Virus record (IMG/VR): IMGVR_UViG_3300018891_000001
Span: 124,001-188,000 of that record
Reading direction: 5' to 3' (one strand)
DNA: 64,000 nt
In this document: positions 1-64,000 of the stretch, piece by piece
Numbering within the stretch: position 1 is the stretch's first letter
Layout: every line of letters starts with the position of its first letter
The notes under the pieces: generated by a model
What the model was told of the DNA's origin: nothing
Database searches by the model: none
Seen by the model: the letters and a program-made list of their open reading frames with translations, nothing else
Program-made: the position numbers and the translations under genes

Positions 1-639
1 GTGCATCAAAATGAATACTATGCGTCTTCTCCTACAACACTCAATGGAGGTTATCCCAGTCAATCCAACGTAGCATCACAGCAAAATTGGTATGAGCAAA
101 CTATGAAGCAATTTGACCCGCAAGGGTATCAGCAAATAAGGCAAGAAGAACAAAAAATGCAAGAAGCAATGCAATTTGCCGACCAAAACTTTCAAAATTC
201 TCAAATAGATTTTCCGTTTGAAAATACACCAAATACAGAAACACCTAAGTCATCACAAGAATTTCAAGCTATCCCACAGGGAAATATAGAGGCACAACCA
301 CAACCAGAAGCACAGCAACAAAACTTTCAAGCGATTCAATACGGTGTACCTGTAGATTCGAAAGAGCAAATTCAAGAACCATCCAAAGAATCTGCTTCGT
401 CTGCTAGAAATGAAAACCCATTAGAACATGTAGTACCTAATAATCCGTGGGATACACCTGAAAATCGGGAGCAAATCGAAATCTTTCGTCAGCATAAAGA
501 ACGATTAGGCATTAAACAAGATAGTCAATTGCTACCGTATGTGCGAGATTATTTTAAAGATGAAAAAGCAACAATTGCAAGCATTACTCCTGAAACATTG
601 AAAGGATTTAACACATATTTAGAAAACATTCATGTATAA
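1..639 (+). CDS. Hypothetical Gln/Pro-rich protein, probably truncated at the window start
   Basis: ORF runs from position 1; low-complexity Q/P/E/N region followed by a compact C-terminal helical segment. Confidence 0.55.
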   Translation: MHQNEYYASSPTTLNGGYPSQSNVASQQNWYEQTMKQFDPQGYQQIRQEEQKMQEAMQFADQNFQNSQIDFPFENTPNTETPKSSQEFQAIPQGNIEAQPQPEAQQQNFQAIQYGVPVDSKEQIQEPSKESASSARNENPLEHVVPNNPWDTPENREQIEIFRQHKERLGIKQDSQLLPYVRDYFKDEKATIASITPETLKGFNTYLENIHV

Positions 640-651
640 GGGTGAGGAAAC

Positions 652-1335
652 ATGGGAAGTGTGGAAGAATTAGCCCACTACTTTGTTTACGAAATTACAA
701 AAGCCAGAATCGGAATTGAAGGCCGATTGCAAAGTGCCTATCATGCCATTACGAAATTATTGGAAAAAGGATGGACACTACAAGAAATTAAAGAAGAGCT
801 TGATCAATTTGCACGAGATTATCCGCAAATTATCCTTAATGTCTATCACGTAGAAGAAATCATGGCGAAGAAAGAACCACCCAACAATTTACTTCAAGCA
901 GATATCTTTTATTATCACAATATATTAAGGGAAGTATCGCCTCCTGTAAAAATTGCAAAGGATCCAAAAACCGGTCAATTAATTCGCCAATCGCATCCGT
1001 TCTTTCTTGAAATGAAGAGACGGTTTACTATGAAGGATTTGCTGAATTATTGGTATGAGCAAATGGATATTGCACCAAGCGAGCATCTAATTCGTCAAGA
1101 TGAAGGAAAATTCAAGTATATGCTTTCCAATTATACACTTGATGAAATTTTATTTGCCATCGATGTTGCTAAAACCATCCGGAAAGAACAGCAATTACGA
1201 CCGCTTCGTAATGCTTTCGATCTTGAAAAATATATAGAAGACGCACGTGAGTTTATTCGTGCCAAAGAAAATATTCATCGGCTGCAGGGGATCAATCGTG
1301 AATTCAAACGACATGACACAAACTGCTACCACTAA
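652..1335 (+). CDS. Hypothetical protein, possibly replication-associated
   Basis: RBS ggtgagg; overlaps the primase start; no recognised family motif. Confidence 0.6.
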   Translation: MGSVEELAHYFVYEITKARIGIEGRLQSAYHAITKLLEKGWTLQEIKEELDQFARDYPQIILNVYHVEEIMAKKEPPNNLLQADIFYYHNILREVSPPVKIAKDPKTGQLIRQSHPFFLEMKRRFTMKDLLNYWYEQMDIAPSEHLIRQDEGKFKYMLSNYTLDEILFAIDVAKTIRKEQQLRPLRNAFDLEKYIEDAREFIRAKENIHRLQGINREFKRHDTNCYH

Positions 1336-2392
1336 TGCTGTGTGGGTAGAATGTGGAGCTGACTTAATCGGTCAGAAAATCCCCTTTACTCGAAAGCATT
1401 ATATGTTTCCGGAATATACGTGGCAATTTCGACAGGCTTACAACAATCAAGGGGTTTATCAAACAGCCATGCAATACATTAACCCTATATGGTATCAAGA
1501 TCATAAAGGAAAATGGCTGATTAATGCTGCCGAGAGTTTAAAGTGGGGCGACTTTTACTTAGACTTTGATACAGTTATTGAAAGTGAAACAGACTATCAG
1601 AAATTAAAAGAAGATGTTCGTATTGCTTTACGATACATTACAGTCATTATGAGTATTGACATTAATCAAGTTCGTTTCTTTTATTCGGGGGGCAAGGGAA
1701 TCCACCTTACCATTCCAGCAATCACTTTAGGACTAGAACCTCATGTGGCTTTAAATCAAATCTATAAAATGATTGCCGAAGATATCAAAACATACTGCAA
1801 ACACAACACATTGGATACTAAAGTATACGATGATAAACGAATGTTTCGGATGGTCAACTCATGGCATATAAAAGGAAAAGCATATAAAATTCCGATTACT
1901 TACGAGGAATTTATTCGTTTGTCATATGCAGAAATTCATCAACTAGCCCAACAACCAAGAACTATTACGGTTGCTGATCCCATTCCCTCAAACCGGGCTC
2001 GCCTTGTTATTAAACAACATATTGAAGAATGGACACAGAAAATTAATCGTCGTCAGGAGTTTAGTGGCAGGTTACGAAAACTCGAAACCGAACCCCCATG
2101 TATTCAAGCAATGTGGCAAAAAGTATTCCGAGAAACCATTGACGAGCGAAACAATAGTGGAACAGCATTGGCTAGTTTTTATCTGCAGCAGGGAATCGAA
2201 CTTGAAGAAACATTGGCTCGTTTACATAAATGGAATGAAGAACGTTGTTCACCGCCTTTAAAACCGAGGGAAATTGAAATTATTGTTCATTCTGTTTATA
2301 ACGGTCAATACAAGTACGGATGTGAAACCTTTAAGCGAGTCAGTGGGGTGTGTGAAAAAGAACAATGTCCATTGTTTAAAAAAGGATCATAA
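1313..2392 (+). CDS. Archaeo-eukaryotic-type primase (AEP) with C-terminal PriCT-like domain
   Basis: DFYLDFD, YSGGKGIHL and RMFRMVNS catalytic motifs; C-terminal RNNSGTALASFY...WNEERCSPPL..EI..IV.SVY; likely start ATG 1313 (ORF track starts at 1247). Confidence 0.8.
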   Translation: MTQTATTNAVWVECGADLIGQKIPFTRKHYMFPEYTWQFRQAYNNQGVYQTAMQYINPIWYQDHKGKWLINAAESLKWGDFYLDFDTVIESETDYQKLKEDVRIALRYITVIMSIDINQVRFFYSGGKGIHLTIPAITLGLEPHVALNQIYKMIAEDIKTYCKHNTLDTKVYDDKRMFRMVNSWHIKGKAYKIPITYEEFIRLSYAEIHQLAQQPRTITVADPIPSNRARLVIKQHIEEWTQKINRRQEFSGRLRKLETEPPCIQAMWQKVFRETIDERNNSGTALASFYLQQGIELEETLARLHKWNEERCSPPLKPREIEIIVHSVYNGQYKYGCETFKRVSGVCEKEQCPLFKKGS

Positions 2393-2418
2393 ATGAATGT
2401 AAGGGGAGTTATGATCTG

Positions 2419-2473
2419 CTCCCTTATGCAAAGTTTATTAGTCTTTGTGATTAATAAGTTTTGCATAGGGGAG
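2419..2473 (+). other. Long intergenic hairpin between primase and helicase
   Basis: ctcccttatgcaaa (2419-2432) pairs with tttgcataggggag (2460-2473); inner ttattagtc/gattaataa stem. Confidence 0.6.
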
Positions 2474-2492
2474 AGAATAGAAAGGAGATAAA

Positions 2493-3587
2493 TTGCCCAT
2501 GTCGGAGATCAACTTTCAAGCTATTTTTCATCAAATGGAACAACAAATCCAAAAGGATGAATCCATTTTTACAACAGATTCTATTAATCCATATCATGTA
2601 AAGTTGCTTGATCCACAGCGTTTATATAATCGTCCTTTAAATCCTATTGAAGCAAAAATGATTCAAAACGTGGCAAGCATTGACCAATATTCTTGGAATC
2701 GTGATGCCCGAGGTGGTTTGACAACGGGGTTTCCACTCTTTGATGAAGCATTAGATGGTGGAGTTCAGCCAGGATTGTTTCTGTTTGCTTCTCAACCCAA
2801 TGTAGGTAAATCAGCCTTATTATTGCAACTTGCCCAACAGATTTCCGATTTAAATGAAAATGTGCATGTTGCCTACCATTCTCTTGATGATAGTGCAAAT
2901 GAACTCGCTCCACGCTATATTGCTTGCAAGCAACAAATTACGATTTCTCAAGCTAAAAATCCTGCTAAATATGCTGATCAGCCAGAGATTTTAGAAAAGC
3001 GAAATCAGGGAATTAAGCATTTATACCGAAATGCTCACAGGTTTTCTTTATGGGATTCCAATGATGGAACCAGTGTGGAAGTCATTGAAAACCGTATCAA
3101 AGAAATGAAAATGCATTTCCCGGAAGACACAAAACTAGTCATTATGATTGATAGTATCTACGACCTTACTGTAGATTCCAAACAACTTCAAGAGAAAGCC
3201 TTATATGAGCATGTCGCAAAAGTCGTTAAAAATTGGTGTGTAGCCTATGATGTCCCTGTTCTTTGTACGGCCCATTTGCGCAAATTAAATGGAGGCCGTC
3301 GCCCAATGACAGACGACTTAAAAGAAAATAACCGACTGGAATATGAAGCTAACTTTATTGCTCTTCTTTACAATGAAGTCGGGATTAAAGAAGAAGGGGC
3401 ACAAATCTATTGGATTAGCGAGGAGAAAGAACAAAAAATGCCTGTTATCGAGATGAAGGTAGGTAAAAATAAATTTGGCAGCTTCAAGGGGACTCGTTTC
3501 TACGAATTTATTCCGGATATGTCTTATCTAATGGAAGCACCTATTGAAGATTGCCGCAGATATGCTTCATTGATTTATCAAAGCTAA
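2493..3587 (+). CDS. dnaB: DnaB-like replicative helicase
   Basis: LTTGFPLFDEALDGG, Walker A ASQPNVGKS, VIMIDSI, DDLKENNRLEYEANFIALL, KVGKNKFG. Confidence 0.85.
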   Translation: MPMSEINFQAIFHQMEQQIQKDESIFTTDSINPYHVKLLDPQRLYNRPLNPIEAKMIQNVASIDQYSWNRDARGGLTTGFPLFDEALDGGVQPGLFLFASQPNVGKSALLLQLAQQISDLNENVHVAYHSLDDSANELAPRYIACKQQITISQAKNPAKYADQPEILEKRNQGIKHLYRNAHRFSLWDSNDGTSVEVIENRIKEMKMHFPEDTKLVIMIDSIYDLTVDSKQLQEKALYEHVAKVVKNWCVAYDVPVLCTAHLRKLNGGRRPMTDDLKENNRLEYEANFIALLYNEVGIKEEGAQIYWISEEKEQKMPVIEMKVGKNKFGSFKGTRFYEFIPDMSYLMEAPIEDCRRYASLIYQS

Positions 3588-3608
3588 TTCAAGGGGGAGA
3601 GTATAAAG

Positions 3609-3902
3609 ATGGAGAAAAGCATGCTAAAAACAATTAAACATGTGAAAGGCAGAGTAGAAGCTATTTTGCGTGAGTATCCCGAAACTCGAAATTGTGACAA
3701 ATTGCTTTGTATCACTTATTGGAAGTTAATTGATGAAGTGAAAGATTTAGATGGAATTCAATTCGCTACATGTCCAGAAGCCATTCGACGAGCCCGACAA
3801 TGGCTTAATGAAAGAGGACAGTATTTGGCGACAGATCCAGAAGTGCTGAAAAAAAGACGATACAATGCCAGAGAAATGAGGATTGGAGTTGCAAAGATAT
3901 AA
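3609..3902 (+). CDS. Hypothetical phage protein
   Basis: RBS ggggag; ILREYPETRNCDKLL...EAIRRARQ. Confidence 0.7.
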   Translation: MEKSMLKTIKHVKGRVEAILREYPETRNCDKLLCITYWKLIDEVKDLDGIQFATCPEAIRRARQWLNERGQYLATDPEVLKKRRYNAREMRIGVAKI

Positions 3903-3907
3903 AAGGA

Positions 3908-4414
3908 GTGATTCAGATGTCCTCGCAAATGCATCAACACTTACGCAAATATGTAGAAGATGGAGTTCAGCAAAAAATACGGCTTCACAATTTGATTGAA
4001 GATTACAAATCGCAAGAACACAAAACTAAAGAACGTATTATTGATGAAAAAACATTAGAAGCAAAACTCAAACAAACCGGAGTCAGTCAGGAAAAAATTA
4101 ACCTGGTCATTGAACGATGCAAGCGTGACGAATCCATCTTAGAAAAGGTAAAGAAATTTATTGATGATACACAAAAAGATATGGATGGACTGACTCTACG
4201 CTTAAATGCTCATCTGGAAGAGCTTGCAGAAATTGAAATCCAGTCAGGTGGCTTTATTGCCCACGCCATTGGAGTCGATAGTGGTGCTCAGTTGGATAAA
4301 GAAAAAATGATTGTAAAAATGAAACCACAAAGCCGGATTGAAATTCCAATTGCCGCTCGACTCAACAAATGGAAAGACAATTCCCAGTTAACTATTAAGA
4401 AAATCAAAAAATAA
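3908..4414 (+). CDS. Hypothetical coiled-coil protein
   Basis: RBS aaggag; operonic spacing. Confidence 0.65.
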   Translation: MIQMSSQMHQHLRKYVEDGVQQKIRLHNLIEDYKSQEHKTKERIIDEKTLEAKLKQTGVSQEKINLVIERCKRDESILEKVKKFIDDTQKDMDGLTLRLNAHLEELAEIEIQSGGFIAHAIGVDSGAQLDKEKMIVKMKPQSRIEIPIAARLNKWKDNSQLTIKKIKK

Positions 4415-4429
4415 GGCAGGTGTGTATGT

Positions 4430-5434
4430 TTGTTATTCTCCTATTATTTTGATACCAAAAAGACTCACTTGTTAAATTGTCATTTTAAAATCCTGCAATT
4501 TATTGAAAAAGCAAATGGAATTATTGAAATTATGTTTTCCGCAGAAATTGCTGAGTGGCAGAATGGTGCCGTTAAAAAGAAAGAAACAAAGGTGGCCACA
4601 TTCACCTTCCCACCTGCACAACAAGGACAAACCAAACACGATATTGATTTTATCCGGCTTCGCTACGGAGATCAGAAGAAATGGATTTTTACAGTAATCA
4701 ATAATAAAAACAGTAATCAAAAAGTAGAAGTCGGATTGATTTCTGATACAGCCAATAAAAATCCATTAGGACTGGATGTGTATCATGATGATGAAGGGTT
4801 TGAAATGGAGTTAAAAGCTAATACACTATCCATTTTAGAACCAACTTATCAACCTCCAATCCTAACACAGACACTAGTAAATACAAAATTTGAACAAGCT
4901 GGGTATCCAGAGCGATTTGGATCTTATACTGCTATATATGATTCTACTTATCAAAATTACCGACTCAGTGATTTTATCCAGTATTTTTCAGAACCTATTC
5001 CACCGGAAGCGGCATTTAAAATCCAAATGGATATCGCACCAACAGAAGTGCAAACCGTTTCAGGCATTGAAATATTCCGTGTTATCGTTCCCCAGTTAGG
5101 CCGGGTCAGCCTATTAAAAAATGGATTTGAATTTCAAATTCATAACGGATTAACCTCCGATATTGTTCGAGCTCTATTGAATAAAGAGGTTGCGCCTATG
5201 GATTTTTGGAATCACGGAATGACTAGTAAAGCAAAATTATCCATTGAGGGGGACGGAAAAGGTAAGTTGTTTATCCGTTATTATGACACCACATTGGAGG
5301 CTACCTATGATCCTACTTGCTCATTCGTGGAATTAGAATTCCGTGGTGTACAAGCAAAAGACGGGGATGCTAATGATCCTAACAATTGGGTATTCTCCCG
5401 GGTTGACAATATTAGTGTTATTTATCAAAAATAA
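4430..5434 (+). CDS. Hypothetical protein (beta-rich)
   Basis: 334-aa ORF with RBS; no recognised motif. Confidence 0.7.
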   Translation: MLFSYYFDTKKTHLLNCHFKILQFIEKANGIIEIMFSAEIAEWQNGAVKKKETKVATFTFPPAQQGQTKHDIDFIRLRYGDQKKWIFTVINNKNSNQKVEVGLISDTANKNPLGLDVYHDDEGFEMELKANTLSILEPTYQPPILTQTLVNTKFEQAGYPERFGSYTAIYDSTYQNYRLSDFIQYFSEPIPPEAAFKIQMDIAPTEVQTVSGIEIFRVIVPQLGRVSLLKNGFEFQIHNGLTSDIVRALLNKEVAPMDFWNHGMTSKAKLSIEGDGKGKLFIRYYDTTLEATYDPTCSFVELEFRGVQAKDGDANDPNNWVFSRVDNISVIYQK

Positions 5435-5437
5435 TAG

Positions 5438-5464
5438 TATAATAAGCATATTGAAATGTATTAC
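5438..5464 (+). promoter_or_regulatory. -10 box TATAAT plus operator-like GAAATGTATTAC
   Basis: TATAAT 5438-5443; motif variant 5453-5464. Confidence 0.6.
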
Positions 5465-5483
5465 AAGATTAGGAGGAATTGAG

Positions 5484-5882
5484 ATGTTAATAGGGCCAAG
5501 TATTACACTCGAAAAACTAGAAGAACATATGAAAAATCGTGTATATGAAATTAAAATGGATCTACCTAAGCTAGAAAAGGAATTTCGACGTTTAGGTGAA
5601 GAATTTAAAATGATTCCACGTACTATCATCAATGAAGAAGGAGAAGAAATTACCAACCCTGATTTTATTGCTATTCCCAAACGCATGAGAGAGATTGAGG
5701 AAGCTATTCAAGAATTACAAGATCAGCAAGAATTTATGGAAGCCAAGCTGATGGAGTTAGAAGATATTGAGGAACGCTCTAAAGGACGAGGTAATGTTAT
5801 CAAATCTAGAGATAAAATTATACTAAGTCTTAATGACTGCATTAAGCTAGGAATTACCTTGAATGAAGAAACCAAAGCATAA
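5484..5882 (+). CDS. Hypothetical coiled-coil protein
   Basis: RBS aggagg before ATG 5484. Confidence 0.7.
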   Translation: MLIGPSITLEKLEEHMKNRVYEIKMDLPKLEKEFRRLGEEFKMIPRTIINEEGEEITNPDFIAIPKRMREIEEAIQELQDQQEFMEAKLMELEDIEERSKGRGNVIKSRDKIILSLNDCIKLGITLNEETKA

Positions 5883-5902
5883 GTCATAAGGGGAAGATAA
5901 AA

Positions 5903-6262
5903 ATGATCACGGTAGAAAAGCAGCGTATGCTAAAAAAATATGAAGAACGCTTGCAACTTCGTGAAGAATATGAACGAGAGAGAATAAAAGAAGTTCATAT
6001 CAAAGCCAAAAAGAGTGACCGATACGGCAAAGAAGATATGTTGAATCTTCCTCGTCATCGGATGTATGGTAAATGTTTGGATTTTGAAGAATGTCCAATC
6101 GATTATAAGTGCCGAAATTACAATTCCACTTATATGAAATGTGTGAACTGTGAATTAGTCAAAACCGGTGACATCTGTCAGAAAAAACACATTCATAATC
6201 CAGAAACCTTCAATATGATGATTAGTCGTGAAAGGATTGACCTAGATGACAAAAATTCGTAA
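5903..6262 (+). CDS. Hypothetical Cys-rich protein
   Basis: CLDFEECPIDYKC...CVNC...C pattern. Confidence 0.65.
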   Translation: MITVEKQRMLKKYEERLQLREEYERERIKEVHIKAKKSDRYGKEDMLNLPRHRMYGKCLDFEECPIDYKCRNYNSTYMKCVNCELVKTGDICQKKHIHNPETFNMMISRERIDLDDKNS

Positions 6263-6378
6263 ATGGCTTGCATTATGAATCAGACCAATTGTTTGAAAAA
6301 GACATTTATCTTGATTTGATAGTGAATAAAGATGGGAATATTGTGGTTGCTACATTATCGGAAAAGGAATGAGTTGGT

Positions 6379-6627
6379 ATGGCAAGAAAAAATCAATCAG
6401 CTTGGTCAGGAATGAATTTTCAACAAATCATGATGCAGCAATCCTATCAAGCCGCTTCATCACCTGCATATTGCCGATATTGTGGACATGACATTAAACA
6501 GCCTACACAAAACAGCACACAAACTGATACAGGTCGTTGGTATGATAGCTGGGAACTGCAAAACAATGCTCATTATAAGTGTTATGATCGACATCGATAT
6601 CAAATGATGCAAACATACAGGAGGTAA
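6379..6627 (+). CDS. Hypothetical protein with CxxC
   Basis: CRYCG; operonic position. Confidence 0.6.
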   Translation: MARKNQSAWSGMNFQQIMMQQSYQAASSPAYCRYCGHDIKQPTQNSTQTDTGRWYDSWELQNNAHYKCYDRHRYQMMQTYRR

Positions 6628-6632
6628 CAATA

Positions 6633-7172
6633 ATGACAACAGTAAACATTGAAGCAAAAGCAATTTCCTATTTTAATCGTGAACTTTCCTTAATTAAAGA
6701 TGCTAGTATTCATGCACTCTTTCATAATGCACTAGCGGTAGCTCCACAGTCTTTTCATGATGATGAGGAGTTATTAGAATATGTGAAAACCGCCTTTCAT
6801 ATTCTAAGAGGCATGTTGGAACAGCGAAACGTAACGGGACTAATACGAGATGCACTATTAGGAACAACATTAATCTGCGATATTATGTATAACGAATTTA
6901 ATGATGATATGAGACATTTACATACTGTAGCAGTACGAAAATACCTAGAAAAACATCAAGTGCACAAAGATGTGCAACAAGGATTATGGGAAAATATTAT
7001 GCGTGCAGTTGAAGCGCATAATGGCGACAAAGGAGCTTCTCCGATTCTAGAAGCCAAACCAGGAACAGCAGAATATGAAGTAGCTCAAGCTTTTGCGGTT
7101 GCTCGATTAGGATTTGTAAAATTAGACTGGGAGGAAGTTTATCGTGACATCGAAAGCAAAACAACGAATTAA
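6633..7172 (+). CDS. HD-domain-like protein, degenerate
   Basis: Layout resembles phage HD proteins (D.L...L..D, AVEAHNG) but has ICD where LHD is expected. Confidence 0.5.
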   Translation: MTTVNIEAKAISYFNRELSLIKDASIHALFHNALAVAPQSFHDDEELLEYVKTAFHILRGMLEQRNVTGLIRDALLGTTLICDIMYNEFNDDMRHLHTVAVRKYLEKHQVHKDVQQGLWENIMRAVEAHNGDKGASPILEAKPGTAEYEVAQAFAVARLGFVKLDWEEVYRDIESKTTN

Positions 7173-7386
7173 AACCACGGTTTTCTGGAGTGGAATCGCT
7201 TCTTCAATTATTCTATTTTCCCAATCAGTAACTACATTACTAGGATATGATATTCCAGAAGAAACCATTGCAACCATTATGGCTGCTGTGAATAGCTTGC
7301 TTTCTGTTTTAACCCTTAGCGGTGTATTGGTAAATCCAGAAGAAGTCGATTCGTTTCAGGCATTTAAAGTAAAAATAAAAAAATAA
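7144..7386 (+). CDS. Holin, phi LC3-like
   Basis: RIKTTVFW...two TM segments...VNSLLSVLTLSGVLVNP. Confidence 0.75.
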   Translation: MTSKAKQRIKTTVFWSGIASSIILFSQSVTTLLGYDIPEETIATIMAAVNSLLSVLTLSGVLVNPEEVDSFQAFKVKIKK

Positions 7387-7403
7387 AATAGGGGGAACTA
7401 CTC

Positions 7404-7676
7404 ATGGACTTTAGCCAAGCTTTGCAATTATTAAAAGAGGGCAAAAAATTAAGACGTAAAGGATGGAATGGAAAAGGAATGTGGATCGTTCTTATGCCAG
7501 CTCTTTATCTAGAACCGGGCATGGTGAATGGTCGAACACGAAAACATATTGGAGAAAATACACCACTTGATTCTCAGCCGTATTTCGCTATGTGGACCGC
7601 TCAAGGGAAATGGCAACCAGGATGGTTGGCTTCTCAAGCAGATTTACTCGCTGAAGATTGGGAAGTTGTAGAATAA
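7404..7676 (+). CDS. DUF2829 / Tad2-like protein
   Basis: MDFSQALQLLKEGKKLRRKGWNGKGMWI...W.ASQADLLAEDWEVV. Confidence 0.85.
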   Translation: MDFSQALQLLKEGKKLRRKGWNGKGMWIVLMPALYLEPGMVNGRTRKHIGENTPLDSQPYFAMWTAQGKWQPGWLASQADLLAEDWEVVE

Positions 7677-7683
7677 AAGATAG

Positions 7684-7729
7684 AAAAATATCCCTCACTG
7701 CAACAACATATAGTGAGGGATATTTTTTT
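7684..7729 (+). terminator. Rho-independent terminator, likely bidirectional
   Basis: aaaaatatccctcact / agtgagggatattttttt. Confidence 0.85.
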
Positions 7730-7741
7730 ACATACTATATC

Positions 7742-7800
7742 TTGTATTTAAGAATACAACATTATATAATAAGACTTGCACGCATGGAGTAATGCATTAC
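7742..7800 (+). promoter_or_regulatory. sigmaA-type promoter with palindromic operator-like site
   Basis: TTGTAT-17-TATAAT (7742-7770); GTAATGCATTAC 7789-7800. Confidence 0.7.
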
Positions 7801-7843
7801 AAAAAATAAAGAAAATTACTAAAAAGTTAGGAGAGAAGAAGCA

Positions 7844-10381
7844 ATGTTTACAAAAAGTTATATTGACAAGCTAAACAAGGATATTGAAAAATATACGACC
7901 AAATATCCAGAACGAAAAATCTTTCCAATCACTGAAAACATGACTCGCACATTTGAAGGCGTATCTCAAACTGTCATGCTTGACCGGTATTCTCATAATG
8001 ATATGCTTCATGAAACATTGGAATCCGGAGATTTTGTTGTATTAACAATCAAAGATGATCCAAAATGGCCAACCCAAGGATTTGGATGGGTGCAATCCAT
8101 TGATTGGAAACACCGAAAAGCCCTTGTTAAAGTGGATGAGCAATTTGCAGGAGCGTTAGAAGGAGAAGAAGCAGATACTCTTTTGGTAGAACGAAATTTA
8201 GATGTGGTCCAAAAACCATTAGAAATTTTCTATGAGCAAATTGCTAAACGAAACGCATGGGCACTTTCCCAAGTAGAGAAAACTGAAGAGAAAAGACAGG
8301 AATGGTTTGAAAAGTTCTATCACGAATTAAAAGAACTTCATTTTGTGCCTGCAGGACGTGTGTTGCATGGAGCAGGATCGGGAACAGACGTTACATATTT
8401 CAACTGCTATGTAATGCCATTTGTCAAAGACTCCCGTGAAGGCATTTCTGAGCATCGTGGTAAGGTCATGGAAATTATGTCTAGAGGCGGCGGAGTTGGA
8501 ACAAACGGCTCTACCTTGCGTCCTCGAAATGAAGTGGCCCGTGGAGTCAATGGAAAATCATCGGGTTCAGTGTCATGGTTAAATGATATCTCAAATCTAA
8601 CTAACTTAGTTGAACAAGGTGGAAGCCGCCGTGGTGCACAAATGATTATGCTTGCTGATTGGCATCCGGATATTGTAGAATTTATCATTTCAAAAATGCA
8701 AAATCCAAAGATTTTGAAATTCATCATCGAGAATACCCATGATGAACATATCAAAGAAGTCGCAAAAGCCAAGTTAAAATTTGTACCATTGACCGAAAGA
8801 GAAAAAAGAGCTTATGAAGCTTTAGTTAGATCTCATGTCACAGAAGATATAGATCCTATTGTAGAAGAAGCAAAGTCTATTCTAGCCGATGGTGGTACAT
8901 GGTCTGTTCATAACCCAGAATTTTTAACAGGTGCCAATATATCTGTCTGCTTAACTCATGAGTTCATGAAAGCTGTAGAGAACGATGGAGAATATAAACT
9001 TCGTTTCCCTGATGTCGCTAATTATACAGAAGAAGAAATGAAAGATTATAACGAAAAATGGCATGAAATAGGCGATGTACGTGAATGGGAAAAGATGGGG
9101 TATGATGTCCGTATACATCGTAAGATTCGTGCAAGAGAATTATGGAAACTGATTAATATTTGTGCAACGTATTCAGCGGAGCCAGGCATTTTCTTCATTG
9201 ATAATGCCAATGATATGACAAACGCCAAAGCATACGGACAAAAAGTTGTAGCAACCAATCCATGCGGAGAACAGCCATTAGCCCCGTACTCTGTTTGTAA
9301 TCTTGCAGCTATTAACTTAGCAAAAATGGCAAGTTTTGAAACTGGTACAGTAGATTTTGAAAAATTAAAACGTACAGTAGAAATAGGTGTACGTATGCAA
9401 GATAATGTCATTGATGCAACTCCTTATTTCTTACCGGAAAACACAAAACAAGCTAAAGGAGAACGACGGGTCGGATTAGGGGTCATGGGATTGCATGATT
9501 TGCTGATTAAATGTGGCTTGGAATACGGAAGTAAAGAGGGAAATCAATTAATAGATAAAGTATTTGAAACAATTGCCTGCACCGCTTATCGAACCAGTAT
9601 TGAATTAGCAAAGGAAAAAGGAAGCTTCCCATTCCTTACTACAGAAGACAAGTTAGATGAAATTGATTTACGAATGAAATTTGTCAATACCGGTTACATG
9701 AAAAACATGCCAGAAGATATTCGAAAAAGTATTTTAAAACACGGTATCCGAAATAGTCACTTGCTGACGGTAGCTCCAACTGGAAGTACAGGCACCATGG
9801 TAGGAGGAAGCACAGGCCTAGAACCATATTTTAGTTTCGTTTATTATCGTTCCGGCCGATTAGGTAAATTCATTGAAGTCAAAGCACCGATCGTTCAAGA
9901 ATATTTAGAATTTAAAGGGTTGCCACTTGATACACCACTAAGTGAATTGCCATCATACTTTAAAGGGGCAATGGACCTTACACCGGAACAACACGCTGAT
10001 GTTCAATGCATCATTCAACGTTGGGTTGATTCCAGTCTTTCTAAAACCGTTAACGCTCCAAAAGGATATACGATTCAACAAGTACAAGAAGTATATGAAC
10101 GACTGTGGAAAGGCGGAGCAAAAGGGGGTACCGTTTATGTCGATGGAAGTCGAGATGCACAGGTATTATCGTTGACCCCAGAAGAAAACGATGTAGAGGA
10201 ATTGGATATTCAAGACACAAAAGAAGAACTTGCAAATGAATATCTCCAAACTCAAGAAACCATCGTTTACGGTAGTGAAGTTGGAAACATCTGCCCTATT
10301 TGTAAGGCAGGAGAAGTCAAAGACTTTGGAGGTTGCAATAGCTGCTCTAATTGCGGAGCTCAGTTAAAATGCGGCTTATAA
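7844..10381 (+). CDS. nrdJ: Class II (B12-dependent) ribonucleotide reductase
   Basis: FVPAGR, NCYV, GGSRRGA, TNPCGEQPL, TVAPTGS, C-terminal Cys ribbon; no small-subunit gene nearby. Confidence 0.92.
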   Translation: MFTKSYIDKLNKDIEKYTTKYPERKIFPITENMTRTFEGVSQTVMLDRYSHNDMLHETLESGDFVVLTIKDDPKWPTQGFGWVQSIDWKHRKALVKVDEQFAGALEGEEADTLLVERNLDVVQKPLEIFYEQIAKRNAWALSQVEKTEEKRQEWFEKFYHELKELHFVPAGRVLHGAGSGTDVTYFNCYVMPFVKDSREGISEHRGKVMEIMSRGGGVGTNGSTLRPRNEVARGVNGKSSGSVSWLNDISNLTNLVEQGGSRRGAQMIMLADWHPDIVEFIISKMQNPKILKFIIENTHDEHIKEVAKAKLKFVPLTEREKRAYEALVRSHVTEDIDPIVEEAKSILADGGTWSVHNPEFLTGANISVCLTHEFMKAVENDGEYKLRFPDVANYTEEEMKDYNEKWHEIGDVREWEKMGYDVRIHRKIRARELWKLINICATYSAEPGIFFIDNANDMTNAKAYGQKVVATNPCGEQPLAPYSVCNLAAINLAKMASFETGTVDFEKLKRTVEIGVRMQDNVIDATPYFLPENTKQAKGERRVGLGVMGLHDLLIKCGLEYGSKEGNQLIDKVFETIACTAYRTSIELAKEKGSFPFLTTEDKLDEIDLRMKFVNTGYMKNMPEDIRKSILKHGIRNSHLLTVAPTGSTGTMVGGSTGLEPYFSFVYYRSGRLGKFIEVKAPIVQEYLEFKGLPLDTPLSELPSYFKGAMDLTPEQHADVQCIIQRWVDSSLSKTVNAPKGYTIQQVQEVYERLWKGGAKGGTVYVDGSRDAQVLSLTPEENDVEELDIQDTKEELANEYLQTQETIVYGSEVGNICPICKAGEVKDFGGCNSCSNCGAQLKCGL

Positions 10382-10393
10382 GGAGGAACATAA

Positions 10394-10681
10394 ATGATCT
10401 TCCGAGCACCACCTGGACACTGGTTATTAAGCAAACAAGAACTCCAAAAAATGATGGATTGCATTGCACAGGGAGAAGTACAAAAAGTTACAGAATACCT
10501 TCGATTTTGCTTAGAGGAAATTCAATTTTACGATGACATTCGTCGGCAAATCGAACAAAAGAAAATGCTCAAAGAAGATGGCGAACACTTTAAAGCGTTG
10601 TCCCTAGAAAATAAAATTCGTCAAAAAGTGCGGCAACAAACTGAACGAAGCCAACTAATACAATCTCAATTTCTATCTTGA
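10394..10681 (+). CDS. Hypothetical protein
   Basis: RBS aggagg. Confidence 0.7.
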   Translation: MIFRAPPGHWLLSKQELQKMMDCIAQGEVQKVTEYLRFCLEEIQFYDDIRRQIEQKKMLKEDGEHFKALSLENKIRQKVRQQTERSQLIQSQFLS

Positions 10682-10699
10682 TCTTTTGTAACATATTAC

Positions 10700-10729
10700 A
10701 AAAAAGTGGGCGACAAACCCACTTTTTTT
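10700..10729 (+). terminator. Rho-independent terminator
   Basis: aaaaaagtggg-cgacaaa-cccacttttttt. Confidence 0.85.
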
Positions 10730-10785
10730 ATATATAATAAAGATATTCGAAGAAAAATCAAGAAAAACAAAGAAAGGAGAACATT

Positions 10786-10863
10786 ATGGAATTAGTGCGT
10801 TCCTATCTTCAGAATTATGGAATCGTGGACTACATTATTATTTTCAAATTCACATTCAAATAA
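10786..10863 (+). CDS. Short ORF starting MELVRSYL (25 aa; possibly frameshifted)
   Basis: Strong RBS aaaggag; an overlapping frame continues to about 10950. Confidence 0.45.
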   Translation: MELVRSYLQNYGIVDYIIIFKFTFK

Positions 10864-10936
10864 GCGAATCTGGAAAACTACTCATTAAACCTTGTTGTAT
10901 CAACTCATATCATCCTCCAAAGGAGAGTGTTATCGT

Positions 10937-11188
10937 ATGGAATTAGTTCAACAATTATTGACAAAAAAGCAAGAAACAAAAAACAAAATTCAGCGATTAA
11001 AAGAAGAAGGGCTTTTGGTTCCTAAATCCATTACCATGAATGGAATTTATTCATCAGATAACTTAACATATGTTGGCCCCCTTGTAACTGGATCATTCTC
11101 AAGTCAATTAATAATTAATGATCAAGTGATTGGCAACGTCACTGTTACAGGAATGTCCCGGGAGGCGGAATACCAAACATGGAGATGA
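10937..11188 (+). CDS. Hypothetical protein (MELVQQLL...)
   Basis: RBS aggag; ATG 10937. Confidence 0.6.
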   Translation: MELVQQLLTKKQETKNKIQRLKEEGLLVPKSITMNGIYSSDNLTYVGPLVTGSFSSQLIINDQVIGNVTVTGMSREAEYQTWR

Positions 11189-11589
11189 TCAATAAATATA
11201 TCGAGCTTCACCGACCAGAAACATGGTATGAAAAAATGCTAAAGAACTTTTTCCGTTATCAATGGCAAACTCCTTCATACAAAAGAATTCTTTTACAGAA
11301 AATATATGAAGAAACAAAAGAACTAAAAGCAGAACTAGATGATTTCTATAATCGAACTAGATCTATGCCTAGAAGATCTGGGAAATCTTATTACTATAAT
11401 TCCATTTTATATGAGATTGCACAGAAAGAATTTGTGTGGCGCACAATCAAGTTACGATGGAACAATTTACGTAATGATCTTTTCATGGAGGAGAATGAAG
11501 ATGGAACTATGCCTTCAATATTTACTAATCCAATCTTCTCACAAACGACAAAAAGAATACGAGACCATCAAACAATTGGACCATATTAA
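11179..11589 (+). CDS. Hypothetical protein (MEMINKYI...)
   Basis: RBS ggagg. Confidence 0.65.
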   Translation: MEMINKYIELHRPETWYEKMLKNFFRYQWQTPSYKRILLQKIYEETKELKAELDDFYNRTRSMPRRSGKSYYYNSILYEIAQKEFVWRTIKLRWNNLRNDLFMEENEDGTMPSIFTNPIFSQTTKRIRDHQTIGPY

Positions 11590-11654
11590 AAAACATATTA
11601 CAAAGAAAGCGGAACGAGATTGGGATTTATTATTTAGGAGGTTGACAAGATCTG

Positions 11655-12389
11655 ATGGAACTGACCGTGAATGATTTATATGATTTTAAATCCTGTCCCT
11701 TACGTTTTAAATTGACTCGCATCGATAAAGTCTGCAAAGAAATCACCACCAATGATGGCATTCGAGAAGCATTGCAATCCGTGATAAATTATTATTATTT
11801 TCATCTGCAGCAAGGAAAACAGCTTTCAATTACAGATTTAAAAGAAAAGTTTAGCAGCATTTGGTATGGGAAACTTAATATCTATGACATTTACACAAAT
11901 AGTAAAACCGAACAACGAAAAAAGGAATTAGAAGCCATTGGTATGCTACATACGTTTTATCGTCAACAGCAATATGCACCTGATTATGTGATTGCTTCCA
12001 ATGTGGATTTCCGAGTTCCCTTTGGAAATGATTTTTATGTAAGAGGTAATCTTCCTGTCATTCGAGATACTCCAAGAGGCATTGAATTAGCGGTTTTTAA
12101 AATGGGAAAGCACAAATACAATGAGTTTTGGCAAAAAACCGATATGGGGCTTACTTTGATGGCCATGGCCTATCAATCCATGTTTAAGCAAGAACTCGAC
12201 AGTATCGCAGTCCATGTCTTGCGAGATGGTAGTACACTTTATGTGCAACGCAAAAAACAAGATTACAAGAGATTAATCAAAACCATCAATATGGTCAAAG
12301 AATCCATCGAAAAAGGGTGGTTGTATCCACGAGAAACTTATGCTTGTGATAAATGTCCTGCACAACATTTATGTATGGAATGGAGATGA
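11655..12389 (+). CDS. PD-(D/E)XK/RecB-like nuclease-fold protein, catalytic residues apparently missing
   Basis: YDFKSCPLRFKL and C-terminal CDKCPAQHLC; GNLPVI and ELAVFK where GxxD and DxK are expected. Confidence 0.6.
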   Translation: MELTVNDLYDFKSCPLRFKLTRIDKVCKEITTNDGIREALQSVINYYYFHLQQGKQLSITDLKEKFSSIWYGKLNIYDIYTNSKTEQRKKELEAIGMLHTFYRQQQYAPDYVIASNVDFRVPFGNDFYVRGNLPVIRDTPRGIELAVFKMGKHKYNEFWQKTDMGLTLMAMAYQSMFKQELDSIAVHVLRDGSTLYVQRKKQDYKRLIKTINMVKESIEKGWLYPRETYACDKCPAQHLCMEWR

Positions 12390-12395
12390 TATCAC

Positions 12396-12827
12396 ATGAG
12401 AAAATCTTGGAATCAATATTTCATGGAAATAGCAGAAATGGCTGCAACAAGAGCTACCTGTGACCGACTACATGTAGGGTGTGTTCTTGTTAAAAATCAT
12501 CGAATCATTGCAACAGGCTATAATGGAAGTATTAGTGGGCATGATCACTGTGAGGATATAGGTCACTTAATGCACGAAAACGGGTGTAAAAGAACCATTC
12601 ATGCCGAAATGAATGCTCTTTTACAGTGTGCTAAGCATGGAATTGCAACAGAAGGGGCTACGGCTTATGTCACTCATTATCCATGTCCAGATTGCATGAA
12701 ATCACTAAATCAAGCAGGAATTCAAACCATTTATTATAAGCATTACTATCCTCATCGCTACGAAAATAACTTTCATGAAGGAATGGAGGTGATTTCATAT
12801 GATGCTATTTCGGAAACTAATTTGTAA
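12396..12827 (+). CDS. dCMP deaminase (ComEB-like)
   Basis: HVGCVLV, ATGYNG, IHAEMNAL, PCPDC. Confidence 0.9.
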   Translation: MRKSWNQYFMEIAEMAATRATCDRLHVGCVLVKNHRIIATGYNGSISGHDHCEDIGHLMHENGCKRTIHAEMNALLQCAKHGIATEGATAYVTHYPCPDCMKSLNQAGIQTIYYKHYYPHRYENNFHEGMEVISYDAISETNL

Positions 12828-12960
12828 ATTCAAAGGACTTCATCATCCTGAATTTACAGGAAGCTATCATGTATTTGACTATGACTTCAAATATCCAAGG
12901 AAAATTCATGTTCATCGCTGTCCAAACTGTGGAGATTACAAAAAAATTATGGTGGATTAA
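12799..12960 (+). CDS. Small DUF1660-like protein (53 aa, not in ORF track)
   Basis: RBS ggaggtg; MMLFRKLICKFKGLHH...HRCPNCG. Confidence 0.6.
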   Translation: MMLFRKLICKFKGLHHPEFTGSYHVFDYDFKYPRKIHVHRCPNCGDYKKIMVD

Positions 12961-13048
12961 GTATGGAGATCGTATGTGAATAAACTGTATATCGTATGTT
13001 TGGAAAGAGATGATAAATGCATTATAAAAAGATTGTGGTGTGATATAA

Positions 13049-13624
13049 ATGGAATTGATTAAAGCATATCTTAATCTTCAATTTCAAAATGGGCGAATCA
13101 ACACATATGAATATATCAAAGACCACATTGGAAAGACACAATCCTTGTTACCGTCACATAATCAATTTGACCTTCGCCATTCAATTGATCCTTTTTTACC
13201 TGAAGGGTTTGAATGGATGCATGAATTGCAAGGCGGATTGATCATCCCTATTGAACAACCAAAAACAATGGAAAAATTACAACAAGAATCTGATATTCTA
13301 GAAAAAATGGCACATATGATAAAATGTGTATGGATGTTTATGGCCATTTTACTGATTATAACCAATCTTCTTGTATGGTTTTCAGGCACGAAATCACCAA
13401 TTGGGTTGATTATGTGGATCCCTTTTACTGCTGCTTATTATATCTACAGGTATTTTGAAAACAAGAAAGCAAAGATACAACAAACACTGGAAGTAAAAGA
13501 AATACAACGAATACTAGAAAAAGCGACAGCAGAAATCCTGGGAGAAACGACAGTAGAAATCCGAAGAACTGCACCAAGAGGTGTTAGACCTAGTTTGCAT
13601 TCTCCATCAAGAAGACATGAATAA
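13049..13624 (+). CDS. Hypothetical membrane protein (MELIKAYL...)
   Basis: Two predicted TM segments. Confidence 0.7.
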   Translation: MELIKAYLNLQFQNGRINTYEYIKDHIGKTQSLLPSHNQFDLRHSIDPFLPEGFEWMHELQGGLIIPIEQPKTMEKLQQESDILEKMAHMIKCVWMFMAILLIITNLLVWFSGTKSPIGLIMWIPFTAAYYIYRYFENKKAKIQQTLEVKEIQRILEKATAEILGETTVEIRRTAPRGVRPSLHSPSRRHE

Positions 13625-13699
13625 CCTTATGAAGAATAAAATATTGTAATGTGTTACAATGAATTTAAAGGATACAGGGGAATCTAAAGGAGGATTCCC

Positions 13700-14599
13700 A
13701 TGGAATTTAAGTTAGCAAACTTTCAAGTTAAAGAAGTCATCCCCGCTTCTGCCTATCGTGATGATTATGTTGATTGGGGATTAAAAGCAGTTGGTGCAGA
13801 AATTGCTTGGCAAAAATCCAAAGGAAGAGGCATTAAAGTAGCGGTTTTAGATACAGGCATTGACCGTGACCATCGTGATTTAATTCAAAATGTGAGAGAA
13901 ACGATTGATTTTACAGGATCTCCATACGGAGCTGAAGATGTACAGGGTCATGGTACCCATTGTGCAGGTATTATCGCCGGTGTAGATAATCAGATAGGCA
14001 TGATCGGGGTAGCACCGGAAGTGGAAATTTATTCAGCTAAAGTATTGGGAGATAACGGTTCCGGTAGTTTTGAATCTATTATCAAAGGAATTCGATGGGC
14101 AATGACACATAATGTAGATGTCATTTCCATGAGCTTGGGAACTGCGACTCGACCACCACAAATATTGCATGATACGATTAAGCAAGCTGTTGCACAAGGC
14201 ATTATCCTAGTTGCCGCTACAGGGAATGAAAATAGTGCAGTATGTTATCCAGCAGCCTATGATGAAGTCATTGCCGTTTCTGCTGTAGACCAAAAACTAG
14301 AACGTGCTAAATTCTCTAACTTTGGTATTCAAAATGCGATTTCTGCACCAGGAGTGGATATTGTATCGACTTACAAAAATGGAACCTATGCCCGATTATC
14401 TGGCACTTCAATGGCCACTCCACTTGTAGCCGGTGCATGTGCCCTGATTATTGATCGATACAAGCAGCTTCATAACGGACTAAAGCCAAGCGTAGAGTAT
14501 GTGCATCAAACACTACTCACCATGGTCAAAGACTTAGGGGAAATAGGAAAAGATGAGCTATACGGAGCAGGAATGCTAAATTTGGCACTTCTTCCGTAA
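13700..14599 (+). CDS. Subtilisin-family (S8) serine protease, no signal peptide
   Basis: VAVLDTGID, HGTHCAG, AATGN, SGTSMATP. Confidence 0.93.
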   Translation: MEFKLANFQVKEVIPASAYRDDYVDWGLKAVGAEIAWQKSKGRGIKVAVLDTGIDRDHRDLIQNVRETIDFTGSPYGAEDVQGHGTHCAGIIAGVDNQIGMIGVAPEVEIYSAKVLGDNGSGSFESIIKGIRWAMTHNVDVISMSLGTATRPPQILHDTIKQAVAQGIILVAATGNENSAVCYPAAYDEVIAVSAVDQKLERAKFSNFGIQNAISAPGVDIVSTYKNGTYARLSGTSMATPLVAGACALIIDRYKQLHNGLKPSVEYVHQTLLTMVKDLGEIGKDELYGAGMLNLALLP

Positions 14600-14604
14600 A
14601 AATG

Positions 14605-14635
14605 AAGGTAGGGTGTAAAAAACCCTATCTTTTTT
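14605..14635 (+). terminator. Rho-independent terminator
   Basis: aaggtagggt...accctatcttttt. Confidence 0.75.
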
Positions 14636-14794
14636 CTTTATCTATGTTATAATGTAGAATATGAAAGACATTACAAGGAAAAATGAGAGAGGTGGAGAAA
14701 ATGCAAGGAAAAATGGTGGATATCATTGAAGATATCGGAAAAGGAATTAAACAAGAGCAATTAGCACCAAAGACTGTAAAGGAGGAAAATCATA

Positions 14795-15271
14795 ATGATC
14801 GAACAGCTGCAGCAGAAAAGCCGAAGAATCGGAGCTAAGAAGAATTTTATGCGAGAAAGTCAAGCGGCCGAAATGGAGCAAAATAATAAAATTGTTATTA
14901 TACAAACCAAAAGCGATAAAGGTATTCAAAATGTGGACTTGATATTAGAGCCCGATAAATTCGATGAATTATCCAGTAAATGTCGATTAACATTCGAAGA
15001 ATACTGTGATGTTATCAACGAATTAATTGATGAGGAGGAACAAGAATGGCATGAGCTTCGTATGAAGGATCAAGTCAACATGACTCGTGATGCCATCATT
15101 CAGGCCACTATTCTCAAGTATGCCAAAGAGGAATACAATATTGACAAGAGCCAGTACGCTGGTATTGACATTAACTATACAAAGCGATACGATACGGAGG
15201 GTCGCTTCTTAGGAGAAGCAGTCATTGTAACCCTGACGGCCATCCCAATGATGGGAGTCAAAATTAAATAA
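14795..15271 (+). CDS. Hypothetical protein
   Basis: RBS aaggagg. Confidence 0.7.
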   Translation: MIEQLQQKSRRIGAKKNFMRESQAAEMEQNNKIVIIQTKSDKGIQNVDLILEPDKFDELSSKCRLTFEEYCDVINELIDEEEQEWHELRMKDQVNMTRDAIIQATILKYAKEEYNIDKSQYAGIDINYTKRYDTEGRFLGEAVIVTLTAIPMMGVKIK

Positions 15272-15287
15272 GAAGGGTGAATCATCC

Positions 15288-15854
15288 ATGAGAAAATCTT
15301 TGATTTTACCTATGATGATGTTTGGCAAATTCCAAAGCCGACGTGCTAAGCGAGATGAAAACGGAAAAGCAATTATTAAAGGATATTACAAAAATGGAAA
15401 ACCAAAATACGAAACGGAAAAATGTTGGGTCATTCATAATGAAAGCAAAGGAGACAAAGGGGTTTATCCAAGCGTCAATCATATTTACACTCGAATTGCT
15501 AAAGGAAGACAAAAGCTAACTGCAGCAGCAGAACGTTTGAAAGAAAGATGGGAAATAGAAGCACGTATGTGGGCAGAAGAAGTCGGCTGGCAACTTACTC
15601 AACAACAAAAAGTCGTAATAGAATTAACGGCTTATTTTCCGCCAGATAATATCAACCGGGACACAAACAATGTATTCAAACTCATGATGGATGCCTTTAA
15701 TGGTATTATTTACGATGATGATGAATATGCATTGCCTCGAGTCATGGATTTTCATAAAGTAAAAGAAGGGGAAAAACCTTACTTTCAATTAGATATTTAC
15801 TTAAAAAGCGAAGAACCGGACATTATGATGCAGCGAGTTATGGAGAAAGAATAA
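15288..15854 (+). CDS. rusA: RusA-family Holliday junction resolvase
   Basis: PSVNHIY; RDTNNVFKLMMDAFNGIIYDDDE. Confidence 0.8.
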   Translation: MRKSLILPMMMFGKFQSRRAKRDENGKAIIKGYYKNGKPKYETEKCWVIHNESKGDKGVYPSVNHIYTRIAKGRQKLTAAAERLKERWEIEARMWAEEVGWQLTQQQKVVIELTAYFPPDNINRDTNNVFKLMMDAFNGIIYDDDEYALPRVMDFHKVKEGEKPYFQLDIYLKSEEPDIMMQRVMEKE

Positions 15855-15856
15855 CA

Positions 15857-16627
15857 ATGAGTTACATTCATGCGCACGATCGTTACGTCATAGAATTTCA
15901 AAAAACAGGAGACTCTAGTAAACTCATTCTTCAATACAAAAATTTTCTTAATAAATATGCCACTTTGTTGTATCATGATTTGATTGATTTTCGAAACCAT
16001 GATATCCGTTGTTTCTTAGCTTGCTATATTTCCGATAAAGAAATCAATCAAAATCTTCGTAGAGGGAAATATCATTCTTCCGAGGCAATGGCTTCTGCGT
16101 ATCGTGCATTACAATACTTGCGTTCAAAATTACGAAACCATACTTATCAAGAAATAGAGCACGAATTATTAATTCCATTTCTTCGATGTGCTCAAATTTA
16201 TGAACCTAAAGGAAAAGGGTTTCAAAGCTATTTGTATAAAACTTACCGCTACGCCCTAAAACGACACTTGGATCGTATTCCAGTTGATATGTTGGATTAT
16301 CATCGATGGGTGTATCAAAATTTGTGGGTGGAAGAAGAGGAAAAAGAAGAAGAACTTCCTAGCGAACTTATCATCGAAATGGATCAATTTTTTGAATTAA
16401 GTGATCCTCGTTGGATTCATGGCAAAAGGGCAGGGGAACCCTTTAACCATCTGAAACCTCATGAACGTTACATACTAGTAAAATACTATTATGAAGGGTA
16501 CACCGATAAAGAAATTGCAAGAATGCTCCCCTACCACCCAAAATCTATTCATCGAATTCGTATGCGACTAATAAAATATTTTAAGCAGTTGTATGAGAAA
16601 GGGGAACTCAAATGTCTCAGGCTCTAA
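15857..16627 (+). CDS. Divergent sigma70-family RNA polymerase sigma factor
   Basis: Region-2-like LILQYKNFL and FQSYLYKTYRY; region 4 LKPHERYILVKYYYEGYTDKEIARML. Confidence 0.75.
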   Translation: MSYIHAHDRYVIEFQKTGDSSKLILQYKNFLNKYATLLYHDLIDFRNHDIRCFLACYISDKEINQNLRRGKYHSSEAMASAYRALQYLRSKLRNHTYQEIEHELLIPFLRCAQIYEPKGKGFQSYLYKTYRYALKRHLDRIPVDMLDYHRWVYQNLWVEEEEKEEELPSELIIEMDQFFELSDPRWIHGKRAGEPFNHLKPHERYILVKYYYEGYTDKEIARMLPYHPKSIHRIRMRLIKYFKQLYEKGELKCLRL

Positions 16628-16848
16628 CAGGATTAGATGAACCAATTGTTGCTATTGCATGTCAAGACCGAGAGGGTGCATTCCACTTTTATTACTGTGA
16701 TACACCTATCCAACTGAAGCATATCGATTTCCAGGATGATTTAATGCGAATCAACAATTTATGTATTGCATTTCACTGGTTTAATTCGATTGTAATTTGC
16801 ACAAGAGAAACGTTAGAGGAACTCAAGCGAAAGCTTGCAAATGCTTGA
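16612..16848 (+). CDS. Hypothetical protein
   Basis: Overlapping start, operonic. Confidence 0.55.
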   Translation: MSQALTGLDEPIVAIACQDREGAFHFYYCDTPIQLKHIDFQDDLMRINNLCIAFHWFNSIVICTRETLEELKRKLANA

Positions 16849-16866
16849 GATTTCTCACATATTCTC

Positions 16867-16914
16867 TTGTTTTCTTTCATATTCTGTAATATAATGATAT
16901 TGTAATGCATTACA
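16867..16914 (+). promoter_or_regulatory. sigmaA-type promoter with perfect palindrome TGTAATGCATTACA
   Basis: TTGTTT-17-TATAAT (16867-16895); palindrome 16901-16914. Confidence 0.7.
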
Positions 16915-16934
16915 TTATAAGGGATTGAGCGAAT

Positions 16935-17849
16935 GTGGGAGTATTAACAAATTTAGTGAATCATCACTATCGTGAACAATACAAAAAACAAACTCGTCCG
17001 ATGCGAAAATTGCATCCTTCGACCATTGGCATGTGTCAGCGAAAAATTGTTTTTGATATGCTGATGGTTCCTAAAAACATGCCAGAAGATCGGGCATTGC
17101 GTATTTTTGAAAACGGACACAGTATGCATCACCGCTATGAGACTTTATTTTCAGATATGGGAATTTTAGTGCAAAGAGAAATGAAGTTGGAATTTGAAGA
17201 TATTAGCGGTCATACAGATGCTTGGATTCGCATTTACAGTATTGAAAATCCAGTAGGAACAAACTATTTAATTGAATTAAAAAGTGCTTCCTCTAAAAGT
17301 TTTGAATGGATGGTAAAAAACAATACTCCTAAAAAAGAACATCGGGATCAGTTGATGTTCTATCTACATCTTGTTCAAAAGATGGGGCTACCCATCCAAA
17401 AAGGTATTATCTTTGTGGAAAACAAAGACACACAAGAAGTATGGGAGTATGAGTTGGAGTATGATCCAGCCTATGCAAAAACTTTAGAAGAGAAAGCCAA
17501 TTGGTGTATCGCATTGGCCAAAGAAAGAAAACTTCCACCTATCCCACCAAAACACACACCAAGTTATTATAAATGCGCTACCTGCGAGTACAATTTCTAC
17601 TGTCATGCAGGAACCCTCAATAAAGATGGGTATGAGCGTTATCCAATCCCATTCAAATTTGGCAGTAAGGCATACGCAGATGTATTTAGTATTATTGCAG
17701 CAATGCAACATGAACAACCGATCCCCAATGTCATTATCGGAGATACCAATGGGGCACTTGCTACAGAAGTGGAAATGTATAATAATATGCCACCAACTGC
17801 TCAACCAAATGAATTAATCAATCAGTATATTCAAAATCATACTCAATAA
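16935..17849 (+). CDS. Cas4-like PD-(D/E)XK exonuclease (no CRISPR context)
   Basis: PSTIGMCQRK, ISGHTDA, IELKS, QLMFY, CATCEYNFYC. Confidence 0.8.
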   Translation: MGVLTNLVNHHYREQYKKQTRPMRKLHPSTIGMCQRKIVFDMLMVPKNMPEDRALRIFENGHSMHHRYETLFSDMGILVQREMKLEFEDISGHTDAWIRIYSIENPVGTNYLIELKSASSKSFEWMVKNNTPKKEHRDQLMFYLHLVQKMGLPIQKGIIFVENKDTQEVWEYELEYDPAYAKTLEEKANWCIALAKERKLPPIPPKHTPSYYKCATCEYNFYCHAGTLNKDGYERYPIPFKFGSKAYADVFSIIAAMQHEQPIPNVIIGDTNGALATEVEMYNNMPPTAQPNELINQYIQNHTQ

Positions 17850-17852
17850 AGG

Positions 17853-18179
17853 ATGGGATTTTATATGTACAATACTCAATTTGTGGATATCGGATTTTCT
17901 AATTATGTGGAAGTAAGCAAAATTTTGACAGTGAATCGTCCGGATTCTTCTCCAATCAAAAGAGTTATTCAACACGCAAAAGAAACAGGAAACTTTCTTG
18001 ATTTAACACAAGGAAAAAAGACAAGAAGTATTATTACACAAAAAGGGGAAAATGGCATTGTCGTCACTGCTTCCGCCGTACAAACAACTACCATTATTGA
18101 TCGTATTCGTCGCTCGCAGCAAGCTAAAGAAGTAGTCGAAAAAGTATCCGACGAAATCGTAGAAACTACAGTCGAATAA
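17853..18179 (+). CDS. remA: RemA/DUF370-family protein
   Basis: FVDIGFSNYV...RPDSSPIKRVIQHAKETG.FLDLTQGKKTRSII. Confidence 0.85.
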   Translation: MGFYMYNTQFVDIGFSNYVEVSKILTVNRPDSSPIKRVIQHAKETGNFLDLTQGKKTRSIITQKGENGIVVTASAVQTTTIIDRIRRSQQAKEVVEKVSDEIVETTVE

Positions 18180-18199
18180 CATAAAGAGGAGGACATACC

Positions 18200-19690
18200 A
18201 TGTGCCAAGGCATACACGTTCATGTACATAGTGAAGAAAGTTTGCTTGACGGATTATCAACTGTCAAACAGCTTGTTGCTAAAGCCAAAGCACTTGGACA
18301 TATTGCTTTAGGGCTTACCGATCATGGTGTGTGTGGAGCTATACCGGATTTTATTTCTGAGTGTCAGAAACAGGGTATTAAACCTATTCCGGGATGCGAG
18401 GTATACATGACCAAAAATCGTTTAATCAAAGGAAAAGAACTAGAAGAAATGCGTATCAAACTTTGCACCAAATACAAAATTACAGATCATAAAGGCAAGC
18501 CTAAGATGAAATTACTCCAAGATTTTCTTCGAAAAGTAGAAAAGAATTATGCTTGCTTTGAAGAAGAGGCTCGCATCCTATTAAAAGACTATCTCATGTC
18601 AAGTGACCCTGAACCCAAGGAGGAGTCACTTGATTTATTTTCCATCTATGAAATAGATTTTAATGAACCTCTAGAAGCGAAAAAAGCTCCCGATACTGTT
18701 GAAGAAAAAATAGAAGCTTTTAAAAAAGAAGTGTTTCACTACCTTGACTATGGTAATTTTCACATGGTGTTACTTGCCATGAATAATCAAGGACTGGAGG
18801 ATTTATATGAGATTGTTTCTGATGCTCATATTAATGGCTTCTATTCTGATCCTCGTACCGACCTTGATTTTATTCGAGAAAGAGGTCTGGGCAGGAATCT
18901 TATTGCTACTTCAGCCTGTCTTGGGAGTTATTTTAGTCAGCTCTGTTTGGCAGGAAGAATTGAAGAAGCGAAACAACATATTTTAGAATGCAAAGAAACC
19001 TTTGCACATTTTTATTTAGAAAAACAGGCTACCTCTATCCCCGAACAACTTTATATTAACCAAATCATTGATCAATTAGCCGTTGAAACCAATACACCGA
19101 AAATTCTCACCACAGACGTACACTATGCCAATAAAGAAGACAATCACATTCATGATATCCTTGTTACATCTTCTATTGGTAAGTGTATCTCTGATGAAAA
19201 CCGTATGAAATACGCCCATGAATTCTGGATGAAAAATGACGAAGAAATGATGGAAAAATGTTACGATCCAGAAGCATGGGGGAATACACTAAAAATTGCT
19301 GAAATGGTCAATGTTTCCTTACCGAAGGAGCCATTATTTCCAAAATTCTTGATTGAAGGAAATGAAACGGCTGATGAACTATTGAGAAAGAAAGCATGGA
19401 ACGGTTTATTCGAAATGGCATTAACCGAAGATATTGATATTCAAGAATACTCTCGAAGACTCCAATATGAACTGGATGTTATTTGTACAGAAGGATTTTC
19501 AGATTATTTCTTGATTACCGAAGATAAAATGAGAGCCACAAATGAAGCCGGCTTTTTAACAGGTCCGGGGCGTGGTTCGGGTGCAGGCTCACTCGTATGT
19601 CGATGCCTCAAAATTACTGCACTGGATCCGATTAAAGAAAACCTACTATTTGAGCGTTTCCTAAATCCAGAACGTGCTGGATATCCTGAT
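18200..19690 (+). CDS. dnaE: DNA polymerase III alpha, exon 1 (PHP domain and start of polymerase domain)
   Basis: HVHSEESLLDG, TDHG, SACLGS, GPGRGSGAGSLV, FERFLNPERAGYPD; the join 18200-19690 + 21004-21683 + 23092-24451 is 3531 nt and in frame. Confidence 0.9.
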
Positions 19691-21003
19691 TGGCTAACAA
19701 AATTTGTAGCGTAATGCATTTCATTTTCCTATCAATAATGATACAATAGATATAGATTATTGATAGGAGGAAGCAATAATGGGGAAACTTTATACGTATG
19801 ATATTATCTGTGAAACATGTGGAGAAACTGTAACTGTTACACGTTCAAGAAAAAATTCGAGATATTGCTCTAAATCGTGTGCATCCAAAGCGCCTCGAAA
19901 ATACAAAAACATCAACGAACAAGAAATTATTGATATGTATCAAAACGGATTATCCTTACAAAAGATTGAACAACAAACAAGCATCAAGATAGAGAAAATA
20001 AGAAAGATCATTCATCAAATAGGAATTATGAGAAGCAATAAAGAAAACTCTCGCAAATATCATATTAATCATGATTATTTTGAAACGATTGATACTGAAC
20101 ACAAAGCATATTGGCTTGGATTTATATATGCTGATGGATATATTGCAAAAAGAAAGGGTAATCAAAAATGCATCGGTATTGCATTATCAAGAAAAGATGA
20201 AGATCATATAAAAAATTTCTTGTTCGACGTTGATTCTAATTATGTAATTAGACAGTATACAGGAACAACTCCAGATGGAAAAGATTTTGAATATTCAAGA
20301 GTGATTATTACATCTGATAAAATGTTCGATGATTTATTGAATAAAGGAGTTGTCGAACACAAAACATTGGTTCTTCAATTTCCTTCATTCGAAATTGTCC
20401 CAAAAACTTTAATGCATCATTTTATCAGAGGATACTTTGATGGTGATGGATCATTCTCAAAATGCATAGAAGGATATACTCTTCCATATAAAGTGAGAAT
20501 CTGTGGAACAAAAGAGTTTCTTCAAGGCATTGAGAATTTTATTGGAATCAAAGGGAATTACAGTAAACGTCATAAAGATGATAAGAATAATTGGACATTA
20601 GAATACTCCAATAAAGAAGATATCCTTCAATTTGCTAATACCATTTACGAATATTGCACAATCTGCTTAAACAGAAAATATCAACGCTACAAAGAAATGT
20701 TGGATCAGTCGTCCTAATAAGAAACTATTAGGATTATCACTCGGTGAATTGCTGGAAACTCCTTAGAGCCTTATACACCACAACGTAGTTGGAAACGACA
20801 AGCGTGATGGTTTGAAAAGTATAAGGATTGGACAATCAGCAGCCAAGCTCCTAAGTCACAAGATATGGAGAAGGTTCAACGACCATCCCGTGGGAGGGAG
20901 TAGGGCAAATGCCCGAAGTGCCGAGCACCCAAACCGTTAAGGTCGGTGGGTGAAGATATGGTCTATTCCCTATACAAATATGTCGAAAGACAGGGTATCA
21001 AAG
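19691..21003 (+). mobile_element. Group I intron 1 in dnaE, HEG in P1 loop
   Basis: Core motifs gaattgctggaaac, aatcagcagccaag, gttcaacgacca, aagatatggtcta; ends in G; removal restores PD|LDIDY; the U.G register at the 5' site is not clean, so the boundary may be off by 1. Confidence 0.85.
19779..20717 (+). CDS. Intron-encoded LAGLIDADG homing endonuclease with N-terminal Zn finger and HTH
   Basis: YWLGFIYADG and FIRGYFDGDG; CETCG...YCSKSC. Confidence 0.9.
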   Translation: MGKLYTYDIICETCGETVTVTRSRKNSRYCSKSCASKAPRKYKNINEQEIIDMYQNGLSLQKIEQQTSIKIEKIRKIIHQIGIMRSNKENSRKYHINHDYFETIDTEHKAYWLGFIYADGYIAKRKGNQKCIGIALSRKDEDHIKNFLFDVDSNYVIRQYTGTTPDGKDFEYSRVIITSDKMFDDLLNKGVVEHKTLVLQFPSFEIVPKTLMHHFIRGYFDGDGSFSKCIEGYTLPYKVRICGTKEFLQGIENFIGIKGNYSKRHKDDKNNWTLEYSNKEDILQFANTIYEYCTICLNRKYQRYKEMLDQSS

Positions 21004-21683
21004 CTCGATATTGATTACTCATATGATGGAGCACGATGGGTACAAATGTACTTAAAAGAAAAATACGGGCATGATAAAGTTGCACAAATTGGAACCAAAG
21101 GAACGTTAGCAGCAAGAGCCGTCATCCGTCGTGTCGGAAAAACATTAGGATTAGAAAACGCCACAGTGGATGCTTTTGCAAAATCGATTCCTTCCCGTCC
21201 TGGTATTACATTAAATGAGGCTTATGCTGAAGAACCAATGGTACAGCAATATGCACAAACTTATCCGCAGTGGTGGGAAGCGGCAAAAGCATTAGAAGGT
21301 CATATTAGTCAAGTCGGAGTTCATGCCGGAGGAATTGTCTTATCTCCTGTTCCTCTCACCAAAGTCACTCCACTTCGCTTGGATAGTGAAGGACTTGAAA
21401 CAACCCAATATGATATGAAGTGGATTGAAAAATTCCTCGTCAAATTTGATATTTTAAAACTCGATACGCTGGACTTGATTAAAAAGACGATGGAGTTTGC
21501 AGGTATTTGGGGAACGATGGATCCGTATCGAGATATTGATGTTAATGATCCAAACATCTATAAAAATGTGTATAATCAACTCAATTTATCTGGTATCTTC
21601 CAGTGTGAATCCGATCTGTTTCGAAAAATTATTAATGATATGAAACCCAACTCTTTTGCTGATATTTCGGTTATTGTTGCCCT
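21004..21683 (+). CDS. dnaE: DNA polymerase III alpha, exon 2
   Basis: LDIDYS, VAQIGT, GVHAGGIVLS, LVKFDILKL, GIFQCES. Confidence 0.9.
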
Positions 21684-23091
21684 TAACTAATCCGGTCAAT
21701 CGGGGGCAACATTAAAAAAGCGGGTTATATGCTGGAACACCCTAAAGCCTACGGTACGCATAGCGTAACAATCCGTATGGATGTAACAATGGGCAACCAG
21801 CAGGGAAGGGTAGCTCGAAACCCACCCTCAGAGACTGGGAGAATATCTCCGCTTATGGAAGGTAACGACCATAAGCAACCCCGCTAGGATTGCTGTGAAG
21901 CAAACCGAATGATACAGTCCGACCTCTAGTGAAAGCTAGAGAGCTAGGCAGAAATGACCTAGCCATTATGACAAACAGGTTGACAACATATGAATTAATT
22001 CAAGGCGCTTATAAGGAGTCCAATATGGAATAGCAAGGTATTTGTAACCATGTTGCAGCAACAATTCCTTTTTAATCTGATCACGTTGTTGAATTTTTAA
22101 CAAGTCATCTTCACCGTTAGGATGATATTTCTCATACAAGTGGTAATGTTGCTCACCATGGTATTCAACACAAAGCTTATATTCTTCATAAAAAGCATCC
22201 ACATAAAGATGTTTACCAGTTGCAGAATTAATCAAGAAATCAAAAGTCTTTTCAGTAACCATTGGTGTATCTAAAATAGATGAAATCATTTTAAAGTAAT
22301 ATTGAGCAGTTCGATTTTCCTTTGTATAGTTTGCAGGAACACCGGCAAGCTCACACGCTTTGACAAATCCGAATCGGCGTTTATAAGTTTCACTAGAAAA
22401 CTTCGATTCAGCATCCACTAATGATTGAGATACAAAACCAAAATCGTTGTAAAGATTTCTTAATTCTTGCAGCAATTCCTCATCTGGTATGTTTTGTGGA
22501 TTTGCAATTGAACAACCTGCTTTTTCAAAAGCATTGTTCCATGATTTGAATAAACGATAAATAACATTTTGCGAATATTTACCTTGCTTTAAATAAAGCT
22601 CCTTAGTAATGCGACCATTAGTTTGAAAGACTGATTGAATATCAGCAATTACTTCATCTTCTGTGTAAATCGTTTTTTTACAAGCACTTGCAGGATTTTG
22701 TTGATCACTAATTGGAACACCGGCTTCACTATAAGCTAAATACACAGAAGCAAATTCTCTTTTAAAAGTATCGTATTTCCATTTTCCATAAGTATTAATA
22801 ATAGCTTGAGTGACCTTGCCATGTTCCTTATATAATCGTTGAATTTCAGTAATCAATGATTCACGAGTAGGTTTAATATCTTCTCCTGTAAGAGCTTTAG
22901 TAAAATGAGAAATGCCACCAAACTTTTTAAGTTGATAATACGTGTAACGAGAATGATTCATATAAATCTGTTTGGTGACTTTCCCGTATTCTTTGTAAAG
23001 TCTTTCAAAATCATTTAATAATTGCTCATATGTTACGTCCATATATAATTCCTCCTTAAAAGAACCTGTTTGTTATATTGTAACATAAAAG
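21684..23091 (+). mobile_element. Group I intron 2 in dnaE, with antisense HEG
   Basis: P1 gttgccct/ggggcaac with U.G; P10 atcg/cggt; tatatgctggaac, aaccagcagg, ctcagagact, aatgatacagtcc; terminal G 23091; removal restores AL|GRPGP. Confidence 0.9.
21966..23042 (-). CDS. Putative homing endonuclease: helical repeats plus Vsr/DUF559-like PD-(D/E)XK domain, antisense to its intron
   Basis: Repeated E....I..L....GK.T....Y units; LYVDAFYEEYKLCVEYHGEQHY...RDQIKKE; RBS aaggagg. Confidence 0.75.
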   Translation of the reverse strand: MDVTYEQLLNDFERLYKEYGKVTKQIYMNHSRYTYYQLKKFGGISHFTKALTGEDIKPTRESLITEIQRLYKEHGKVTQAIINTYGKWKYDTFKREFASVYLAYSEAGVPISDQQNPASACKKTIYTEDEVIADIQSVFQTNGRITKELYLKQGKYSQNVIYRLFKSWNNAFEKAGCSIANPQNIPDEELLQELRNLYNDFGFVSQSLVDAESKFSSETYKRRFGFVKACELAGVPANYTKENRTAQYYFKMISSILDTPMVTEKTFDFLINSATGKHLYVDAFYEEYKLCVEYHGEQHYHLYEKYHPNGEDDLLKIQQRDQIKKELLLQHGYKYLAIPYWTPYKRLELIHMLSTCLS

Positions 23092-24451
23092 CGGTAGACC
23101 AGGACCTTTAGATCTAATTCCTACATATGTTGCTCGCAAATGGGGAAGAGAAAAAGTCACTTATCCATTTCTAGAGTTAGCACCAGTACTTGAAGAAACA
23201 TATGGAGTTTGGGTATATCAGGAGCAGCTTATGAGAGCTTCACAGATTTTAGGTGGACTGACACTAGGACAAGCTGACATGATTCGTAAGGGAGTTGCTA
23301 AGAAAAAATTTGATTTAATGAACCGATGGATTGATCTCATGATTTACGGCAGCGAGGAGTATAAACGTCGTCATGCTCAATTAGTCAATCAATATCCGTT
23401 AGATGCGGAAGGAAAATCCACCGTACCACTTAACGAAGAAGGAAAACCTGCCTTATGGGTCGATTATGAGTACGAGCAAGTTCCTGATGTAGAAGGGGCC
23501 ATTGCTCGTGGATTTGATGAACCAACCTTGCTCAAAATTAAAGCCGACTGGATTAAGTTCGGTAATTACTGTTTCAATAAAGCCCACTCAGCGGCATATG
23601 CCTTTTTATCATGCATTACCGCATGGTTAAAATGCTACTATCCTGTTGAATTTATGGCTGCTTTATTAACCATGGCAGAAGGAAAGAAAGATAAAAACGG
23701 AAATCCAAAAACCATTCACTACATGAAAGAATGTGAAGAAATGGGAATCCGTATTTTGTCTCCTGATATTAATCAATCCATGTCTGGCTGGACTCCAATT
23801 TCCTATAATGAGATCCAATACGATAATCAGAATCGACCATGTATCGGTGAAATTCGCTATGGTCTAGCAAGTATTGGCGGTGTAAGTGAAGAATCTGTTG
23901 TAGAAATTATTTTGCGTCGTTCGTATTCTTCCTTAGAAGATTTTATTGCCAAAGTCAACAGCACAAAAGTGAATAAAACCAAAGTAATAGCCTTAATTAA
24001 AGCGGGTTGTTTTGATTCCTTCACTCCTAATCGTAATCTTCTTCTTCGTAACTATTATCGATCCCGTGGTGAAGAGTATGAGCATATCCCAACAACTACA
24101 AACAAAGCTACTATTCTTTCTTACGAGCGAGAAGTTTTCGGGACAGCCATTAGTATTCGTTCTCGATGGGAAAAAATCGAAGAAGGAGCTCAAACTCAAC
24201 TCACCGGTCATATTAATGAAATCGAATCCTGGAGAGCGAAAACAGGAAAAACCCATTTTACATTGGTGGTTGAAACACAGGAAGAACCAATCTTCGTTAC
24301 GGTATGGGGTTATTTAATGGAAAAATATAAAAATGAACTTCAAATTGGAAACAAAGTCACCATTAAAGGGGAAAAATCGAAAAACAAGCTGATTGCAAAA
24401 ACCGTCCAACAACACGCCAATATGTATGAAGTAGATTTGCCTTCAGCATAG
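23092..24451 (+). CDS. dnaE: DNA polymerase III alpha, exon 3
   Basis: GRPGP, YGVWVYQEQLM, YCFNKAHSAAY, YYPVEFMAALL, OB fold at the C-terminus. Confidence 0.9.
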
Positions 24452-24577
24452 GGAATGGATGCCGTCACTAAAAGAGGACGGTATCTGCACCTGTCTCCTT
24501 TACCTAAGCTCGTCTATTACTACTATATGTACCTCCCAAGACAAGTAGTACAAAAAAGAAAAAAACAGGAGGTCAAA

Positions 24578-24910
24578 ATGGAGCTCGTTCAACAATACTT
24601 ACGGATGCACTGGGCCTATTATTTTTGGATAGCCGACCAAGAACATACCATTTGGTATATTGTTCATCAAGGGATTACATTAGAACCTTGTCCTATTTAT
24701 CTTAATACTTATAATGCTTCGATTCGAATGTTGAAGGAGCATTATGAAGAAATCACAGAACAAGCATATGGATGGCAAAATCGATACCCTAAAATTGTTC
24801 GTATGAATCAATTAAAAGAAGTGGAGGCCTTTGAAATGATTTGGAAAGGTGTCTCTTATGAAGATGATATCGTTATTATTCACTGTAAGGCGAAATGGAT
24901 GACGGAGTGA
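24578..24910 (+). CDS. Hypothetical protein (MELVQQYL...)
   Basis: RBS aggaggt before ATG 24578. Confidence 0.7.
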   Translation: MELVQQYLRMHWAYYFWIADQEHTIWYIVHQGITLEPCPIYLNTYNASIRMLKEHYEEITEQAYGWQNRYPKIVRMNQLKEVEAFEMIWKGVSYEDDIVIIHCKAKWMTE

Positions 24911-24919
24911 AAAAGTTAT

Positions 24920-25033
24920 ATGGATTTAGTAAAAATGTATTTAGAACAAACCGATAAAGAACAAAAATATAACCCATTAGGAAACCAACAAGGAATACTA
25001 TCTTTTCAGGATACGCACGTTTTATTCCATTGA
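24920..25033 (+). CDS. Short ORF (MDLVKMYL..., 37 aa; possibly frameshifted)
   Basis: RBS ggagtg; not in ORF track. Confidence 0.45.
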   Translation: MDLVKMYLEQTDKEQKYNPLGNQQGILSFQDTHVLFH

Positions 25034-25117
25034 AATTCAGATGCACCATATACCAATGAGGAAAGAAGCATAGTAAACGTCATTTTTCGTTTAAAAGATG
25101 GATTTTTCATCTAACCA

Positions 25118-25141
25118 TGTTATAATATGTAATGCATTACA
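25118..25141 (+). promoter_or_regulatory. Extended -10 promoter with operator-like palindrome
   Basis: TG-T-TATAAT 25118-25126; TGTAATGCATTACA 25128-25141. Confidence 0.7.
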
Positions 25142-25163
25142 AGAAACAGAAAGAGGGAATATT

Positions 25164-25679
25164 ATGGAGCTGACAATAGAATATCTAAAATATTATATCA
25201 AAGTGAATCAAGCCTTAAAAAATCAAAATCAATTATTTGTAAAGCTAATGAATACAGATGATCCTATTTTTATTCCATCAAAAAAATATCCAAGCGATGC
25301 CGGATATGATTGTCGGGCTCGAATTGAAGAATCCATTACTTTGCAACCGGGAGAACGAGTTCGTATTCCACTTGGATTTGCTATAAATATTCCATTACAC
25401 TATACAGGCGATTTACGTCCACGAAGCGGATTAACCTGGAATCACGGTATTATGGTAGGATATGGTACAATTGATCCGGGTTATACAGGAGAAGTGATGG
25501 CTACGATTTTTAATTTCAGCCAAGAACCTTTTACCATTCAACCAAAAGACCGTATTGCTCAATTAGTTATTTTGCCAACAATCCATAGCAATGATGAATT
25601 CATTACATTACAACCAGTCAATGAATTAGTAGAACTAGACCGTGGAGACAAAGGACACGGAAGCACAGGAATCCAATAA
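25164..25679 (+). CDS. dut: Trimeric dUTPase
   Basis: DAGYD, RPRSG, GTIDPGYTGE, RIAQL, RGDKGHGSTG. Confidence 0.92.
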   Translation: MELTIEYLKYYIKVNQALKNQNQLFVKLMNTDDPIFIPSKKYPSDAGYDCRARIEESITLQPGERVRIPLGFAINIPLHYTGDLRPRSGLTWNHGIMVGYGTIDPGYTGEVMATIFNFSQEPFTIQPKDRIAQLVILPTIHSNDEFITLQPVNELVELDRGDKGHGSTGIQ

Positions 25680-25797
25680 GAAAGAAGTGAGCATCATGAG
25701 TTTTGCGGATTGGATCATAACTATTCTATGGTCTATATGTTTCATAAGAATCTGTATATACATTCAAAATCAAAAAACACCAAAGGAGTGAAAGAAT

Positions 25798-26877
25798 ATG
25801 GGTTTTCAAATGAAATACCAAATTCAAAAACAATATCTTACTGCACCAAGTAAACGTCGCCCGGGAGTAGCAGTACCAGAAGTTCGATTTATTGTTGCGC
25901 ACGACACCGGAAATCCGGGATCAACAGCAAAAGGAAATATTGGCTATTATGAACGCACTCACAACAGCATAAGTGCATCCGCTCATATCTTTGTTGATGA
26001 CAAAGAAATTATCGAATGTATTCCTTTCCTTACGGGGAAACCGGAGAAGGCATGGCATGTGCTCTATAATGTAACAACCGATAATCAAATGTATGGAGAA
26101 GATGCCAATGATGTAGCACTAGGTGTAGAGCTTTGTTGGGGTCCTGGCATTAACTCTGAGGAAGCTTATAAACGTTACATCTGGGTATTAGCCTATGCTT
26201 GTTATAAGTTTCAATTAGATCCAACAAAAGCCATTGTTGGTCATGACGTACTGGATCCGGGTAGAAAGATTGACCCATCTAATGCACTAAAATATATGGG
26301 CAAAACGTATCAGCAATTCCTAAAAGATGTAGTAAATGAGTATAACCGTTGTGTTGAGAAAACAGTCATCCAACCAGCTAAACCCCTTCAGGAAGATACG
26401 TATACCATTCAACCCGGGGATACATTCTGGAATATTGCTCAACGCATGAAAGATATTACAGTACAAGATTTAATTCGATGGAATCCAACTATTGATCCGT
26501 CTAATTTACAAGTAGGACAAGTCATTTCCCTAAAGCCACCAAAAGAAAAAACGACGAAATCTACAACAAAAACGGATTCAAAAACCAATTCCAAGAAAAC
26601 AGAAACTAAGAAAAATGAAACAAAAAAGAAAATCACACTCCCAAATAAAACCTTAAAACGAGGAGATCGTGGTAACGATGTACTAGCTGTCCAAAAAGCA
26701 TTAGCTTCTCTTTCTTTCTATCCAGATAAAAATGCACCGAACTACGGGTGTGACGGCATATATGGTCCAAAAACAGAAAATGCTGTTTCCCGATTCCAAT
26801 CTGTATACGTTGGAGATGTAGACGGCATTTACGGACCAAAAACAAAAGCAGCTTTAGAGAAGTTGCTCAATAAATAA
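25798..26877 (+). CDS. Endolysin: Amidase_2 + LysM + PG-binding domain
   Basis: IVAHDTGN, SAHIFVD, IVGH...KIDP; YTIQPGDTFWNIA; DGIYGPKT twice. Confidence 0.9.
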   Translation: MGFQMKYQIQKQYLTAPSKRRPGVAVPEVRFIVAHDTGNPGSTAKGNIGYYERTHNSISASAHIFVDDKEIIECIPFLTGKPEKAWHVLYNVTTDNQMYGEDANDVALGVELCWGPGINSEEAYKRYIWVLAYACYKFQLDPTKAIVGHDVLDPGRKIDPSNALKYMGKTYQQFLKDVVNEYNRCVEKTVIQPAKPLQEDTYTIQPGDTFWNIAQRMKDITVQDLIRWNPTIDPSNLQVGQVISLKPPKEKTTKSTTKTDSKTNSKKTETKKNETKKKITLPNKTLKRGDRGNDVLAVQKALASLSFYPDKNAPNYGCDGIYGPKTENAVSRFQSVYVGDVDGIYGPKTKAALEKLLNK

Positions 26878-27017
26878 TACATTAGAAGGAGAAGTGAATC
26901 ATGGCACTTACTACCCAGGACATTTATATTTCTATCCCCCAAAAACCAAAAGGGGGACGAAAAGGAAAATAGATATGGAGGGGAAACCACCCAAATTTCA
27001 TATAAGGTGGATATGAG

Positions 27018-28280
27018 ATGAAAAAAGTCAGAGGAAAAATTAATTGGGAAGCCTATCCTGAAGCTGTTCAGGAAATTTTGCAACTTCGAGAAAAAGGGGA
27101 GAGCTATCCCATTATTGCTAAAATCATCAACAAGAAATTTCAACTCAATGCAAACCATCATATCATTAAACGAGTCTATAACAAGTACATGTTGCAATCC
27201 TTAAAATCTAAGACTCACTCCGCTTCAGAAAGGATTGCCCATGAAAAAGATGAATGGAATGTTTCATACAAAGAAAGTGTAGAAATCAGCGGTGATGGAA
27301 CGCATAGAAGTGATAAATTATTACGCATGTCAGCAGAACAATCAAAAGATGTGAATTACTTATTAGAAGCACATGGATATGATAAAGAAGAATGGGAGCT
27401 TGTATCTGCTCGAAATAATATTTGGAACACATACAGTAAACAAGATGGCATTATGGTGTTATATGCAAGTAAAATCACCGTAAAACCAAAGAATACAAAA
27501 TTCTCGATGGAAAAACTACTTGATTCAATTAAAGAAGTGCCATCTGTATGGATTCCAACCGAACCAGTAGTTTTAGAAGAAAAACGACTTCTAGAGATTC
27601 CTTTCTTTGATGCTCACTTTGGTATTTCTGATTACGAATATTACCGTCAAACACAATATGATACACTGCATATTATCCGATCTCGAAAATGGGAAGAAAT
27701 CTTATTCGTTATTGGACAAGATATGCTGCATAATGATAATTTCCGAGGTCAAACAGCAAACGGAACTCTCATACAAGAAGTCGATATGATTCAGGCATGG
27801 GAAGACTGTAAAAAATTTTATTATCCTCTTATTGAAGAAGCTATCCGACAGGCTCATTCTGTCAAACTTATTTTCTCTAAAGGAAATCATGATGAATCTA
27901 TGGGGTGGGCCTTTGTTCAGTTATTAAAAGAACGATACCCACAAGTAAGTGTAGACGATAGCTTTATAGAGCGAAAAGCCCATGTATTTGGAAAAGTGTT
28001 TATTGGAATCACTCACGGAGATAAAGCACGAAAAAACTTGCATAATTTGTTTCCTGTTGAGTTTCCGGACTTATGGAGTCAAGCTAAAACACGAGAGATT
28101 CATACCGGACACATCCATAAAGAAGATGGCCAAGATATATTCGGCATGATGGTTCGCACTTTATCTACTCGAAATAAAACGGATAAATGGCACAAAGATA
28201 ACGGATTTGTCGGTGCTCATAAACGGTTTATGTTATTTGAATACAATGAGGAAGAATTAAAAAGCATTCACTACGTCTAA
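27018..28280 (+). CDS. Calcineurin-like metallophosphoesterase with N-terminal HTH-like region
   Basis: DAHFG, GQDMLH, GNHD, THGD, GHIH motifs. Confidence 0.8.
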   Translation: MKKVRGKINWEAYPEAVQEILQLREKGESYPIIAKIINKKFQLNANHHIIKRVYNKYMLQSLKSKTHSASERIAHEKDEWNVSYKESVEISGDGTHRSDKLLRMSAEQSKDVNYLLEAHGYDKEEWELVSARNNIWNTYSKQDGIMVLYASKITVKPKNTKFSMEKLLDSIKEVPSVWIPTEPVVLEEKRLLEIPFFDAHFGISDYEYYRQTQYDTLHIIRSRKWEEILFVIGQDMLHNDNFRGQTANGTLIQEVDMIQAWEDCKKFYYPLIEEAIRQAHSVKLIFSKGNHDESMGWAFVQLLKERYPQVSVDDSFIERKAHVFGKVFIGITHGDKARKNLHNLFPVEFPDLWSQAKTREIHTGHIHKEDGQDIFGMMVRTLSTRNKTDKWHKDNGFVGAHKRFMLFEYNEEELKSIHYV

Positions 28281-28292
28281 GGAGGAAGCTAT

Positions 28293-28412
28293 ATGCAATG
28301 CCCTGACTGCTATGAATACTTTACTAAATGTCCATGCTGTGATACGTGGTTTTGTCCAAAATGTGAAATGACAGAAGAAGAATTAGAAGAGAGGGAATTA
28401 GATGAAATTTGA
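28293..28412 (+). CDS. Small Cys-rich protein (39 aa, not in ORF track)
   Basis: RBS ggagg; MQCPDC...CPCC...CPKC with acidic tail. Confidence 0.6.
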   Translation: MQCPDCYEYFTKCPCCDTWFCPKCEMTEEELEERELDEI

Positions 28413-28635
28413 AATCAACATAGGTTGGTCATGGGTTCTTCACAAGGTTCGCCTGGCTTTCCTTGTGGGCATCTTTTATATCCTCTATGTCTATGTCGCA
28501 CCGGTATGGGCGTTTATGTGGATTGCTTACTTTATTCTCAATGACTTATGGGAAATTGTACTAGACCTTGAAACATTAAGAGAGGAGAAAACACAAATAT
28601 GGAAAAATATCTCGCACAGACGCAAGGACTTTTAG
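28402..28635 (+). CDS. Hypothetical membrane protein
   Basis: Hydrophobic segments; RBS gaggg. Confidence 0.6.
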   Translation: MKFEINIGWSWVLHKVRLAFLVGIFYILYVYVAPVWAFMWIAYFILNDLWEIVLDLETLREEKTQIWKNISHRRKDF

Positions 28636-28838
28636 GACTCTTTGAAGCAACCATGAGTGAAAGCGAACATAAACGAGCCAAAGAAGTAGCTGAAGAAATT
28701 TGGGATGCAATGCGCCCAGTTATTGAGAAGCATAAATTAAACTTGCATGAAACCATGACAGCTGTCCTTACTTGTCATTTAGCCATCATGCAAATAGCGT
28801 GGGAACAAATCAATGAATACAAAAAGGAGATGGAATAA
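28599..28838 (+). CDS. Hypothetical protein
   Basis: RBS gaggag. Confidence 0.65.
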   Translation: MEKYLAQTQGLLGLFEATMSESEHKRAKEVAEEIWDAMRPVIEKHKLNLHETMTAVLTCHLAIMQIAWEQINEYKKEME

Positions 28839-28843
28839 TCAAA

Positions 28844-29434
28844 ATGACATCAACTTTACTAACCCATTTGAATAAAATCTTTTGTTTAATGGGACCATCT
28901 GGAGCCGGAAAAGATACTATTGTTCACAGTCTTCCTCTTCCAAGAGTCATCTCTTACCGCACTCGCCCCATTCGAAAAGGCGAAATCGATGGTGTGCATG
29001 GACATTTTATTGATCGTGAAACATTCTTATCCATGGATGAACAACATTTATGGATTGCAAAAACAAAGTATGCCGATCATTTTTATGGCATTACTCAAGG
29101 GGAATTATTAGAGCTAGAAGAAAAGCCAATGATGTATGTCGTTGATTGGGAAGGGGTTGTAACCCTAAAAGAATCCTTTTCCAAAATGGAAGGATATGAT
29201 CCTTCTCAAATTGTAAGCATCTTTATTCATACTCCAAGAGAAGAATTAGAGGCTCGCATGTATAAACAAGGAAGAGGCAAGCAAGAGATTCGTGCCCGAC
29301 TAGATCGAGCAGATCGAGATTATGCTGTCAGCAAAAAATGTGATTATGTGGTAGAAAATCTGAATGGAGAACTACATAAAACCCTATATGAAATTATGAA
29401 AATCATTTTAAAAGAAAGCTTTAAAACCACATAA
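28844..29434 (+). CDS. gmk: Guanylate kinase-like protein
   Basis: GPSGAGKD, SYRTRPIRKGEIDGVHGHF, HFYG. Confidence 0.85.
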   Translation: MTSTLLTHLNKIFCLMGPSGAGKDTIVHSLPLPRVISYRTRPIRKGEIDGVHGHFIDRETFLSMDEQHLWIAKTKYADHFYGITQGELLELEEKPMMYVVDWEGVVTLKESFSKMEGYDPSQIVSIFIHTPREELEARMYKQGRGKQEIRARLDRADRDYAVSKKCDYVVENLNGELHKTLYEIMKIILKESFKTT

Positions 29435-29447
29435 AGAGGAGTTTCTG

Positions 29448-29657
29448 ATGAAAATAATGAAGCATTTTAAACAGCATCGTAAACATTACCTTATAATGGA
29501 ATTGACCTTTTTTCTCTTCATGATTATTCTAGAGTGGTATCGGCAACAAGAGTACACACTGGTCGCATGGATATGTAGCGTCATTGGAATATTATGCTTA
29601 CTGGATTTGGCCTTACTATATTGGTTATATCCTTGCAAAGAAAATAAGGATAATTAA
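29448..29657 (+). CDS. Hypothetical membrane protein
   Basis: Two TM segments; RBS gaggag. Confidence 0.6.
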   Translation: MKIMKHFKQHRKHYLIMELTFFLFMIILEWYRQQEYTLVAWICSVIGILCLLDLALLYWLYPCKENKDN

Positions 29658-29695
29658 GAAACCCCCCACCTTAATTGGTAGGGGGTTTCTTTTTT
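29656..29695 (+). terminator. Rho-independent terminator
   Basis: aagaaacccccc...gggggtttctttttt. Confidence 0.8.
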
Positions 29696-29717
29696 AGTTT
29701 TAGGGTTGTCATTACTG

Positions 29718-29876
29718 TCACAATATATTATATTTATCTAATTTTTCCAATATGTCAATAACATCTTCTTTTTTTATCCCTATTTCTTCTAATTCTTCAA
29801 ATAAAAGTGGGTCACAAGTCTCCAGTTTTTGTTTCCACTCAGGTTCTGGCGTAAACAGCCATGATGAGAAACCCAT
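29718..29876 (-). CDS. Small hypothetical protein
   Basis: RBS ggaggtg before ATG 29876. Confidence 0.55.
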   Translation of the reverse strand: MGFSSWLFTPEPEWKQKLETCDPLLFEELEEIGIKKEDVIDILEKLDKYNIL

Positions 29877-29977
29877 AAAAGTTTCACCTCCATTGTCATA
29901 AGACGGGCTACACCTCTCTATATATATAATACACAACTGTAATGCATTTCATACGACAAAAACGGAGGAATACAAAA

Positions 29978-30127
29978 ATGGAAGGCATCGTTCTCTTGGT
30001 AGGTCAGATTGGTGTTGTTTTAGCTGGTTTTATAGGCACAGCTTCCGCCATCAGCTGGTATCACAACGTAGGAGGGAAGAAAAATGACAGATCTAGTAGT
30101 CCGTTGTCAAGCAAGAACGTACGATAA
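29978..30127 (+). CDS. Small single-TM protein
   Basis: RBS ggagg; first gene after TATAAT (29925-29930) and operator-like site 29939-29950. Confidence 0.6.
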   Translation: MEGIVLLVGQIGVVLAGFIGTASAISWYHNVGGKKNDRSSSPLSSKNVR

Positions 30128-30635
30128 TCGACTGATTCAAGTTGTTGTATCAGAATCAAAGAAATCTGCAACCATCGATAAGGATGATTATTATACACCT
30201 TTTATTCAAGCAGCGGCAAAGGAGGTGAAACAGTACCCCCTCATTACGCAAAGAAAAATATTTCAACTATTGACAGCCGCACAAATCGGACTCAGTTCTC
30301 TCGTTGTTACCACCGAAGCCCACGCCGAGGAGAGAATCCAATTTCCGATTCTCGAGAAGGCATACGAATTAGATATTCTTCCAAGCGAGATTGTGAATCT
30401 TCTTATTCAGATGATTATCGGGTGCGGGATTCTCGCAGTCGCTTTCGCCATGCTATGCTTCATGATCGCAGGAACGTATGCCATGATCGGACAAGTGGAC
30501 AAAGCACGAACATGGTCTGTCAACATCATCAAAGGACTCGGGCAAGTATTAGTGGGTCCAGCCATTATTCTACTGTTAACAACTTTAGCCGGACTCATAT
30601 TCCGCAATGTTCCCGGCTTAGACATCTTCTTTTAA
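30084..30635 (+). CDS. Membrane protein with VirB2/TrbC pilin-like C-terminal hairpin
   Basis: AxA signal-like TTEAHA followed by two TM helices linked by GQVDKARTW. Confidence 0.55.
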   Translation: MTDLVVRCQARTYDNRLIQVVVSESKKSATIDKDDYYTPFIQAAAKEVKQYPLITQRKIFQLLTAAQIGLSSLVVTTEAHAEERIQFPILEKAYELDILPSEIVNLLIQMIIGCGILAVAFAMLCFMIAGTYAMIGQVDKARTWSVNIIKGLGQVLVGPAIILLLTTLAGLIFRNVPGLDIFF

Positions 30636-30637
30636 GA

Positions 30638-31672
30638 GTGGGAGTACCGTTTTCTGTCTTATCTCTAAATGCCGTTCCACAAACTGCATCGGCACATACA
30701 TGGTTCAATCCTATTCATTTTATTCCGGGAGCTGAAGAAACACTAAACAAATGGGACATCATCGCCAACCATGTTGTGAATGTCATTGAATGGTTCAAAC
30801 ATTTCCGTGAAAATATCTTACAAGTTTCAGTGGATTTCATGACATGGAGTTTTGAAGCAATTACAAACGTGGTCTTGTTTACACCTGTTATCTTTTTTAA
30901 ATCAGAGTGGTTTTCCAATAACATTCTTATGTTTACTGGACTGTCAGTGGCAATGTCATCTGTTCTTACCATGTTTGAGGGCATAAAACGAATCCTAAAC
31001 AAAAATCACACCAAAATGGATCGCATCTCATGGCGATTTCCACTTGTAATTTTAGGAGCCGGACTTGCACCTTTAGGATTTCAAACCATCTTTTCGATCT
31101 TAAATGAATTGACAGAAATGATTATCAGCATCACCAGAGCCCAAATGAATGAGGGTTTAAAATCAATGGAATTTAGTGAAGCTGCCTTTTATGAGTTTCT
31201 TGCTTTTATTGGTTTTGATATTGCTTTAATTGGTATGATGATTCCTATTTTTCTGCAAAACTTTCGACGGTGGTTTGATATTTTAGCATTAGGGGCTATA
31301 ACTCCAATTGCACTATCTTGTTGGATGTTTAAATCTTATGAGCATTATTTTCGCATATGGTGGGAGCATTTAAAAAAATGTTCACTTGTTCAATTAGTGT
31401 ATGCGGTTTTTCTTTTACTTATTGGAGGGTTAATGTTTGGAGCTAAGCCGCCCGATGATGAAGGAGAACTTTTGATTAAAATGGGAATTGTCATAGGAGG
31501 ATTATGGCGCATGAGCCAACCACCTGCCATTTTACGCCGCTACTTGGATACAGGAACGGACATTAAAGGAATGTGGAAAGGAGCTGGAGATGCTATCACA
31601 CCACATCCACTTCTACGAAAAGGATTCCAATTATTTAAAAAATCATCTACTTCAAGAGGAGGCACAAAATAG
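30638..31672 (+). CDS. Polytopic membrane protein, VirB6/TrbL-like
   Basis: 5-6 TM segments; ALGAITPIALSCW...YFRIWW...SLVQLVYAVFL; start uncertain (GTG 30638; reading frame open from 30422). Confidence 0.55.
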   Translation: MGVPFSVLSLNAVPQTASAHTWFNPIHFIPGAEETLNKWDIIANHVVNVIEWFKHFRENILQVSVDFMTWSFEAITNVVLFTPVIFFKSEWFSNNILMFTGLSVAMSSVLTMFEGIKRILNKNHTKMDRISWRFPLVILGAGLAPLGFQTIFSILNELTEMIISITRAQMNEGLKSMEFSEAAFYEFLAFIGFDIALIGMMIPIFLQNFRRWFDILALGAITPIALSCWMFKSYEHYFRIWWEHLKKCSLVQLVYAVFLLLIGGLMFGAKPPDDEGELLIKMGIVIGGLWRMSQPPAILRRYLDTGTDIKGMWKGAGDAITPHPLLRKGFQLFKKSSTSRGGTK

Positions 31673-31673
31673 A

Positions 31674-31790
31674 ATGGAAGTATTATTAGTGGCTGGAACC
31701 ATTATGATTATGACCAACACTATGGTGCTGTTAATGTTAGCACCTACTATTTTAAAAGAGGTGAAGCATGGTGCCACTCGGAAATTTTAA
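31674..31790 (+). CDS. Small hydrophobic peptide
   Basis: RBS ggagg; MEVLLVAGTIMIMTNTMVLLML. Confidence 0.5.
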   Translation: MEVLLVAGTIMIMTNTMVLLMLAPTILKEVKHGATRKF

Positions 31791-34074
31791 ACGACTCTTT
31801 CAACCTAGTTTAATTCAAAACGAAAAAGACGTATCTTATCATTTGCCTTCTTTATCACGAGCAGAAGCAAAAGCCCTTCTCTCCGCTCCCTTAGCGGGGG
31901 GAGGGGTCTTTGGCCTAGAAGCCCACCAAACAAAAGACCATGAAAGTCTTATTTTTTTTGCTCCGCCTTACTATAAAGTGGAATGGAACCTCGCAGACCG
32001 AGACGCTGTTTTTGAAAATCTTGAAACCTATAAAAAACAAATCACCATCATGCAACTATATACGAGTAAATCCTCATTGTTTCCTCTCTCCATTGAATAT
32101 ACTCAGTCTTTTTGGGAACAGGTTCGGCAATTTGCAGCTGATGATATCGGAATTATTTATCAAATTGTACTTGCATACCGACAAGACCGATGGAAAGAAC
32201 GAATCAAGGAGCAATATCAACTGTATCTAAGTGGAATCCAATCTCCCGCTGATCAAAAATGGGTACGCAGTATTCAAAATCGAATTAATCACTCCTTAGA
32301 TCATCTCTTGCAATGGGAGTTCAAATATGCCCCTATTCCTGAAGTGGAACAGAAACTAAAAGAAAATGGATTTCGATATAGTATTCGGCTCATTCTTTAT
32401 GGCGGTAATCGAGCGAGGCGAAGAAAACTAATACATGAAATACAACAAATTTTACGAACCATGGAGTATATCAATGAATGGAAAGTGAATACCTTTTTTG
32501 CGTTTGACGATATTATTCAGAATATCCAAAAACGCAAGCTCGATAATGTAGGAAAGCAACAAGTCTTATGTGTATCCGAATTGCTGCCATTTCTGATGTC
32601 CGAACATGTAGTGTACATTGAAAAACCGGCCATAAAAAAGGTAACAAAAACAAAGGTAAAAAATCCATTCGATCTCCTGCCGATAGGCAAGAAAATTCAA
32701 CAAGTCGATGGGAGTCAAATAGCTCAAAAATTTGTTTACGCTCTCCAAGAGTTAAAGGTAATTAAAGAAGAAATTGTTGCTAAACGAGTTCAATGTGGGC
32801 CAATCATGATGAAAATCACCTTTGATTTACCGAAGGGGATGCGTCTTTCGGATATAACAAAGAAAAATATGATTGAGGATATTCAGACTCATATGGGAGT
32901 CAAACATCTACAGATCTTACAAGGGGAGGATACGGGAGAATTCGATATTATGTTGCCACAAGAAAAAAGGCAAAAAATCTTTTTACGAGATTATGTGGAT
33001 ACCTCTGAATTTATGGAGTTTGCCGGACAACATCCACTTCCATTCTTTGTAGGGGTGGACGAAATAGGACGCTCCATTTTTCGTTGTCTAAGTGAAATTC
33101 GTCATATTCTTGTAGCAGGAACAACCGGATCCGGCAAAAGCGTGTGGATGAATCAACTTATTCTTACCTTGTTATTAATTCGCAAACCCGATGAACTTCA
33201 ATTTTATATGATTGATCTAAAACAAGTGGAACTCACCTGCTTTCAAGATTTCCCTCATGTGCGAGAAGTCATCACAGATGCGAACAAAGCTATTCACCTA
33301 CTTAGGAAAATCCAAAAAGAGATGGACAGACGTTATCAATTATTTAGTGAAACAGGAGTAAAAAACATTGCCTTGTATAATAGAAAACATCCTCATCAAA
33401 AGCTCCCTTATATTGTGTGCATTATTGATGAATATGCGGAATTAGCATTACGAACGGATAGTATACATGAACTCGTTCAAAGTATGGCACAACTCGCAAG
33501 GGCTGCTGGCATCCACTTGATTATTGCAACCCAAGATCCACGAGTTGAAGTAATCCCAGGAATTATTAAGTCCAACATGCCGGGGAAAATCGGTTTCCGT
33601 TGCTCTAATGGAAACAGTTATCTAACATTTTTAAATACGAAACCACCTTTTAACCTATTAGGAAACGGGGATGGGGTCATGAGCTTTGAGGGGCAAATAG
33701 AGGAGCATATTCGCTTTCAGGGATGTCTGATTATCGATGATCCCAAAAACGAAGGGCTTGAAAGTCAGTTGATTGCACAAATCGCAAGTCATATGGACGA
33801 CTATGAAGGAGTAGATTTACCAGAATTAGAGGAAACAGAAGAAGTGCATATAGAAGAAACAGAGACAGAAATAGACCGACTTAAACGCATTATTGCTCAA
33901 ACAGGGGAAACAAGGGTATCACAACTAAGGGAAATGATGAAAATTAACATCAATCGATTGAATGATTTGATGAGGGAACTCGCAGAAGAAGGGTGGCTGC
34001 AAAAGCCAGAATCCAAACAGCAAGGATACCAATTAATTGCACCAGAAGAGGAATTGGAAAAGTGGAGACAATAA
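31768..34074 (+). CDS. FtsK/SpoIIIE-family DNA translocase
   Basis: HILVAGTTGSGKS, IDLKQVEL, IIDEYAE, ARAAGIHLIIATQ, LLGNGDG; C-terminal winged helix. Confidence 0.9.
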   Translation: MVPLGNFKRLFQPSLIQNEKDVSYHLPSLSRAEAKALLSAPLAGGGVFGLEAHQTKDHESLIFFAPPYYKVEWNLADRDAVFENLETYKKQITIMQLYTSKSSLFPLSIEYTQSFWEQVRQFAADDIGIIYQIVLAYRQDRWKERIKEQYQLYLSGIQSPADQKWVRSIQNRINHSLDHLLQWEFKYAPIPEVEQKLKENGFRYSIRLILYGGNRARRRKLIHEIQQILRTMEYINEWKVNTFFAFDDIIQNIQKRKLDNVGKQQVLCVSELLPFLMSEHVVYIEKPAIKKVTKTKVKNPFDLLPIGKKIQQVDGSQIAQKFVYALQELKVIKEEIVAKRVQCGPIMMKITFDLPKGMRLSDITKKNMIEDIQTHMGVKHLQILQGEDTGEFDIMLPQEKRQKIFLRDYVDTSEFMEFAGQHPLPFFVGVDEIGRSIFRCLSEIRHILVAGTTGSGKSVWMNQLILTLLLIRKPDELQFYMIDLKQVELTCFQDFPHVREVITDANKAIHLLRKIQKEMDRRYQLFSETGVKNIALYNRKHPHQKLPYIVCIIDEYAELALRTDSIHELVQSMAQLARAAGIHLIIATQDPRVEVIPGIIKSNMPGKIGFRCSNGNSYLTFLNTKPPFNLLGNGDGVMSFEGQIEEHIRFQGCLIIDDPKNEGLESQLIAQIASHMDDYEGVDLPELEETEEVHIEETETEIDRLKRIIAQTGETRVSQLREMMKININRLNDLMRELAEEGWLQKPESKQQGYQLIAPEEELEKWRQ

Positions 34075-34288
34075 TCTCCACTTTTTTGTGGTATTTTACA
34101 GAATAGCAAAACTATGATACTATGAAAAGAGAGAGAAAAAACAAAATTCTACAAAAATAGACAGGAAAAAACCCTTTACTTAGGGGGTAAAGGGTTCGAA
34201 AGGTAATATGCGCATATACAATATTCAACTATCTTTATTATAATGCGTATTCCTTTCCCTGTCAAAAAGGAAAGGAGATTTTTTTCGA

Positions 34289-34840
34289 ATGGAACACGAA
34301 AAACTGAATATCTTTGATCCGAATGTCATTTACTACGTGCAACTGCCAACAGGAAAGACTCGGAGATTGAGTGAAGAAGAACTAGAAAAAATAACACTCA
34401 ATTCCCCCAACAACATTCCTGAGTTAAACGGTAAAAAGACATGGATCAGTAACTACGTTGCTACGTTCTGGATGCCGTTTATGAAGCCAGGGCCATTTGC
34501 GGTTTACGTTCAATTGCAGAAAATGGCATATGGGGATAAAGATCATGCATTTCCATCTGTTCCGTATTTAGCCATGATTCTGGGTATTAGTGAACGAACT
34601 GTACAAAATTACATTGATCATTTGGTGGATCTGGGATTCGTAATTGTATTAGAACGGTTTGAAGCACAAAGCAACCGGCAGCTAAGTAATTTATATTTGC
34701 TATCAACAACGACTCCGTTTCTTCCTAGGGAGAAGTATGAGAAGTTGCCGAAGAAGTTACAAAGAGAACATGACCGATTTATGGATTACATAAAGTTTAA
34801 AAAGATTTTACACGAAGAACGAATTCCTGACTATGAGTGA
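34289..34840 (+). CDS. Replication initiator-like winged-HTH protein
   Basis: FAVYVQLQKMAY...AFPSVPYLAMILGISERTVQNYIDHLVDLGFV; directly upstream of the iteron array. Confidence 0.7.
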   Translation: MEHEKLNIFDPNVIYYVQLPTGKTRRLSEEELEKITLNSPNNIPELNGKKTWISNYVATFWMPFMKPGPFAVYVQLQKMAYGDKDHAFPSVPYLAMILGISERTVQNYIDHLVDLGFVIVLERFEAQSNRQLSNLYLLSTTTPFLPREKYEKLPKKLQREHDRFMDYIKFKKILHEERIPDYE

Positions 34841-34841
34841 T

Positions 34842-34868
34842 TAGCCCGCATTAGCGGGCTATTTTTTT
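34842..34868 (+). terminator. Rho-independent terminator
   Basis: tagcccgc-atta-gcgggcta-ttttttt. Confidence 0.85.
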
Positions 34869-34878
34869 ATGCTATTTT

Positions 34879-35121
34879 CTATCCACAAAAATCTGTGGAT
34901 ATGTGTATAAAAGGGGATGAAAATTTTACAGGGGGGAAACCGGGTGAAAAAATTGCAGGGGGATATCTAGGGGGTGAAAATTTTACAGGGGGATATTTAG
35001 GGGGTGAAAAATTTGCAGGGGGATTTATACACAAGAGGGGAGGGTGAAAATTTTACGGGGGTGTAATTTTTTCAGGGAAAGGATGAAAAATCTGCGGGGA
35101 ACGACTGAAAAATCTGCATCC
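34879..35121. repeat. Putative replication origin: about 8 iterons plus DnaA boxes
   Basis: 20-bp units GG[GA]TGAAAAWWTT[AG]CAGGGG at 34915, 34942, 34972, 35002, 35042, degenerate at 35059, 35081, 35103; DnaA boxes 34879, 34894 (1 mismatch each), 34902, 35025 (perfect). Confidence 0.8.
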
Positions 35122-35327
35122 GAATAAATACTAAGAAGAAGAAAGTCAATTTGAAGAAGTTTTTTAATGAATATCCCTTGTCTACCTTTTCTCTGATAAA
35201 AGACATTGCAGTTAGAACTATGTTCTAAATGCACAGTCGAAATGAGAGTGCAAGGGAAATTCATAAGAAGAAGAAATGGAGACAAAAAAAGCAAATGCGA
35301 CAATGCATCTGCTTCGTGATTGGATAC

Positions 35328-35552
35328 TTATTTTTTTAACATGAATCGTGGAATGGCATAGAAAAGAGCTGAAAGGGCTAAACCGACCAAAAAACTACCT
35401 AATGTAGCATTCGGATCAAAAAATGAACCAATGGCTGAGCACAAAAACATAGTGCCCAGAATATTTGGAATCAAACCTTTCCACCCATGCATCATATGTA
35501 ACTTCCAAAAAGCTATGACTAAGATAAAGAATAAAATTGTGCTGAGACTCAT
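35328..35552 (-). CDS. Small membrane protein
   Basis: Three hydrophobic segments; RBS gaggag. Confidence 0.65.
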   Translation of the reverse strand: MSLSTILFFILVIAFWKLHMMHGWKGLIPNILGTMFLCSAIGSFFDPNATLGSFLVGLALSALFYAIPRFMLKK

Positions 35553-35709
35553 CTTATTCCTCCTACTAAATCAAGTAAAAAGAAGACCTATGCCTTAAAA
35601 GCAAAGGTCTCAAAGTTTGGTGAATACAAAGTTATAAAATAACTAGGTTGGAAGATAATAAAAGAGACAGCATCATTATATCCAATCCTAAGCGATTCGT
35701 CTAGAAAAA

Positions 35710-37002
35710 TTAGAACAGCGAAAATTCCATTTGCCCTTCAATTACTTTACGACTTTTGAATTCTGCCATTTTGAGTTCCACCTCATACACTGCTGTTTCG
35801 CATACATGATGAGACGAAATACGATAAGAGGCTAATCGCTGCTGTCGTTCTTCTAAAAATTTTTGATTGCTTTCTACAAGCTGACGAATGATTTCAGCTT
35901 CAGAGCGACTTAATTTCGCATTAAACGGTGGATTGGTTGTAATACATTCAAACTTGATCTCTCTAGCATGGGCTTTTATAATTTGAATTTTTCGATCATC
36001 CGAAAGAGAATTCCACGGTTGATGCAAATCCTCCTCATATTGAAAAATCTCACGTTTTCGCAAATCTACTGGATGAACAAAAATATCTATTTGTTTACTT
36101 TCTTCTTCGAAAATCCGGATAGGTGCTCGGTATTCTCCCAATAGTGAATTTCCCCAATAAATACGAGTATCCGTATTAAACTCAAAATATCGGTGAATGG
36201 TTTTTGTTTCTGGGTTAATATGCAATCCCATAATCGGTTTTGGCACATATAAAAGAGAAGGCAAAAATAAAAAGGCTTGAATACAAGCCACTTTTACCAT
36301 CGTTAAACTTAAATCAGCACCTACTAAATTTAAGCAATTGGATGGCAGCACCATAGCAGCACCACCAATACAAGGTTCAAACTGACTATCCGTAGGAGAA
36401 GAATTTAGCATCATATTGATAGCTTCTGTTACTTGAATAGGAGTTGGAAAATAATCCAAATGTCCCTTTTGGCCATGTTCAGCCACAAAAGTAGACAATA
36501 CATCCGTGGGCTCTAAAAATAATAAATCCAAACTGAATTCCCGATACAACTCTTCCCAAAGAGAATCTGGAATCGAAGGACGTTTGCAATAGCTAATGCC
36601 TAATGCATAACCAATCCATTCAATAAAATCCGTAATCCGATATCCCCGATGATATACTCGATCCATGCATTTGGTTAACATTTTATAAGCAGGAGTATTC
36701 ATGATGGGCGAAGACCGAACCGGATTTTTCGGCATATCTCCATCTTGGTAAGATCCTTTGGCCAAGATAGAAAGCCACGCATACCAACGACCATACAGCA
36801 TGGTTTCAATCATCAAGCCCATTCCACGCATCCAGCCAAACCGGTACGAATCTTTCACATCTTGGGGTGGTTCTGTCCAAAGAGGAGAGTATTGAAGTTC
36901 TAATAATTTTCGTTGAATCTCCAGCCATTGTTCTGGGGAAAGGGAAGCACAGAACTCTTGGCCACGACGTTCCGATTCCAATCGACCATATGATTTTTTC
37001 AT
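35710..37002 (-). CDS. Orphan N6-adenine DNA methyltransferase-like protein
   Basis: DYFPTP, FEPCIGGAAM, GADLS, ITTNPPF. Confidence 0.7.
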   Translation of the reverse strand: MKKSYGRLESERRGQEFCASLSPEQWLEIQRKLLELQYSPLWTEPPQDVKDSYRFGWMRGMGLMIETMLYGRWYAWLSILAKGSYQDGDMPKNPVRSSPIMNTPAYKMLTKCMDRVYHRGYRITDFIEWIGYALGISYCKRPSIPDSLWEELYREFSLDLLFLEPTDVLSTFVAEHGQKGHLDYFPTPIQVTEAINMMLNSSPTDSQFEPCIGGAAMVLPSNCLNLVGADLSLTMVKVACIQAFLFLPSLLYVPKPIMGLHINPETKTIHRYFEFNTDTRIYWGNSLLGEYRAPIRIFEEESKQIDIFVHPVDLRKREIFQYEEDLHQPWNSLSDDRKIQIIKAHAREIKFECITTNPPFNAKLSRSEAEIIRQLVESNQKFLEERQQRLASYRISSHHVCETAVYEVELKMAEFKSRKVIEGQMEFSLF

Positions 37003-37004
37003 GA

Positions 37005-37256
37005 TTACACCTCAGATAGATGTTTGGTAATACAAATCTCTAAATCTGTTTCATTCATATCAGGGGAGGAGAGCCACGATTTTCGAACCCATTTATAGCT
37101 TTCCAATTCTTCCTTACGATAAACAGCTTTCCAATACTGACCATGAACACTATCTAGAAATATCGAACCGTGATGATCTAAATAAAAGACAAGGTGAGCT
37201 TTTCGTTTTGCCACAGTAAATCCTCCTGTATGCCGGATTTCATTGTTAGTTAACAT
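37005..37256 (-). CDS. Hypothetical protein
   Basis: Operonic ORF. Confidence 0.5.
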   Translation of the reverse strand: MLTNNEIRHTGGFTVAKRKAHLVFYLDHHGSIFLDSVHGQYWKAVYRKEELESYKWVRKSWLSSPDMNETDLEICITKHLSEV

Positions 37257-37354
37257 AAGATAAATTATCGGAAGTTAATGATTAAAAAGATTTATTGTCT
37301 CATTTTATTAAGTATTCTTGTGTTTTTGAGACAGAAAAGAAAAAGTGAAAGCCA

Positions 37355-37558
37355 TTAATTAGCTTTCACCAATTCATACTCATCTTTATTTAATACTATG
37401 TCACCGCCAAATGATTCTTCATAAACCGTAACCGATTGATCTTCTTTATCATAGTATTTTACTTCATAGATCTTTCCGATTAAATGTTCAATCGACAATT
37501 GTGCGACAGCAATACGTTGTGTGTCAGGTTTACTTGCGATGACTCTAACCTTCATCAT
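37355..37558 (-). CDS. Hypothetical protein
   Basis: RBS ggag; overlaps the doc stop. Confidence 0.6.
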   Translation of the reverse strand: MMKVRVIASKPDTQRIAVAQLSIEHLIGKIYEVKYYDKEDQSVTVYEESFGGDIVLNKDEYELVKAN

Positions 37559-38145
37559 TTTACTCCTTTATCCTTTTTGTATCCTTTTTGCATATCGTCC
37601 AATAATTTTTGGAGTTCTTTTCGTTCTTCCATTTCTTTTTCTGTTAAAATTTCCTGAATCTCTAATTCATTTAACAAGTCTATGTATTCTTTATACAATG
37701 GTATCAAGGTTTCCTTGCTTGGTTCCATTCCTTCTATATATTGAGATTCAGGAACGCTGTTTCTTTCTAACCAATCAGCCAATTTTTCCAGACTCCACTT
37801 TTTATTTGCAACCAATTTTGAAACAAAGTATAATTCCCAATCTGATATTACGACCACATATCCGTTAAATTCCAAAAAAGTGGCTGCAGTAATATATGCT
37901 GTACGTTTGTTTCCATCCACAAAGTACTGACTTGTGGCTAGAGTATGCATATATACTGCAGCTTTGGTAAATAAACCTGGATATGGTTCATACGTATGCC
38001 CACCAAAATCATAAGTTTGAAACGGTTTATATGCCAGACTATCAATAAGACCTGGTTCATACTCACCAGGCAACCCACCAAACTCTTGTAGAGCCATGTC
38101 ATGAAACATTCGAATATGTTTGGGCTCTAAAGATTCAATGTTCAA
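37555..38145 (-). CDS. doc: Doc/Fic-family toxin (His-to-Gln motif variant)
   Basis: EFGGLPG, LFTKAAVY, SQYFVDGNKRTA. Confidence 0.85.
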   Translation of the reverse strand: MNIESLEPKHIRMFHDMALQEFGGLPGEYEPGLIDSLAYKPFQTYDFGGHTYEPYPGLFTKAAVYMHTLATSQYFVDGNKRTAYITAATFLEFNGYVVVISDWELYFVSKLVANKKWSLEKLADWLERNSVPESQYIEGMEPSKETLIPLYKEYIDLLNELEIQEILTEKEMEERKELQKLLDDMQKGYKKDKGVK

Positions 38146-38285
38146 TTTTTACTCAACCTCTTTAACCCTTTGTAATTTCTGCGGATGACTTTGGCGGCAA
38201 TTTTTTGGAGTTTCGCATCCTTTTCATTGGATTTGCTAGTTCCTTTTTTCATTTCATCCTCCAATATTAAAACTTGTTGGAACAT
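38142..38285 (-). CDS. Putative antitoxin partner of Doc
   Basis: 47 aa, overlaps doc start by 4 nt; C-terminal KVIRRNYKGLKRLSKN resembles antitoxins found before doc genes. Confidence 0.6.
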   Translation of the reverse strand: MFQQVLILEDEMKKGTSKSNEKDAKLQKIAAKVIRRNYKGLKRLSKN

Positions 38286-38363
38286 ATATATTCCCCCTTT
38301 ATCCGCATTATTACTTATCATATTATATATTTTTTCTAAATTATACAAGCCTTTTCCTGCTTG

Positions 38364-38642
38364 TTAGGTGATATCACCAATGCCACCAAAGTAGCCCTTA
38401 TTATTGGCTTCCTCATCATTGTATTCAATCATAATTCGTTCGATTGTCTTTTCTGTTACTCCTTTAGCTCGAAGATCATCAAAGGATATACCTATTAAAT
38501 TGTAATGCTCTAGAATACCATCTGGGCCAACAAGCTCATAGTCTCCATCTAAAAGCTTATTGATGGCTTCATCGACCGAATCAGCCTCTACTTCTGCTGA
38601 ATCATATGAAATATAATATTTAGTGATGTAATATTTCCCCAT
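38364..38642 (-). CDS. Hypothetical acidic protein
   Basis: RBS aaggagg. Confidence 0.65.
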   Translation of the reverse strand: MGKYYITKYYISYDSAEVEADSVDEAINKLLDGDYELVGPDGILEHYNLIGISFDDLRAKGVTEKTIERIMIEYNDEEANNKGYFGGIGDIT

Positions 38643-38655
38643 AGTTAATCCTCCT

Positions 38656-38925
38656 TTATGGTTTTAAGTAATTAGCAATATATTGACAGGCTTCCTGAAA
38701 TTCTTTTTCTGTTTCAAATGCAGCAAATGCATGAATCTCGCCGCTTTCATGATAATACACACAATATGGCTTATCTTTAGGATTCAGCTCTAAAACAATA
38801 TTGCCATATAAATGATAAGCTGATTTCGTTGTTGTACATTCTGTAAGCCACAAGTCCTCTTTCGGACAACCATATTTCAAAAGCGTTTCCACTTTTCTTT
38901 CTTCAAACTCATGAATGGCAAGCAT
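38656..38925 (-). CDS. Hypothetical protein
   Basis: RBS aaggag. Confidence 0.6.
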   Translation of the reverse strand: MLAIHEFEERKVETLLKYGCPKEDLWLTECTTTKSAYHLYGNIVLELNPKDKPYCVYYHESGEIHAFAAFETEKEFQEACQYIANYLKP

Positions 38926-39955
38926 CCAAATTCACTCCTTTATGTTCGCTTGTTGTTTTTCTATACTTGTGTTCTAAATCCATCATCCAAGTATCTAGCC
39001 ATTGTTGAAATTCACCTTGATAAACTTGTTGAAGTTGTTCATATTCTTTCTGATACACCTCTTTTAAAGGTCTTCTTGTGTAATGGAAATAAGGAACACT
39101 TTTCATAGACTTATTGCCGGAACGCTGTGCTTTCCGGAGTTCTTCATCAAAATAGCAAGCTTTTAAAAACGACAAGGGTTCTTGTTCTATGATTTCTGTC
39201 CAACTCATTCCTTCTATATCACAATTAAACGGGCACAAGTAACATCGAGAACGTTTAGATGGCATGTTATGTGCCAATAAAAAATCAATACTTTCTTGTG
39301 TAGAAACATGTTGCTCCACTAATGGATAGGATAGATACATATATTTATATTGTGGAGATCGGTACGTACTAATCCGATGAATTTCATCATAACTAAATCC
39401 AATATCGATAATAAAAGCAATATGAGATGGCATTCTTTGATGAGGAGATAATCCGTGTTTTTCCATCACCAATCGTCTTGCTGTTTGTTTTACAGGAATG
39501 ATTTTAAAATCCACCGTACATTGTCTTGGCATTATGCCGGCTTTTTGTTCATGACCATATTCATCAATTCGATTAAAATACAAAGGCATTTGGAAACGCT
39601 GATAGTCGGTATGAATATACCGCATCAGCATTTCCTCTAATCCTTTTTCCATACTTTGATGGTGAGTAATAATAAAAGGAGTCGTGTTTTGATATTGAGT
39701 TTGTCGGCGTTTCCACCATTCAATTTGATCATGAATAAATTGAGGTTCTGCTCCAGTATCTGAGAAAATAATAAAATCATAGTGACGTTTTCCTTGCAAA
39801 TGTTCTTCTAATAGATGAGCGGATTGTGTGCCGCCTCCAAAAGAAAGAACATAATAAATATGCTCAATGCCTTTTTGATGTAACTCTTGTTCGATTTCTT
39901 GCTTTGTTTTAAAAACGCCATCTTTGTATTTCTTGTGTGTTCGAAAATCCTTCAC
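38909..39955 (-). CDS. PAPS-reductase/PP-loop (adenine nucleotide alpha hydrolase) family protein
   Basis: YVLSFGGGTQS, IIFSDTGAE, RQCTVDFKI, SRCYLCPF. Confidence 0.75.
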   Translation of the reverse strand: MKDFRTHKKYKDGVFKTKQEIEQELHQKGIEHIYYVLSFGGGTQSAHLLEEHLQGKRHYDFIIFSDTGAEPQFIHDQIEWWKRRQTQYQNTTPFIITHHQSMEKGLEEMLMRYIHTDYQRFQMPLYFNRIDEYGHEQKAGIMPRQCTVDFKIIPVKQTARRLVMEKHGLSPHQRMPSHIAFIIDIGFSYDEIHRISTYRSPQYKYMYLSYPLVEQHVSTQESIDFLLAHNMPSKRSRCYLCPFNCDIEGMSWTEIIEQEPLSFLKACYFDEELRKAQRSGNKSMKSVPYFHYTRRPLKEVYQKEYEQLQQVYQGEFQQWLDTWMMDLEHKYRKTTSEHKGVNLDACHS

Positions 39956-40257
39956 GCTTCTTCTCCTTTAGTATGGTGTTCTTGAGAATGATGCTCTTGT
40001 TTTAGAGCGTGAATCAATCCGGCCACAATCAATAAAGTCGCTACAACAGCAAATAATGTAGCCAATGTAAAATACGCCGCTGCATAGTTTGCATTGATAA
40101 TGTAGTTATAGGCATCGCCACCTACATACGCATTCACAGGGTCAGCGAAAGTATCTTCTGGGTTTTCATAATTATGAATCTTATCAAATCCAAAGAAGAT
40201 AAAAATCACGGAAACAACATACAACAATGCACTTGATACTTTAAAACGAATATCCAT
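39952..40257 (-). CDS. Membrane protein
   Basis: Two TM segments; NAYVGGDAYNYIINA. Confidence 0.7.
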   Translation of the reverse strand: MDIRFKVSSALLYVVSVIFIFFGFDKIHNYENPEDTFADPVNAYVGGDAYNYIINANYAAAYFTLATLFAVVATLLIVAGLIHALKQEHHSQEHHTKGEEA

Positions 40258-40275
40258 ATCAAAATCCCCTCTCCA

Positions 40276-40554
40276 TTAAGAATAAATAAAAGTTAATTGT
40301 CTTTCTTCAATTGAAGGTTCATACCCTTCTTGCTTCAAAACATCATATGCTTTTTCTACACGTTCAGTTACTACCGAGCGGCAATAGCCTCGCTGCAATA
40401 ATTCATAAAACAGTTCTTTGACGGATTGACCAAACTGATACTTATTGGACCATTGTTCCACTCGGTTAATACATGAATCCCATAATTGTGTATCTCCATT
40501 TAAAAAAGAAGGAGTTTGAAATTCCCAGCAAACCAGCGTCTTCACTATAATCAC
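40276..40554 (-). CDS. Hypothetical protein
   Basis: RBS gaggtg. Confidence 0.6.
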   Translation of the reverse strand: MIIVKTLVCWEFQTPSFLNGDTQLWDSCINRVEQWSNKYQFGQSVKELFYELLQRGYCRSVVTERVEKAYDVLKQEGYEPSIEERQLTFIYS

Positions 40555-40575
40555 CTCATTTATCTCACTTTTTGA

Positions 40576-40908
40576 TTAGAAATCAAACAAAGTCCCTTGA
40601 TAGTTTTCCATAATTATATTATGTTCACTAGTTTCTGCCTCTGCAGCGGATTCTTTAGGCTGAGAAATTTCTTTTAAATTGATTCGAAAGATACAATGAT
40701 CGTCTTTGAATTTTTTGTGTATACAATCTTCCGGCTGAATTTCTACTTGAATCGGATACATATGATGCACATAAAGCAACGGGTAATCAATATAAGTAAC
40801 CGTGGCATATCCGGTATAGTAATCGGAAGAAACATACACCACATCTCCCGTTTGGGGTATATTATAAGAATTCAATACTAACCGCTCCTTTAGAATTTGC
40901 AAACTCAA
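40576..40908 (-). CDS. Hypothetical protein
   Basis: Operonic ORF. Confidence 0.6.
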   Translation of the reverse strand: MSLQILKERLVLNSYNIPQTGDVVYVSSDYYTGYATVTYIDYPLLYVHHMYPIQVEIQPEDCIHKKFKDDHCIFRINLKEISQPKESAAEAETSEHNIIMENYQGTLFDF

Positions 40909-41116
40909 AAACAGACATCACGTTTTTAATATCGTCTGTTTCATCGGTAACAAATGCTAGGATCCGATGCAATTTCGGATCTTCTGCAAAAACCGGCTCA
41001 ACAAATACAAAATAAAACGAATGTTGCACATATACCGATAAATTATATTGTGTCGTATCTATATCCCGAAATAACGATACACTTCGAAACAAGTCATAGC
41101 TTTGTATAAGCTCCAT
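40862..41116 (-). CDS. Hypothetical protein (MELIQSYD...)
   Basis: RBS aggtgag. Confidence 0.6.
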   Translation of the reverse strand: MELIQSYDLFRSVSLFRDIDTTQYNLSVYVQHSFYFVFVEPVFAEDPKLHRILAFVTDETDDIKNVMSVFEFANSKGAVSIEFL

Positions 41117-41124
41117 AGACTCAC

Positions 41125-41280
41125 CTATTCTTCAATCTCCGCATAATCTTCAATGCTTCGATCATACCAAGTATGTTCAGAAGGATCCATCTCTTGTAAT
41201 TTGGCTTTTGCTTCTTCAAGATTAGAAGCTTCAATGACTTGTTCTGATACAGCTGTCAAAGAAAAAACATAAAGCGGCAT
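41125..41280 (-). CDS. Small hypothetical protein (51 aa, not in ORF track)
   Basis: RBS aaggaggg; V.A.NLEEAK motif. Confidence 0.55.
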   Translation of the reverse strand: MPLYVFSLTAVSEQVIEASNLEEAKAKLQEMDPSEHTWYDRSIEDYAEIEE

Positions 41281-41337
41281 GAATCTCCCTCCTTTATCGT
41301 CTTTTCACAAAATTCATGCATGATCTTGTGTGTATGA

Positions 41338-41484
41338 TTAATTCACTTCCCGCCATACAGGGGAATATCCATCATCCGCTAATGCTTGCATTTTCGTGTT
41401 TCTCTCTGCTTCGGTTTCTGCATAATCCACTTGTTCTTCTCCCATTTCGTTTAACCAAATGATTTTGTATTGGTATTCAGCCAT
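41338..41484 (-). CDS. Small hypothetical protein (48 aa, not in ORF track)
   Basis: RBS aggaggg. Confidence 0.55.
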   Translation of the reverse strand: MAEYQYKIIWLNEMGEEQVDYAETEAERNTKMQALADDGYSPVWREVN

Positions 41485-41534
41485 TGTTTGCCCTCCTAAC
41501 CATAGATAAATTTTTTATTTTTTATGAAAATCGT

Positions 41535-41936
41535 TTATAAAAAATCAGATTGACGCAAGCCATGATACCCCAATGGATTTCGTTCATAAGAGCGTCTGTC
41601 TTTGGCATGTTCGATAATTTCTTGAAACAAGTTTCGCCATTGTGAGGAAAACCAATTGACTCGATCATACAATAAGCTAAACAATGCTTCATGTACATCG
41701 GTTCGTGTTCCATATTCTTGTGCTAAAATATCATAGTATTCAACTTCTTCTTGCGTCATATAGACTGCATATAACGTGTCTACCACTTTTCTCATCGTAT
41801 CCATATCATCAATAGGATTCCATGGCTCTCCATGTTCATCAATATAACGGTCCAATTGATTGGATGCTTCTTCGTAGAACAATTCCTCAAACTGAGTTTG
41901 ATATGTGTTTGCCAATTGTTCTAATAGTGAAGTCAT
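41535..41936 (-). CDS. Hypothetical protein
   Basis: RBS ggagg before ATG 41936. Confidence 0.6.
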   Translation of the reverse strand: MTSLLEQLANTYQTQFEELFYEEASNQLDRYIDEHGEPWNPIDDMDTMRKVVDTLYAVYMTQEEVEYYDILAQEYGTRTDVHEALFSLLYDRVNWFSSQWRNLFQEIIEHAKDRRSYERNPLGYHGLRQSDFL

Positions 41937-42178
41937 GCTGTTGCATCCTCCAACCATTTTGAATAAATAACAGCGTCACCTTTCCAATATTGATACCCTC
42001 GACCAAAAGAGCGTTCTTGGATTACATCCAGATCATCTGGATATTCATAAGTTTTAAAATTTTTCTTTTCATGTTGCATATAGTAAGCAATTAAAGCCTG
42101 TTTCGGTTCTAATGTATATCGGGCCAATTCGTGAAATTCTCCATCTTCATCAAGCATCATAACCACAGAGACTGCCAT
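41933..42178 (-). CDS. Hypothetical protein
   Basis: RBS aaggagg. Confidence 0.65.
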   Translation of the reverse strand: MAVSVVMMLDEDGEFHELARYTLEPKQALIAYYMQHEKKNFKTYEYPDDLDVIQERSFGRGYQYWKGDAVIYSKWLEDATA

Positions 42179-42199
42179 TCTTTTTCCTCCTTATACTCG

Positions 42200-42229
42200 G
42201 TATAATTTTGTTTTACTTAGGGAAAAGTA
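42200..42229 (+). promoter_or_regulatory. Forespore sigmaF-like promoter
   Basis: GTATA-15-GGGAAAAGTA, matching GYATA-N15-GGnnAnAnTA. Confidence 0.65.
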
Positions 42230-42263
42230 AAACCAATCCTTATATATAAAGGTGGTGAAAGAA

Positions 42264-42449
42264 ATGTCACGCAATACAAATCAAATTCTCGTACCTACAG
42301 CTCAACAAGCATTAGAGCAAATGAAGTATGAAATTGCTCAAGAGTTTGGTGTTCAACTTGGAGCAGATGTCACTTCTCGCATCAATGGTTCTGTCGGCGG
42401 CGAAATCACTAAGCGTTTGGTGGCTTTAGCGCAAAGTCAATTGCGCTAA
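42264..42449 (+). CDS. ssp: Alpha/beta-type small acid-soluble spore protein
   Basis: [49 protein letters not shown]. Confidence 0.95.
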
Positions 42450-42455
42450 CATAGC

Positions 42456-42477
42456 AAAAGCCACTTAGGTGGCTTTT
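42456..42477 (+). terminator. Hairpin or terminator after ssp
   Basis: aaaagccac-ttag-gtggctttt. Confidence 0.7.
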
Positions 42478-42479
42478 GG

Positions 42480-42842
42480 ATGGTGATTCCATTCAACAAG
42501 AAAGCACATCTTACTATTGGAATTAGTATCGGAATATTGCTTGCATTGGTGTTCGAACATATTTTTCTTCATGATGTGTTTTACATCATCATAGGGTCTT
42601 TACTCCCTGATATTGATCATCCACGTTCAACATTTGGAAAATACAATCCATTTGTTCGTTTTATGAAACATCGTGGAAAATCACATACCATTGTAGGTAG
42701 CCTTCTCCTGTCTTTGCCTATGGTTATTATAGGGGTAGACCCTTTTGTTTTTACCTTTTTAGGATGTTTGATTCACATTTTGTCTGATAAATGCTACTCA
42801 TTTCTACCAGGAAAGCGCAAGTTTTCTATTCGATTTTGGTAG
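42480..42842 (+). CDS. YdjM-like membrane metal-dependent hydrolase
   Basis: GSLLPDIDHP, HRGKSHT, HILSD. Confidence 0.85.
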   Translation: MVIPFNKKAHLTIGISIGILLALVFEHIFLHDVFYIIIGSLLPDIDHPRSTFGKYNPFVRFMKHRGKSHTIVGSLLLSLPMVIIGVDPFVFTFLGCLIHILSDKCYSFLPGKRKFSIRFW

Positions 42843-42845
42843 AAG

Positions 42846-43010
42846 TTACTTATAGCAAATTTCCCGTAAATCTTTTAAAGCTTCAACCAATCCCGGCAGT
42901 TTCTTAGCGTTACTGTCATCAGGATGTTTCGTTAAGTAATTGATTTTAGCTTGCAAAAGAGCGTGCAATTCTTCAATTTGCGAACGCTCTTTGCTTGTGT
43001 TTATTTCCAT
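42846..43010 (-). CDS. Small hypothetical protein (54 aa, not in ORF track)
   Basis: Open frame directly following the 43013 stop. Confidence 0.5.
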   Translation of the reverse strand: MEINTSKERSQIEELHALLQAKINYLTKHPDDSNAKKLPGLVEALKDLREICYK

Positions 43011-43012
43011 TT

Positions 43013-43252
43013 TCAAACACTTTTCTTGATAATATCTTCGCTAAGAAACTTTAAGACTACAGGATTCTTCTGTTTTTTCAGCCATCGAATATAAGCGACA
43101 TTATCTGCTCCATAAGTCCCGCTTCGCTGACTAAATGGCACCTCTTGTTCAAATTGCTTCCACAAACGAAGATGTTCTTCCGGATATGCTGCTGCAAAAG
43201 TATTAGTAATAAAAATGGAACTTGCAATTGTATCAAGACTCATATTACGCAC
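43013..43252 (-). CDS. Hypothetical protein
   Basis: Overlapping operonic start. Confidence 0.6.
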   Translation of the reverse strand: MRNMSLDTIASSIFITNTFAAAYPEEHLRLWKQFEQEVPFSQRSGTYGADNVAYIRWLKKQKNPVVLKFLSEDIIKKSV

Positions 43253-43698
43253 TCCTCAAATAAATTCATTTGGTTTTGATCAGAAATTCCCCAATAGTTC
43301 ATAACAATCCCATCTTTTACGGCATATTCTTTCTCATCAACTACATATATACCGTCTGGAAATAAGACAAATTCGTCATCCATATTTCTAAATTGAATCA
43401 AATCTCCAATTGCGGCACCCTTTAACATAGAGAGGCCTATCTGCCCATCTTCAGTTTGCATAAGCTGACCTAATGGTGTTAATTTTCGAAACGAAGTGAC
43501 AACTGTTTTCTCCACAACGATTTCCAATTGAAACTGCATACGACAAGAAGGACATGCATACAGTTCTTCATCCGATAACTCATGGTCATATGATTCCCAT
43601 AACCGTTCTGCTAGTCGATCTTCTAATCCTACATAAAACGAATCTCCACAAGAGCAAAAAATATGACCATTAGAATATTGAATGCTCACAATCTTCAT
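43240..43698 (-). CDS. Hypothetical Zn-ribbon protein
   Basis: CSCG...CPSC; RBS aaggag. Confidence 0.65.
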   Translation of the reverse strand: MKIVSIQYSNGHIFCSCGDSFYVGLEDRLAERLWESYDHELSDEELYACPSCRMQFQLEIVVEKTVVTSFRKLTPLGQLMQTEDGQIGLSMLKGAAIGDLIQFRNMDDEFVLFPDGIYVVDEKEYAVKDGIVMNYWGISDQNQMNLFEECVI

Positions 43699-43738
43699 CT
43701 CCTTTTTTAAAGGGTGTGTAATGCATTACACACTTGGT

Positions 43739-45067
43739 TTATTCGACTTCTTGAAAATCGGATTCAAACGGATTAAACTCAAATTCTGGAATGCCTTGGA
43801 AATCTTCAATTTCCACTGGCGCATTATAATTAATTTGAACGCTTCGTACTGGAACATAAAGCTGCACACAATCTGGGTTTCCATTATTTAGTAAGCCTTT
43901 AAATGGTTGAATACCTGACGGTTTATTTGGCGCAGACGGCAAAAACTCAAAACGAATATAATCGTCATTGTTGTAGCGAGAAAGAGCTTCTTGTAAATAA
44001 CGAACATTGACCGCTACAATCACATCAGCCCCTTTTCCTTCCGTAGTAGAAATATCTTGCTGGAATGAACCAACTTCTTGTTCACGAGTATTGACTCGCA
44101 TTTGATTAAGTTCTGGTTTGATACGAATAATAATCGGCTCATCCGTATTATAAACCGTAGAGTTATTGAGCAATTCCTTAAATGAACCAGCATGAATTAC
44201 TACTGAACTTGCAGATTGTGATGAGTCAAAAATCAAACGATCTGTATCTGGATAATTTCCTTCTAATAATCGAGCATATAATGTAACATCTTCAAACTCA
44301 TAAACCACTTGAGTTGGATAAAAGTGAAGAATGACTTCTACTTCAGTTGCATCTAAGTGTTTTTTCACTTCTTGTAATACCGCTGCTGGCACAGTCATTT
44401 CCACATTTGTATGTTCTTCATCCAATTCGTAAACGTACTGACTTAATCGATGAGAGTCAGTGGCAACACATTTAATAACACTGCCAGAAATCTTATGAAA
44501 GACTCCTGTTAAAATCGGGCGTGTTTCTTTAGTGGATACCGCATAAACCGTATGATCATAAATACGACTTAATACATCTGGATGAATAGAAACAGAAGTA
44601 ATCTTTTCACCTAAATCCGGTGTACGTGGAAATTCATGTCCATCTAATCCGTGTAAATCAAAAGTTGGGCGACCCGATTTGATAACAGCCACTTTATCAT
44701 GAATACGTATCTCAGTATTTTTGTGATTCAGTTTCTTGACAATTTGAATAAATTTATCGCCCGGAAAACAAATGGAACCCGGCTTTCCTTCTGTAATTTT
44801 AAAATTCGTTCCTTCTTTATTTTGAGTTGCTACAGCTTCTGTTAAGTAATCGTTATTAATGCCACGGAAAATCAAACGATCTTCTTGAATTTCCATGTAA
44901 ATGAATTTATAAATTTCCTGTACGGCCTTTTTCGCTACAGAACGTTCTACTTTGCTTACCAGTTTCTTGAGCAAATCTGTTTGAATTGCTAATGCCACAT
45001 GAGTTTTTAATTCCTCTTCAATTTCTTGATCAATTTTTTCTACATCAATACCTTGTAATTCTAACAT
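43739..45067 (-). CDS. dnaN: DNA polymerase III beta sliding clamp with N-terminal extension
   Basis: AVSTKETRPILTGV, VATDSHRLS, RLLEGNYPD, VNVRYLQEAL. Confidence 0.9.
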   Translation of the reverse strand: MLELQGIDVEKIDQEIEEELKTHVALAIQTDLLKKLVSKVERSVAKKAVQEIYKFIYMEIQEDRLIFRGINNDYLTEAVATQNKEGTNFKITEGKPGSICFPGDKFIQIVKKLNHKNTEIRIHDKVAVIKSGRPTFDLHGLDGHEFPRTPDLGEKITSVSIHPDVLSRIYDHTVYAVSTKETRPILTGVFHKISGSVIKCVATDSHRLSQYVYELDEEHTNVEMTVPAAVLQEVKKHLDATEVEVILHFYPTQVVYEFEDVTLYARLLEGNYPDTDRLIFDSSQSASSVVIHAGSFKELLNNSTVYNTDEPIIIRIKPELNQMRVNTREQEVGSFQQDISTTEGKGADVIVAVNVRYLQEALSRYNNDDYIRFEFLPSAPNKPSGIQPFKGLLNNGNPDCVQLYVPVRSVQINYNAPVEIEDFQGIPEFEFNPFESDFQEVE

Positions 45068-45173
45068 TCTAGTATCCTCCCTTTATATGTTTCTTTTTTT
45101 CACCCAATAACCCGGAGGGTTTGTAATACATTACAATAATAACAGAATAAACATGATCTTACAACATCTGATG

Positions 45174-45455
45174 CTATTTGCAAGAGATTTCTTGCTGTTT
45201 TCTCTTGCGTTCTTCTAACCACTCTTTTGCGCTTTGTAATCCTCGGAAATGACATCCTCTTTTTGTCCATTCGTATATATACTCATGGGAAGTAATGTCA
45301 TAAAGGAGAATCAAATTGTAACTGCAGTATAATGCTAAAATGTCATGTCCTTCACAATTCGTAGTAATAATCCCCTTCCATTTTTTACTCGGAAGGGGAA
45401 GTTTACCTTCAAAAGCTCGAGTTAAACATTCATAAATTTGCTTCATAATAGCCAT
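45174..45455 (-). CDS. Hypothetical phage protein
   Basis: ORF with RBS. Confidence 0.6.
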   Translation of the reverse strand: MAIMKQIYECLTRAFEGKLPLPSKKWKGIITTNCEGHDILALYCSYNLILLYDITSHEYIYEWTKRGCHFRGLQSAKEWLEERKRKQQEISCK

Positions 45456-45501
45456 CTCACACCCTTCATGATTTTCATATTTACGGTTTTAATGTATATT
45501 C

Positions 45502-45810
45502 CTATTCCCATGAATCTAAATCATCATCATCGTGTTGGATGGAGTGTGGCTTAGTTTGTTGTATGTAGAGATATAAATCGAATAATTCTTCTGCTTCTGG
45601 TTCAGGTTTCTCCAACAACTGTTTTTTATGCTTTAAAAATTCCCGCAAAGGAACAAAAGGATACACTTTTAAATCTGTGTCTACATCACCTTCGGTTCCT
45701 TCTGGGGTGGAATATGTGTAACAACCTGTTTCAAATAAAAGATAGTAAATACCATTGGGGAGTTCTTCGATTTGATCAAGATCATCACAAAGAACTACTT
45801 CCCGAAACAC
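45502..45810 (-). CDS. Hypothetical acidic protein
   Basis: GTG start with RBS gagg. Confidence 0.55.
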   Translation of the reverse strand: MFREVVLCDDLDQIEELPNGIYYLLFETGCYTYSTPEGTEGDVDTDLKVYPFVPLREFLKHKKQLLEKPEPEAEELFDLYLYIQQTKPHSIQHDDDDLDSWE

Positions 45811-45824
45811 TTCCTCAGCATAAT

Positions 45825-46394
45825 TTATATCCCTCCCGTAAGCTCTTGAATCCGGCTAGTTGCATAATAATAAAGAGAACGAGCTTCATCAATATCTTTA
45901 GCCAACCACAATTTTTCTTCCATTTCTTCTTTTAGCTGTTTTAGTTCATTTTTTATCTCATCAATATTTAAAATTCGGGATTTAATGTATTCATCAGCCG
46001 GTGAACCTTCAGATATTCTCTGATATTGAAAAATTCGGGATTTAATGTATTCATCAGCCGGTGAACCTTCAGATATTCTCTGATATTGAAAAGTATCTTC
46101 ACAGCCTCTAAAGAGTTTAGAAATAGCGATTTTATGAGGTTCTTTTTGATTTTCAAGATGTCTGATTTGTTTTTCTAATTCCCTGATTTGTTGGTCAATA
46201 TCTTTAATGGCATTAAAATGAGGCTGCAAATTATTTTGAACAATAAACTCTTGTTTGAGCTCTTCCTTTCGCTGTGCTAATACATCTCGTCGGTCATAGA
46301 GAATATCATTGATTTTACCCTCAATCATATCAATCAGTTTCTCAATACGTTTTGCATCTAATCCTCGGTCATGACGAATAATTTGTGTAGTCAT
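45825..46394 (-). CDS. Hypothetical coiled-coil protein with a 20-aa internal duplication
   Basis: FQYQRISEGSPADEYIKSRI twice. Confidence 0.7.
   Translation of the reverse strand: MTTQIIRHDRGLDAKRIEKLIDMIEGKINDILYDRRDVLAQRKEELKQEFIVQNNLQPHFNAIKDIDQQIRELEKQIRHLENQKEPHKIAISKLFRGCEDTFQYQRISEGSPADEYIKSRIFQYQRISEGSPADEYIKSRILNIDEIKNELKQLKEEMEEKLWLAKDIDEARSLYYYATSRIQELTGGI
45970..46092. repeat. Perfect 60-bp tandem duplication
   Basis: 45970-46029 is identical to 46030-46089. Confidence 0.95.
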
Positions 46395-46396
46395 GA

Positions 46397-46642
46397 TTAT
46401 CCCTCCCAATGTCCATGACGTTTTAATATTTCAATGACTTCATTGATATAAGGCTCATCCATGTTAATTACAATATAGCTATTCAGTTTTTTTCCTTCTT
46501 CTATGCGACCTTTGTTGATTTCCTCGCATAAATCACGTAAATACATCTTCTGTGTTTCCCAACCGTATTTCTCTACATCTTCTGTTTTTAATACAATGTA
46601 TTTTGGGTGTTGTTTGATTTCTTGAATGGTTGAATCAATCAT
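46397..46642 (-). CDS. Hypothetical phage protein
   Basis: KYIVLKTEDV...YIVINMDEPY...V.EILK. Confidence 0.65.
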   Translation of the reverse strand: MIDSTIQEIKQHPKYIVLKTEDVEKYGWETQKMYLRDLCEEINKGRIEEGKKLNSYIVINMDEPYINEVIEILKRHGHWEG

Positions 46643-46660
46643 ACTTTCCTTCCTTTCGAA

Positions 46661-47260
46661 TCACCAGTTGATGGTACAGCTGCTATCACTCTCAAAATAT
46701 GGCTGAATAACTTCTTCCACTCGATAAAATACATCATTGTAATAAAAAACATTGCGATTTTGGAAATCACGTAGCTCTGGATACCCTTCGATTTTTTCCA
46801 CTTTTAAAATGATGAGGTGTTCATCAATATTTTCTAGATTTTCATAGTCCCAATCACTTGAAATTTCGTCTAACTCTTGTTCCAATTCATGTTTGTCTGC
46901 ATAAAACTCTATCTCATCACTATAATTATTGATGACAATATAGTGCATCGCTTCCTCTCGATCCATCTCAGCGTAAAAGGCATCTCGACAGGAACGGCAT
47001 TCATAATAATTCCCTGTTTGAAAAGAACCATAATCATGTTTTTCATGATAACATAATTCCTCGGTAGAACCGCATTTTCTGCATTTTTGTTCAATTTCAA
47101 AAGCTTCTAACGGCAGTGAATTAATGTAACGATGTGAGTCCAGGTAGGCATATTTATCACTGGCTCCGCAATACAGACATTCTGTTCCTTCAAAGTTTTC
47201 TGGTAATACACGACCGCAACGGTATTTTGAACAGTATTTCATCATAATCCTCCTTACCAT
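46661..47260 (-). CDS. Hypothetical multi-Cys protein
   Basis: Several CxxC pairs. Confidence 0.65.
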   Translation of the reverse strand: MVRRIMMKYCSKYRCGRVLPENFEGTECLYCGASDKYAYLDSHRYINSLPLEAFEIEQKCRKCGSTEELCYHEKHDYGSFQTGNYYECRSCRDAFYAEMDREEAMHYIVINNYSDEIEFYADKHELEQELDEISSDWDYENLENIDEHLIILKVEKIEGYPELRDFQNRNVFYYNDVFYRVEEVIQPYFESDSSCTINW

Positions 47261-47311
47261 TTATTCCATTTCTGTTTCCTATTGCCTACTTCAAATAGAA
47301 GGAGCGACCTC

Positions 47312-49753
47312 TTATAAAGCAAAGAGGTCTAGCTCCTGTTGCCCCTCAATAACTTGCTTCCGCTTTGGTACACCCTTATTGTATTCTCTAACGTTTTCTA
47401 CTTTCTTGATGACAGAATCAAACATGGATAAATAATCGTCAATGGCTTTACGAGTCCGACGAACATCTTCTTTTGTTGCACGACCGACCTTTGCTTCTTC
47501 TTCTACAAAGCGAATCAATCCTTGAGCAATCTTACGTACTGTATCAATACCGCCTTCAATTGGATTCATGATATAACCTTCATAATCCTGAAACTCCACA
47601 GCTTGCATTTCCTCAAAGGACTGATTTTTGCGGGCAAAGATATCATGTACCGTTTCAATATCTTCAAAGACATTATCATTAAGGAGCTGTTTGGCTAATG
47701 CATTCATGCCGTCAGAACTATCTGCCATGGCACGCAATCCTTCTTCAGAGAATTTTCCTTGCATAGCCATAGCTGCATCAATTTTGCGAGCAATATGTTT
47801 GAGAGCTTTCTCTTGAATCGTATCACGATACACATAGGTGTATACTTTTACATCTTTCGTTTGTTTGAGTCGCCATGAACGACGAGAGGCCTGCATGTAA
47901 TCATATGTGGAATAATCCAATTGGAAAAAGTGGATATTTGGAAAAGCAAGTAAATCTAATCCAACTTTCACCAATCGTGGATTGGTAATAAGAATGTCCC
48001 AATCGTGTTTCTCCATCATTCCATGAAGCCATTGTTCCCGTTGTTGAGAATTCTTTGGCATTCGAATCCCGTCATAGCTTCCACCATTTCGAAGAATTCC
48101 TACATTATAACCTCGACGTTTGAATTCTTCATACAAGTAAATATCCACTTGATTCCATGCTTCTTTTCCGGTGTATTTGACATAAATCAGATTCTTGCGA
48201 CCATGCTGATAAATTTCATCATCAATAATGCGGATCAATTGTTCTACTTTTCTTGGCACAAAATTTACTGGATCAAAAGTACGAGGAACTCCAAGAATAT
48301 GACGATGTCCATCTTTATCATATGTGACAATTTCTTCTACATTAAATGGTGTATCCGCATACTGATACATGGCATTGATAAAGGTAGAAATACTATTCAT
48401 GCCACCTAACCCTTCTGTTGAACGCATGGTTACGGCGACATCATGTGCAATTTGTCGATAAGCATCATGGTGTTCAGAACTCATATCTACCACTACCGGG
48501 ATTTCTCGATATGGCGGTAATGCATATCCCATGTCATTTAGTTCTAAGAAGGCACAATTATTCATCAGATGCATCGGGAATAAATGTGGTGAAATACCTG
48601 GTTTTTGTGAAGTCGTACGACGAATGCGACCATCTCGTGCACGAGTACTTCGCTCATTAATTCCATATCGACGATTAAAGAGTGATTCATCTTGATACGT
48701 AATGCCTTCCCGAAGAAGTCCTTTTGGATTTAAGCGAGCTAGTAAATAAAAAATATCTCGAGCCATTCCACCCATTAATGTCCCCGTTAGCAAAATTTGT
48801 TTTTCAGTATGGTTCACTAATTGGCCAAATGCAGTACCTGTTGTAGAATCTCCACTTTTGTACTCATGAACTTCATCAGCAATTAGGTATTTAAAGAATC
48901 CTCTTGGTAATTTCTTATTGATATACCAAGCTGGAGATACTTTTCGATATCCAGAATCCAGTGGAAGTTTTTCTGGCTGCCATAATACATATCCGCATTC
49001 TTGTTCCTCATCTGCCGGCACCCAACGATTACTATTGTAATCCAACTTCCATTCCTTAATTTCCTCTTTTGGTAAAAGAGAAGTTGGAACTTTGTTTCGG
49101 CAGCGATAATTTTCTTTGGTCATATTCTTTACCCAGTTCTTTGATGACTTGTTGTAAGTTTCAAAGAAATGTTCTTCTGCATATTCACCGCCACGTTCGA
49201 ATAATGGATTCCCACACTTTGGACAATAAAAACTGGTTTCGCCTACCGAATAAAACACATCAGGTCTTCCGCTCTCATAATTCCAGACTTCGTTTCGAAT
49301 CATGCGAACACGATACTCAGGATGAACAACTTGATGCATGCCATCTCCTCGTCGAACATGTCGAATTTGTTCAGGTTCTACGTCCTCTACAGAACGGAAT
49401 GTAATATCAGATTTATGAACACGCCAATCTTTGATAGGCTCCATCGGATAAGTAAACTTGGACAACTCAGAGCTCATGATGTAATATTCCCATTTCTCCG
49501 GTTTCTTGTATTTTATTTTTCCTTTTGCATCCATGTATTGGTTTTGTTCCTGGATTCGTTTTACGTCTAACCAATGTTGAATAATATGTGTTTCTACATT
49601 CGGTATTCGTTCTTTAATTTCCCGTGCCCATTTTTCTACCATAATGGAAGGACACAGGACAATAACCCGCTGTGGTTGAGGATTGGTTTCTACGTTTTGC
49701 AGCATTGCTTCTGTGATGTATGGAACTACTTCACCCATTGTGGTTTTACCTGT
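47312..49753 (-). CDS. SF2 (SNF2/DEAD-like) helicase, exon 2
   Basis: TGKT, IVLCP, LIADEVHEYK, LLTGT, GLDL, QASRRSWR. Confidence 0.85.
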   Translation of the reverse strand, partial: TGKTTMGEVVPYITEAMLQNVETNPQPQRVIVLCPSIMVEKWAREIKERIPNVETHIIQHWLDVKRIQEQNQYMDAKGKIKYKKPEKWEYYIMSSELSKFTYPMEPIKDWRVHKSDITFRSVEDVEPEQIRHVRRGDGMHQVVHPEYRVRMIRNEVWNYESGRPDVFYSVGETSFYCPKCGNPLFERGGEYAEEHFFETYNKSSKNWVKNMTKENYRCRNKVPTSLLPKEEIKEWKLDYNSNRWVPADEEQECGYVLWQPEKLPLDSGYRKVSPAWYINKKLPRGFFKYLIADEVHEYKSGDSTTGTAFGQLVNHTEKQILLTGTLMGGMARDIFYLLARLNPKGLLREGITYQDESLFNRRYGINERSTRARDGRIRRTTSQKPGISPHLFPMHLMNNCAFLELNDMGYALPPYREIPVVVDMSSEHHDAYRQIAHDVAVTMRSTEGLGGMNSISTFINAMYQYADTPFNVEEIVTYDKDGHRHILGVPRTFDPVNFVPRKVEQLIRIIDDEIYQHGRKNLIYVKYTGKEAWNQVDIYLYEEFKRRGYNVGILRNGGSYDGIRMPKNSQQREQWLHGMMEKHDWDILITNPRLVKVGLDLLAFPNIHFFQLDYSTYDYMQASRRSWRLKQTKDVKVYTYVYRDTIQEKALKHIARKIDAAMAMQGKFSEEGLRAMADSSDGMNALAKQLLNDNVFEDIETVHDIFARKNQSFEEMQAVEFQDYEGYIMNPIEGGIDTVRKIAQGLIRFVEEEAKVGRATKEDVRRTRKAIDDYLSMFDSVIKKVENVREYNKGVPKRKQVIEGQQELDLFAL

Positions 49754-50849
49754 CGATACCTTCTAGGTCGGGAATTTAACCCAACCACTCCCCTTTCGGA
49801 GAGGACGAGACTATATCATCACTCAGGCTCGGAGACAGCCTTCATCGTGTCGGGCGCTCGTGTCGGGTTTATTGGTCGGCATCCTCACCCGTTAGTCGTT
49901 GAACCTTCCTAGCTACTCAAGTGCCATTCGCTAGGCTTGGCTGCTGATTGCCATATCCTTTCGGACTTAGGTTTCCAGCAATTCACCCGATTTTACATGG
50001 GCTACAGGATAATGTTTTCGTTCCAGATAAATCGTTGCATTGTTGTAGAGGAAATTTACAAATTTCGCATACAATCCATTTCCACCGAATCGATAACCAA
50101 ATGCTCTTCCATTCTCTTTGTATTTTTCTCTTAGTGGCAATCCGTGTTCATGTAGAACTTTGGAATAAGCATCTAGGAATTCTTTTGTACCAATCACTTC
50201 TATATTCACTTGAGGTCTGGAATTATCTCTCGGATCATAGAAGTAATGAATGCTTCCATCTCCATCGAAATATCCTCTCATAAAATGATGCAATAAATGA
50301 TGTGGCACTTGCTCTTCTGTTGGGAATTGCAAGGTCAATGATTTGGCAGGCGTACAGCCTTTATCAATTAAATCCTGTACAATTTCCATCGATACGAGTT
50401 GTAATCGATAGCATAGATGACCATTCACGTTTCTTGGTTTGATGTCCATTTCAGGAGAGATAAAATCTCGAAATCGCTCAAGATGATTAACATCTTTTTC
50501 AGATAAGCTTAGTTCCAATGTTCCCCGTGGTTCATAAACTGAGCCATCGGCATATAAGAAGCCTAACCAATATGCTTTTTCCTCGGTATCGATTACTTTA
50601 AACGCATCGGTGTTGTGATTGTATTTACTTCTTCCTGTTGTCATCCCTCTGGATTTTATCTGTATCCCATCTGCTTTTAACATTTGGGATAATTTCTTGC
50701 GGTCAAAACCTGTGAGCTCTGAAATCTTTCTCAACGATTTACCTTCCAAAAACATTTGCTTTGCCATTTCATACATGTTATCACTCCCATAGGTATATTT
50801 CCTATACCCATAATAACATGCTATGAAATGCATTACGACCTGTTTGTTA
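49754..50849 (-). mobile_element. Group I intron 3, splitting the SF2 helicase Walker A, HEG in P1 loop
   Basis: P1 atgggt/gcccat with U.G; P10 cctgt/acagg; gaattgctggaaac, aatcagcagccaag, gttcaacgacta, gatatagtct; removal restores GEMG|TGKT. Confidence 0.92.
49967..50776 (-). CDS. Intron-encoded LAGLIDADG homing endonuclease
   Basis: YWLGFLYADG, FMRGYFDGDG; start ATG 50776 with RBS gggagtg. Confidence 0.9.
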   Translation of the reverse strand: MYEMAKQMFLEGKSLRKISELTGFDRKKLSQMLKADGIQIKSRGMTTGRSKYNHNTDAFKVIDTEEKAYWLGFLYADGSVYEPRGTLELSLSEKDVNHLERFRDFISPEMDIKPRNVNGHLCYRLQLVSMEIVQDLIDKGCTPAKSLTLQFPTEEQVPHHLLHHFMRGYFDGDGSIHYFYDPRDNSRPQVNIEVIGTKEFLDAYSKVLHEHGLPLREKYKENGRAFGYRFGGNGLYAKFVNFLYNNATIYLERKHYPVAHVKSGELLET

Positions 50850-51824
50850 ACCCATTTCTCCAACGATAAAACAAAAATCATCTTCCACCAATGTTTTAGA
50901 AACACCCATAACAGTATTGGCTTGCGGTGGATATAGACCTGTAATTCCTTGCTGATTGGCACATAAATTCACATCACGAAAAGCGGGATGATGTCGTTCT
51001 TTCTCCGGATCAAAACGAACAGCAATATTCTCTTGGATACGTTTTCCTAGCTCTGGTGCAAAGTGAGTTAAATAATCATCAATCGTCTGACAATGAGGTA
51101 ATATGGATTGACTTTCATCTCGGCCATCTTCTTCAATTGCAAAGTTTAACTCATATCCTTGAACTCCTTCTGAGATAATGTTTTCTAGCTGTTCTTCTGT
51201 AATCATAAGAAGTCCTGCTTCTAGAGAATAATTGGAACCAAAACACTTCACGGTAAGAGGTGTATAATAACCTTCCTCTTCTAGTCGTTCGACAATATAA
51301 TCAGTCCATTCCTCTAGCATTGGTGTATTATATCGGTCATTCAGAACATGAAACACTTGTTTTTTGTAATTACCATCCCATGCCAAAATGAGTTCAGCTA
51401 AATGGCTTGGAATAGATTCTGGATCTAGACCTTGATTGATTCGTTCTCTTTGTTCTGCTAACCATTGATTACGTGCTTTTAAATCTGGTTTTGCATTTTT
51501 GGCCACCATCAAAATATGAGTTAAATCATCAACTTTTAATACCTCTTCATCATACGGCTTTTTAGACGTAGGAATAGCAAAAACACTATGACGAATAAAT
51601 CCTGTTTCGTATCGATTTCCTTCAGCACGATAAATTTGTCCCGTTTTTCCATCTTGCATAAGCCATGCGGCTTGCTTTACTTTGGAATCCACACCAATCA
51701 AATTGGCTAAATAGATGACATTATCGCTATCTGTCACAAGTAGATCACAATAGGCTATGCCGCTTGAAGAATGACGGTTATACATTTCTAATGTATATAT
51801 TTCCGGCATATAAAGGCGTGGCAT
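50850..51824 (-). CDS. SF2 helicase, exon 1
   Basis: RBS gaggtg; ends LYPPQANTV...CFIVGEMG. Confidence 0.85.
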
Positions 51825-52035
51825 TTCTTTCACCTCTTTGTTTGTATTTTTTAGGCTTCCCATATTTTGATTTCATTTCTTATCCATCGTTTTTCAATAT
51901 TTCGTTGATGTTTATTACGGCGACGCTTATCTTTCCCTTTTACTCGTGGTGTTGGGTATTGCCCATCTTTTGTCCAATCCCAGTTACCATATGTTTTATT
52001 GGTTTCAATTTTAATTTGACGGTACATGTAATCAC

Positions 52036-53421
52036 CTACATGATTTTTCGGAATTGTCCTTTGGCATCTAAGATTTTTACGCCAATATTGTAAAATTCTC
52101 GTTCTACAACTTTGGTTAAGCCATCATCATCGGTTTCTGTAAATTCACGAACATCTTTAATGGCACTTCCTTTTACAAGATGCTGATCGGGTCCAGTGCC
52201 AATATATCCATTCAAAAATCCGGATGTGAGTAATAACATGATATGTCCTTTATGAAGTGGAGATGGTGTCACAGGATTATAGTTATTAAAAACTTGAGAA
52301 TTCTTCTCTTGATATACTTGCAATAACTTGGATTTTTGAAGGGATAATAAAGCTTCGCTTCCCGTAACCGGACCTACTCGGAATGATTGAATTTCATCTG
52401 GATGACAAGCCGGAACCTCATAAATAGGCTCCAATTGTGGTTCAATTACTCCATACATAGCATCCACTTTAGCTCGGAAGACTTGCTTTTCATATTGTTC
52501 ATGTCCTTCAGGAACTGTAATTTCACGAATCTTTCCAAAAGACTTATAAGGTCGTTCTTTGGTTCGAGCAATGGCCTTTCCTAATTCATAATGTTCTCGA
52601 GTCGCTTTCTTTCGTTTTTTGGCTAAGATAATGCATTTTCGATATTCAAGATATTCATCATCATCCAAACGGAGGATTCTAATATCTTCGTACTGATTCA
52701 CCAATTTAAAAGCAATCGTATCGTCAATAAATTCTTTTGGAGTAATCATGATTAAAATACCACCTGGGCGCAGGTATGTAGTTGCTCGTTGCAGCAGAAA
52801 CGCATCCCATCGCATGCTAGACATTTTCTTTTGTTGCTCTTTCATGGCCATGCGCCATGCTTTCACACGTTTTTCTAATTCGGCACGAATTTTTCTTTCA
52901 ATCCGCTCTTGACGCTGCTCTTCTGTTTCTTGGTCTTTCCGTTCGGTGTTATCTTCATTTAGTGCGCCAAAATCAATTTGCTTAGAAATTTGAGCTTGCA
53001 GTCGCTTCTTTTCTTCTTCTTGACGCAAGACTTGTTCTCGAATTTCTTTTTCAAAATTTGGCATATTATATGGATCAATCTGCTCAAACACTTCATGAAT
53101 CAATCGATCATCAACATAAGGATGAACCACCATAAGAGAGAAAACATCATTGGTGATCTTAGCTTCAGAGCGATAATCGGATTGGGAAACACGATAATAG
53201 GAATAAGTGTTTCTCATAGAATCACAATCCGCTGGTAATTCATCTACTCCATATAAAAAACGTTGGTCATGTTTTGAAGTTAACTGATGAAGAAAAGACC
53301 CATTGAAAGCTCTCCAGTCCATAGCAGTAATAGGTTGACCTTCCGGAAATTTTAAATACATTTGCAGCAATTTGGTTGTATATTGACTAAGCGGATGATT
53401 AATTTTCCATGGTTGTGACAT
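52036..53421 (-). CDS. SAM-dependent DNA methyltransferase-like protein (DUF6094-like), degenerate
   Basis: LYGVDE, LMVVHPY in place of NPPY, YLRPGGILIMITP. Confidence 0.6.
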   Translation of the reverse strand: MSQPWKINHPLSQYTTKLLQMYLKFPEGQPITAMDWRAFNGSFLHQLTSKHDQRFLYGVDELPADCDSMRNTYSYYRVSQSDYRSEAKITNDVFSLMVVHPYVDDRLIHEVFEQIDPYNMPNFEKEIREQVLRQEEEKKRLQAQISKQIDFGALNEDNTERKDQETEEQRQERIERKIRAELEKRVKAWRMAMKEQQKKMSSMRWDAFLLQRATTYLRPGGILIMITPKEFIDDTIAFKLVNQYEDIRILRLDDDEYLEYRKCIILAKKRKKATREHYELGKAIARTKERPYKSFGKIREITVPEGHEQYEKQVFRAKVDAMYGVIEPQLEPIYEVPACHPDEIQSFRVGPVTGSEALLSLQKSKLLQVYQEKNSQVFNNYNPVTPSPLHKGHIMLLLTSGFLNGYIGTGPDQHLVKGSAIKDVREFTETDDDGLTKVVEREFYNIGVKILDAKGQFRKIM

Positions 53422-53436
53422 ATTCTCATCTCCTTT

Positions 53437-53865
53437 TTAATGATGATAATCAACACATGTATACAAGTCTTCATAAACTTGATCAATGACTTCCATTGGT
53501 ACACCTGCATTCAGTAAACCTGTCACATTTTTTAAAGTCGGACCATGATATGTTTTTACATCTTTCCAAGAATCTGTACCATCAAGGGTTTCGATGGCTT
53601 CGCATTCAGTCACTATAAATGGACAGGGCGAACTTAATGTATATACCATAGATTCATCTGCATTTACTCCCTTGTATTCAAATCGAATCAAAGCTCGATA
53701 CCATTGACCCTCTACTTGAATACGTTTGTTTAGCATATAGAATTTCTGATTAGAACGACTATCCGTGTACCATCCTTTTCGTTTTAAGAAATGAAAGGTT
53801 CGATTGCTAATATTATTGGTTTCAATGGAAATACGATTACAGAGGTAAAGACGAATTAATTCCAT
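53437..53865 (-). CDS. Hypothetical protein (MELIRLYL...)
   Basis: RBS aaggagag; operator-like palindrome at 53881-53896. Confidence 0.7.
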   Translation of the reverse strand: MELIRLYLCNRISIETNNISNRTFHFLKRKGWYTDSRSNQKFYMLNKRIQVEGQWYRALIRFEYKGVNADESMVYTLSSPCPFIVTECEAIETLDGTDSWKDVKTYHGPTLKNVTGLLNAGVPMEVIDQVYEDLYTCVDYHH

Positions 53866-53880
53866 GATCTTCTCTCCTTA

Positions 53881-53907
53881 TTGTAATGCATTACAAATTA
53901 TATCATA
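53881..53907 (-). promoter_or_regulatory. -10 box with perfect palindrome TTGTAATGCATTACAA
   Basis: TATGAT on minus strand (53902-53907); palindrome 53881-53896. Confidence 0.7.
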
Positions 53908-53943
53908 AAAGTTAGGGAAAAGCAAAAAAGTTGAGGAAAATCC

Positions 53944-54486
53944 TCAACTTTTCATTCCCTTGATTCGCATTTGAATATCTTCTCGCAATGCTTGCTGTGA
54001 CTCATATCCAATCGGGTTAATGCCCAAGTCATAGTATATAACATCTAACACGATTTCAATTAACTGAGACTTGGTAATGGCACAGCCTCCATTAAACTGA
54101 TTGTTCGAGGAAAAGGTTCGCAACCACTCGAAGAGTTCCTTGTTGTAGCAATTAAAATTGGTCGCAACAGGTTTCACTCCATATGATGTCACGGACACAT
54201 CATCACGAGCGATTTGAAGGACTCCTGTTGGCAAGGAAGAATCCTTTTGAACTGCTACCATTGTATGTCGCACTTCTTTAACGGATTTTGCAACAGGTGT
54301 TTTTGGTTTTTCTGCCGTCATAACAGGTTCCACTGGTACATCTTCTACTATCATTTCCTCTTTTCTTGGCTCCTCTTCGATTTCTGGAATCGAAAATTTG
54401 ACTTTCGCACTTGGTTGCACAAATGGTGCTGAAGATGGACCTGAATTAGCATGAACTTGCTTCATCAACGCTTTAATTTTGTTCAT
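53944..54486 (-). CDS. Hypothetical protein
   Basis: RBS ggggg; C-terminal ITKSQLIEIVLD. Confidence 0.65.
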   Translation of the reverse strand: MNKIKALMKQVHANSGPSSAPFVQPSAKVKFSIPEIEEEPRKEEMIVEDVPVEPVMTAEKPKTPVAKSVKEVRHTMVAVQKDSSLPTGVLQIARDDVSVTSYGVKPVATNFNCYNKELFEWLRTFSSNNQFNGGCAITKSQLIEIVLDVIYYDLGINPIGYESQQALREDIQMRIKGMKS

Positions 54487-54578
54487 AATGGTACCCCCTG
54501 CACATATTTCCATAGGTTTAGTATATCGCAGGAAATAATGAGGGGGCAATTATTTATTATTTATTTTTTATGTTTTTA

Positions 54579-55346
54579 TTAACGTGGTGCAGGAGCACCA
54601 GGAACAGGAATGTTCACGGAACCATTTTGTTGCACTTGTTGTTGATACGCACTTTGGCCTCCTACAGCTTGTAATGCATTTAGAAGCTTTTCTAATTCAT
54701 CTACAGAAAGCTCATGAAGATGATTGAAATGTTTTACCGTTTGTGAAATCACTTGTGATAAATATTGCGGATTATGGCCTTGAGCCATGAGTTGCCCATA
54801 CATAGCGTTAATTTGATTTTCAAGACGAACTCGGTCTTGTTGTACTTGTTGCATATGTTGCACCTTCTTCATTTCTTCCTGAGAAGCCGATCCGGAATGA
54901 TATCCCATGTTGTCTAATGCACGACCTACTGCCGATTCTTCTGCATTCTCGACCCAAGCATTTTTATCGGCTCCTTTACCGCCGGCCATCGATAACGAAT
55001 AACCTGCTCCATCGGCTTTGGCTAAGACCGCTAAAGAAGCCAACGCAAGACCTGCATTTTGTGGAGTCACTGTATTAGCAATATTCGCAATCTTTTCATG
55101 AATACTTGAGTCTAATTCATCAAATGTCTTTTTGTCTTTCCAAATCAATGCTCCCATTACAATATAATTGGCAGCATAGTTCAAATCAGACATAGGAAAC
55201 GGTAAAATATGTGCATTTGGATGATCATTACGAAGACGCACTTTTCGAGATTTCACTGTTTCGTAGTTGTTTAAATCAAAGTTATTATAGTTTCCGTTAT
55301 TGTAATTCCCTTTATTGTAAGACATAACTAATCGTTCCTTTCCCAT
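54579..55346 (-). CDS. Sak/Rad52-like single-strand annealing protein
   Basis: YETVKSR...HPN and WVENAEESAVGRALDNMG. Confidence 0.6.
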   Translation of the reverse strand: MGKERLVMSYNKGNYNNGNYNNFDLNNYETVKSRKVRLRNDHPNAHILPFPMSDLNYAANYIVMGALIWKDKKTFDELDSSIHEKIANIANTVTPQNAGLALASLAVLAKADGAGYSLSMAGGKGADKNAWVENAEESAVGRALDNMGYHSGSASQEEMKKVQHMQQVQQDRVRLENQINAMYGQLMAQGHNPQYLSQVISQTVKHFNHLHELSVDELEKLLNALQAVGGQSAYQQQVQQNGSVNIPVPGAPAPR

Positions 55347-55363
55347 TATATTGAGATTATTTT

Positions 55364-55558
55364 TTAAGTCAAAATCAATTTGTCACCTGAAATCCCTTTT
55401 TGGTGGCAAGATGGACAACAAAACCAATACTCATCCAATTTCTTGATTTCATGAGCTTCTTCAATCGTAATAGAGCTATTACCATACTGGTAAGAAGTTT
55501 CCTTATTCCAGTTTTCAGAATCCGAAGTGTGTAAACATCGTGGACATTGAATGAGCAT
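55364..55558 (-). CDS. Small Zn-finger protein
   Basis: CPRC...CPSC. Confidence 0.65.
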   Translation of the reverse strand: MLIQCPRCLHTSDSENWNKETSYQYGNSSITIEEAHEIKKLDEYWFCCPSCHQKGISGDKLILT

Positions 55559-55571
55559 TCTTGATCACCTC

Positions 55572-55736
55572 TTATATATCTTGGGTATATCGTTCATGAA
55601 TGTTAATAGAGATTCCATGGCGTTCTTCTAATTCGTTCAGAATTTCTTCTAAACGATCAATGGCTTCTTGTTCTTGGATTTTAGATGAATCAAACTCCAT
55701 ATACGCATGAAGATGTAGTACCGCTTCTTTAGACAT
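55572..55736 (-). CDS. Small hypothetical protein (54 aa, not in ORF track)
   Basis: RBS aaggggg; overlaps the dnaG stop. Confidence 0.55.
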   Translation of the reverse strand: MSKEAVLHLHAYMEFDSSKIQEQEAIDRLEEILNELEERHGISINIHERYTQDI

Positions 55737-57102
55737 GAGTATCCCCCTTTTGTTTGTAATAGGCTACTTTATCTCTTAGAGATTCGTAAGACATTACAAA
55801 AAGCTCTGCATATTGTCTTGTTAAGATATCCAGTTGAATCGGATCTTGTTCTTCAGCCAATAATTTAACGACTCTTTCTATGCGATCTCCTTGAATTTCT
55901 CCAATACGGGCATAATGATATAGGATTTCATCTTGCTGTTCTCGGTAAACTTTTTCTACTCGCCATTGAGTTAATGTGCGAGTTCTCTTTTGAATGCATT
56001 TGGAAAGAGCATCGTCTAATAAGCCATATGTGCGACAAAGTGTGTCTGGATCATGTCCATCAGGAAGCGGGCATACTTGAACAGATAATCCATGTTTCAT
56101 TAAAATTAGGGCATCTTTTTCCATAGCCCGTAATCCAGCATCATCTCCATCTCTCATAAGTAATACATGCATAGCTCCAGCTCGTTTTAAAAGTTGCACA
56201 TGCTGTTCACTTAAATTGATTCCCATGGTAGAAACGGCATTACGAATACCATGTCGATGAAGCTGAATAACATCGGTAAAGCCTTCAACAAGAGTAGCTC
56301 TTTTCCATTGAGAAATGTAGCTTTTGGCTTGGTAGATACCATACAAATAATAATTTCGATCGAACTCGGGATAGGGATGATTTCGAAGATATTCTTTATT
56401 GACGTATTTTTCTGTTAATGGCCATCGATGATCATACTTAGGAGTGATTCGTTTTCCTTCTGCTTTTTGTTTTTCATTTAACTCCGCTAAGGCAGTAGCA
56501 CCAAACGGCACACGTCCCGTAAATGAAATAATATCTCCATAATAGTCATGAATCGGAAACGTGATTTTCCCTTTGGTATTTAAAAATTCTTGGTCTTCTC
56601 CATCACCGAAACCTAATCCCCAAATGTGAATGTCTAAATCTTCAATGCCACGGTTTCGAAGATACTTATAGGCATCCGGGTGTTGAAGCAAATTCTGTTG
56701 AAATCGTTGTTGAGCACGAAGACATTTTTCTACCCACCATTGATGTTGATTTAAACGATATTGCTGCTGTGGGTCAAGAGCGGGAAGGGGTACATTGAGA
56801 TATTTGGCCAACCATTCGATAGCTTGACCTAAATTGCAGTTAAAATACCCTTTAATAAAGCCGTACACATCCGAAGATGTAGCACGGCTATGGGTTGCAC
56901 TTCCCGCACCACACCCATTACATGACCACGTATTGGTTTCAGGTTTAATCATCAAACTAGGCCGATCATCATCATGAAATGGACAATGAGCGACATAGTT
57001 AATGCCAGATGATTTTACCCCACCAATAATGGTATTGATGACTTCATGTACAGGTGCAATCGATTTAAGATACTCCTTAAAGTCATCTGGGTACTTTGGC
57101 AC
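55729..57102 (-). CDS. dnaG: DnaG-type DNA primase
   Basis: CPFHDDDRPS...CNGC zinc finger; TFPIHD.YG.IISFTGR; LVEGFTDV; MRDGDDAG; DPD. Confidence 0.92.
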   Translation of the reverse strand: MPKYPDDFKEYLKSIAPVHEVINTIIGGVKSSGINYVAHCPFHDDDRPSLMIKPETNTWSCNGCGAGSATHSRATSSDVYGFIKGYFNCNLGQAIEWLAKYLNVPLPALDPQQQYRLNQHQWWVEKCLRAQQRFQQNLLQHPDAYKYLRNRGIEDLDIHIWGLGFGDGEDQEFLNTKGKITFPIHDYYGDIISFTGRVPFGATALAELNEKQKAEGKRITPKYDHRWPLTEKYVNKEYLRNHPYPEFDRNYYLYGIYQAKSYISQWKRATLVEGFTDVIQLHRHGIRNAVSTMGINLSEQHVQLLKRAGAMHVLLMRDGDDAGLRAMEKDALILMKHGLSVQVCPLPDGHDPDTLCRTYGLLDDALSKCIQKRTRTLTQWRVEKVYREQQDEILYHYARIGEIQGDRIERVVKLLAEEQDPIQLDILTRQYAELFVMSYESLRDKVAYYKQKGDTHV

Positions 57103-57184
57103 GGTGTTCTCCTCCTTATATTCAGTTTTCCCCAAATGCCCCGGAGGGGCCATCAAAGCATTCGTGTAATAAAAATCTTTGTGC

Positions 57185-58171
57185 TTACTTTTCTAAATGC
57201 AATACATATTTCACTAAGTCGCTAATCTCTTTTGAAACCTTTTCACGAAATTCTGTTCGACCCAATGCTAATGCATGGTTAGGACGATTAATATAATCAT
57301 CAATGGTATCAATAATCAATTGATGCATAAACCGAATTCGATTCGGATCCAACTCATATTGTTTGACGGTTTGATTTAGTTGCATACGAGTTTCATCCAA
57401 TTCTTGCTCCAAACGCTGAACCTTTTGTTGCATGCGATTTCGATCATCAATTAAATGTTGAATTAATTCTTTATTCTGTACAGTGGATAATTGTTCAGAT
57501 AAATCTTTAAGATATACAACTGTTTGATGAATGGTTTCATTCATAACAGATAAAATTTCTCGATCTTCATGTCGCAGCAATTCTTGAGCATCATGAACTT
57601 GGTTAGCCTGTTGCAAGAAACGTTCAATTTTTTCATCTAATGTTAGTTCTTTAACTTGAATTGGTTCTTCAATTTTGTTTTTTGTTAATGAAAATCCTGC
57701 ATCTATAGAATGAATCTCTTTAGAAGAAATATCTTCGTTCTTATTCTCCTCTCTTGTTTCTATTTCTTCTGCCACCGTCTGATTTCCTTTTTCCTCTTTT
57801 TTGTCTTTCTTGATATGTTTTTCCAAAAACTCACGAAATCTTTCTGCACTTTCTGGTGTAAATGTATCATGAAGTTCAATTTTTGGTTTTTCTTTCTTTT
57901 CTTTTATGTTTTCTGTTATATGTTCGTGCGCCTGATGTGGAAGACGATAAATTTTCCGTTTATATCTTCCTCGCTTTGGAGACAGTGAAAGATATCCTTC
58001 TTCGACTAATTTATTAAGATGATAATCCATTGTTGGTGCTTGTACGCCAAATTGATCTGCTAAATCTGAAGAAGAAATCTCTACTTCTCTTTCTGGGCTT
58101 TGTTCAATCATTTTGACAATTTCTCTATAAATTTGTTCTCGATTTACCTTTCGAAATGGCATGGCCACCAT
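57185..58171 (-). CDS. Winged-HTH DNA-binding protein with coiled-coil C-terminus
   Basis: ISSSDLADQFGVQAPTMDYHLNKLVEEGYL. Confidence 0.7.
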   Translation of the reverse strand: MVAMPFRKVNREQIYREIVKMIEQSPEREVEISSSDLADQFGVQAPTMDYHLNKLVEEGYLSLSPKRGRYKRKIYRLPHQAHEHITENIKEKKEKPKIELHDTFTPESAERFREFLEKHIKKDKKEEKGNQTVAEEIETREENKNEDISSKEIHSIDAGFSLTKNKIEEPIQVKELTLDEKIERFLQQANQVHDAQELLRHEDREILSVMNETIHQTVVYLKDLSEQLSTVQNKELIQHLIDDRNRMQQKVQRLEQELDETRMQLNQTVKQYELDPNRIRFMHQLIIDTIDDYINRPNHALALGRTEFREKVSKEISDLVKYVLHLEK

Positions 58172-58269
58172 GTAATATGCATCTCCTTTTTTCATTAGCT
58201 TCTCACATCTATAATACCATAATATCCAAGAAAAAAATAAAAAATGCAAGAAACTTAATGAATTTTTAT

Positions 58270-59466
58270 TTAAGAAAAAGAAATTACGGTAGATTCTACC
58301 ACTTCAGAAGGCAATTCGTCTAAAAATCGAGAAGGTTTATAGATACGAGATTTTCCGTCTTGTTGTGATCTTTGTTCTGCCCATGTGATCAATAATTCTT
58401 TTTCTGCACGGGTAATACCAACATAAGCCAAACGACGTTCTTCTTCGATATCTTTTTCACTTTGACTTCTCCAAGAAGGAAATATGCCTTCATTCCAACC
58501 GATGAGAAATACTACTGGGAATTCTAATCCTTTTGAAGCATGCATCGTCATCAAACGAACAGAGTCTGTTTTCTTATTGTTTTCAGAATCTGTCACTAAT
58601 GAAATGTCTTGTAAGAAATCTTCTAAGGTTTTATCTGGATTTTCTGTTTCATATTTATCGACAAGAATAAGAAACTCTTTTAGATTGTCAATTTTCTCAT
58701 CTGCTTTCTTGTCGTTTTCATAATACGCCCAAAGACCTGATTGTTCTAATACATAACGAACATAAGTGGACATTAGTAAGCCGCTTTCTAATTTCTTTTC
58801 AAAGTGATCGAGCAAATCGATAAATGCTGTAATTTTGCTAAGTGAACGTTTATTGATACTTGGAATGTCACTAGCATTTTTTAAAGCTCGATACACACTG
58901 ACTTTATGAATATGTGCGTATTCTTCAATTTTATCTTGAGAGGTCTTACCAATTCCACGAGATGGCTTATTCAGAATACGCAAAATAGCTGTATCATCTT
59001 TTCGATTAAAAATCGATCTTAGATACGCAATGGCATCTTTAATCTCTTCCCGATCATAAAAACCGTGACCACCAATGACTTGATATGGAATAAATTGATT
59101 ACGGAAGAAGTCTTCAATGACTCGAGACTGGGCATTTCCACGATATAAAATGGCAAAATCCTCATATTTGTATCCATCTTGAAGAACCTTCTTTTTAATC
59201 ATGGCTGCAATATAAGCGGCTTCTTGATATTCATTTCCACAACCAATGACTTTAATGGTTTCTCCTGGCTCTCTTGGTGTTCGTAATGTCTTTTCTTTTT
59301 GGTGTTTATTGTATTTTACTATTTCATTTCCTGCATGAACAATATTGCGAACAGAACGATAATTTTGTTCTAGTTTCACAACAGTAGCTTGTGGAAAATA
59401 CCGCTCAAAATTCAGAATAATATTAATATCAGAACCACGGAAACCATAAATGGCTTGATAATCGTC
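58270..59466 (-). CDS. pcrA: PcrA/UvrD helicase, exon 2
   Basis: DDYQAIYGFRG, LEQNYRS, ILYRGNAQSR, LMTMHASKGLEF, EERRLAYVGITRA. Confidence 0.92.
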   Translation of the reverse strand, partial: DDYQAIYGFRGSDINIILNFERYFPQATVVKLEQNYRSVRNIVHAGNEIVKYNKHQKEKTLRTPREPGETIKVIGCGNEYQEAAYIAAMIKKKVLQDGYKYEDFAILYRGNAQSRVIEDFFRNQFIPYQVIGGHGFYDREEIKDAIAYLRSIFNRKDDTAILRILNKPSRGIGKTSQDKIEEYAHIHKVSVYRALKNASDIPSINKRSLSKITAFIDLLDHFEKKLESGLLMSTYVRYVLEQSGLWAYYENDKKADEKIDNLKEFLILVDKYETENPDKTLEDFLQDISLVTDSENNKKTDSVRLMTMHASKGLEFPVVFLIGWNEGIFPSWRSQSEKDIEEERRLAYVGITRAEKELLITWAEQRSQQDGKSRIYKPSRFLDELPSEVVESTVISFS

Positions 59467-59949
59467 CGTAAATCTTGGAATTTCATCGCATATACACTTT
59501 GACCATAATTACCAACTACATTGTAATAACCATAACAGGCTATTACAGGAAGGAAGTTGATAAATATGGGTTGGTTATCCACCAAACAAGAAGCAATGAA
59601 ACGCCATTACATTGCGGTATGGCGGTAAACAACAGGTAAAGCGCATCTTTGAATACATATACAAGGATGTAACCATTTACCTTCAAAGGAAATACGAGAA
59701 ATTCTCTCTGCTATTCTCATAGCAGACGAGACCATATCTTCACTCTCTTTCAAGAGGTCCGGCGCTTCGGTTGTAGGAGTTTCACCTGCACCCTACTCCC
59801 TTTCGGGATGGTCGTTACACCTTCCTCATATGAGGCTTGGCACGGGATTGTCTCTCGTTACCGAGTCACTTCCCCCGTTAGCAACGTGTCCTTCTCACGT
59901 CACACCCTGCAAGTACAGGTTCACCGGATTTAACGTGAGCTAACAATTA
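59467..59949 (-). mobile_element. Group I intron 4 in pcrA, no intact HEG
   Basis: P1 cgtgggt/gctcacg with U.G; P10 attgtt/gacgat; aacgggggaa/aatcccgtgccaag, gtaacgacca, aagatatggtct; removal restores VVG|DDYQ. Confidence 0.92.
59603..59722 (+). pseudogene. C-terminal remnant of a LAGLIDADG HEG, antisense to intron 4
   Basis: AITLRYGGKQQVKRIFEYIYKDVTIYLQRKYEKF resembles the C-termini of both intact LAGLIDADG proteins; in-frame TGA at 59597. Confidence 0.65.
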
Positions 59950-60732
59950 ACCCACGACAAACAAATTGTATTGCGGCGCAGCAAGTAATAATAATAATTG
60001 AAATTGTGCATAGTTGGCATCTTGATACTCATCACTCATGACATATTGAAATTTTCCTTGCCAATAATCACGAGCTTCCGGATAATCACGAAGCAAAATC
60101 ACTGTATTCATAATGAGATCGCCAAAATCCATTGCGTTCATTTGCTTCATTTGGAATTGATAATGCATATACACTTGTGCCATGACTTGCTCATCAGCTG
60201 TTTCAGCTACGTGGTATGTACAGTATTCTGGATCCCATAGATTGTTTTTGGCATTATCTATATAGCTGAGTGCATACCCAGGCTTGTATTTGTCTTGAAT
60301 CCCCATTTGCTTATAAATACGCTCAATGACTTGCAAAACATCGCCTGTATCATAAATAACAAACTTGCATCGTTTGTTTTTTTCATCTTGCTCATATCCT
60401 AATAAATGACCGTGTTTGCGTAAAATGCGTACACATAAGCTATGAAATGTACCCATCCAAATGTGCTTCATCGGTTCTTCGCCCACTACTTTTTCTAAAC
60501 GTTCTTTCATTTCCCGAGCAGCTTTATTGGTAAATGTAGCACAAAAGATATTTTTTGCTTGAATTCCTTGCGATAGCATATTAGCAATTCGAACTGTTAA
60601 GGTTTTTGTTTTACCGGACCCGGCTCCCGCTAAAACAAGAACCTGACCATTAATCGTCGTAGCCGCTTCTCGTTGTTCTGGATTAAGTTCATTAAGCATA
60701 TTTGATACTTCCCATAAATTTAATGTAGACAT
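59950..60732 (-). CDS. pcrA: PcrA/UvrD helicase, exon 1
   Basis: LNPEQ, VLAGAGSGKT, TFTNKAAREM, GTFHS, SDEYQDAN.AQ, LFVVG. Confidence 0.92.
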
Positions 60733-60752
60733 ATCCGATTTCTCCTCCCTTT

Positions 60753-60986
60753 TTATTGATCTTCTGGTGCTTCTCCATAAGGAATTTCAAGATCTTCAGT
60801 AATTTCTGTAATATTTTCTGGATAAGGGTAATCAGGAGTTTCATACACAGCACTACGAATATTTTCAATGGCTGCTTTAGATACTACATCAAAGGCCTCA
60901 TCACTATCAGGCTCTACTCCTTCTGGAAGATCAACCACTACTCGGACCATGGTTTCAAGTGTAACCAACACCGCTTTTTTAGGCAT
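60753..60986 (-). CDS. Hypothetical acidic protein
   Basis: RBS aggggg. Confidence 0.6.
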   Translation of the reverse strand: MPKKAVLVTLETMVRVVVDLPEGVEPDSDEAFDVVSKAAIENIRSAVYETPDYPYPENITEITEDLEIPYGEAPEDQ

Positions 60987-61350
60987 TTGGAGTCCCCCCT
61001 TTAGATTGAATTCCATAATACACAATATCTCTATTGCTCAACTGAACTATCTGCGCTTGATCAATAACCAATAAGATTTGATGAATTTCTTGTATTTCTT
61101 CTTCCAAATGACGCTTTTTCAAATGATGAAAATCATAATCAGTGAAAAGGCCTTCCCCCGGATGTTGAGGTTTTGATTTAAACAATCTCAATAACCAATT
61201 AGTGTTTTGATACTGTTTTAATCGGTCTTCATAACGATTTATAATATTTTGGATTTGATTTTCATGATATTCCAATTCTTCTTGTAGCTGACGCATTTTC
61301 TTCAATGCAAAAGGATAGAAATCCTTAGCAGGAATATCCACTTTCATCAT
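60979..61350 (-). CDS. Hypothetical protein
   Basis: RBS aaggaggg. Confidence 0.65.
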   Translation of the reverse strand: MMKVDIPAKDFYPFALKKMRQLQEELEYHENQIQNIINRYEDRLKQYQNTNWLLRLFKSKPQHPGEGLFTDYDFHHLKKRHLEEEIQEIHQILLVIDQAQIVQLSNRDIVYYGIQSKGGTPNA

Positions 61351-61371
61351 AATCCCTCCTTTTTTGTGCAT

Positions 61372-61404
61372 AAAAAAGCAGACATGAGAAACATGTCTGC
61401 TTTT
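61372..61404. terminator. Bidirectional rho-independent terminator
   Basis: aaaaaagcagacatg-agaaa-catgtctgctttt. Confidence 0.85.
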
Positions 61405-61416
61405 ATCAGAGTGATC

Positions 61417-61620
61417 CTATGAATTTACTATTTCATTCATAGCATCTTCAAAACGCTTTTTAAAGCTCTTGATTTCTTGTTCACGAGCTTTCAGGTTTTC
61501 TGTTAAATTGACATGTCGAGCAGCATTGTTCCACTCTCGAACCATAGAAGCAGATTCATATTTCTTTAGAAGCTCATTAAATACTTTTTGCATTTTTGTT
61601 ATATTAGCCATTTTTATCAC
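61417..61620 (-). CDS. Hypothetical protein
   Basis: RBS ggaggtg. Confidence 0.6.
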   Translation of the reverse strand: MIKMANITKMQKVFNELLKKYESASMVREWNNAARHVNLTENLKAREQEIKSFKKRFEDAMNEIVNS

Positions 61621-61650
61621 CTCCCTTCAAGGAGGTGGTTTATTATCCGA

Positions 61651-63252
61651 TTACGATAAACGACGTTTCGCCTGACTAATTAATAATGGATGTACTTGGG
61701 ATAATTGACGATACAACTCTTCAAACGTTTCCCGAATATCCCATTGTGCTTCTTCGGATGTGCGAAGATTGATCAAATGATAAGCTTCCCATAAATCAAA
61801 ACTAGCAAATATATGACGACGATGTGCATTTAACACCACATATTCGGCTTCATTAGAAAAACCTGCTTCCACTAGTAAATTATACAATTCTTTAGATTGT
61901 TCAGCAATGTCTTTCAAGAGATTCTCTAATCCAGCTTCTTTAATTCTTGGTGGAATGGTAATTCCGAAATGTGGTGTTGGATTGGAAAAGACAAAATCTG
62001 TTTTCCGATTATGTCTTAATAACTGATGCCAGTTAGCTTCAGATACAAAAAATTCGACCTGATATTGGACATGTTTAAATTCTTCTGGTGCCATATCAAA
62101 GTGCTGCATTTCAAACAACAAATCTTTGATGATTTGTTCTTGTTTTTCTTTTCCTAAACACTTGGCTTTGTAATAAGCTGCCTTATACGGCAAATCTTCA
62201 TGTTTCATCAACAATAAAGCAATAATATGCGCAATGATTTCACTTTCCATTTTGACACTGCTTAAAACCGCTGATTTAGATGAAGCGGTTATTGTGTTTC
62301 TTTCTGTAAAATGAGTTTCCATTCGTTTTTTGGAATTTCGCTGATATTGCGAAGGTGTAGCGTATTTCAATAATACTGGTAACACCTTTGAAATCTCAGT
62401 TCGAATATCTTCAGCTAGTTTTTGAGATTCCTTGTGTTTTGAATTACCTAATACTGCGAGTGCATCTCGCCATGCTCGACCATTGGCCGTCATACCAAGT
62501 TGAGTATACATTGAAAGCGGCAAAACATAACGAGCATCTTCAAAAGCCAATTTTTCTAATACTGAATCCTTTTCTTCTGGATATGTTTTCTTGAGATACT
62601 CAAATACTCCCTTAATTAACTGCTCAAATGCATCAAACGCTTTATGAAAAAATTCTTCTACTGTTATACGAATATTTTCACTTTCTTTATCAATAGGATT
62701 ATGCCATTGACCACGTTCAGGTTTTTGGTAACGCTGACTATATTCCGTAATAGATAAGAAAGAATTGGCGAGCTCTAGTTCTGCAGAAGCCAATCGAGAA
62801 ATGCTTTCAATCCCCACATGAGCCACAGCATGTTCAGCAACAGAAGAATGACCATAGCCCACAGTCCACTTTTCGTGAAACTTTCTTGCCTTTTCATCGA
62901 GTTCTTTGAAGGATTCAATGCGTCCTCTAATGTCGTGGTCCTTGAGGGCGATTTGAAGATGTTGTTTAAACGACTTGGGAGAACGTGATACCCAGGCAAA
63001 TAGGGTTGCAATGAACTCTTCTGGCAATCCGACAATTGCATAAACAGGTCCATCCACGTTAGTGACATAGGGAGAAATATCAACTTCTTTTATTTGGTGT
63101 TCGTTCGGGGAAACCCCTTCACCACTTTGGCCAGTTTCGGATTCTTTTTCAGACCCTTCAAGGCGGTCTTGCTTCCGATTCCTATTCTTTTTGGAGTTTG
63201 TTTGATTTTCTTCATGGAAATCATCCTTTATTTCTTTTATTAGCTTAGACAT
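61651..63252 (-). CDS. thyX: FAD-dependent thymidylate synthase, long two-domain form
   Basis: GHSSVAEH, EYSQRY, EDARYVLP, NGRAWRD, QLLRH, INLRTSEEAQWDIR. Confidence 0.88.
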   Translation of the reverse strand: MSKLIKEIKDDFHEENQTNSKKNRNRKQDRLEGSEKESETGQSGEGVSPNEHQIKEVDISPYVTNVDGPVYAIVGLPEEFIATLFAWVSRSPKSFKQHLQIALKDHDIRGRIESFKELDEKARKFHEKWTVGYGHSSVAEHAVAHVGIESISRLASAELELANSFLSITEYSQRYQKPERGQWHNPIDKESENIRITVEEFFHKAFDAFEQLIKGVFEYLKKTYPEEKDSVLEKLAFEDARYVLPLSMYTQLGMTANGRAWRDALAVLGNSKHKESQKLAEDIRTEISKVLPVLLKYATPSQYQRNSKKRMETHFTERNTITASSKSAVLSSVKMESEIIAHIIALLLMKHEDLPYKAAYYKAKCLGKEKQEQIIKDLLFEMQHFDMAPEEFKHVQYQVEFFVSEANWHQLLRHNRKTDFVFSNPTPHFGITIPPRIKEAGLENLLKDIAEQSKELYNLLVEAGFSNEAEYVVLNAHRRHIFASFDLWEAYHLINLRTSEEAQWDIRETFEELYRQLSQVHPLLISQAKRRLS

Positions 63253-63282
63253 ATTGCTTCCTCCTTGTTCTTAGAATGGCAA

Positions 63283-63412
63283 CGCCATCACCTGAAACCG
63301 AGAAAAGGTGGTCGAGGTGTGTCTACCCTCCTTTTTATAGATTTGTTGTATTACGCATATCAAACCTCGGTTTCACATGATGACGGGCGAGCGACTCCCT
63401 CCTGCACTCGCC
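63283..63412 (-). ncRNA. Putative structured RNA in the thyX leader
   Basis: Four helices; three G.U pairs on minus become C-A mismatches on plus. Confidence 0.5.
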
Positions 63413-63446
63413 AGTGTTTTATGATATGAAAGCGATGAAAACAAAA

Positions 63447-63995
63447 TTACTGTACGGAAATTGCTTTCCCGTATACAAATTCTTCTACCGGAAGTTGCTC
63501 ACCAGCTACAAACCAGTTTTTAAAACGATCTGGCTGAATACCTTGTGTTCCTGGTGTAGCTTTCTTTACAAGCATGGTAGTTTGACATTCATGGCAATCT
63601 ACCATTTTTACTCCTTCTGGAATGTAATGGTTTCCTGTATTATTGCATTTAGGACAACGATAACGGCATCTGTAATGATTAATGCCATTTTTCACTTTAA
63701 TGCCCGTGTTATAATAAGAAGGAATCTCTTGTTCTTTTTTCTCTATCTCCTCCAATGCTTCTTCCATTGAAGAAGGTTCCTTCGTAATAACAACATTGTT
63801 GGTTACATGAGTTACAGTTGGCGTTTTTTCTTCTGATATGGCATGTTCAATTTTCATTTCTTTCGGTGTTACTGAAATTGAAAAGAAATGAAATAGGCCA
63901 TCAATCATTCTGTCAATCTGTGGAGAGGTGGCTTGTTCTACTTCTAATAATGCTTGTTGATGCTTATTTTGAACTTGTAATAATACTTTAGGCAT
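63447..63995 (-). CDS. Hypothetical protein with C-terminal Zn ribbon
   Basis: YRCPKC...CHEC. Confidence 0.65.
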   Translation of the reverse strand: MPKVLLQVQNKHQQALLEVEQATSPQIDRMIDGLFHFFSISVTPKEMKIEHAISEEKTPTVTHVTNNVVITKEPSSMEEALEEIEKKEQEIPSYYNTGIKVKNGINHYRCRYRCPKCNNTGNHYIPEGVKMVDCHECQTTMLVKKATPGTQGIQPDRFKNWFVAGEQLPVEEFVYGKAISVQ

Positions 63996-64000
63996 ATCTT

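What the first reader, a model, noticed from the sequence alone, without database searches (positions are those of the whole stretch)
21966..23091. Endonuclease gene inserted antisense within a group I intron
Seen: a 358-aa ORF on the strand opposite dnaE and its intron, with its own RBS (aaggagg) and TG-T-TACAAT promoter near the 3' splice site. It is bracketed by a 13/14 inverted repeat (atgacaaacaggtt 21968-21981 and aacctgtttgttat 23063-23076) that would close it off as a loop after the P9 region. Established: phage intron HEGs are normally in the sense orientation. Inference: an independent invasion whose transcript is antisense to dnaE pre-mRNA and could modulate splicing or polymerase levels. 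The nuclease class (repeat array plus Vsr-like domain) differs from the LAGLIDADG genes.
Basis: partly seen in the sequence, partly recalled or inferred. Interest (0 to 1): 0.65.

Follow-up and report, generated by a model that had tools for sequence, protein, structure and literature searches.

The report
Backwards homing-endonuclease gene inside phage intron
A self-splicing intron in a giant phage's DNA polymerase gene carries a selfish nuclease gene written on the opposite strand, tucked into one hairpin loop; relatives show that this loop takes such genes in either direction, which is unusual for phage introns but not a new kind of element.

Summary
A 1,408-nt group I intron (21684-23091, +) splits dnaE inside the conserved AL|GRPGP finger motif. 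Its ribozyme core fills the first ~280 nt.

A 358-aa ORF (21966-23042, -) lies in the loop of a 16/18-bp helix (21964-81 / 23063-80). This helix is the intron subfamily's P9.2 hairpin. In 107 of 122 relatives sharing the 25-nt P9.1 motif it is a ~17-nt hairpin followed by GTAACA and the 3' splice site.

The protein has four HNH_repeat (HTH-like) modules plus a Vsr-fold nuclease, like I-Bth0305I/DUF559. Against an 80%-identical relative that also carries it antisense, dN/dS is 0.08. A third relative has deleted it but kept the stem.

Among the 10 ORF-bearing subfamily members, 5 HEGs are sense and 5 antisense, from two nuclease families. Four of the five antisense cassettes carry a TGnTAyAAT -10 and an AGGAGG site.

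Independent invasion of a peripheral loop is therefore well supported. Transcription of the ORF, nuclease activity and any antisense control of splicing remain untested, because no RNA data hold this locus. I rate it a new variant of a known kind, of moderate interest.

The parts
21684..23091 (+). Group I intron 2 of dnaE (1,408 nt). The 5' splice site follows U21683 and the omega-G is G23091. Splicing gives ...VIVAL|GRPGPLDLIP.
   Evidence: Rfam RF00028 at 51.5 bits. There is no start codon in the conserved frame 23084-23230, so exon 3 must be joined by splicing. Uninterrupted Moorella phage DnaE reads AAAALVRPGPLG. L014 has an ORF-less intron of the same subfamily at the same AL|YRPGP codon phase.
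21672..21711 (+). P1 and the internal guide. Exon-2 end 21675-21683 pairs with 21703-21711 (U21683.G21703 wobble at the splice site). The adjacent guide bases 21694-21702 can pair with the exon-3 start 23092-23100 (P10, 8 of 9 pairs).
   Evidence: Duplex energies are -15.5 (P1) and about -10 to -11 kcal/mol (P10). The exon-3 start ranks among the best 6 of 1,450 positions tested. P1 was also found as inverted repeat I22.
21684..21941 (+). Ribozyme core, P1 to P9.
   Evidence: Rfam alignment covers model positions 1-253. It is 95.7% identical to L003, against 72-75% for the flanking exons.
21940..21964 (+). Conserved 25-nt P9.1 motif (hairpin 21943-48 / 21958-63) that defines the intron subfamily.
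   Evidence: Exact-pattern scans found 19 viral, 63 metagenome and 49 genome loci.
21964..21981 (+). 5' arm of the P9.2 helix. It overlaps the HEG stop codon (21966-68) and its last codons.
   Evidence: KKP_3916 has an equivalent arm of unrelated sequence at the same position. L003 and L059 keep the pairing through C/U changes.
23063..23080 (+). 3' arm of the P9.2 helix.
23080..23091 (+). Conserved 3' element GTAACA (23080-85), then the tail TAAAAG ending in omega-G.
   Evidence: 101 of 107 ORF-less subfamily members have GTAACA directly after the P9.2 hairpin.
21966..23042 (-). Homing endonuclease gene, 358 aa, antisense to dnaE.
   Evidence: dN/dS is 0.084 and dS 1.42 against L003, with no indels. 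It is the only credible minus-strand gene in the plus-strand block 1-34.8 kb. GC is 0.31-0.34 against 0.36-0.42 in the exons.
22338..23042 (-). N-terminal DNA-binding region (aa 1-235): four HNH_repeat three-helix modules.
   Evidence: PF18780 at 97.9 bits with 4 stretches. The modelled units superpose on TetR-type HTH domains at Z 5-6, which is weak for helical units.
21969..22292 (-). C-terminal Vsr-fold nuclease domain (aa 251-358). Invariant residues include D282, E293, H299 and D321.
   Evidence: AF2 model with pLDDT 76. VIA-align gives Z 8.1 to Vsr 1cw0_A, Z 7.0 to I-Bth0305I 3r3p_B and Z 6.0 to the DUF559 protein 3hrl. Foldseek probability is 0.97-0.99 for Vsr. DUF559 matches two relatives at E 1e-4.
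23051..23057 (-). Shine-Dalgarno AAGGAGG, 8 nt upstream of the ATG.
   Evidence: Sequence. Conserved in L003.
23077..23085 (-). Putative extended -10 promoter TGTTACAAT. It is the reverse complement of ATT plus the conserved intron element GTAACA.
   Evidence: Identical in L003. The antisense cassettes of L023 and L036 have TGCTATAAT and TGGTATAAT. Function was not tested.
20986..21683 (+). dnaE exon 2 (NTPase domain end and finger positions 20-73). The start coordinate is approximate.
   Evidence: Pfam; intron 1 core ends near 20985.
23092..24451 (+). dnaE exon 3 (rest of the finger domain, HHH_6, OB).
   Evidence: Pfam; sequence.

Best explanation
A mobile group I intron interrupts the phage's dnaE at the codon for the conserved AL|GRPGP finger motif.

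The ribozyme is complete within the first ~280 nt. Its peripheral P9.2 hairpin, normally about 17 nt, has been expanded by a 1.08-kb insert. The insert is a self-contained expression cassette on the opposite strand: an extended -10 promoter, an AAGGAGG site and a 358-aa ORF. The 16/18-bp P9.2 stem closes the insert off and brings the GTAACA element and omega-G back to the core, so the intron can still splice.

The protein is a homing endonuclease with four HTH-like repeat modules for DNA recognition and a Vsr-fold (EDxHD/DUF559-type) nuclease. It most likely cuts intron-less dnaE alleles of co-infecting relatives near the insertion site and is copied in with the intron by break repair.

Shown: gene order, the helix, the splice junction model, the fold class, purifying selection, presence/absence polymorphism of the HEG, and recurrence of both orientations in this loop.

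Inferred: promoter use, nuclease activity and target, and the idea that the antisense orientation is tolerated or favoured because it uncouples HEG expression from dnaE transcription and keeps ribosomes off the ribozyme.
For: Intron and junction:
- Rfam core match.
- P1 with a U.G wobble and a contiguous P10 guide.
- No start codon for the conserved beginning of exon 3.
- Uninterrupted homologues read AL-x-RPGP.
- L014 has the same subfamily intron, ORF-less, at the same codon phase.

P9.2 identity:
- 96 distinct P9.2 segments in 107 ORF-less members. 88 of 96 fold as hairpins, with median z -4.5. 101 of 107 are followed by GTAACA.
- KKP_3916 has a 12-bp stem of unrelated sequence at the same place, enclosing a homologous HEG.
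- The helix appears in the whole-intron MFE.

HEG reality:
- PF18780 x4 and a Vsr fold at Z 8.1 / 7.0.
- dN/dS 0.084 over dS 1.42 with no indels.

Mobility of the HEG apart from the ribozyme:
- L059 keeps the intron, the stem and about 120 nt of the HEG 3' end but lacks 972 nt.
- One contig in another study skips 22023-23044 (weak).
- 5 sense and 5 antisense HEGs from two nuclease families occupy this loop.
- The closest bacterial homologue shows no intron nearby.

Expression signals:
- TGnTAyAAT plus AGGAGG occur in 4 of 5 antisense cassettes.
- In the window the same 9-mer sits 32-40 nt upstream of four same-strand starts, including the LAGLIDADG HEG of intron 1.
Against: - There is no transcript evidence; no RNA run holds the locus.
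- The -10 has no -35 and the pattern is not enriched window-wide.
- No terminator is predicted after the ORF.
- The window's own nuclease domain does not reach any Pfam or NCBIfam threshold. It has H where relatives have D in the E-x-D-G-x-x-H motif, so activity is not assured.
- The Rfam score is only just above gathering (51.5 against 50).
- The structural matches rest on a model built from three sequences (pLDDT 76), and Z 7-8 is near the tool's stated background for best hits.
Confidence: 0.78

Rival explanations
1. Regulatory antisense reading. The minus-strand HEG transcript, or its read-through into the complement of the ribozyme core, pairs with dnaE pre-mRNA. This tunes splicing or polymerase level, so the orientation is functional for the phage and not just tolerated.
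For: - The HEG is head-on to a 35-kb plus-strand block.
- No terminator follows the ORF, so read-through into the P9/P7 complement is possible.
- The antisense arrangement persisted over dS of about 1.4 and recurs in other lineages.
- There is a precedent for an antisense RNA linking a phage intron-bearing gene to a HEG: Millard et al. 2010, cited in PMC3428280.
Against: - There are no expression data.
- L059, and possibly the X6 contig, lost the HEG and its start region without losing the intron. Any regulatory role is therefore dispensable.
- Sense and antisense forms are equally frequent, as expected if orientation is neutral.
Confidence: 0.12
2. The protein is no longer a homing nuclease. 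It would be a domesticated or degenerate derivative, for example a DNA-binding or splicing-helper protein, or a nuclease used in competition between phages rather than in homing.
For: - There is a D-to-H change at position 295 of the E-x-D-G-x-x-H motif in both the window and L003.
- The window's own nuclease domain has no family-threshold hit.
- Strong purifying selection is more than the homing cycle alone predicts for a fixed HEG.
Against: - D282, E293, H299 and D321 are invariant across the four aligned relatives.
- The Vsr fold is retained.
- HEG loss in L059 is the pattern expected for a selfish HEG.
Confidence: 0.08
3. The ORF is a free-standing gene between two separately translated dnaE fragments. 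Under this reading the intron ends at G21941 and dnaE is a split gene, so the ORF is not in an intron at all.
For: The Rfam model is matched end to end within 21674-21941 and ends on a G.
Against: - Splicing at 21941 would give AL followed by a stop codon.
- 46 conserved codons (23093-23230) have no start codon.
- The subfamily's P9.1, P9.2 and GTAACA elements all lie beyond model position 253 in ORF-less members too.
- P10 pairing fits 23092.
Confidence: 0.02

Closest known systems
I-Bth0305I and the EDxHD (Vsr-like) homing endonuclease family; Bacillus phage 0305phi8-36 recA intron (PMC3239194)
   Same: A phage group I intron in a DNA-metabolism gene. The architecture is an N-terminal repeated HTH-like DNA-binding region plus a C-terminal Vsr-fold nuclease. 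The model superposes on 3r3p_B at Z 7.0 over 85 of 98 residues.
   Different: I-Bth0305I is sense-oriented and interrupts P5. It has two NUMOD-2 motifs rather than four PF18780 repeats. There is no sequence-level match. The motif here is of the DUF559 type (E-x-[DH]-G-x-x-H).
dnaE intron 2 of Alicyclobacillus phage KKP_3916 (OQ846916)
   Same: Same host gene and same intron subfamily (72.7% identity over the P7-P9.1 region). The HEG is in the P9.2 loop, closed by a stem and followed by GTAACA. It belongs to the same HEG family (30.7% identity over 97%, E 3e-40) and has its own TGGTATAAT upstream.
   Different: Its HEG is in the sense orientation. The insertion site is the NTPase/finger boundary (DFLG|LKT), not AL|GRPGP.
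I-DirII in the Didymium iridis nuclear rDNA group I intron (Johansen et al. 2006, as described in PMC3073962)
   Same: A HEG encoded on the strand opposite the intron and its host gene, expressed from its own promoter.
   Different: It is eukaryotic, with a Pol II promoter, a spliceosomal intron and poly(A). The host gene is rRNA. From my own knowledge, not checked here, the nuclease family also differs (His-Cys box).
T4 td / I-TevI and other T-even intron HEGs (PMC2988022)
   Same: The HEG sits in a peripheral loop of a phage group I intron with its own promoter(s), and its expression is separated from that of the host gene.
   Different: They are sense-oriented and GIY-YIG or HNH.
Cyanophage S-PM2 psbA intron, F-CphI and the antisense RNA CfrI (Millard et al. 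2010, cited in PMC3428280; details from my own knowledge)
   Same: Antisense transcription across a phage intron-bearing gene, linked to a homing endonuclease.
   Different: There the HEG is free-standing and downstream, and the antisense RNA is non-coding.

Membership tests
Group I intron (Rfam RF00028) | Covariance-model score at or above the gathering threshold | tested here: met
   51.5 bits against 50, E 5e-11, model positions 1-253. The margin is narrow.
Group I intron (Rfam RF00028) | P1 with a U.G wobble at the 5' splice site, omega-G at the 3' end, and a P10 guide contiguous with P1 | tested here: met
   U21683.G21703; G23091; 21694-21702 pairs with 23092-23100 at 8 of 9 positions.
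Group I intron (Rfam RF00028) | Excision restores the host reading frame and conserved protein sequence | tested here: met
   AL|GRPGPLD matches AL-V-RPGPLG in Moorella phage and AL|YRPGPLD in L014.
Group I intron (Rfam RF00028) | Self-splicing activity | not testable with these tools
   Needs in vitro transcription with GTP, or RT-PCR.
PF18780 HNH_repeat (homing endonuclease associated repeat) | Pfam score above the gathering cut-off | tested here: met
   97.9 bits against 26, four stretches.
EDxHD / Vsr-like homing endonucleases (I-Bth0305I) | Vsr-type nuclease fold in the C-terminal domain | tested here: met
   Z 8.1 to 1cw0_A (98 residues, rmsd 3.5) and Z 7.0 to 3r3p_B. Foldseek probability is 0.85-0.99. 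This is based on a pLDDT-76 model.
EDxHD / Vsr-like homing endonucleases (I-Bth0305I) | Composite catalytic residues E, D, H, D conserved | tested here: inconclusive
   E264, D282, E293, H299 and D321 are invariant in four relatives. No residue-by-residue superposition on 3r3p or 1vsr was available. Position 295 is H here and D in relatives.
EDxHD / Vsr-like homing endonucleases (I-Bth0305I) | Detectable sequence homology to family members | tested here: not met
   phmmer and profile searches of PDB sequences found no Vsr or 3r3p match. I therefore call it 'Vsr-fold, EDxHD-like', not a proven member.
DUF559 (PF04480) | Pfam score above the cut-off | tested here: inconclusive
   The window protein has no hit. 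P0003 scores 22.1 bits (cut-off 20.6), and two of the four aligned relatives match DUF559 at best E 1.2e-4.
Homing endonuclease (functional class) | Encoded within a self-splicing element, with presence/absence polymorphism among related hosts | tested here: met
   Present in the window and L003. Deleted in L059 with a remnant left.
Homing endonuclease (functional class) | Cleaves the intron-less allele near the insertion site | not testable with these tools
   Needs a cleavage assay.
Antisense intronic HEG (as I-DirII) | HEG on the strand opposite the ribozyme | tested here: met
Antisense intronic HEG (as I-DirII) | Own promoter and demonstrated antisense transcript | not testable with these tools
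   Only a consensus -10 was found. No RNA run holds the locus.

The most novel reading that the evidence does not exclude
The P9.2 loop of this widespread phage and Bacillota intron subfamily is a two-way landing pad. Antisense HEG cassettes with their own extended -10 promoters have been acquired, or flipped across the stem's inverted repeat, several separate times. On this reading the orientation is kept because it solves the known clash between translating an intron ORF and folding the ribozyme. Alternatively, the antisense transcript gives the selfish element a handle on splicing of an essential polymerase gene.
Probability: 0.2. Interest if true: 0.75.

Novelty: new variant of a known kind. 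Interest (0 to 1): 0.55.

Why it matters
Phage group I introns are the textbook case of ribozyme-HEG partnership, and their HEGs are described as sense-strand ORFs in peripheral loops. The 2014 review of bacterial group I introns never mentions antisense or orientation.

This locus and its subfamily give a natural, comparative series in one hairpin loop: 107 ORF-less copies, 5 sense, 5 antisense and at least one HEG-deleted remnant.

That series makes three long-standing ideas directly testable:
- HEGs invade introns as independent cassettes.
- Translation of intron ORFs conflicts with splicing.
- Antisense transcription can couple a selfish gene to its host gene's expression.

It also adds a well-defined architecture (PF18780 repeats plus a Vsr-fold nuclease) to the small EDxHD-like class of homing enzymes.

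Tried and rejected
Searches that led nowhere:
- The search for related loci with the single protein found no viral relatives.
- megablast and blastn of the locus against phage records gave only short core matches.
- PDB sequence searches found nothing, or only spurious designed-repeat hits.
- NCBIfam gave nothing.
- The region-limited homologue search of aa 240-358 found only the protein itself and L003's copy.
- The sigma-70 scan did not flag the antisense -10 and found no terminator.
- TGNTAYAAT is not enriched window-wide.
- No RNA-seq run holds the locus. The one run guessed to be RNA covers only 21607-21768 at 94% identity, so transcription could not be checked.
- The ~306-nt extra insertion in exon 3 of L003/L059 matches no Rfam family.

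Readings rejected:
- The split-gene reading, with the intron ending at 21941. The reasons are given under the rival explanations.
- Treating the inverted repeat as transposon-like ends. It sits exactly where the subfamily's P9.2 hairpin lies.

Not done:
Exon 2 was searched by reference, and exon 3 was only scanned and read in place.
- The large representative-protein search, the atlas search and complex prediction were not needed.
Full report
**Setting.** The window is bases 124001-188000 of a 215,870-bp virus record with direct terminal repeats. Public runs place it in biocrust metagenomes. All credible genes from 1 to about 34.8 kb are on the + strand, except the ORF in question.

The dnaE gene (PolIII alpha) is in three pieces. 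These are 18200-19714 (PHP and start of the NTPase domain), about 20986-21683 (rest of the NTPase domain, finger positions 20-73) and 23092-24451 (rest of the finger, HHH_6, OB). Rfam finds two group I intron cores on the + strand: 20689-20985 at 86.3 bits and 21674-21941 at 51.5 bits, against a gathering score of 50. Intron 1 carries a sense LAGLIDADG gene (19779-20717). Intron 2 is the subject here.

**The observation.** The inverted repeat extends to 18 nt at 89% complementarity (21964-81 / 23063-80).

**Intron boundaries.** P1 pairs exon bases 21675-21683 with 21703-21711, with the U21683.G21703 wobble at the splice site. The guide bases immediately upstream (21694-21702) pair with 23092-23100 at 8 of 9 positions, forming P10. 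The exon-3 start ranks in the top 6 of 1,450 positions for this pairing.

G23091 is the omega-G. The frame 23084-23230 encodes 46 conserved DnaE residues but has no start codon, so it must be joined by splicing. The product reads ...VIVAL|GRPGPLDLIP. An uninterrupted Moorella phage DnaE reads AAAALVRPGPLG and KKP_3916 reads AMNRPAIL. Locus L014 has an ORF-less intron of the same subfamily at the same codon phase, giving AL|YRPGPLD. I compared exons one at a time by reference.

**What the inverted repeat is.** The best phage relative is Alicyclobacillus phage KKP_3916. Its dnaE also has a LAGLIDADG intron and a second intron. That second intron's P7-P9 region and a following 19-nt hairpin are 72.7% identical to ours.

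I scanned three public collections with the shared 25-nt motif (21940-21964). This gave 131 loci, which with the window, L001 and L003 made 136 occurrences, 122 of them unique. In 107 of these the motif is followed by a short variable segment and then GTAACA (101 of 107). There are 96 distinct segments with a median length of 17 nt. 88 of the 96 fold as hairpins of 4 bp or more, with median z -4.5. So there is a conserved position for a hairpin of free sequence, which I call P9.2. It is followed by GTAACA, a few bases, and the 3' splice site.

In the window the order is the same: P9.1 motif, AT, stem arm, 1,081-nt loop, stem arm, GTAACA, TAAAAG, exon. KKP_3916 has a 12-bp stem of completely different sequence at the same place.

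**The protein.** There are four PF18780 HNH_repeat units (E 4e-28). PHROGs annotated as HNH, homing or intron-encoded nuclease cover the C-terminus.

An AlphaFold model from a three-sequence alignment (pLDDT 76) shows four three-helix modules and an alpha/beta domain at aa 251-358. VIA-align ranks Vsr first (1cw0_A, Z 8.1, 98 residues), the I-Bth0305I catalytic domain second (3r3p_B, Z 7.0) and a DUF559 protein seventh (3hrl, Z 6.0). Foldseek gives probability 0.97-0.99 for Vsr. These Z values are only at the level the tool calls typical for best hits. They are convincing mainly because the top matches form one coherent family and two relatives hit DUF559 by sequence at E 1e-4.

D282, E293, H299 and D321 are invariant in four relatives. 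Position 295 is H here and in L003, and D elsewhere. There is no sequence-level link to I-Bth0305I. I call it Vsr-fold and EDxHD-like, not a proven family member. The repeat modules resemble TetR-type HTH domains at Z 5-6, which is weak evidence.

**Is it a living gene, and is the arrangement stable?** L003 is a 6.8-kb metagenome contig carrying the same split dnaE, the same intron at the same site, and the same ORF on the opposite strand. The proteins are 80% identical, both 358 aa, with dN 0.12, dS 1.42 and dN/dS 0.084. The ribozyme core is 95.7% identical, while the exons are 72-75% and the HEG 78% at the DNA level. The antisense arrangement therefore predates the split of these phages, and the ORF is under strong purifying selection.

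L059, a third relative, keeps the intron, the stem and the last ~120 nt of the HEG. It lacks the 972 nt that hold the rest of the gene, its start and its ribosome site. One short contig from an unrelated study skips 22023-23044. That joint has only 31 letters on its shorter side and I treat it as weak. This is the presence/decay pattern expected of a homing endonuclease gene.

**Orientation in the subfamily.** Ten unique copies have a long P9.2 loop with an ORF.
- Sense: KKP_3916 and two introns in L016, all HNH_repeat plus the same nuclease motif. L016 matches our protein at E 1e-30. Also L027 and L032, both LAGLIDADG_3.
- Antisense: the window and L003; L020 (LAGLIDADG_3, E 1.7e-5); L023 (zinc ribbon plus LAGLIDADG_1, E 1e-3, below the cut-off); and L036 (HTH plus LAGLIDADG_1, E 2e-3, below the cut-off).

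Rfam confirms the ribozyme strand in L016, L020, L023, L027 and L036. For L020, L023 and L036 I did not verify exon continuity. Orientation there rests on the ribozyme strand, the stem and GTAACA. The count is 5 sense to 5 antisense, across two nuclease families. Antisense HEGs are thus not a one-off in this subfamily.

**Expression signals.** Four of the five antisense cassettes have TGnTAyAAT 15-45 nt upstream of an AGGAGG site: the window and L003 (TGTTACAAT), L023 (TGCTATAAT) and L036 (TGGTATAAT). L020 has none obvious. The sense HEG of KKP_3916 also has TGGTATAAT.

In the window the 9-mer is not enriched overall (10 against 8.5 expected). But four of the ten matches sit 32-40 nt upstream of same-strand starts at 13700, 19779 (the intron-1 LAGLIDADG gene), 23042 and 53865.

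In the window and L003 the -10 is the reverse complement of ATT plus the conserved GTAACA. The intron's own 3' element thus supplies most of the promoter. No terminator is predicted after the ORF. No RNA run holds the locus, so all of this is consensus-level inference.

**Mechanism.** Most likely this is a selfish HEG cassette that entered the terminal loop of a peripheral hairpin. It either inserted backwards or was later flipped by recombination between the stem's inverted arms; I cannot tell which. There the stem isolates the cassette from the ribozyme.

Translation from exon 2 stops two codons into the intron (TAA at 21688-90). With the ORF antisense, no ribosome loads on the intron RNA, which would avoid the known clash between intron-ORF translation and splicing (established knowledge from T4 td/I-TevI; not tested here). 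The enzyme presumably cuts intron-less AL-x-RPGP alleles. That site is a recurrent home for this subfamily: the window, L003, L059 and L014 all carry the intron there.

Loss of the HEG in L059 shows it is dispensable.

**What is known.** Antisense HEGs with their own promoters are documented in nuclear rDNA group I introns (I-DirII; PMC3073962). The EDxHD family is documented in a phage recA intron, sense-oriented, in P5 (PMC3239194). Several full-text searches for antisense or opposite-strand HEGs in phage or bacterial group I introns found none. The 2014 review of bacterial group I introns contains no mention of antisense, opposite or orientation. The library is incomplete, so absence there is not proof of novelty.

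**Verdict.** The feature is real and well explained. It is a new variant of a known kind. Interest is moderate, and is raised by the finding that one hairpin loop of a widespread intron subfamily accepts HEGs in both directions about equally often.

Noticed in passing
window 19715-20985 (intron 1); L003 5660-5974: Intron 1 of dnaE carries a sense LAGLIDADG gene (19779-20717) near its 5' end, with TGATACAAT 32 nt upstream of its start. The relative L003 has the same intron core (88% identical) but no ORF: about 26 nt stand where the window has about 1 kb. This is a second HEG presence/absence polymorphism in the same gene.
   Followed up: partly
L003 3102-3407 (minus strand); L059 (reverse-complement coordinates 694-994); equivalent to the point after window 23214: L003 and L059 have an extra ~300-nt non-coding insertion in exon 3 at the TYG(V/I)W|V...YQEQ site, which the window lacks. 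It matches no Rfam family even in a small-region scan. It may be an unrecognised intron type.
   Followed up: partly
L014 12020-13400: Another dnaE has an ORF-less intron of the same subfamily at the same AL|YRPGP site. About 47 codons later an intein-like insertion begins (CLAEGT...) with LAGLIDADG-like motifs. It sits at the TFGV|C position, the same spot where L003/L059 have their extra insertion. This short stretch of the finger domain looks like a hot spot for mobile elements.
   Followed up: partly
L004 5001-6104 (Psychrobacillus sp. FJAT-21963, LJIY01000009): The closest bacterial homologue of the HEG (46% identity, with the canonical EYDGPQH motif) shows no group I intron or obviously split host gene nearby. 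It seems to be free-standing among unannotated ORFs.
   Followed up: partly
Read laying X1 record 2 (18-kb contig) over window 21909-21964: The source sample holds a second, ORF-less member of the same intron subfamily on a different contig (P9.2 hairpin, then AGTAACA). More than one copy of this intron type therefore circulates in the same community.
   Followed up: no
Genome-contig loci L089-L137: The exact 25-nt P9.1 motif occurs in 49 species-representative genomes, mostly Bacillaceae and Anoxybacillaceae (Neobacillus, Geobacillus, Anoxybacillus) plus some Actinomycetota and Chloroflexi MAGs. In several, the sequence after the intron looks like 23S rRNA (L033, L108) or one recurring conserved gene. 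Host genes were not catalogued.
   Followed up: no
Foldseek hits 9i05, 9g6k, 6z1p, 9gek: The whole-protein model's top Foldseek hits are chains of Toxoplasma and Tetrahymena mitoribosome structures. Human FASTKD4 (FAST1-FAST2-RAP module) appears in the VIA-align list. If these share the helical-repeat-plus-RAP/Vsr-like layout of FASTK proteins (my reading, not checked), the HEG has the same overall plan, which may or may not reflect common descent.
   Followed up: no

What the first reader, a model, noticed from the sequence alone, without database searches (positions are those of the whole stretch)
29925..34074. Minimal pilin-like + VirB6-like + FtsK module next to the origin: candidate new DNA transfer or segregation system
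Seen: one operon behind an operator-bearing promoter, encoding a small TM peptide, a pilin-like two-TM protein, a polytopic VirB6-like protein, a hydrophobic peptide and a 768-aa FtsK/SpoIIIE ATPase with a C-terminal winged helix. It lies immediately upstream of rep and the iterons. No relaxase, VirB4 or VirD4 is recognisable in the window. Established: Streptomyces TraB moves dsDNA with an FtsK motor alone, and SpoIIIE pumps DNA into the forespore. Inference: a relaxase-free dsDNA translocation channel for cell-to-cell spread, or for delivering the element into the forespore. The sigmaF-driven ssp gene fits the second option. The G-rich polar repeats at the origin could also orient the motor.
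Basis: partly seen in the sequence, partly recalled or inferred. Interest (0 to 1): 0.7.

Follow-up and report, generated by a model that had tools for sequence, protein, structure and literature searches.

The report
Phage T4SS-like FtsK DNA-pump cassette
A tight five-gene operon in a 216-kb jumbo phage of a spore-forming host joins a pilin-like and a VirB6-like membrane protein to a soluble ATPase that fuses a VirB4-type docking domain to an FtsK DNA motor; more than 150 Bacillus phages share the cassette, its function is untested, and it most likely pumps double-stranded phage DNA across a membrane.

Summary
The replicon is not a plasmid. It is a complete 215,870-bp myovirus genome with portal, tail sheath and its own replisome.

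- The 344-aa polytopic protein is VirB6/TrbL-like. Homologues hit Pfam TrbL_4, and R388 VirB6 is the top fold match.
- The 183-aa protein looks like a VirB2-type pilin, on weak evidence.
- The first 280 residues of the "FtsK" have the fold of the VirB4 N-terminal domain (Z 15). An FtsK motor and a gamma-like winged helix follow. There is no membrane anchor.

No relaxase, VirB4 ATPase domain or VirD4 was found anywhere in the genome.

The gene order is conserved in all 20 related loci examined: Herelleviridae such as Goe3, sister jumbo phages, and SPbeta-like prophages. All hosts are Bacillus-type. The rep gene and iterons are a separate unit and are absent from one sister phage that keeps the cassette.

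The FtsK gene is already annotated in many Bacillus phages with function unknown. I found no paper describing its T4SS-like partners.

Best reading: a relaxase-free dsDNA conduit, perhaps loading phage DNA into forespores. Function is inferred, not shown.

The parts
29656..29691 (.). Terminator-like hairpin closing the upstream unit; left boundary of the cassette
   Evidence: 15-pair stem with 8 G-C pairs and a T-run, readable on both strands
29718..29876 (-). Small acidic ORF (52 aa from the ATG behind a GGAGGTG ribosome-binding site), transcribed away from the cassette; possible regulator
   Evidence: A minus-strand ORF of 49-52 aa sits at the same position in sister contigs L030 and L032. 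No family match
29925..29957 (+). Control region: TATAAT-like box, palindrome TGTAATGCATTTCA (29938-29951) and a CATAC box (29950-29954)
   Evidence: The palindrome was found. The block is conserved in L030 and L032. An ATACA-type box lies just upstream of the ribosome-binding site in most other lineages. Function not shown
29978..30127 (+). g1: 49-aa single-helix membrane peptide
   Evidence: Ribosome-binding site GGAGG and one hydrophobic stretch at residues 1-26. Detectable in 10 of 18 related loci. Weak DUF7394 hit, 24.9 bits, below cut-off
30084..30635 (+). g2: 183-aa VirB2/T4SS-pilin-like protein, with a long leader, a conserved A-x-A site, and a mature part of about 100 aa carrying two hydrophobic helices
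   Evidence: phrog_3528 at 1.4e-18. Alignment A4 shows the conserved AHA site and hairpin. 6 of 26 homologues hit T4SS_pilin and 2 of 26 hit TrbC/VirB2, all weakly. Language-model neighbours include T4SS_pilin and TrbC clusters
30638..31672 (+). g3: 344-aa polytopic VirB6/TrbL-like membrane protein
   Evidence: phrog_3750 at 2.8e-75. 7 of 34 homologues hit Pfam TrbL_4, best 2e-9 and above cut-off, and 1 hits TrbL. For the AF2 model (pLDDT 73.8), the top PDB matches are R388 TrwI/VirB6 by Foldseek and by VIA-align (Z 9.3). AFDB clusters are named TrbL/VirB6
31674..31790 (+). g4: 38-aa hydrophobic peptide
   Evidence: Ribosome-binding site GAGGAGG. A near-identical 38-aa ORF is present in L032. 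Similar 34-44-aa ORFs with an 'NTxM' motif occur in 8 of 18 loci, including Goe3 gp132. It is absent where g3 abuts FtsK
31822..32607 (+). g5 residues 19-280: domain with the VirB4 N-terminal-domain fold (DUF8128-type)
   Evidence: AF2 model with pLDDT 84 and pTM 0.82. VIA-align top hit is TrwK/VirB4 7o42_A at Z 15.0, rmsd 3.0, 221 residues, chain 37-399; the next hit is Z 9.2. The Foldseek top 7 are all R388 T4SS entries with TrwK/VirB4. AFDB and Atlas matches are N-terminal parts of DUF87-, TraG- and TrwB-type ATPases. Distant sequence relatives carry those ATPase domains
31768..34074 (+). g5: 768-aa soluble hybrid ATPase, made of a VirB4-like N-domain, FtsK alpha/beta motor and gamma-like winged helix (about 33868-34017)
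   Evidence: PF01580 at 1.2e-42 and phrog_3551 at 9e-169. PDB FtsK 2ius at 6e-56, against TcpA at 3e-21. Walker A and B are intact, but the family's ATQRP motif reads ATQDPR. FtsK_gamma is sub-threshold. No TM segment
34055..34088 (+). Terminator-like hairpin ending the cassette
   Evidence: 14-pair stem followed by a T-run
34289..35099 (+). Neighbour, not part of the cassette: rep-like HTH_36 gene (34289-34840) and seven iterons (34915-35099)
   Evidence: The same seven repeats, with almost the same spacing, sit next to the HTH_36 gene in L032. Both are absent in L030, which keeps the cassette
42264..42449 (+). Context: alpha/beta-type small acid-soluble spore protein gene
   Evidence: PF00269 at 6.3e-23. 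Sequence and upstream GTATA-N15-GGGAAAAGTA

Best explanation
The region is a self-contained five-gene phage cassette. It builds a stripped-down membrane DNA translocon derived from type IV secretion.

Proposed parts:
- g3 (VirB6/TrbL-like) forms the channel in the cytoplasmic membrane.
- g2 (VirB2-type pilin-like) is processed at its A-x-A site and forms the extracytoplasmic conduit or lining.
- g1 and g4 are single-helix adaptors, possibly in the role of VirB3.
- g5 is a soluble hexameric motor. Its VirB4-type N-terminal domain docks it under the channel. Its FtsK alpha/beta ATPase pumps double-stranded DNA. Its gamma-like winged helix selects or orients the DNA.

No relaxase is involved. The substrate is therefore dsDNA, presumably the phage genome.

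The most likely use is to move phage DNA across the sporulation septum from mother cell to forespore, so that the virus survives inside the spore.

Basis for each step:
- Shown: gene order, its conservation, and the domain and fold assignments.
- Inferred: assembly, dsDNA substrate and direction.
- Speculative: the forespore destination.
For: Anatomy:
- Tight operon between two terminators.
- VirB6/TrbL likeness of g3 from three independent lines: Pfam on homologues, PDB fold search by two aligners, and AFDB clusters.
- Pilin-like g2.
- VirB4 N-domain fold in g5 at Z 15, well clear of the next hit. Profile-level sequence links connect it to T4SS-type ATPases.
- The g5 motor is nearest to true FtsK. 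It has intact Walker A and B, a gamma-like C-terminus and no TM anchor, so it needs a membrane partner.

Functional unit:
- The order g2-g3-FtsK is kept in 18 of 18 loci plus 2 sister contigs across three unrelated phage lineages.
- No neighbouring gene is kept.

Relaxase-free:
- No hit in the whole genome for relaxase families, VirB4 ATPase families or VirD4.

Spore link:
- g3 homologues occur in 160 Bacillus phage records out of 162.
- Cellular copies were found only in genomes with Bacillus-type names, inside prophage-like regions.
- This phage carries an alpha/beta SASP gene.
- The sister phage has a Spo0E-like gene next to the cassette.
- Bc431v3 carries sigma-F/G homologues a few genes from its FtsK gene (PMC3601020).
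- The idea that phage segregation genes promote entrapment in spores is published (PMC10294663; PMC12991052).

Precedents for minimal relaxase-free systems:
- Ced, with VirB2-, VirB6- and VirB4-like parts (PMC11868833).
- pELF TraC/TraD/TraG (PMC13492992).
Against: - No functional datum exists for any member of the cassette.
- Complex prediction of g3 + g4 with the g5 N-domain gave no answer.
- SPO1 forms virospores yet has no FtsK-domain gene. The cassette is therefore not required for entrapment in general.
- No Clostridial phage appeared among the g3 hits. The distribution may reflect Bacillus-phage ancestry rather than sporulation.
- In this clade the Arg of the family-wide ATQRP motif is Asp or Lys. 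I recall this Arg as the arginine finger, and did not verify that. The motor may be slowed or altered.
- The pilin assignment rests on sub-threshold hits.
- No cell-wall hydrolase lies in the operon.
- Polar guiding motifs could not be tested, because gene strand and genome arm are fully confounded.
Confidence: 0.4

Rival explanations
1. Conjugation-like spread. The same translocon exports phage dsDNA through division septa or cell contacts into sister cells of a Bacillus chain or biofilm. This would resemble Streptomyces TraB/Spd intramycelial spread, and would infect neighbours without virions.
For: - The T4SS-type parts list of pilin-like, VirB6-like and VirB4-type docking domain suggests export.
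- An FtsK-type motor with a winged helix and no relaxase matches TraB logic.
- pELF shows that a minimal FtsK-type transfer unit works in Firmicutes.
- In Goe3 a metallo-endopeptidase gene lies just upstream of the cassette. In a Lysinibacillus prophage a Peptidase_M23 gene lies just downstream.
Against: - TraB equivalog score is 46 bits against a cut-off of 800.
- There is no clt-like repeat set tied to the motor. The only repeats travel with rep.
- No hydrolase lies inside the operon here.
- A virulent phage gains little from moving naked DNA into a sister cell that its own burst will reach anyway.
Confidence: 0.15
2. Entry or exclusion device. The cassette is made early. It either reels in the rest of the very long phage genome after partial ejection, or occupies or blocks the entry route to exclude superinfecting phages. 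The direction would be import, as in Ced.
For: - Ced, the closest system in parts list, imports DNA.
- Carriers have large genomes of 138-216 kb.
- The 132-kb SPO1 lacks the cassette.
- Membrane proteins plus an ATPase are a common layout for exclusion systems (general knowledge).
Against: - The position at the end of a long + strand block that contains replication genes and an endolysin (amidase) gene does not look like a first-injected early region.
- There are no PADLOC hits beyond the generic FtsK domain.
- Exclusion does not need a gamma-like DNA-reading domain.
- Timing of expression is unknown.
Confidence: 0.12
3. Intracellular genome management. g5 acts like the soluble Bacillus translocase SftA. 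It clears or segregates replicating phage DNA at division septa, or resolves and partitions a plasmid-like carrier state. The membrane proteins only tether it.
For: - g5 is soluble and closest to FtsK.
- Cellular copies sit beside actin-like ALP_N partition genes.
- Goe3 has a 'partition protein' gene upstream.
- This phage has an ALP_N gene, a rep gene with iterons, and no integrase. That fits a plasmid-like or carrier state.
Against: - This reading does not explain a VirB6-like channel, a secreted pilin-like protein or a VirB4-type docking domain.
- The ALP gene of this phage is about 130 kb away from the cassette.
Confidence: 0.12
4. Protein secretion. The cassette is a T7SS- or T4SS-like protein exporter driven by an EssC/EccC-type ATPase.
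For: EssC and EccC are the next-best ATPase families. The N-domain has a weaker fold match to an ESX-3 membrane-complex chain (Z 9.2; AFDB lists an EccE-named cluster).
Against: - There is a single P-loop domain, no FHA domain and no WXG-type substrate gene nearby.
- FtsK scores far above EssC (189 against 103 bits).
- FtsK alpha and gamma-like parts are present.
Confidence: 0.04
5. Fragment of a conventional plasmid or ICE conjugation system, with the remaining T4SS genes and relaxase elsewhere.
For: Only the T4SS-like flavour of the parts.
Against: - The genome is complete (terminal repeat, CheckV 100%) and viral.
- No relaxase, VirB4 ATPase or VirD4 was found anywhere in it.
- The cassette has the same composition in lytic Herelleviridae.
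Confidence: 0.01

Closest known systems
FtsK / SpoIIIE / SftA chromosome translocases
   Same: - Best sequence match for g5 residues 305-744: PDB 2ius at 6e-56 and NCBIfam FtsK at 189 bits.
- Walker A and B are intact.
- A gamma-like winged helix sits at the C-terminus.
- Like SftA, the protein is soluble (my knowledge of SftA; PMC9320952 abstract).
   Different: - There is no N-terminal membrane domain.
- Instead there is a 280-residue VirB4-type domain.
- It is encoded with pilin-like and VirB6-like partners.
- The ATQRP motif is altered.
- The score is far below the FtsK equivalog cut-off of 1566 bits.
Inner-membrane core of conjugative type IV secretion systems (VirB2, VirB3, VirB4, VirB6; R388 structures 7o3v, 7o41, 7o42, 8rtd)
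   Same: - g3 matches VirB6, and the g5 N-domain matches the VirB4 N-terminal domain, in the same solved machine.
- g2 has the build of a VirB2 pilin.
   Different: - The ATPase module is FtsK-type, not VirB4-type: AAA_10 scores only 13.7 bits on the P-loop and CagE_TrbE_VirB gives no hit.
- There is no VirD4, VirB8, VirB10, VirB11 or relaxase.
- It is carried by viruses.
Ced/Ted DNA-exchange systems of Crenarchaeota (CedA, CedA1, CedA2, CedB)
   Same: The minimal parts list is the same: VirB6-like polytopic protein, small two-helix VirB2-like protein or proteins, and an ATPase with a VirB4-like N-domain. It is also relaxase-free (PMC11868833).
   Different: - Ced ATPases are of the HerA/VirB4 clade, not FtsK.
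- Ced imports cellular DNA after DNA damage.
- I made no direct sequence or fold comparison with Ced proteins.
Streptomyces TraB / Spd dsDNA conjugation, and pELF TraC/TraD/TraG of Enterococcus faecium
   Same: An FtsK-family motor moves dsDNA without a nickase, together with a few integral membrane proteins (PMC13492992; TraB hit at 2.4e-12).
   Different: - TraB equivalog score is 46 bits against a cut-off of 800.
- No clt-like repeats are linked to the motor.
- pELF uses two separate ATPases, whereas here one polypeptide joins both roles.
- The host element is a virus.
Annotated 'FtsK/SpoIIIE-like protein' genes of Bacillus phages (Goe3 gp131, Grass, Bc431v3 gp098, phiAGATE and others)
   Same: They are the same family (phrog_3551 at 9e-169, 32-34% identity over 94-98% of the length). 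They have the same five-gene neighbourhood in Goe3, gp135 to gp131.
   Different: - The literature treats only the ATPase, as a curiosity of unknown role (PMC3853049, PMC3601020).
- The partner genes are labelled hypothetical or membrane proteins.
- I found no paper linking VirB6 or VirB4 to them.

Membership tests
FtsK/SpoIIIE DNA translocases | FtsK_SpoIIIE P-loop motor domain with Walker A and B | tested here: met
   PF01580 at 1.2e-42. GTTGSGKS and IIDEYAEL are conserved. PDB FtsK at 6e-56
FtsK/SpoIIIE DNA translocases | N-terminal multi-pass membrane anchor | tested here: not met
   No hydrophobic stretch in 768 aa. The N-terminus folds as a soluble alpha/beta domain
FtsK/SpoIIIE DNA translocases | Gamma domain (PF09397) that reads polar motifs | tested here: inconclusive
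   15.7 bits against a cut-off of 30.6, at the right position. Polar motifs could not be tested because strand and arm are confounded, and the B. subtilis SRS occurs only 4 times
FtsK/SpoIIIE DNA translocases | Conserved ATQRP motif (its Arg recalled as the arginine finger; that identification is unverified) | tested here: not met
   ATQDPR here and in L030, and STQKPM in L032. ATQRP, or CTQRP in one, in all 17 other homologues
FtsK/SpoIIIE DNA translocases | Reaches the curated equivalog score | tested here: not met
   NF007615 scores 189 bits against a cut-off of 1566
Conjugative type IV secretion system | VirB4-family ATPase | tested here: not met
   AAA_10 scores 13.7 bits on the P-loop only, and CagE_TrbE_VirB gives no hit. 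Only the N-terminal-domain fold is VirB4-like, at Z 15
Conjugative type IV secretion system | VirB6/TrbL polytopic channel protein | tested here: met
   TrbL_4 in 7 of 34 homologues, best 37.7 bits against a cut-off of 27. VirB6 is the top PDB fold match by two methods. The window protein itself has no direct Pfam hit
Conjugative type IV secretion system | VirB2/TrbC-type pilin | tested here: inconclusive
   The leader, A-x-A site and two-helix hairpin are conserved. T4SS_pilin hits in 6 of 26 and TrbC in 2 of 26 homologues are all sub-threshold. Atlas neighbours are leads only
Conjugative type IV secretion system | Relaxase and VirD4-type coupling protein | tested here: not met
   PF03432, PF01076, PF02486 and PF02534 gave no hit in the complete genome
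Streptomyces TraB-type dsDNA transfer | TraB equivalog, plus a clt locus of short repeats bound by its winged helix | tested here: not met
   NF041214 scores 46 bits against a cut-off of 800. The only nearby repeats co-vary with the rep gene, not with the motor
Type VII secretion EssC/EccC | Several tandem FtsK-like ATPase domains, TM helices, and N-terminal FHA or DUF domains | tested here: not met
   One P-loop domain and no TM. TIGR03928 scores 103 bits against a cut-off of 778
Ced/Ted archaeal DNA import | CedA (VirB6-like), CedA1 (VirB2-like) and CedB (HerA/VirB4 clade ATPase) | not tested
   The comparison rests on the parts list given in PMC11868833. No Ced sequences were compared here
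Phage family phrog_3551 / phrog_3750 / phrog_3528 cassette of Bacillus phages | Full-length matches to all three profiles, in the order g2-g3-FtsK | tested here: met
   E-values 9.3e-169, 2.8e-75 and 1.4e-18. Synteny with Goe3 gp135-gp131 and with 17 other loci

The most novel reading that the evidence does not exclude
Large Bacillus phages carry a virus-owned mini-conjugation machine, reduced from a type IV secretion system. A single VirB4-FtsK hybrid motor pushes the double-stranded phage genome through a VirB6/pilin conduit across the double membrane of the sporulation septum, or into neighbouring cells. That would be active, phage-driven loading of spores rather than passive entrapment.
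Probability: 0.25. Interest if true: 0.85.

Novelty: new variant of a known kind. Interest (0 to 1): 0.62.

Why it matters
- Phage 'FtsK/SpoIIIE' genes have sat in genome notes for over a decade as unexplained curiosities.
- If the gene always travels with a VirB6-like channel and a pilin-like protein, and itself carries a VirB4 docking domain, the question changes. It stops being 'why does a phage need a chromosome segregase' and becomes 'what DNA does a phage move across which membrane'.
- It would be a natural fusion of the two ATPase roles of conjugation: the membrane-docked VirB4 and the FtsK-like DNA pump. It would also be a bacterial-virus counterpart of the archaeal Ced system, which bears on how T4SS ATPases evolved.
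- It offers a concrete, genetically testable candidate mechanism for virospore formation, a phenomenon now measured in B. subtilis populations.
- Relatives occur in phages of laboratory B. subtilis strains (for example Goe3), so the tests are straightforward.

Tried and rejected
- Near-identity DNA searches of the region against phage and plasmid collections found nothing. The genome has no close sequenced isolate in those sets.
- Complex prediction of g3 + g4 with g5 residues 1-300 gave 'no answer' with a score of 0.00. This is not evidence either way.
- Polar-motif search: every skewed 7- or 8-mer follows gene strand, because each arm is transcribed in one direction. Codon and ribosome-binding-site words dominate. 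The B. subtilis SRS GAGAAGGG occurs 4 times.
- Iterons as a clt-like loading site for the motor: rejected. The seven repeats recur with almost the same spacing next to the HTH_36 gene of the sister phage. They vanish together with that gene in L030, which keeps the cassette. Goe3 has no comparable repeats near its cassette.
- Origin at the strand switch: transcription converges here and cumulative GC skew peaks here. The skew therefore gives no support for an origin. The rep-plus-iteron unit is still a plausible origin on its own.
- The sigma-A promoter scan found no convincing site directly upstream of g1.
- PADLOC gave only the generic FtsK domain of SspH and Mad8.
- NCBIfam gave no hit for g1-g4.
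- There is no sigma-70 region-2 gene and no tyrosine integrase in the genome.
- A scan of 401 Bacilli genomes found g3 relatives in only 2. The cassette is essentially viral.
- I could not confirm the sigma-E and sigma-F promoter consensus, or the arginine-finger assignment, from the paper library. Both stay marked as recalled from memory.

Full report
**What the window is.** The window is bases 124001-188000 of a single 215,870-bp contig. The contig has 37.4% G+C and a 61-bp terminal overlap. It is held as a virus record with direct terminal repeats and CheckV completeness of 100%.

It encodes a portal protein and a tail sheath (phrog_16991, 2e-263). It also encodes its own replisome: DNA polymerase III alpha, primases, helicases, a clamp-like processivity factor, ribonucleotide reductase and a thymidylate synthase. 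The sheath is only about 33% identical to those of Bacillus phage 0305phi8-36 and Moorella phage MTATph1.

The element is therefore a complete jumbo myovirus, not a plasmid. The host is not identified. All relatives of the cassette come from Bacillus-type phages and genomes, and the phage carries a spore-protein gene. The host is therefore almost certainly an endospore-forming member of the Bacillales.

**The observation.** Five + strand ORFs lie between two terminator-like hairpins at 29656-29691 and 34055-34088.
- g1: 29978-30127, 49 aa, one hydrophobic helix.
- g2: 30084-30635, 183 aa.
- g3: GTG 30638-31672, 344 aa.
- g4: 31674-31790, 38 aa.
- g5: 31768-34074, 768 aa.

Ribosome-binding sites precede g1, g2, g4 and g5. 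g3 starts two bases after the g2 stop. The g1/g2 and g4/g5 overlaps recur in the sister phages.

g5 has an FtsK_SpoIIIE domain (1.2e-42), no hydrophobic segment and a C-terminal winged helix. That winged helix matches FtsK_gamma only below threshold (15.7 bits).

The rep-like HTH_36 gene and seven roughly 20-nt direct repeats follow, after g5's own terminator.

Only the 'operator-bearing promoter' is partly verified. A 14-bp palindrome (29938-29951) and an adjacent CATAC box are conserved in two sister phages. No sigma-A consensus promoter is present.

**The cassette is widespread and syntenic.**
- g2, g3 and g5 match phage families phrog_3528, phrog_3750 and phrog_3551.
- tblastn finds g5 relatives in 368 phage records. 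Of these, 158 cover at least 80% of the query and 234 are Bacillus phages.
- g3 relatives occur in 162 records, 160 of them Bacillus phages.
- In Goe3 (Herelleviridae, Bastillevirinae), genes gp135 to gp131 have sizes 70, 183, 357, 39 and 733 aa in the same order.
- In 18 of 18 loci gathered from Goe3, bacterial genomes and IMG/VR contigs, g2, g3 and FtsK are adjacent, co-oriented and in the same order. g1 is detectable in 10 of them.
- A g4-like hydrophobic ORF of 34-44 aa is present in 8 of the 18, and is missing where g3 abuts FtsK.
- Two sister jumbo-phage contigs of about 216-217 kb carry the cassette at the same genomic position. It follows guanylate kinase and a small minus-strand ORF, at the end of the + strand block.
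- Cellular copies are rare. They were found in 2 of 401 sampled Bacilli genomes and at five loci in the species-level genome set.
- The Lysinibacillus copy abuts phage tail and holin genes. The Lysinibacillus and Neobacillus copies both lie near an actin-like ALP_N partition pair.

**What the parts are: g3.** g3 has no direct Pfam hit. However, 7 of 34 homologues hit TrbL_4, with a best score of 2e-9 and 37.7 bits against a cut-off of 27. One homologue hits TrbL/VirB6.

An AlphaFold model built on 33 homologues (pLDDT 73.8) finds R388 TrwI/VirB6 as the four best PDB matches by Foldseek (probability 1.0, TM 0.36-0.50). An exhaustive VIA-align scan also puts it first (Z 9.3, 228 residues), with Legionella DotA third. 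AlphaFold-DB clusters named TrbL/VirB6 or T4SS protein make up 13 of the top 30, from E 1.4e-5.

**What the parts are: g2.** g2 has the build of a VirB2-type pilin. It has a leader of about 80 residues ending in a basic, then hydrophobic, segment and a conserved A-H-A. The mature part is about 100 residues, with two hydrophobic helices joined by a short basic loop.

Six of 26 homologues hit T4SS_pilin and two hit TrbC/VirB2, all weakly. Language-model neighbours include those families. I treat this assignment as probable, not established.

**What the parts are: g5.** The g5 motor is closest to genuine FtsK. The PDB hit 2ius scores 6e-56 over residues 305-744. TcpA scores 3e-21 and EccC 1e-22. 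In NCBIfam, FtsK scores 189 bits, EssC 103 and TraB 46, all far below their cut-offs.

**The new point: the first 280 residues of g5.** An AlphaFold model (pLDDT 84, pTM 0.82) aligns to the N-terminal domain of TrwK/VirB4. The alignment to 7o42_A residues 37-399 gives Z 15.0 and rmsd 3.0 Å over 221 residues. The next hit is Z 9.2 and the rest are 7.3 or lower.

The seven best Foldseek PDB hits are all R388 T4SS entries that contain TrwK/VirB4; three of them are TrwK/VirB4-only assemblies. AlphaFold-DB and ESM-Atlas matches are the N-terminal parts (DUF8128) of DUF87-, TraG- and TrwB-type ATPases.

A profile of the domain finds only 146 cluster representatives among 1.84 billion proteins. Of ten weakest full-length hits scanned, six carry DUF87, T4SS-DNA_transf or TrwB_AAD_bind ATPase domains.

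g5 is thus a hybrid. It joins a VirB4-type docking domain to an FtsK motor and a gamma-like DNA reader, and it has no membrane anchor of its own.

**What is absent.** Searches of the complete genome found none of the following:
- relaxase (PF03432, PF01076, PF02486);
- VirB4 ATPase domain (PF03135 gave no hit, and PF12846 only touches the g5 P-loop at 13.7 bits);
- VirD4 (PF02534).

**Relation to rep and the iterons.** The sister phage L032 has the HTH_36 gene and seven repeats with almost the same spacing (27, 30, 30, 40, 17, then 23 against 22 here). L030 has neither, yet keeps the cassette. None of the 18 other loci has rep next to the cassette.

The repeats therefore belong to rep. The adjacency is local history, not part of the mechanism.

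Transcription converges at this point and cumulative GC skew peaks here. Skew therefore says nothing about an origin.

**How it most likely works.**
- Shown: a co-inherited operon encoding a VirB6-like channel protein, a pilin-like secreted membrane protein, one or two single-helix peptides, and a soluble ATPase that fuses a VirB4 N-domain to FtsK.
- Inferred from the solved R388 machine: there, the VirB4 N-domain sits under the inner-membrane complex next to VirB3 and VirB6. By analogy, the N-domain docks the motor under a g3 channel, with g1 and g4 as adaptors.
- Inferred from FtsK, SpoIIIE and TraB biology, and from the lack of a relaxase: the substrate is dsDNA.
- Speculative: the destination.

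I favour the forespore. The cassette is confined to phages of Bacillus-type hosts in three unrelated lineages. This phage has an alpha/beta SASP gene. Upstream of that gene is a GTATA-N15-GGGAAAAGTA element, which looks to me like a forespore sigma promoter; the consensus is recalled from memory. A Spo0E-like gene lies beside the cassette in the sister phage. Bc431v3 carries sigma-F/G homologues a few genes from its FtsK gene. Entrapment of lytic phages in spores is real and is thought to use phage-borne segregation genes.

There are real counter-points:
- SPO1 makes virospores without any FtsK-domain gene.
- No Clostridial phage carries g3.
- The jumbo-phage clade has replaced the Arg of the otherwise invariant ATQRP motif.
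- Complex prediction gave no answer.

The rival readings are export to neighbouring cells, genome entry or exclusion, septum clearing or partition, and protein secretion. They are listed with their tests in the rival-explanations section.

**Comparison with what is known.** The FtsK gene itself is already annotated in Bacillus phages and noted as unexplained (PMC3853049, PMC3601020). In the searchable literature I found nothing that links its membrane neighbours to VirB6 or VirB2, or its N-terminus to VirB4.

In parts list, the closest system is the archaeal Ced DNA importer, which has VirB2-, VirB6- and VirB4-like proteins and no relaxase (PMC11868833). In motor type, the closest are FtsK, SpoIIIE and SftA. 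In logic, the closest are Streptomyces TraB/Spd and the pELF TraC/TraD/TraG unit (PMC13492992).

It fails the membership tests for each:
- no membrane anchor, and sub-threshold scores, for FtsK;
- no VirB4 ATPase, VirD4 or relaxase for a T4SS;
- no TraB equivalog or clt locus for TraB-type transfer;
- a single P-loop domain, against what EssC requires.

It is best filed as a new variant. It is a virus-borne, T4SS-derived translocon with a hybrid VirB4-FtsK motor.

**Verdict.**
The T4SS-like, relaxase-free translocon idea is strengthened. The plasmid framing and the origin linkage are wrong.
- The cassette is not unique to this genome.
- Interest is moderate to high. The architecture is unexpected, and the function can be tested directly in B. 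subtilis phages.

Noticed in passing
window 42200-42449: A canonical alpha/beta-type small acid-soluble spore protein gene (61 aa, PF00269 6e-23) lies on the + strand inside a minus-strand block. Upstream is GTATA-N15-GGGAAAAGTA, which resembles a forespore sigma-F/G promoter; the consensus is recalled from memory.
   Followed up: partly
window 18200-24451: The DNA polymerase III alpha gene is split into three ORFs (18200-19714, 20950-21690, 23231-24451). The interruptions are a LAGLIDADG gene (19779-20717) and a minus-strand HNH-repeat endonuclease gene (21966-23042). The sister contigs L030 and L032 carry one intact gene of 1167-1168 aa.
   Followed up: partly
window 33520-33564 (g5 residues 585-599): The family-wide ATQRP motif reads ATQDPR here and in L030, and STQKPM in L032. 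All 17 other homologues keep the QRP core (ATQRP in 16, CTQRP in one). The change is a clade-specific feature, not a sequencing error. Its effect on the motor is unknown.
   Followed up: partly
window 29718-29957; L030 7109-7370; L032 7038-7320: A conserved small acidic ORF is transcribed away from the cassette. The intergenic block is conserved and contains a TGWAAT-NN-ATTTCA palindrome. An ATACA-type box lies just upstream of the first ribosome-binding site in most lineages (Goe3, Lysinibacillus-type, jumbo clade). It resembles the -10 of mother-cell sigma-E promoters as I recall them.
   Followed up: partly
L032 6641-6808: The sister jumbo phage encodes a Spo0E-like protein (PF09388) between guanylate kinase and the cassette. 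The window has an unrelated 69-aa membrane ORF (29448-29657) at about that position.
   Followed up: no
window 34915-35099 and about 35000-36000: Seven iterons sit exactly where + strand and minus-strand transcription converge and where cumulative GC skew peaks. This is an unusual place for a replication origin.
   Followed up: partly
window 37555-38145 (-): A Fic/DOC-family gene (2e-12). The sister phage has Fic next to a MazE-like antitoxin gene, suggesting a toxin-antitoxin or host-modifying module.
   Followed up: no
genome 23975-25162 (outside the window): An actin-like ALP_N protein gene (3e-22) lies near the other strand-switch point. In bacterial prophage copies and in Goe3, an ALP or partition gene lies right beside the cassette. 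No tyrosine integrase is present in the genome.
   Followed up: partly
window 25798-26877: An endolysin-type gene (Amidase_2 + LysM + PG_binding_1) lies 3 kb upstream of the cassette, inside the replication-gene block. This position is conserved in the sister phages.
   Followed up: no
window 35710-37002 (-): A 430-aa ORF has only a faint N6-adenine methyltransferase motif match (E 8e-4, below cut-off). Otherwise it has no family.
   Followed up: no

Follow-up and report, generated by a model that had tools for sequence, protein, structure and literature searches.

The region described here belongs to a 64-kb stretch of DNA (the window, positions 124,001 to 188,000 of virus record IMGVR_UViG_3300018891_000001) that is part of a circularly assembled genome of 215,870 bp. 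Its central gene, rep, encodes a short protein of the pBS72 RepA family; it is preceded by two candidate promoters of opposite orientation and a hairpin, and followed by a terminator, DnaA-like boxes and an array of direct repeats (Table 1). The element is known from metagenome contigs only. Positions 33000-37000 are identical among contigs of four runs from one biocrust study, which are possibly the record's own source and thus not independent support. The repeat array reads identically in contigs from all four runs, which rules out that one faulty assembly created it.

Table 1. Features of the rep region and its neighbours, in window coordinates
Feature	Position	Strand	Remarks
FtsK/SpoIIIE-like translocase gene	31768..34074	+	last large '+'-arm gene; Pfam FtsK_SpoIIIE 1.2e-42; phrog_3551 9e-169
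Terminator-like hairpin closing '+' arm	34055..34088	+	3' of FtsK-like gene
Candidate rep promoter	34095..34123	+	9/12 matches with TG; predicted only
Candidate small RNA unit	34163..34265	-	promoter, ~68-nt predicted transcript (34230 to 34163), terminator
Inverted repeat (hairpin) over rep ribosome-binding site	34251..34277	.	88% complementary; kept in pGspE55-1
rep	34289..34840	+	183-aa short-form initiator of pBS72 RepA family, HTH_36 DNA-binding half only; assigned by sequence match
rep intrinsic terminator	34842..34868	+	hairpin 34842-34861, then T-run
Three DnaA-like boxes	34879-34887, 34894-34902, 34902-34910	+, -, -	within 32 bp
Iteron array	34915..35123	+	direct repeats of ~20 nt, A/T core flanked by G-runs
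Fourth DnaA-like box	35025..35033	+	between repeats 4 and 5
Modestly A+T-rich stretch	35100..35180	.	right of repeats; candidate unwinding element
Terminator-like hairpin closing '-' arm	35288..35315	-	
doc toxin gene	37555..38145	-	Pfam Fic/DOC 2e-12; TIGR01550 DOC_P1 57 bits vs cut-off 38.65
Candidate antitoxin ORF	38142..38348	-	68 aa; overlaps doc start by 4 bp

The DnaA-like boxes, defined as matches to TTATCCACA at 8/9 positions, stand out by their arrangement. All four boxes of the region are 8/9 matches, with no perfect DnaA box among them, and the 64-kb window as a whole holds no excess of them (26, with 23 expected by chance). They nevertheless form the densest DnaA-box cluster of the whole 216-kb genome, and under random placement three boxes in 32 bp would be expected with P ~0.003 and four in 155 bp with P ~0.0006. 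The adjoining array contains five strong repeats (no more than 2 mismatches to a 20-nt consensus; 0.04 matches expected) that start at 34915, 34942, 34972, 35002 and 35042, the second to fourth of them at an exact 30-bp period. A further three, degenerate, begin at 35059, 35081 and ~35103, and no other copy was found in the genome. The stretch to the right of the repeats reaches 68-75% A+T compared with ~63% for the genome, which is weak for an A+T-rich element. The sequence-only reading of this DNA had listed a Rep-like gene, a terminator, three clustered DnaA boxes with a fourth between repeats, and about eight direct 20-bp repeats; each of these lies where it was placed, the repeats being divisible into the strong and degenerate sets given above. 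It had also noted that genes on both sides point towards the site, and both arms of the genome do end there. An origin pocket of ~430 bp is enclosed by the rep terminator and the '-'-arm terminator. The functional unit as a whole extends from ~34095 on the left to ~35287 on the right and is wider than the region first noted.

Rep matches Pfam HTH_36 (1.4e-10) and PHROG 26369, 'replication initiation protein' (1.2e-34). Its residues 14-165 align with residues 37-212 of pBS72 RepA (BLASTP 3e-17, 28% identity over ~170-175 residues), and by this alignment the protein is homologous to the N-terminal half of that initiator. The remaining half is where the two differ. A DnaA_N domain was found by Pfam scan in pBS72 RepA and in the Rep of phage Jenst, is annotated in the Reps of pBP1 and pCR3, and is present in all long Rep relatives tested, but a profile scan detected it neither in the 183-aa Rep nor in the whole genome. 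The short form without DnaA_N, judged from these profiles, is new here and was not part of the sequence-only reading. Since it lacks a domain that all tested long relatives possess, the protein could instead act as a regulator or be an initiator with impaired function. The nearest relative, encoded by Geobacillus plasmid pGspE55-1 (57% identity, 179 aa), is likewise of the short form. A pattern-based search found no close Rep relatives in viral and genome contigs, and at the DNA level the only match to the cassette was the Geobacillus plasmid, with no phage. A single-sequence AlphaFold2 model of Rep reached a pLDDT of 43.

The order of rep, terminator, DnaA boxes and iterons recurs beside the Rep homologues on pGspE55-1 and pBP1, and on pBS72 and pG9842_140 iterons with a DnaA-type box are also found downstream of rep. 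The resemblance is closest to pGspE55-1 (Geobacillus subterraneus), on which a leftward promoter, hairpin, rep and terminator are followed by three DnaA-like boxes, in matching position and orientation pattern, and by G-run iterons; there, the box between the repeats is perfect. That plasmid differs in its own iteron core sequence, in an A+T-rich spacer within the array, and in the inversion of some iterons. It is also a 127-kb plasmid with type IV secretion and Tad-pilus-type genes and no tail sheath match, and the relationship points to replicon modules having moved between a phage and a Geobacillus plasmid of non-phage nature.

The theta replicon behind the pHT01, pNDH33 and pMTLBS72 vectors, pBS72, shares an origin downstream of rep, a DnaA box, and repeats made up of G-runs and an A/T core. 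In contrast to the present Rep, its RepA has 344 aa with a C-terminal DnaA_N. Its repeats are fewer and wider spaced, it has one perfect DnaA box (between repeats) and no triple cluster, and the 5' end of its rep yielded no strong promoter pointing leftward. In a shortened, still working pBS72 replicon the RepA ORF is what remains (PMC6331482), and pBS72 derivatives, described as low-copy, are believed to replicate in theta mode, dependent on DnaA but not on PolI (PMC5615212; PMC3217849).

The 5' region of rep contains elements that may be regulatory. The candidate rep promoter would yield a leader of ~160 nt, and pGspE55-1 has a comparable '+' promoter ~200 bp 5' of its rep. On the opposite strand lies a perfect sigma-A consensus promoter (12/12, hexamers from 34265 to 34237), followed by a hairpin (34197 to 34169) and a T-run that would terminate a small RNA. 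pGspE55-1 has the same two hexamers at the same spacing, a like arrangement precedes the rep of pBP1, and the promoter with its terminator is thus kept in three replicons. This conserved, strong leftward promoter and terminator at the rep 5' end is new here and makes a small RNA a candidate product, for which Rfam returned nothing above thresholds. In its left arm, the hairpin over the rep ribosome-binding site carries part of the sixth repeat (35067-35083) in inverted form; it is a candidate for either a Rep operator or a translational hairpin.

The element that contains this replicon is, by its gene content, a jumbo myovirus. It encodes a portal, a head protease, a tail sheath and an amidase endolysin, together with its own DnaB-like helicase, primase, DnaE and clamp; the major capsid protein and terminase are annotated in the collinear pBP1. 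This circular 200-kb replicon of a cultured Bacillus paralicheniformis is collinear with 143 of the element's 268 ORFs, at a median identity of 61%. The tail sheath is 70-73% identical to proteins on eight Bacillus plasmids, the very records that contain Rep homologues, and at least 10 independent cultured isolates carry relatives deposited as plasmids. Two of these are shown as circular, and their cargo includes LXG toxin/immunity and transporter genes. An uncultured soil-crust phage is in this way linked to a family of jumbo phage-plasmids from Bacillus and Paenibacillus.

Additional genes are consistent with a plasmid lifestyle. A ParM/Alp actin-like gene (ALP_N/ParM-like, 67% identical to the pBP1 ParM/StbA protein) lies at genome positions 23975-25162, beyond the window and hence beyond the scope of the sequence-only reading, whereas profiles for ParA (AAA_31), ParB and tubulin/TubZ gave no match. 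The doc gene named in that reading scores above the TIGR01550 cut-off; the 68-aa ORF 5' of it matches no antitoxin family. No match to the Phage_integrase or Resolvase profiles (tyrosine integrase and serine recombinase) was obtained in the genome, and no repressor was recognised near the point where the arms diverge. The sequence-only reading had proposed a plasmid-type origin in a phage-plasmid and had suggested examining circularity, the absence of an integrase and GC skew over the whole replicon. The first proposal now gains support from the homology to pBS72 RepA and the layout recurring on pGspE55-1 and pBP1, and the second from the virion genes, the collinear plasmids of cultured Bacillus, the ParM/Alp gene and the lack of integrase-profile matches. 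The skew is considered below.

The closest whole-genome counterparts, pBP1, pSCDB14 (B. licheniformis) and pG9842_140 (B. cereus), combine a collinear jumbo-myovirus gene set with a same-family Rep, DnaA boxes and iterons in an accessory zone at the arm ends; in addition, a ParM/Alp gene lies close to where their arms diverge, and none of the three gave a tyrosine-integrase match. They probably correspond to the community of phage-plasmids that Pfeifer et al. (2021) named 'pp_Blicheniformis'. They differ from the present element in having long Reps with DnaA_N, only ~32% identical to the short one, and in their iterons. On pBP1 the DnaA boxes are at the same place but number five, and the site has neither an FtsK-like gene nor Doc, its cargo being an LXG toxin, a flagellin and a transporter. 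The value of 32% to pBP1 Rep contrasts with the core median of 61%, and Rep lies in the only long non-conserved zone. Comparison of the gene maps thus places the site in a variable accessory zone of an otherwise collinear family of 140-260 kb Bacillaceae phage-plasmids. The order DnaE, endolysin, Rep and arm convergence is common to the element and pG9842_140, for which no minireplicon had been identified as of 2013 (PMC4219350). That plasmid, then without a nameable replicon, falls in the same family, and a concrete replicon can now be assigned to these 140-260 kb Bacillus and Paenibacillus 'plasmids' that are in fact jumbo phages. Phage vB_BauM_KLEB27-3, of similar size and with a DnaE 37% identical, was considered as a relative and rejected, as its gene order is unlike that of the element across 41 kb around DnaE.

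Taken together, these observations favour the interpretation that the region is a theta replicon of plasmid type, carried by a jumbo myovirus which also lives as a plasmid, with an estimated probability of about 75%. A giant phage-plasmid is very probable because a complete plasmid-style origin is present and cultured bacteria harbour the closest relatives as plasmids. A role of the site as maintenance origin is well supported, since the Rep/origin unit occurs together with collinear plasmids, ParM/Alp, Doc and no integrase match.

In such a replicon, Rep monomers would bind the repeats through their winged-helix HTH_36 domain, and host DnaA would bind the boxes adjoining them. Rep and DnaA together would open the neighbouring A+T-richer DNA, the replicative helicase would be loaded, and low-copy theta replication would follow. 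The longer relatives have a DnaA_N-like domain at the C terminus; without it, this Rep probably leaves the recruitment of helicase-loading proteins to DnaA itself. Two controls probably set copy number: Rep binding to the partial, inverted repeat that covers the ribosome-binding site of its own gene, and the small RNA that the perfect consensus promoter near the start of rep would give. The ParM/Alp protein and the Doc module would stabilise inheritance. The short Rep without DnaA_N and the leftward promoter/terminator unit offer handles on how host machinery is recruited and how copy number is set.

Two well-characterised systems provide a frame for this model. Phage P1 persists as a non-integrating prophage by means of oriR with RepA iterons and DnaA boxes, ParAB and Phd-Doc, and has a proven separate lytic origin. 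The present element, as read from its genes, would share with P1 an iteron-binding Rep acting with host DnaA at a plasmid origin, a partition function and a Doc-family toxin, and would constitute a Gram-positive, jumbo-sized counterpart to the P1 maintenance toolkit. It differs in that the Rep families are unrelated, the host is Gram-positive, partition is of the actin type and not ParAB, no counterpart of incA, the second control array of P1, was seen, and the genome is twice as large. Staphylococcal RepA_N plasmids (pSK41, for example) belong to the theta replicons of Gram-positive bacteria and use both Rep-binding repeats and an antisense RNA on the rep leader. Their repeats, unlike those described here, lie inside rep, Rep here has no RepA_N match, and the antisense RNA has been shown experimentally in that group while here it is predicted. 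Within the preferred interpretation, a more specific version can be put forward tentatively, with the odds against it: a family of Bacillaceae jumbo-myovirus phage-plasmids might carry an exchangeable, terminator-bounded replicon placed where the lytic arms end, in this member under dual control by iterons and a conserved, previously undescribed small countertranscript. In this version Rep, an initiator reduced to its DNA-binding half, would for that reason do no more than confer origin specificity on host DnaA.

The genome layout counts against an origin at this position. '+' genes occupy the genome from ~20 kb to 159 kb and '-' genes the remainder, the arms converge at the Rep/repeat site, and the cumulative GC-skew maximum falls on the same point. 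Gene orientation and skew therefore place a conventional origin at ~20 kb and the terminus at the Rep/repeat site. Third-codon-position skew of counter-oriented genes, which bears on whether skew is driven by replication or by coding, gave contradictory results (n = 4 and n = 2). An origin located at the terminus predicted from skew and orientation calls for caution with skew-based origin assignments in phage-plasmids.

The layout also bears on the alternative that survives best, namely that the site is the phage's sole origin, starting both plasmid-state and lytic replication, and that upon induction control passes to the phage-encoded helicase, primase, DnaE and clamp. The sequence-only reading had instead proposed an origin for the state in which the arms are repressed, distinct from a lytic one. 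Searches of the genome brought up just one HTH_36-type initiator and, besides the iterons, just one further array, an unrelated one of 42 bp x3, and no other origin-binding protein is recognisable beside the four replication proteins named above; with no second initiator or comparable array found, Rep could serve lytic replication as well. Forks leaving the site, however, would meet all lytic transcription head-on. The Rep module has also been swapped among collinear relatives (32% against a 61% median, short against long, with different iterons), and its nearest relative resides on a non-phage plasmid, which fits poorly with a tight partnership with a conserved phage replisome. As most ORFs have no assigned function, a second initiator may have gone unrecognised, and a sole origin is considered unlikely.

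Far less probable is a non-temperate jumbo phage in a carrier state that has captured a plasmid module, now vestigial or re-used, without stable plasmid maintenance. The metagenomic source with its very high contig depth (135-223x), the lack of a recognised repressor near the arm divergence and the short form of Rep would all suit such a phage, and persistent infection is already described as placing virulent jumbo phage genomes in bacterial assemblies, although not as plasmids (bioRxiv 10.1101/2024.12.31.630880). The rep ORF is intact and has a plasmid orthologue of equal length, however, and conservation extends to its regulatory elements, the DnaA boxes and the iterons. The presence of ParM/Alp and Doc, and the occurrence of cargo-bearing relatives as plasmid records in the independent isolates described above, likewise argue against this alternative. 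That the repeats are instead a centromere or an operator array of an HTH protein, serving partition or transcriptional control without any origin, is scarcely credible: HTH_36 is a general DNA-binding domain, the sole PDB sequence match to Rep is a weak one to the HTH of a GntR-like regulator (E 0.012) and actin-type partition systems employ repeat arrays as centromeres, but the ParM/Alp gene is 135 kb distant, the alignment to the initiator of a working replicon spans 170 residues and so extends beyond the HTH alone, and the DnaA-box cluster is kept at the same place in three replicons.

The FtsK-like gene that closes the '+' arm is an accessory neighbour of the replicon, with no match in pBP1. 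A pattern-based search of viral contigs found no close relatives of its product, which is ~34% identical to a Herelleviridae protein.

The region at window 34289-35121 is supported as an iteron/DnaA-type replicon of the pBS72 family, serving as the plasmid module of a jumbo phage-plasmid. This kind of system is already known; what is new is the assignment of such a replicon to this phage-plasmid family, the short form of its Rep protein, and a conserved, predicted small-RNA unit. The sequence-only reading had proposed a plasmid-type iteron/DnaA origin here, and every element that it named was found (Rep-like ORF, terminator, DnaA boxes, and direct repeats). The proposal is supported by this list of parts, their uniqueness, their conservation in relatives, and the homology of Rep. 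The total of DnaA-like boxes in the window is unremarkable (26 vs 23 expected); nowhere in the genome do they cluster more densely than at the origin, and random placement would give three boxes in 32 bp with P ~0.003 and four in 155 bp with P ~0.0006. A second, looser trio, of which one box is a perfect TTATCCACA, lies outside the window at genome 199798-200065. Five direct repeats carry at most two mismatches to a 20-nt consensus, against 0.04 expected, and are followed by three degenerate copies; the period is exactly 30 bp in three copies, and no further copies occur elsewhere in the 216-kb genome. The ~430 bp between the rep terminator and the '-' strand terminator are shielded from both transcription arms.

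Features of the replicon, the leftward unit upstream of rep, and the interrupted polymerase gene (window coordinates)
Feature	Position	Strand	Remark
DnaE-type polymerase, three pieces	18200-19714, 20950-21690, 23231-24451		
Insertion ORF between DnaE pieces	19779-20717	+	
HNH-repeat endonuclease ORF	21966-23042	-	Second DnaE insertion
Terminator hairpin	34197 to 34169	-	3' of leftward promoter
Leftward promoter	34265 to 34237	-	Perfect TTGACA-17-TATAAT; immediately upstream of rep; absent from the sequence-only reading
rep ORF	34289-34840	+	183-aa Rep
rep terminator	34842-34861		Hairpin and T-run directly 3' of rep
Three DnaA-like boxes	within 34879-34910		Each 8/9 match to TTATCCACA
Fourth DnaA-like box	35025-35033		8/9 match to TTATCCACA
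Right-hand terminator	35315 to 35288	-	Closes last gene of the '-' arm

Rep matches the HTH_36 family (1.4e-10) and, strongly, PHROG 26369, 'replication initiation protein' (1.2e-34). A tblastn search with this protein recovered 46 plasmid records (Bacillus, Paenibacillus, Cytobacillus, Geobacillus, and others) and ten phage records, and the matches include pHT01, whose Bacillus replicon is that of pBS72. Rep aligns to residues 37-212 of the 344-aa pBS72 protein with 28% identity (3e-17). A shortened pBS72 replicon lacking two small upstream ORFs still works (PMC6331482), so the RepA ORF remains in it, and pBS72 derivatives are low-copy theta replicons thought to be DnaA-dependent and PolI-independent (PMC3217849; PMC5615212). 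At the level of sequence comparison, Rep is thereby shown to be homologous to the initiator of a working theta replicon. The long relatives have a DnaA_N domain at the C terminus, detected by domain scan in pBS72 RepA and the Rep of phage Jenst and by annotation in pBP1 and pCR3; this domain is absent from the 183-aa Rep and has no match anywhere in the genome. The closest relative, from pGspE55-1 of Geobacillus subterraneus, is 179 aa long and shares 57% identity from end to end; the short Rep is not a broken gene. The Bacillus phages FADO, PJN02, and PK-3 (~165 kb) encode Rep homologues that match at 23.2%, a value shared by B. amyloliquefaciens and B. subtilis plasmid records of ~162-166 kb, and in Brevibacillus phage Jenst a Rep of the same family adjoins a 'partition protein' gene. 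Other large Bacillales phages may be phage-plasmids using the pBS72-type Rep family.

The architecture of the origin is conserved across the compared replicons. In all of them the repeats consist of an A/T core between G- or C-runs, and the core sequence differs in each. In pGspE55-1, rep is followed by a terminator, three DnaA-like boxes in a matching orientation pattern, and G-run iterons with a perfect DnaA box between them. The rep terminator of pBP1, a plasmid of Bacillus paralicheniformis, precedes five DnaA-type boxes, about ten iterons of 22-24 bp, and an A+T-rich stretch, while pG9842_140 has eight iterons with one DnaA-like box and pBS72 has spaced repeats with a perfect DnaA box.

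The element itself is a jumbo myovirus-type genome. The window spans bases 124001-188000 of one contig of 215,870 bp. That contig encodes virion proteins (portal, head-maturation protease, and tail sheath) together with ribonucleotide reductase, a DnaE-type polymerase in pieces, sliding clamp, primase, ThyX, an SNF2-type helicase, a DnaB-like helicase, and an amidase endolysin. Circularity and the absence of an integrase had both been put forward for checking by the sequence-only reading. The 62 bases at the start of the contig reappear at its end, the IMG/VR entry, a virus record, is described as having direct terminal repeats and is rated 100% complete by CheckV, and tyrosine-integrase and serine-recombinase profiles have no match in the phage genome. 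Tyrosine-integrase is likewise without a match in pBP1, pG9842_140, and pSCDB14. A searched 5.2-kb stretch is present in four runs, all from one biocrust metagenome study; the runs may be the source of the record and so are not independent support. Contigs among these runs are letter-identical over 33000-37000, with a depth of 135-223x in three.

Relatives of this element are shown to live as plasmids. Eight plasmids of 140-260 kb, found in cultured isolates of B. licheniformis, B. paralicheniformis, B. halotolerans, B. cereus, and B. thuringiensis, carry ORFs with 70-73% identity to the tail sheath, and on two Paenibacillus plasmids the identity is ~45%; the sheath-bearing records overlap with those of Rep homologues, and the nearest deposited phages are distant. 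Against circular pBP1 (200,793 bp), 143 of 268 ORFs are matched at a median identity of 61%, in a single collinear order around the whole genome. The sole long match-free stretch, genome 153.4-164.5 kb (window 29.4-40.6 kb), contains an FtsK-like gene, Rep and the origin, a methylase-like gene, Doc with its partner, and a PAPS-reductase-like gene, and Rep is only 32% identical to that of pBP1. The gene order of pG9842_140 (DnaE, endolysin, Rep, then opposing genes) is that of this genome; in pBP1 and pSCDB14 Rep ends the replication-gene arm and adjoins cargo genes. The dnaE gene is uninterrupted in pBP1 and pG9842_140 but split into three pieces here by two insertions, which may be introns or inteins. 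The large subunit of ribonucleotide reductase (845 aa, window 7844-10381) resembles NrdE of the collinear pBP1 at 23% identity over a short stretch only, and replacement of the nucleotide-metabolism module seems likely. Virion genes, collinear plasmids of cultured Bacillus, a ParM-type gene, and the lack of an integrase match together uphold the phage-plasmid interpretation. Pfeifer et al. 2021 (PMC7969092) described a small phage-plasmid community, 'pp_Blicheniformis', that consists of plasmids only and lacks known phage relatives; the present family probably corresponds to it. For pG9842_140, Zheng et al. 2013 could point to no validated minireplicon (PMC4219350).

In the proposed mechanism, Rep would bind the repeats and DnaA the boxes, with opening of the DNA in the A+T-richer flank at 35100-35180 (68-75% A+T). 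Replication would be of theta type at low copy number, and the short Rep would depend on DnaA for the recruitment of loading proteins. Genes lie on the '+' strand from genome ~20 kb to 159 kb and on the '-' strand in the remainder, so that the arms diverge at ~20 kb and converge at ~159 kb (window ~35 kb). The position at arm convergence claimed for the origin stands; the GC-skew check does not mark it as an origin, since the cumulative maximum falls there and skew and gene orientation predict a terminus. The pBP1 origin too sits at a predicted terminus, so the skew tracks the coding strand or a different mode of replication. Forks from this origin would run head-on into both arms, which would be tolerable only with silent arms and fits a prophage state. 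This maintenance origin had also been proposed to be distinct from a lytic one; neither a second initiator nor another repeat array comparable to the iterons was found in the genome. Apart from the iterons, a single array might be a candidate for a second origin. It lies outside the window at genome 6994-7119, within a gap of 74% A+T upstream of a DEAD-box helicase gene, and is made up of three 42-bp units in which an A/T-rich palindrome follows a G-run; pBP1 does not conserve it at the corresponding site.

The leftward promoter and its terminator predict an RNA of ~68 nt, for which Rfam holds no family. Promoter hexamers and spacing are identical in pGspE55-1, and the far more distant pBP1 rep has a matching arrangement (12/12 promoter with TG, terminator ~70 nt downstream); promoters at the equivalent position score 11/12 in pG9842_140 and 10/12 in Jenst, while no such promoter was found in pBS72. 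The predicted RNAs fold better than shuffles (z = -2.5, -6.2, and -4.4). Transcription of rep from the candidate promoter at 34095-34123 would make the RNA antisense to the rep leader and a possible countertranscript, whereas a rep start at the overlapping promoter (34215-34244) would make the RNA divergent. The -35 hexamer lies within an inverted repeat that spans the rep ribosome-binding site and whose left arm reproduces part of the sixth iteron in inverted orientation, making this repeat a plausible, putative Rep operator.

Putative plasmid maintenance functions are also encoded. A ParM/StbA gene near the arm divergence of pBP1 has a homologue with 67% identity at genome 23975-25162, outside the window and also near the divergence, whose product matches ALP_N and ParM-type profiles (actin-like, ParM/Alp7A-type). 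Very A+T-rich repeats just upstream (genome 23790-23861) may be a candidate centromere for this gene. The doc toxin call is confirmed by a score above the curated TIGR01550 cut-off; its partner, the 68-aa ORF upstream, has no family match. Directly upstream of rep, window 31768-34074 encodes an FtsK/SpoIIIE-like translocase of a type conserved in SPO1-like Herelleviridae (phrog_3551, ~34% identity) and absent from collinear pBP1. The accessory zone encodes a 430-aa protein with weak N6-methylase matches (window 35710-37002) and a 348-aa PAPS-reductase-like protein (window 38909-39955), which may be DNA-modification or defence cargo. Further along, a perfect 60-bp tandem duplication (2.0 copies, 100% identical) occupies window 45970-46092 within the '-' strand ORF 45825-46409.
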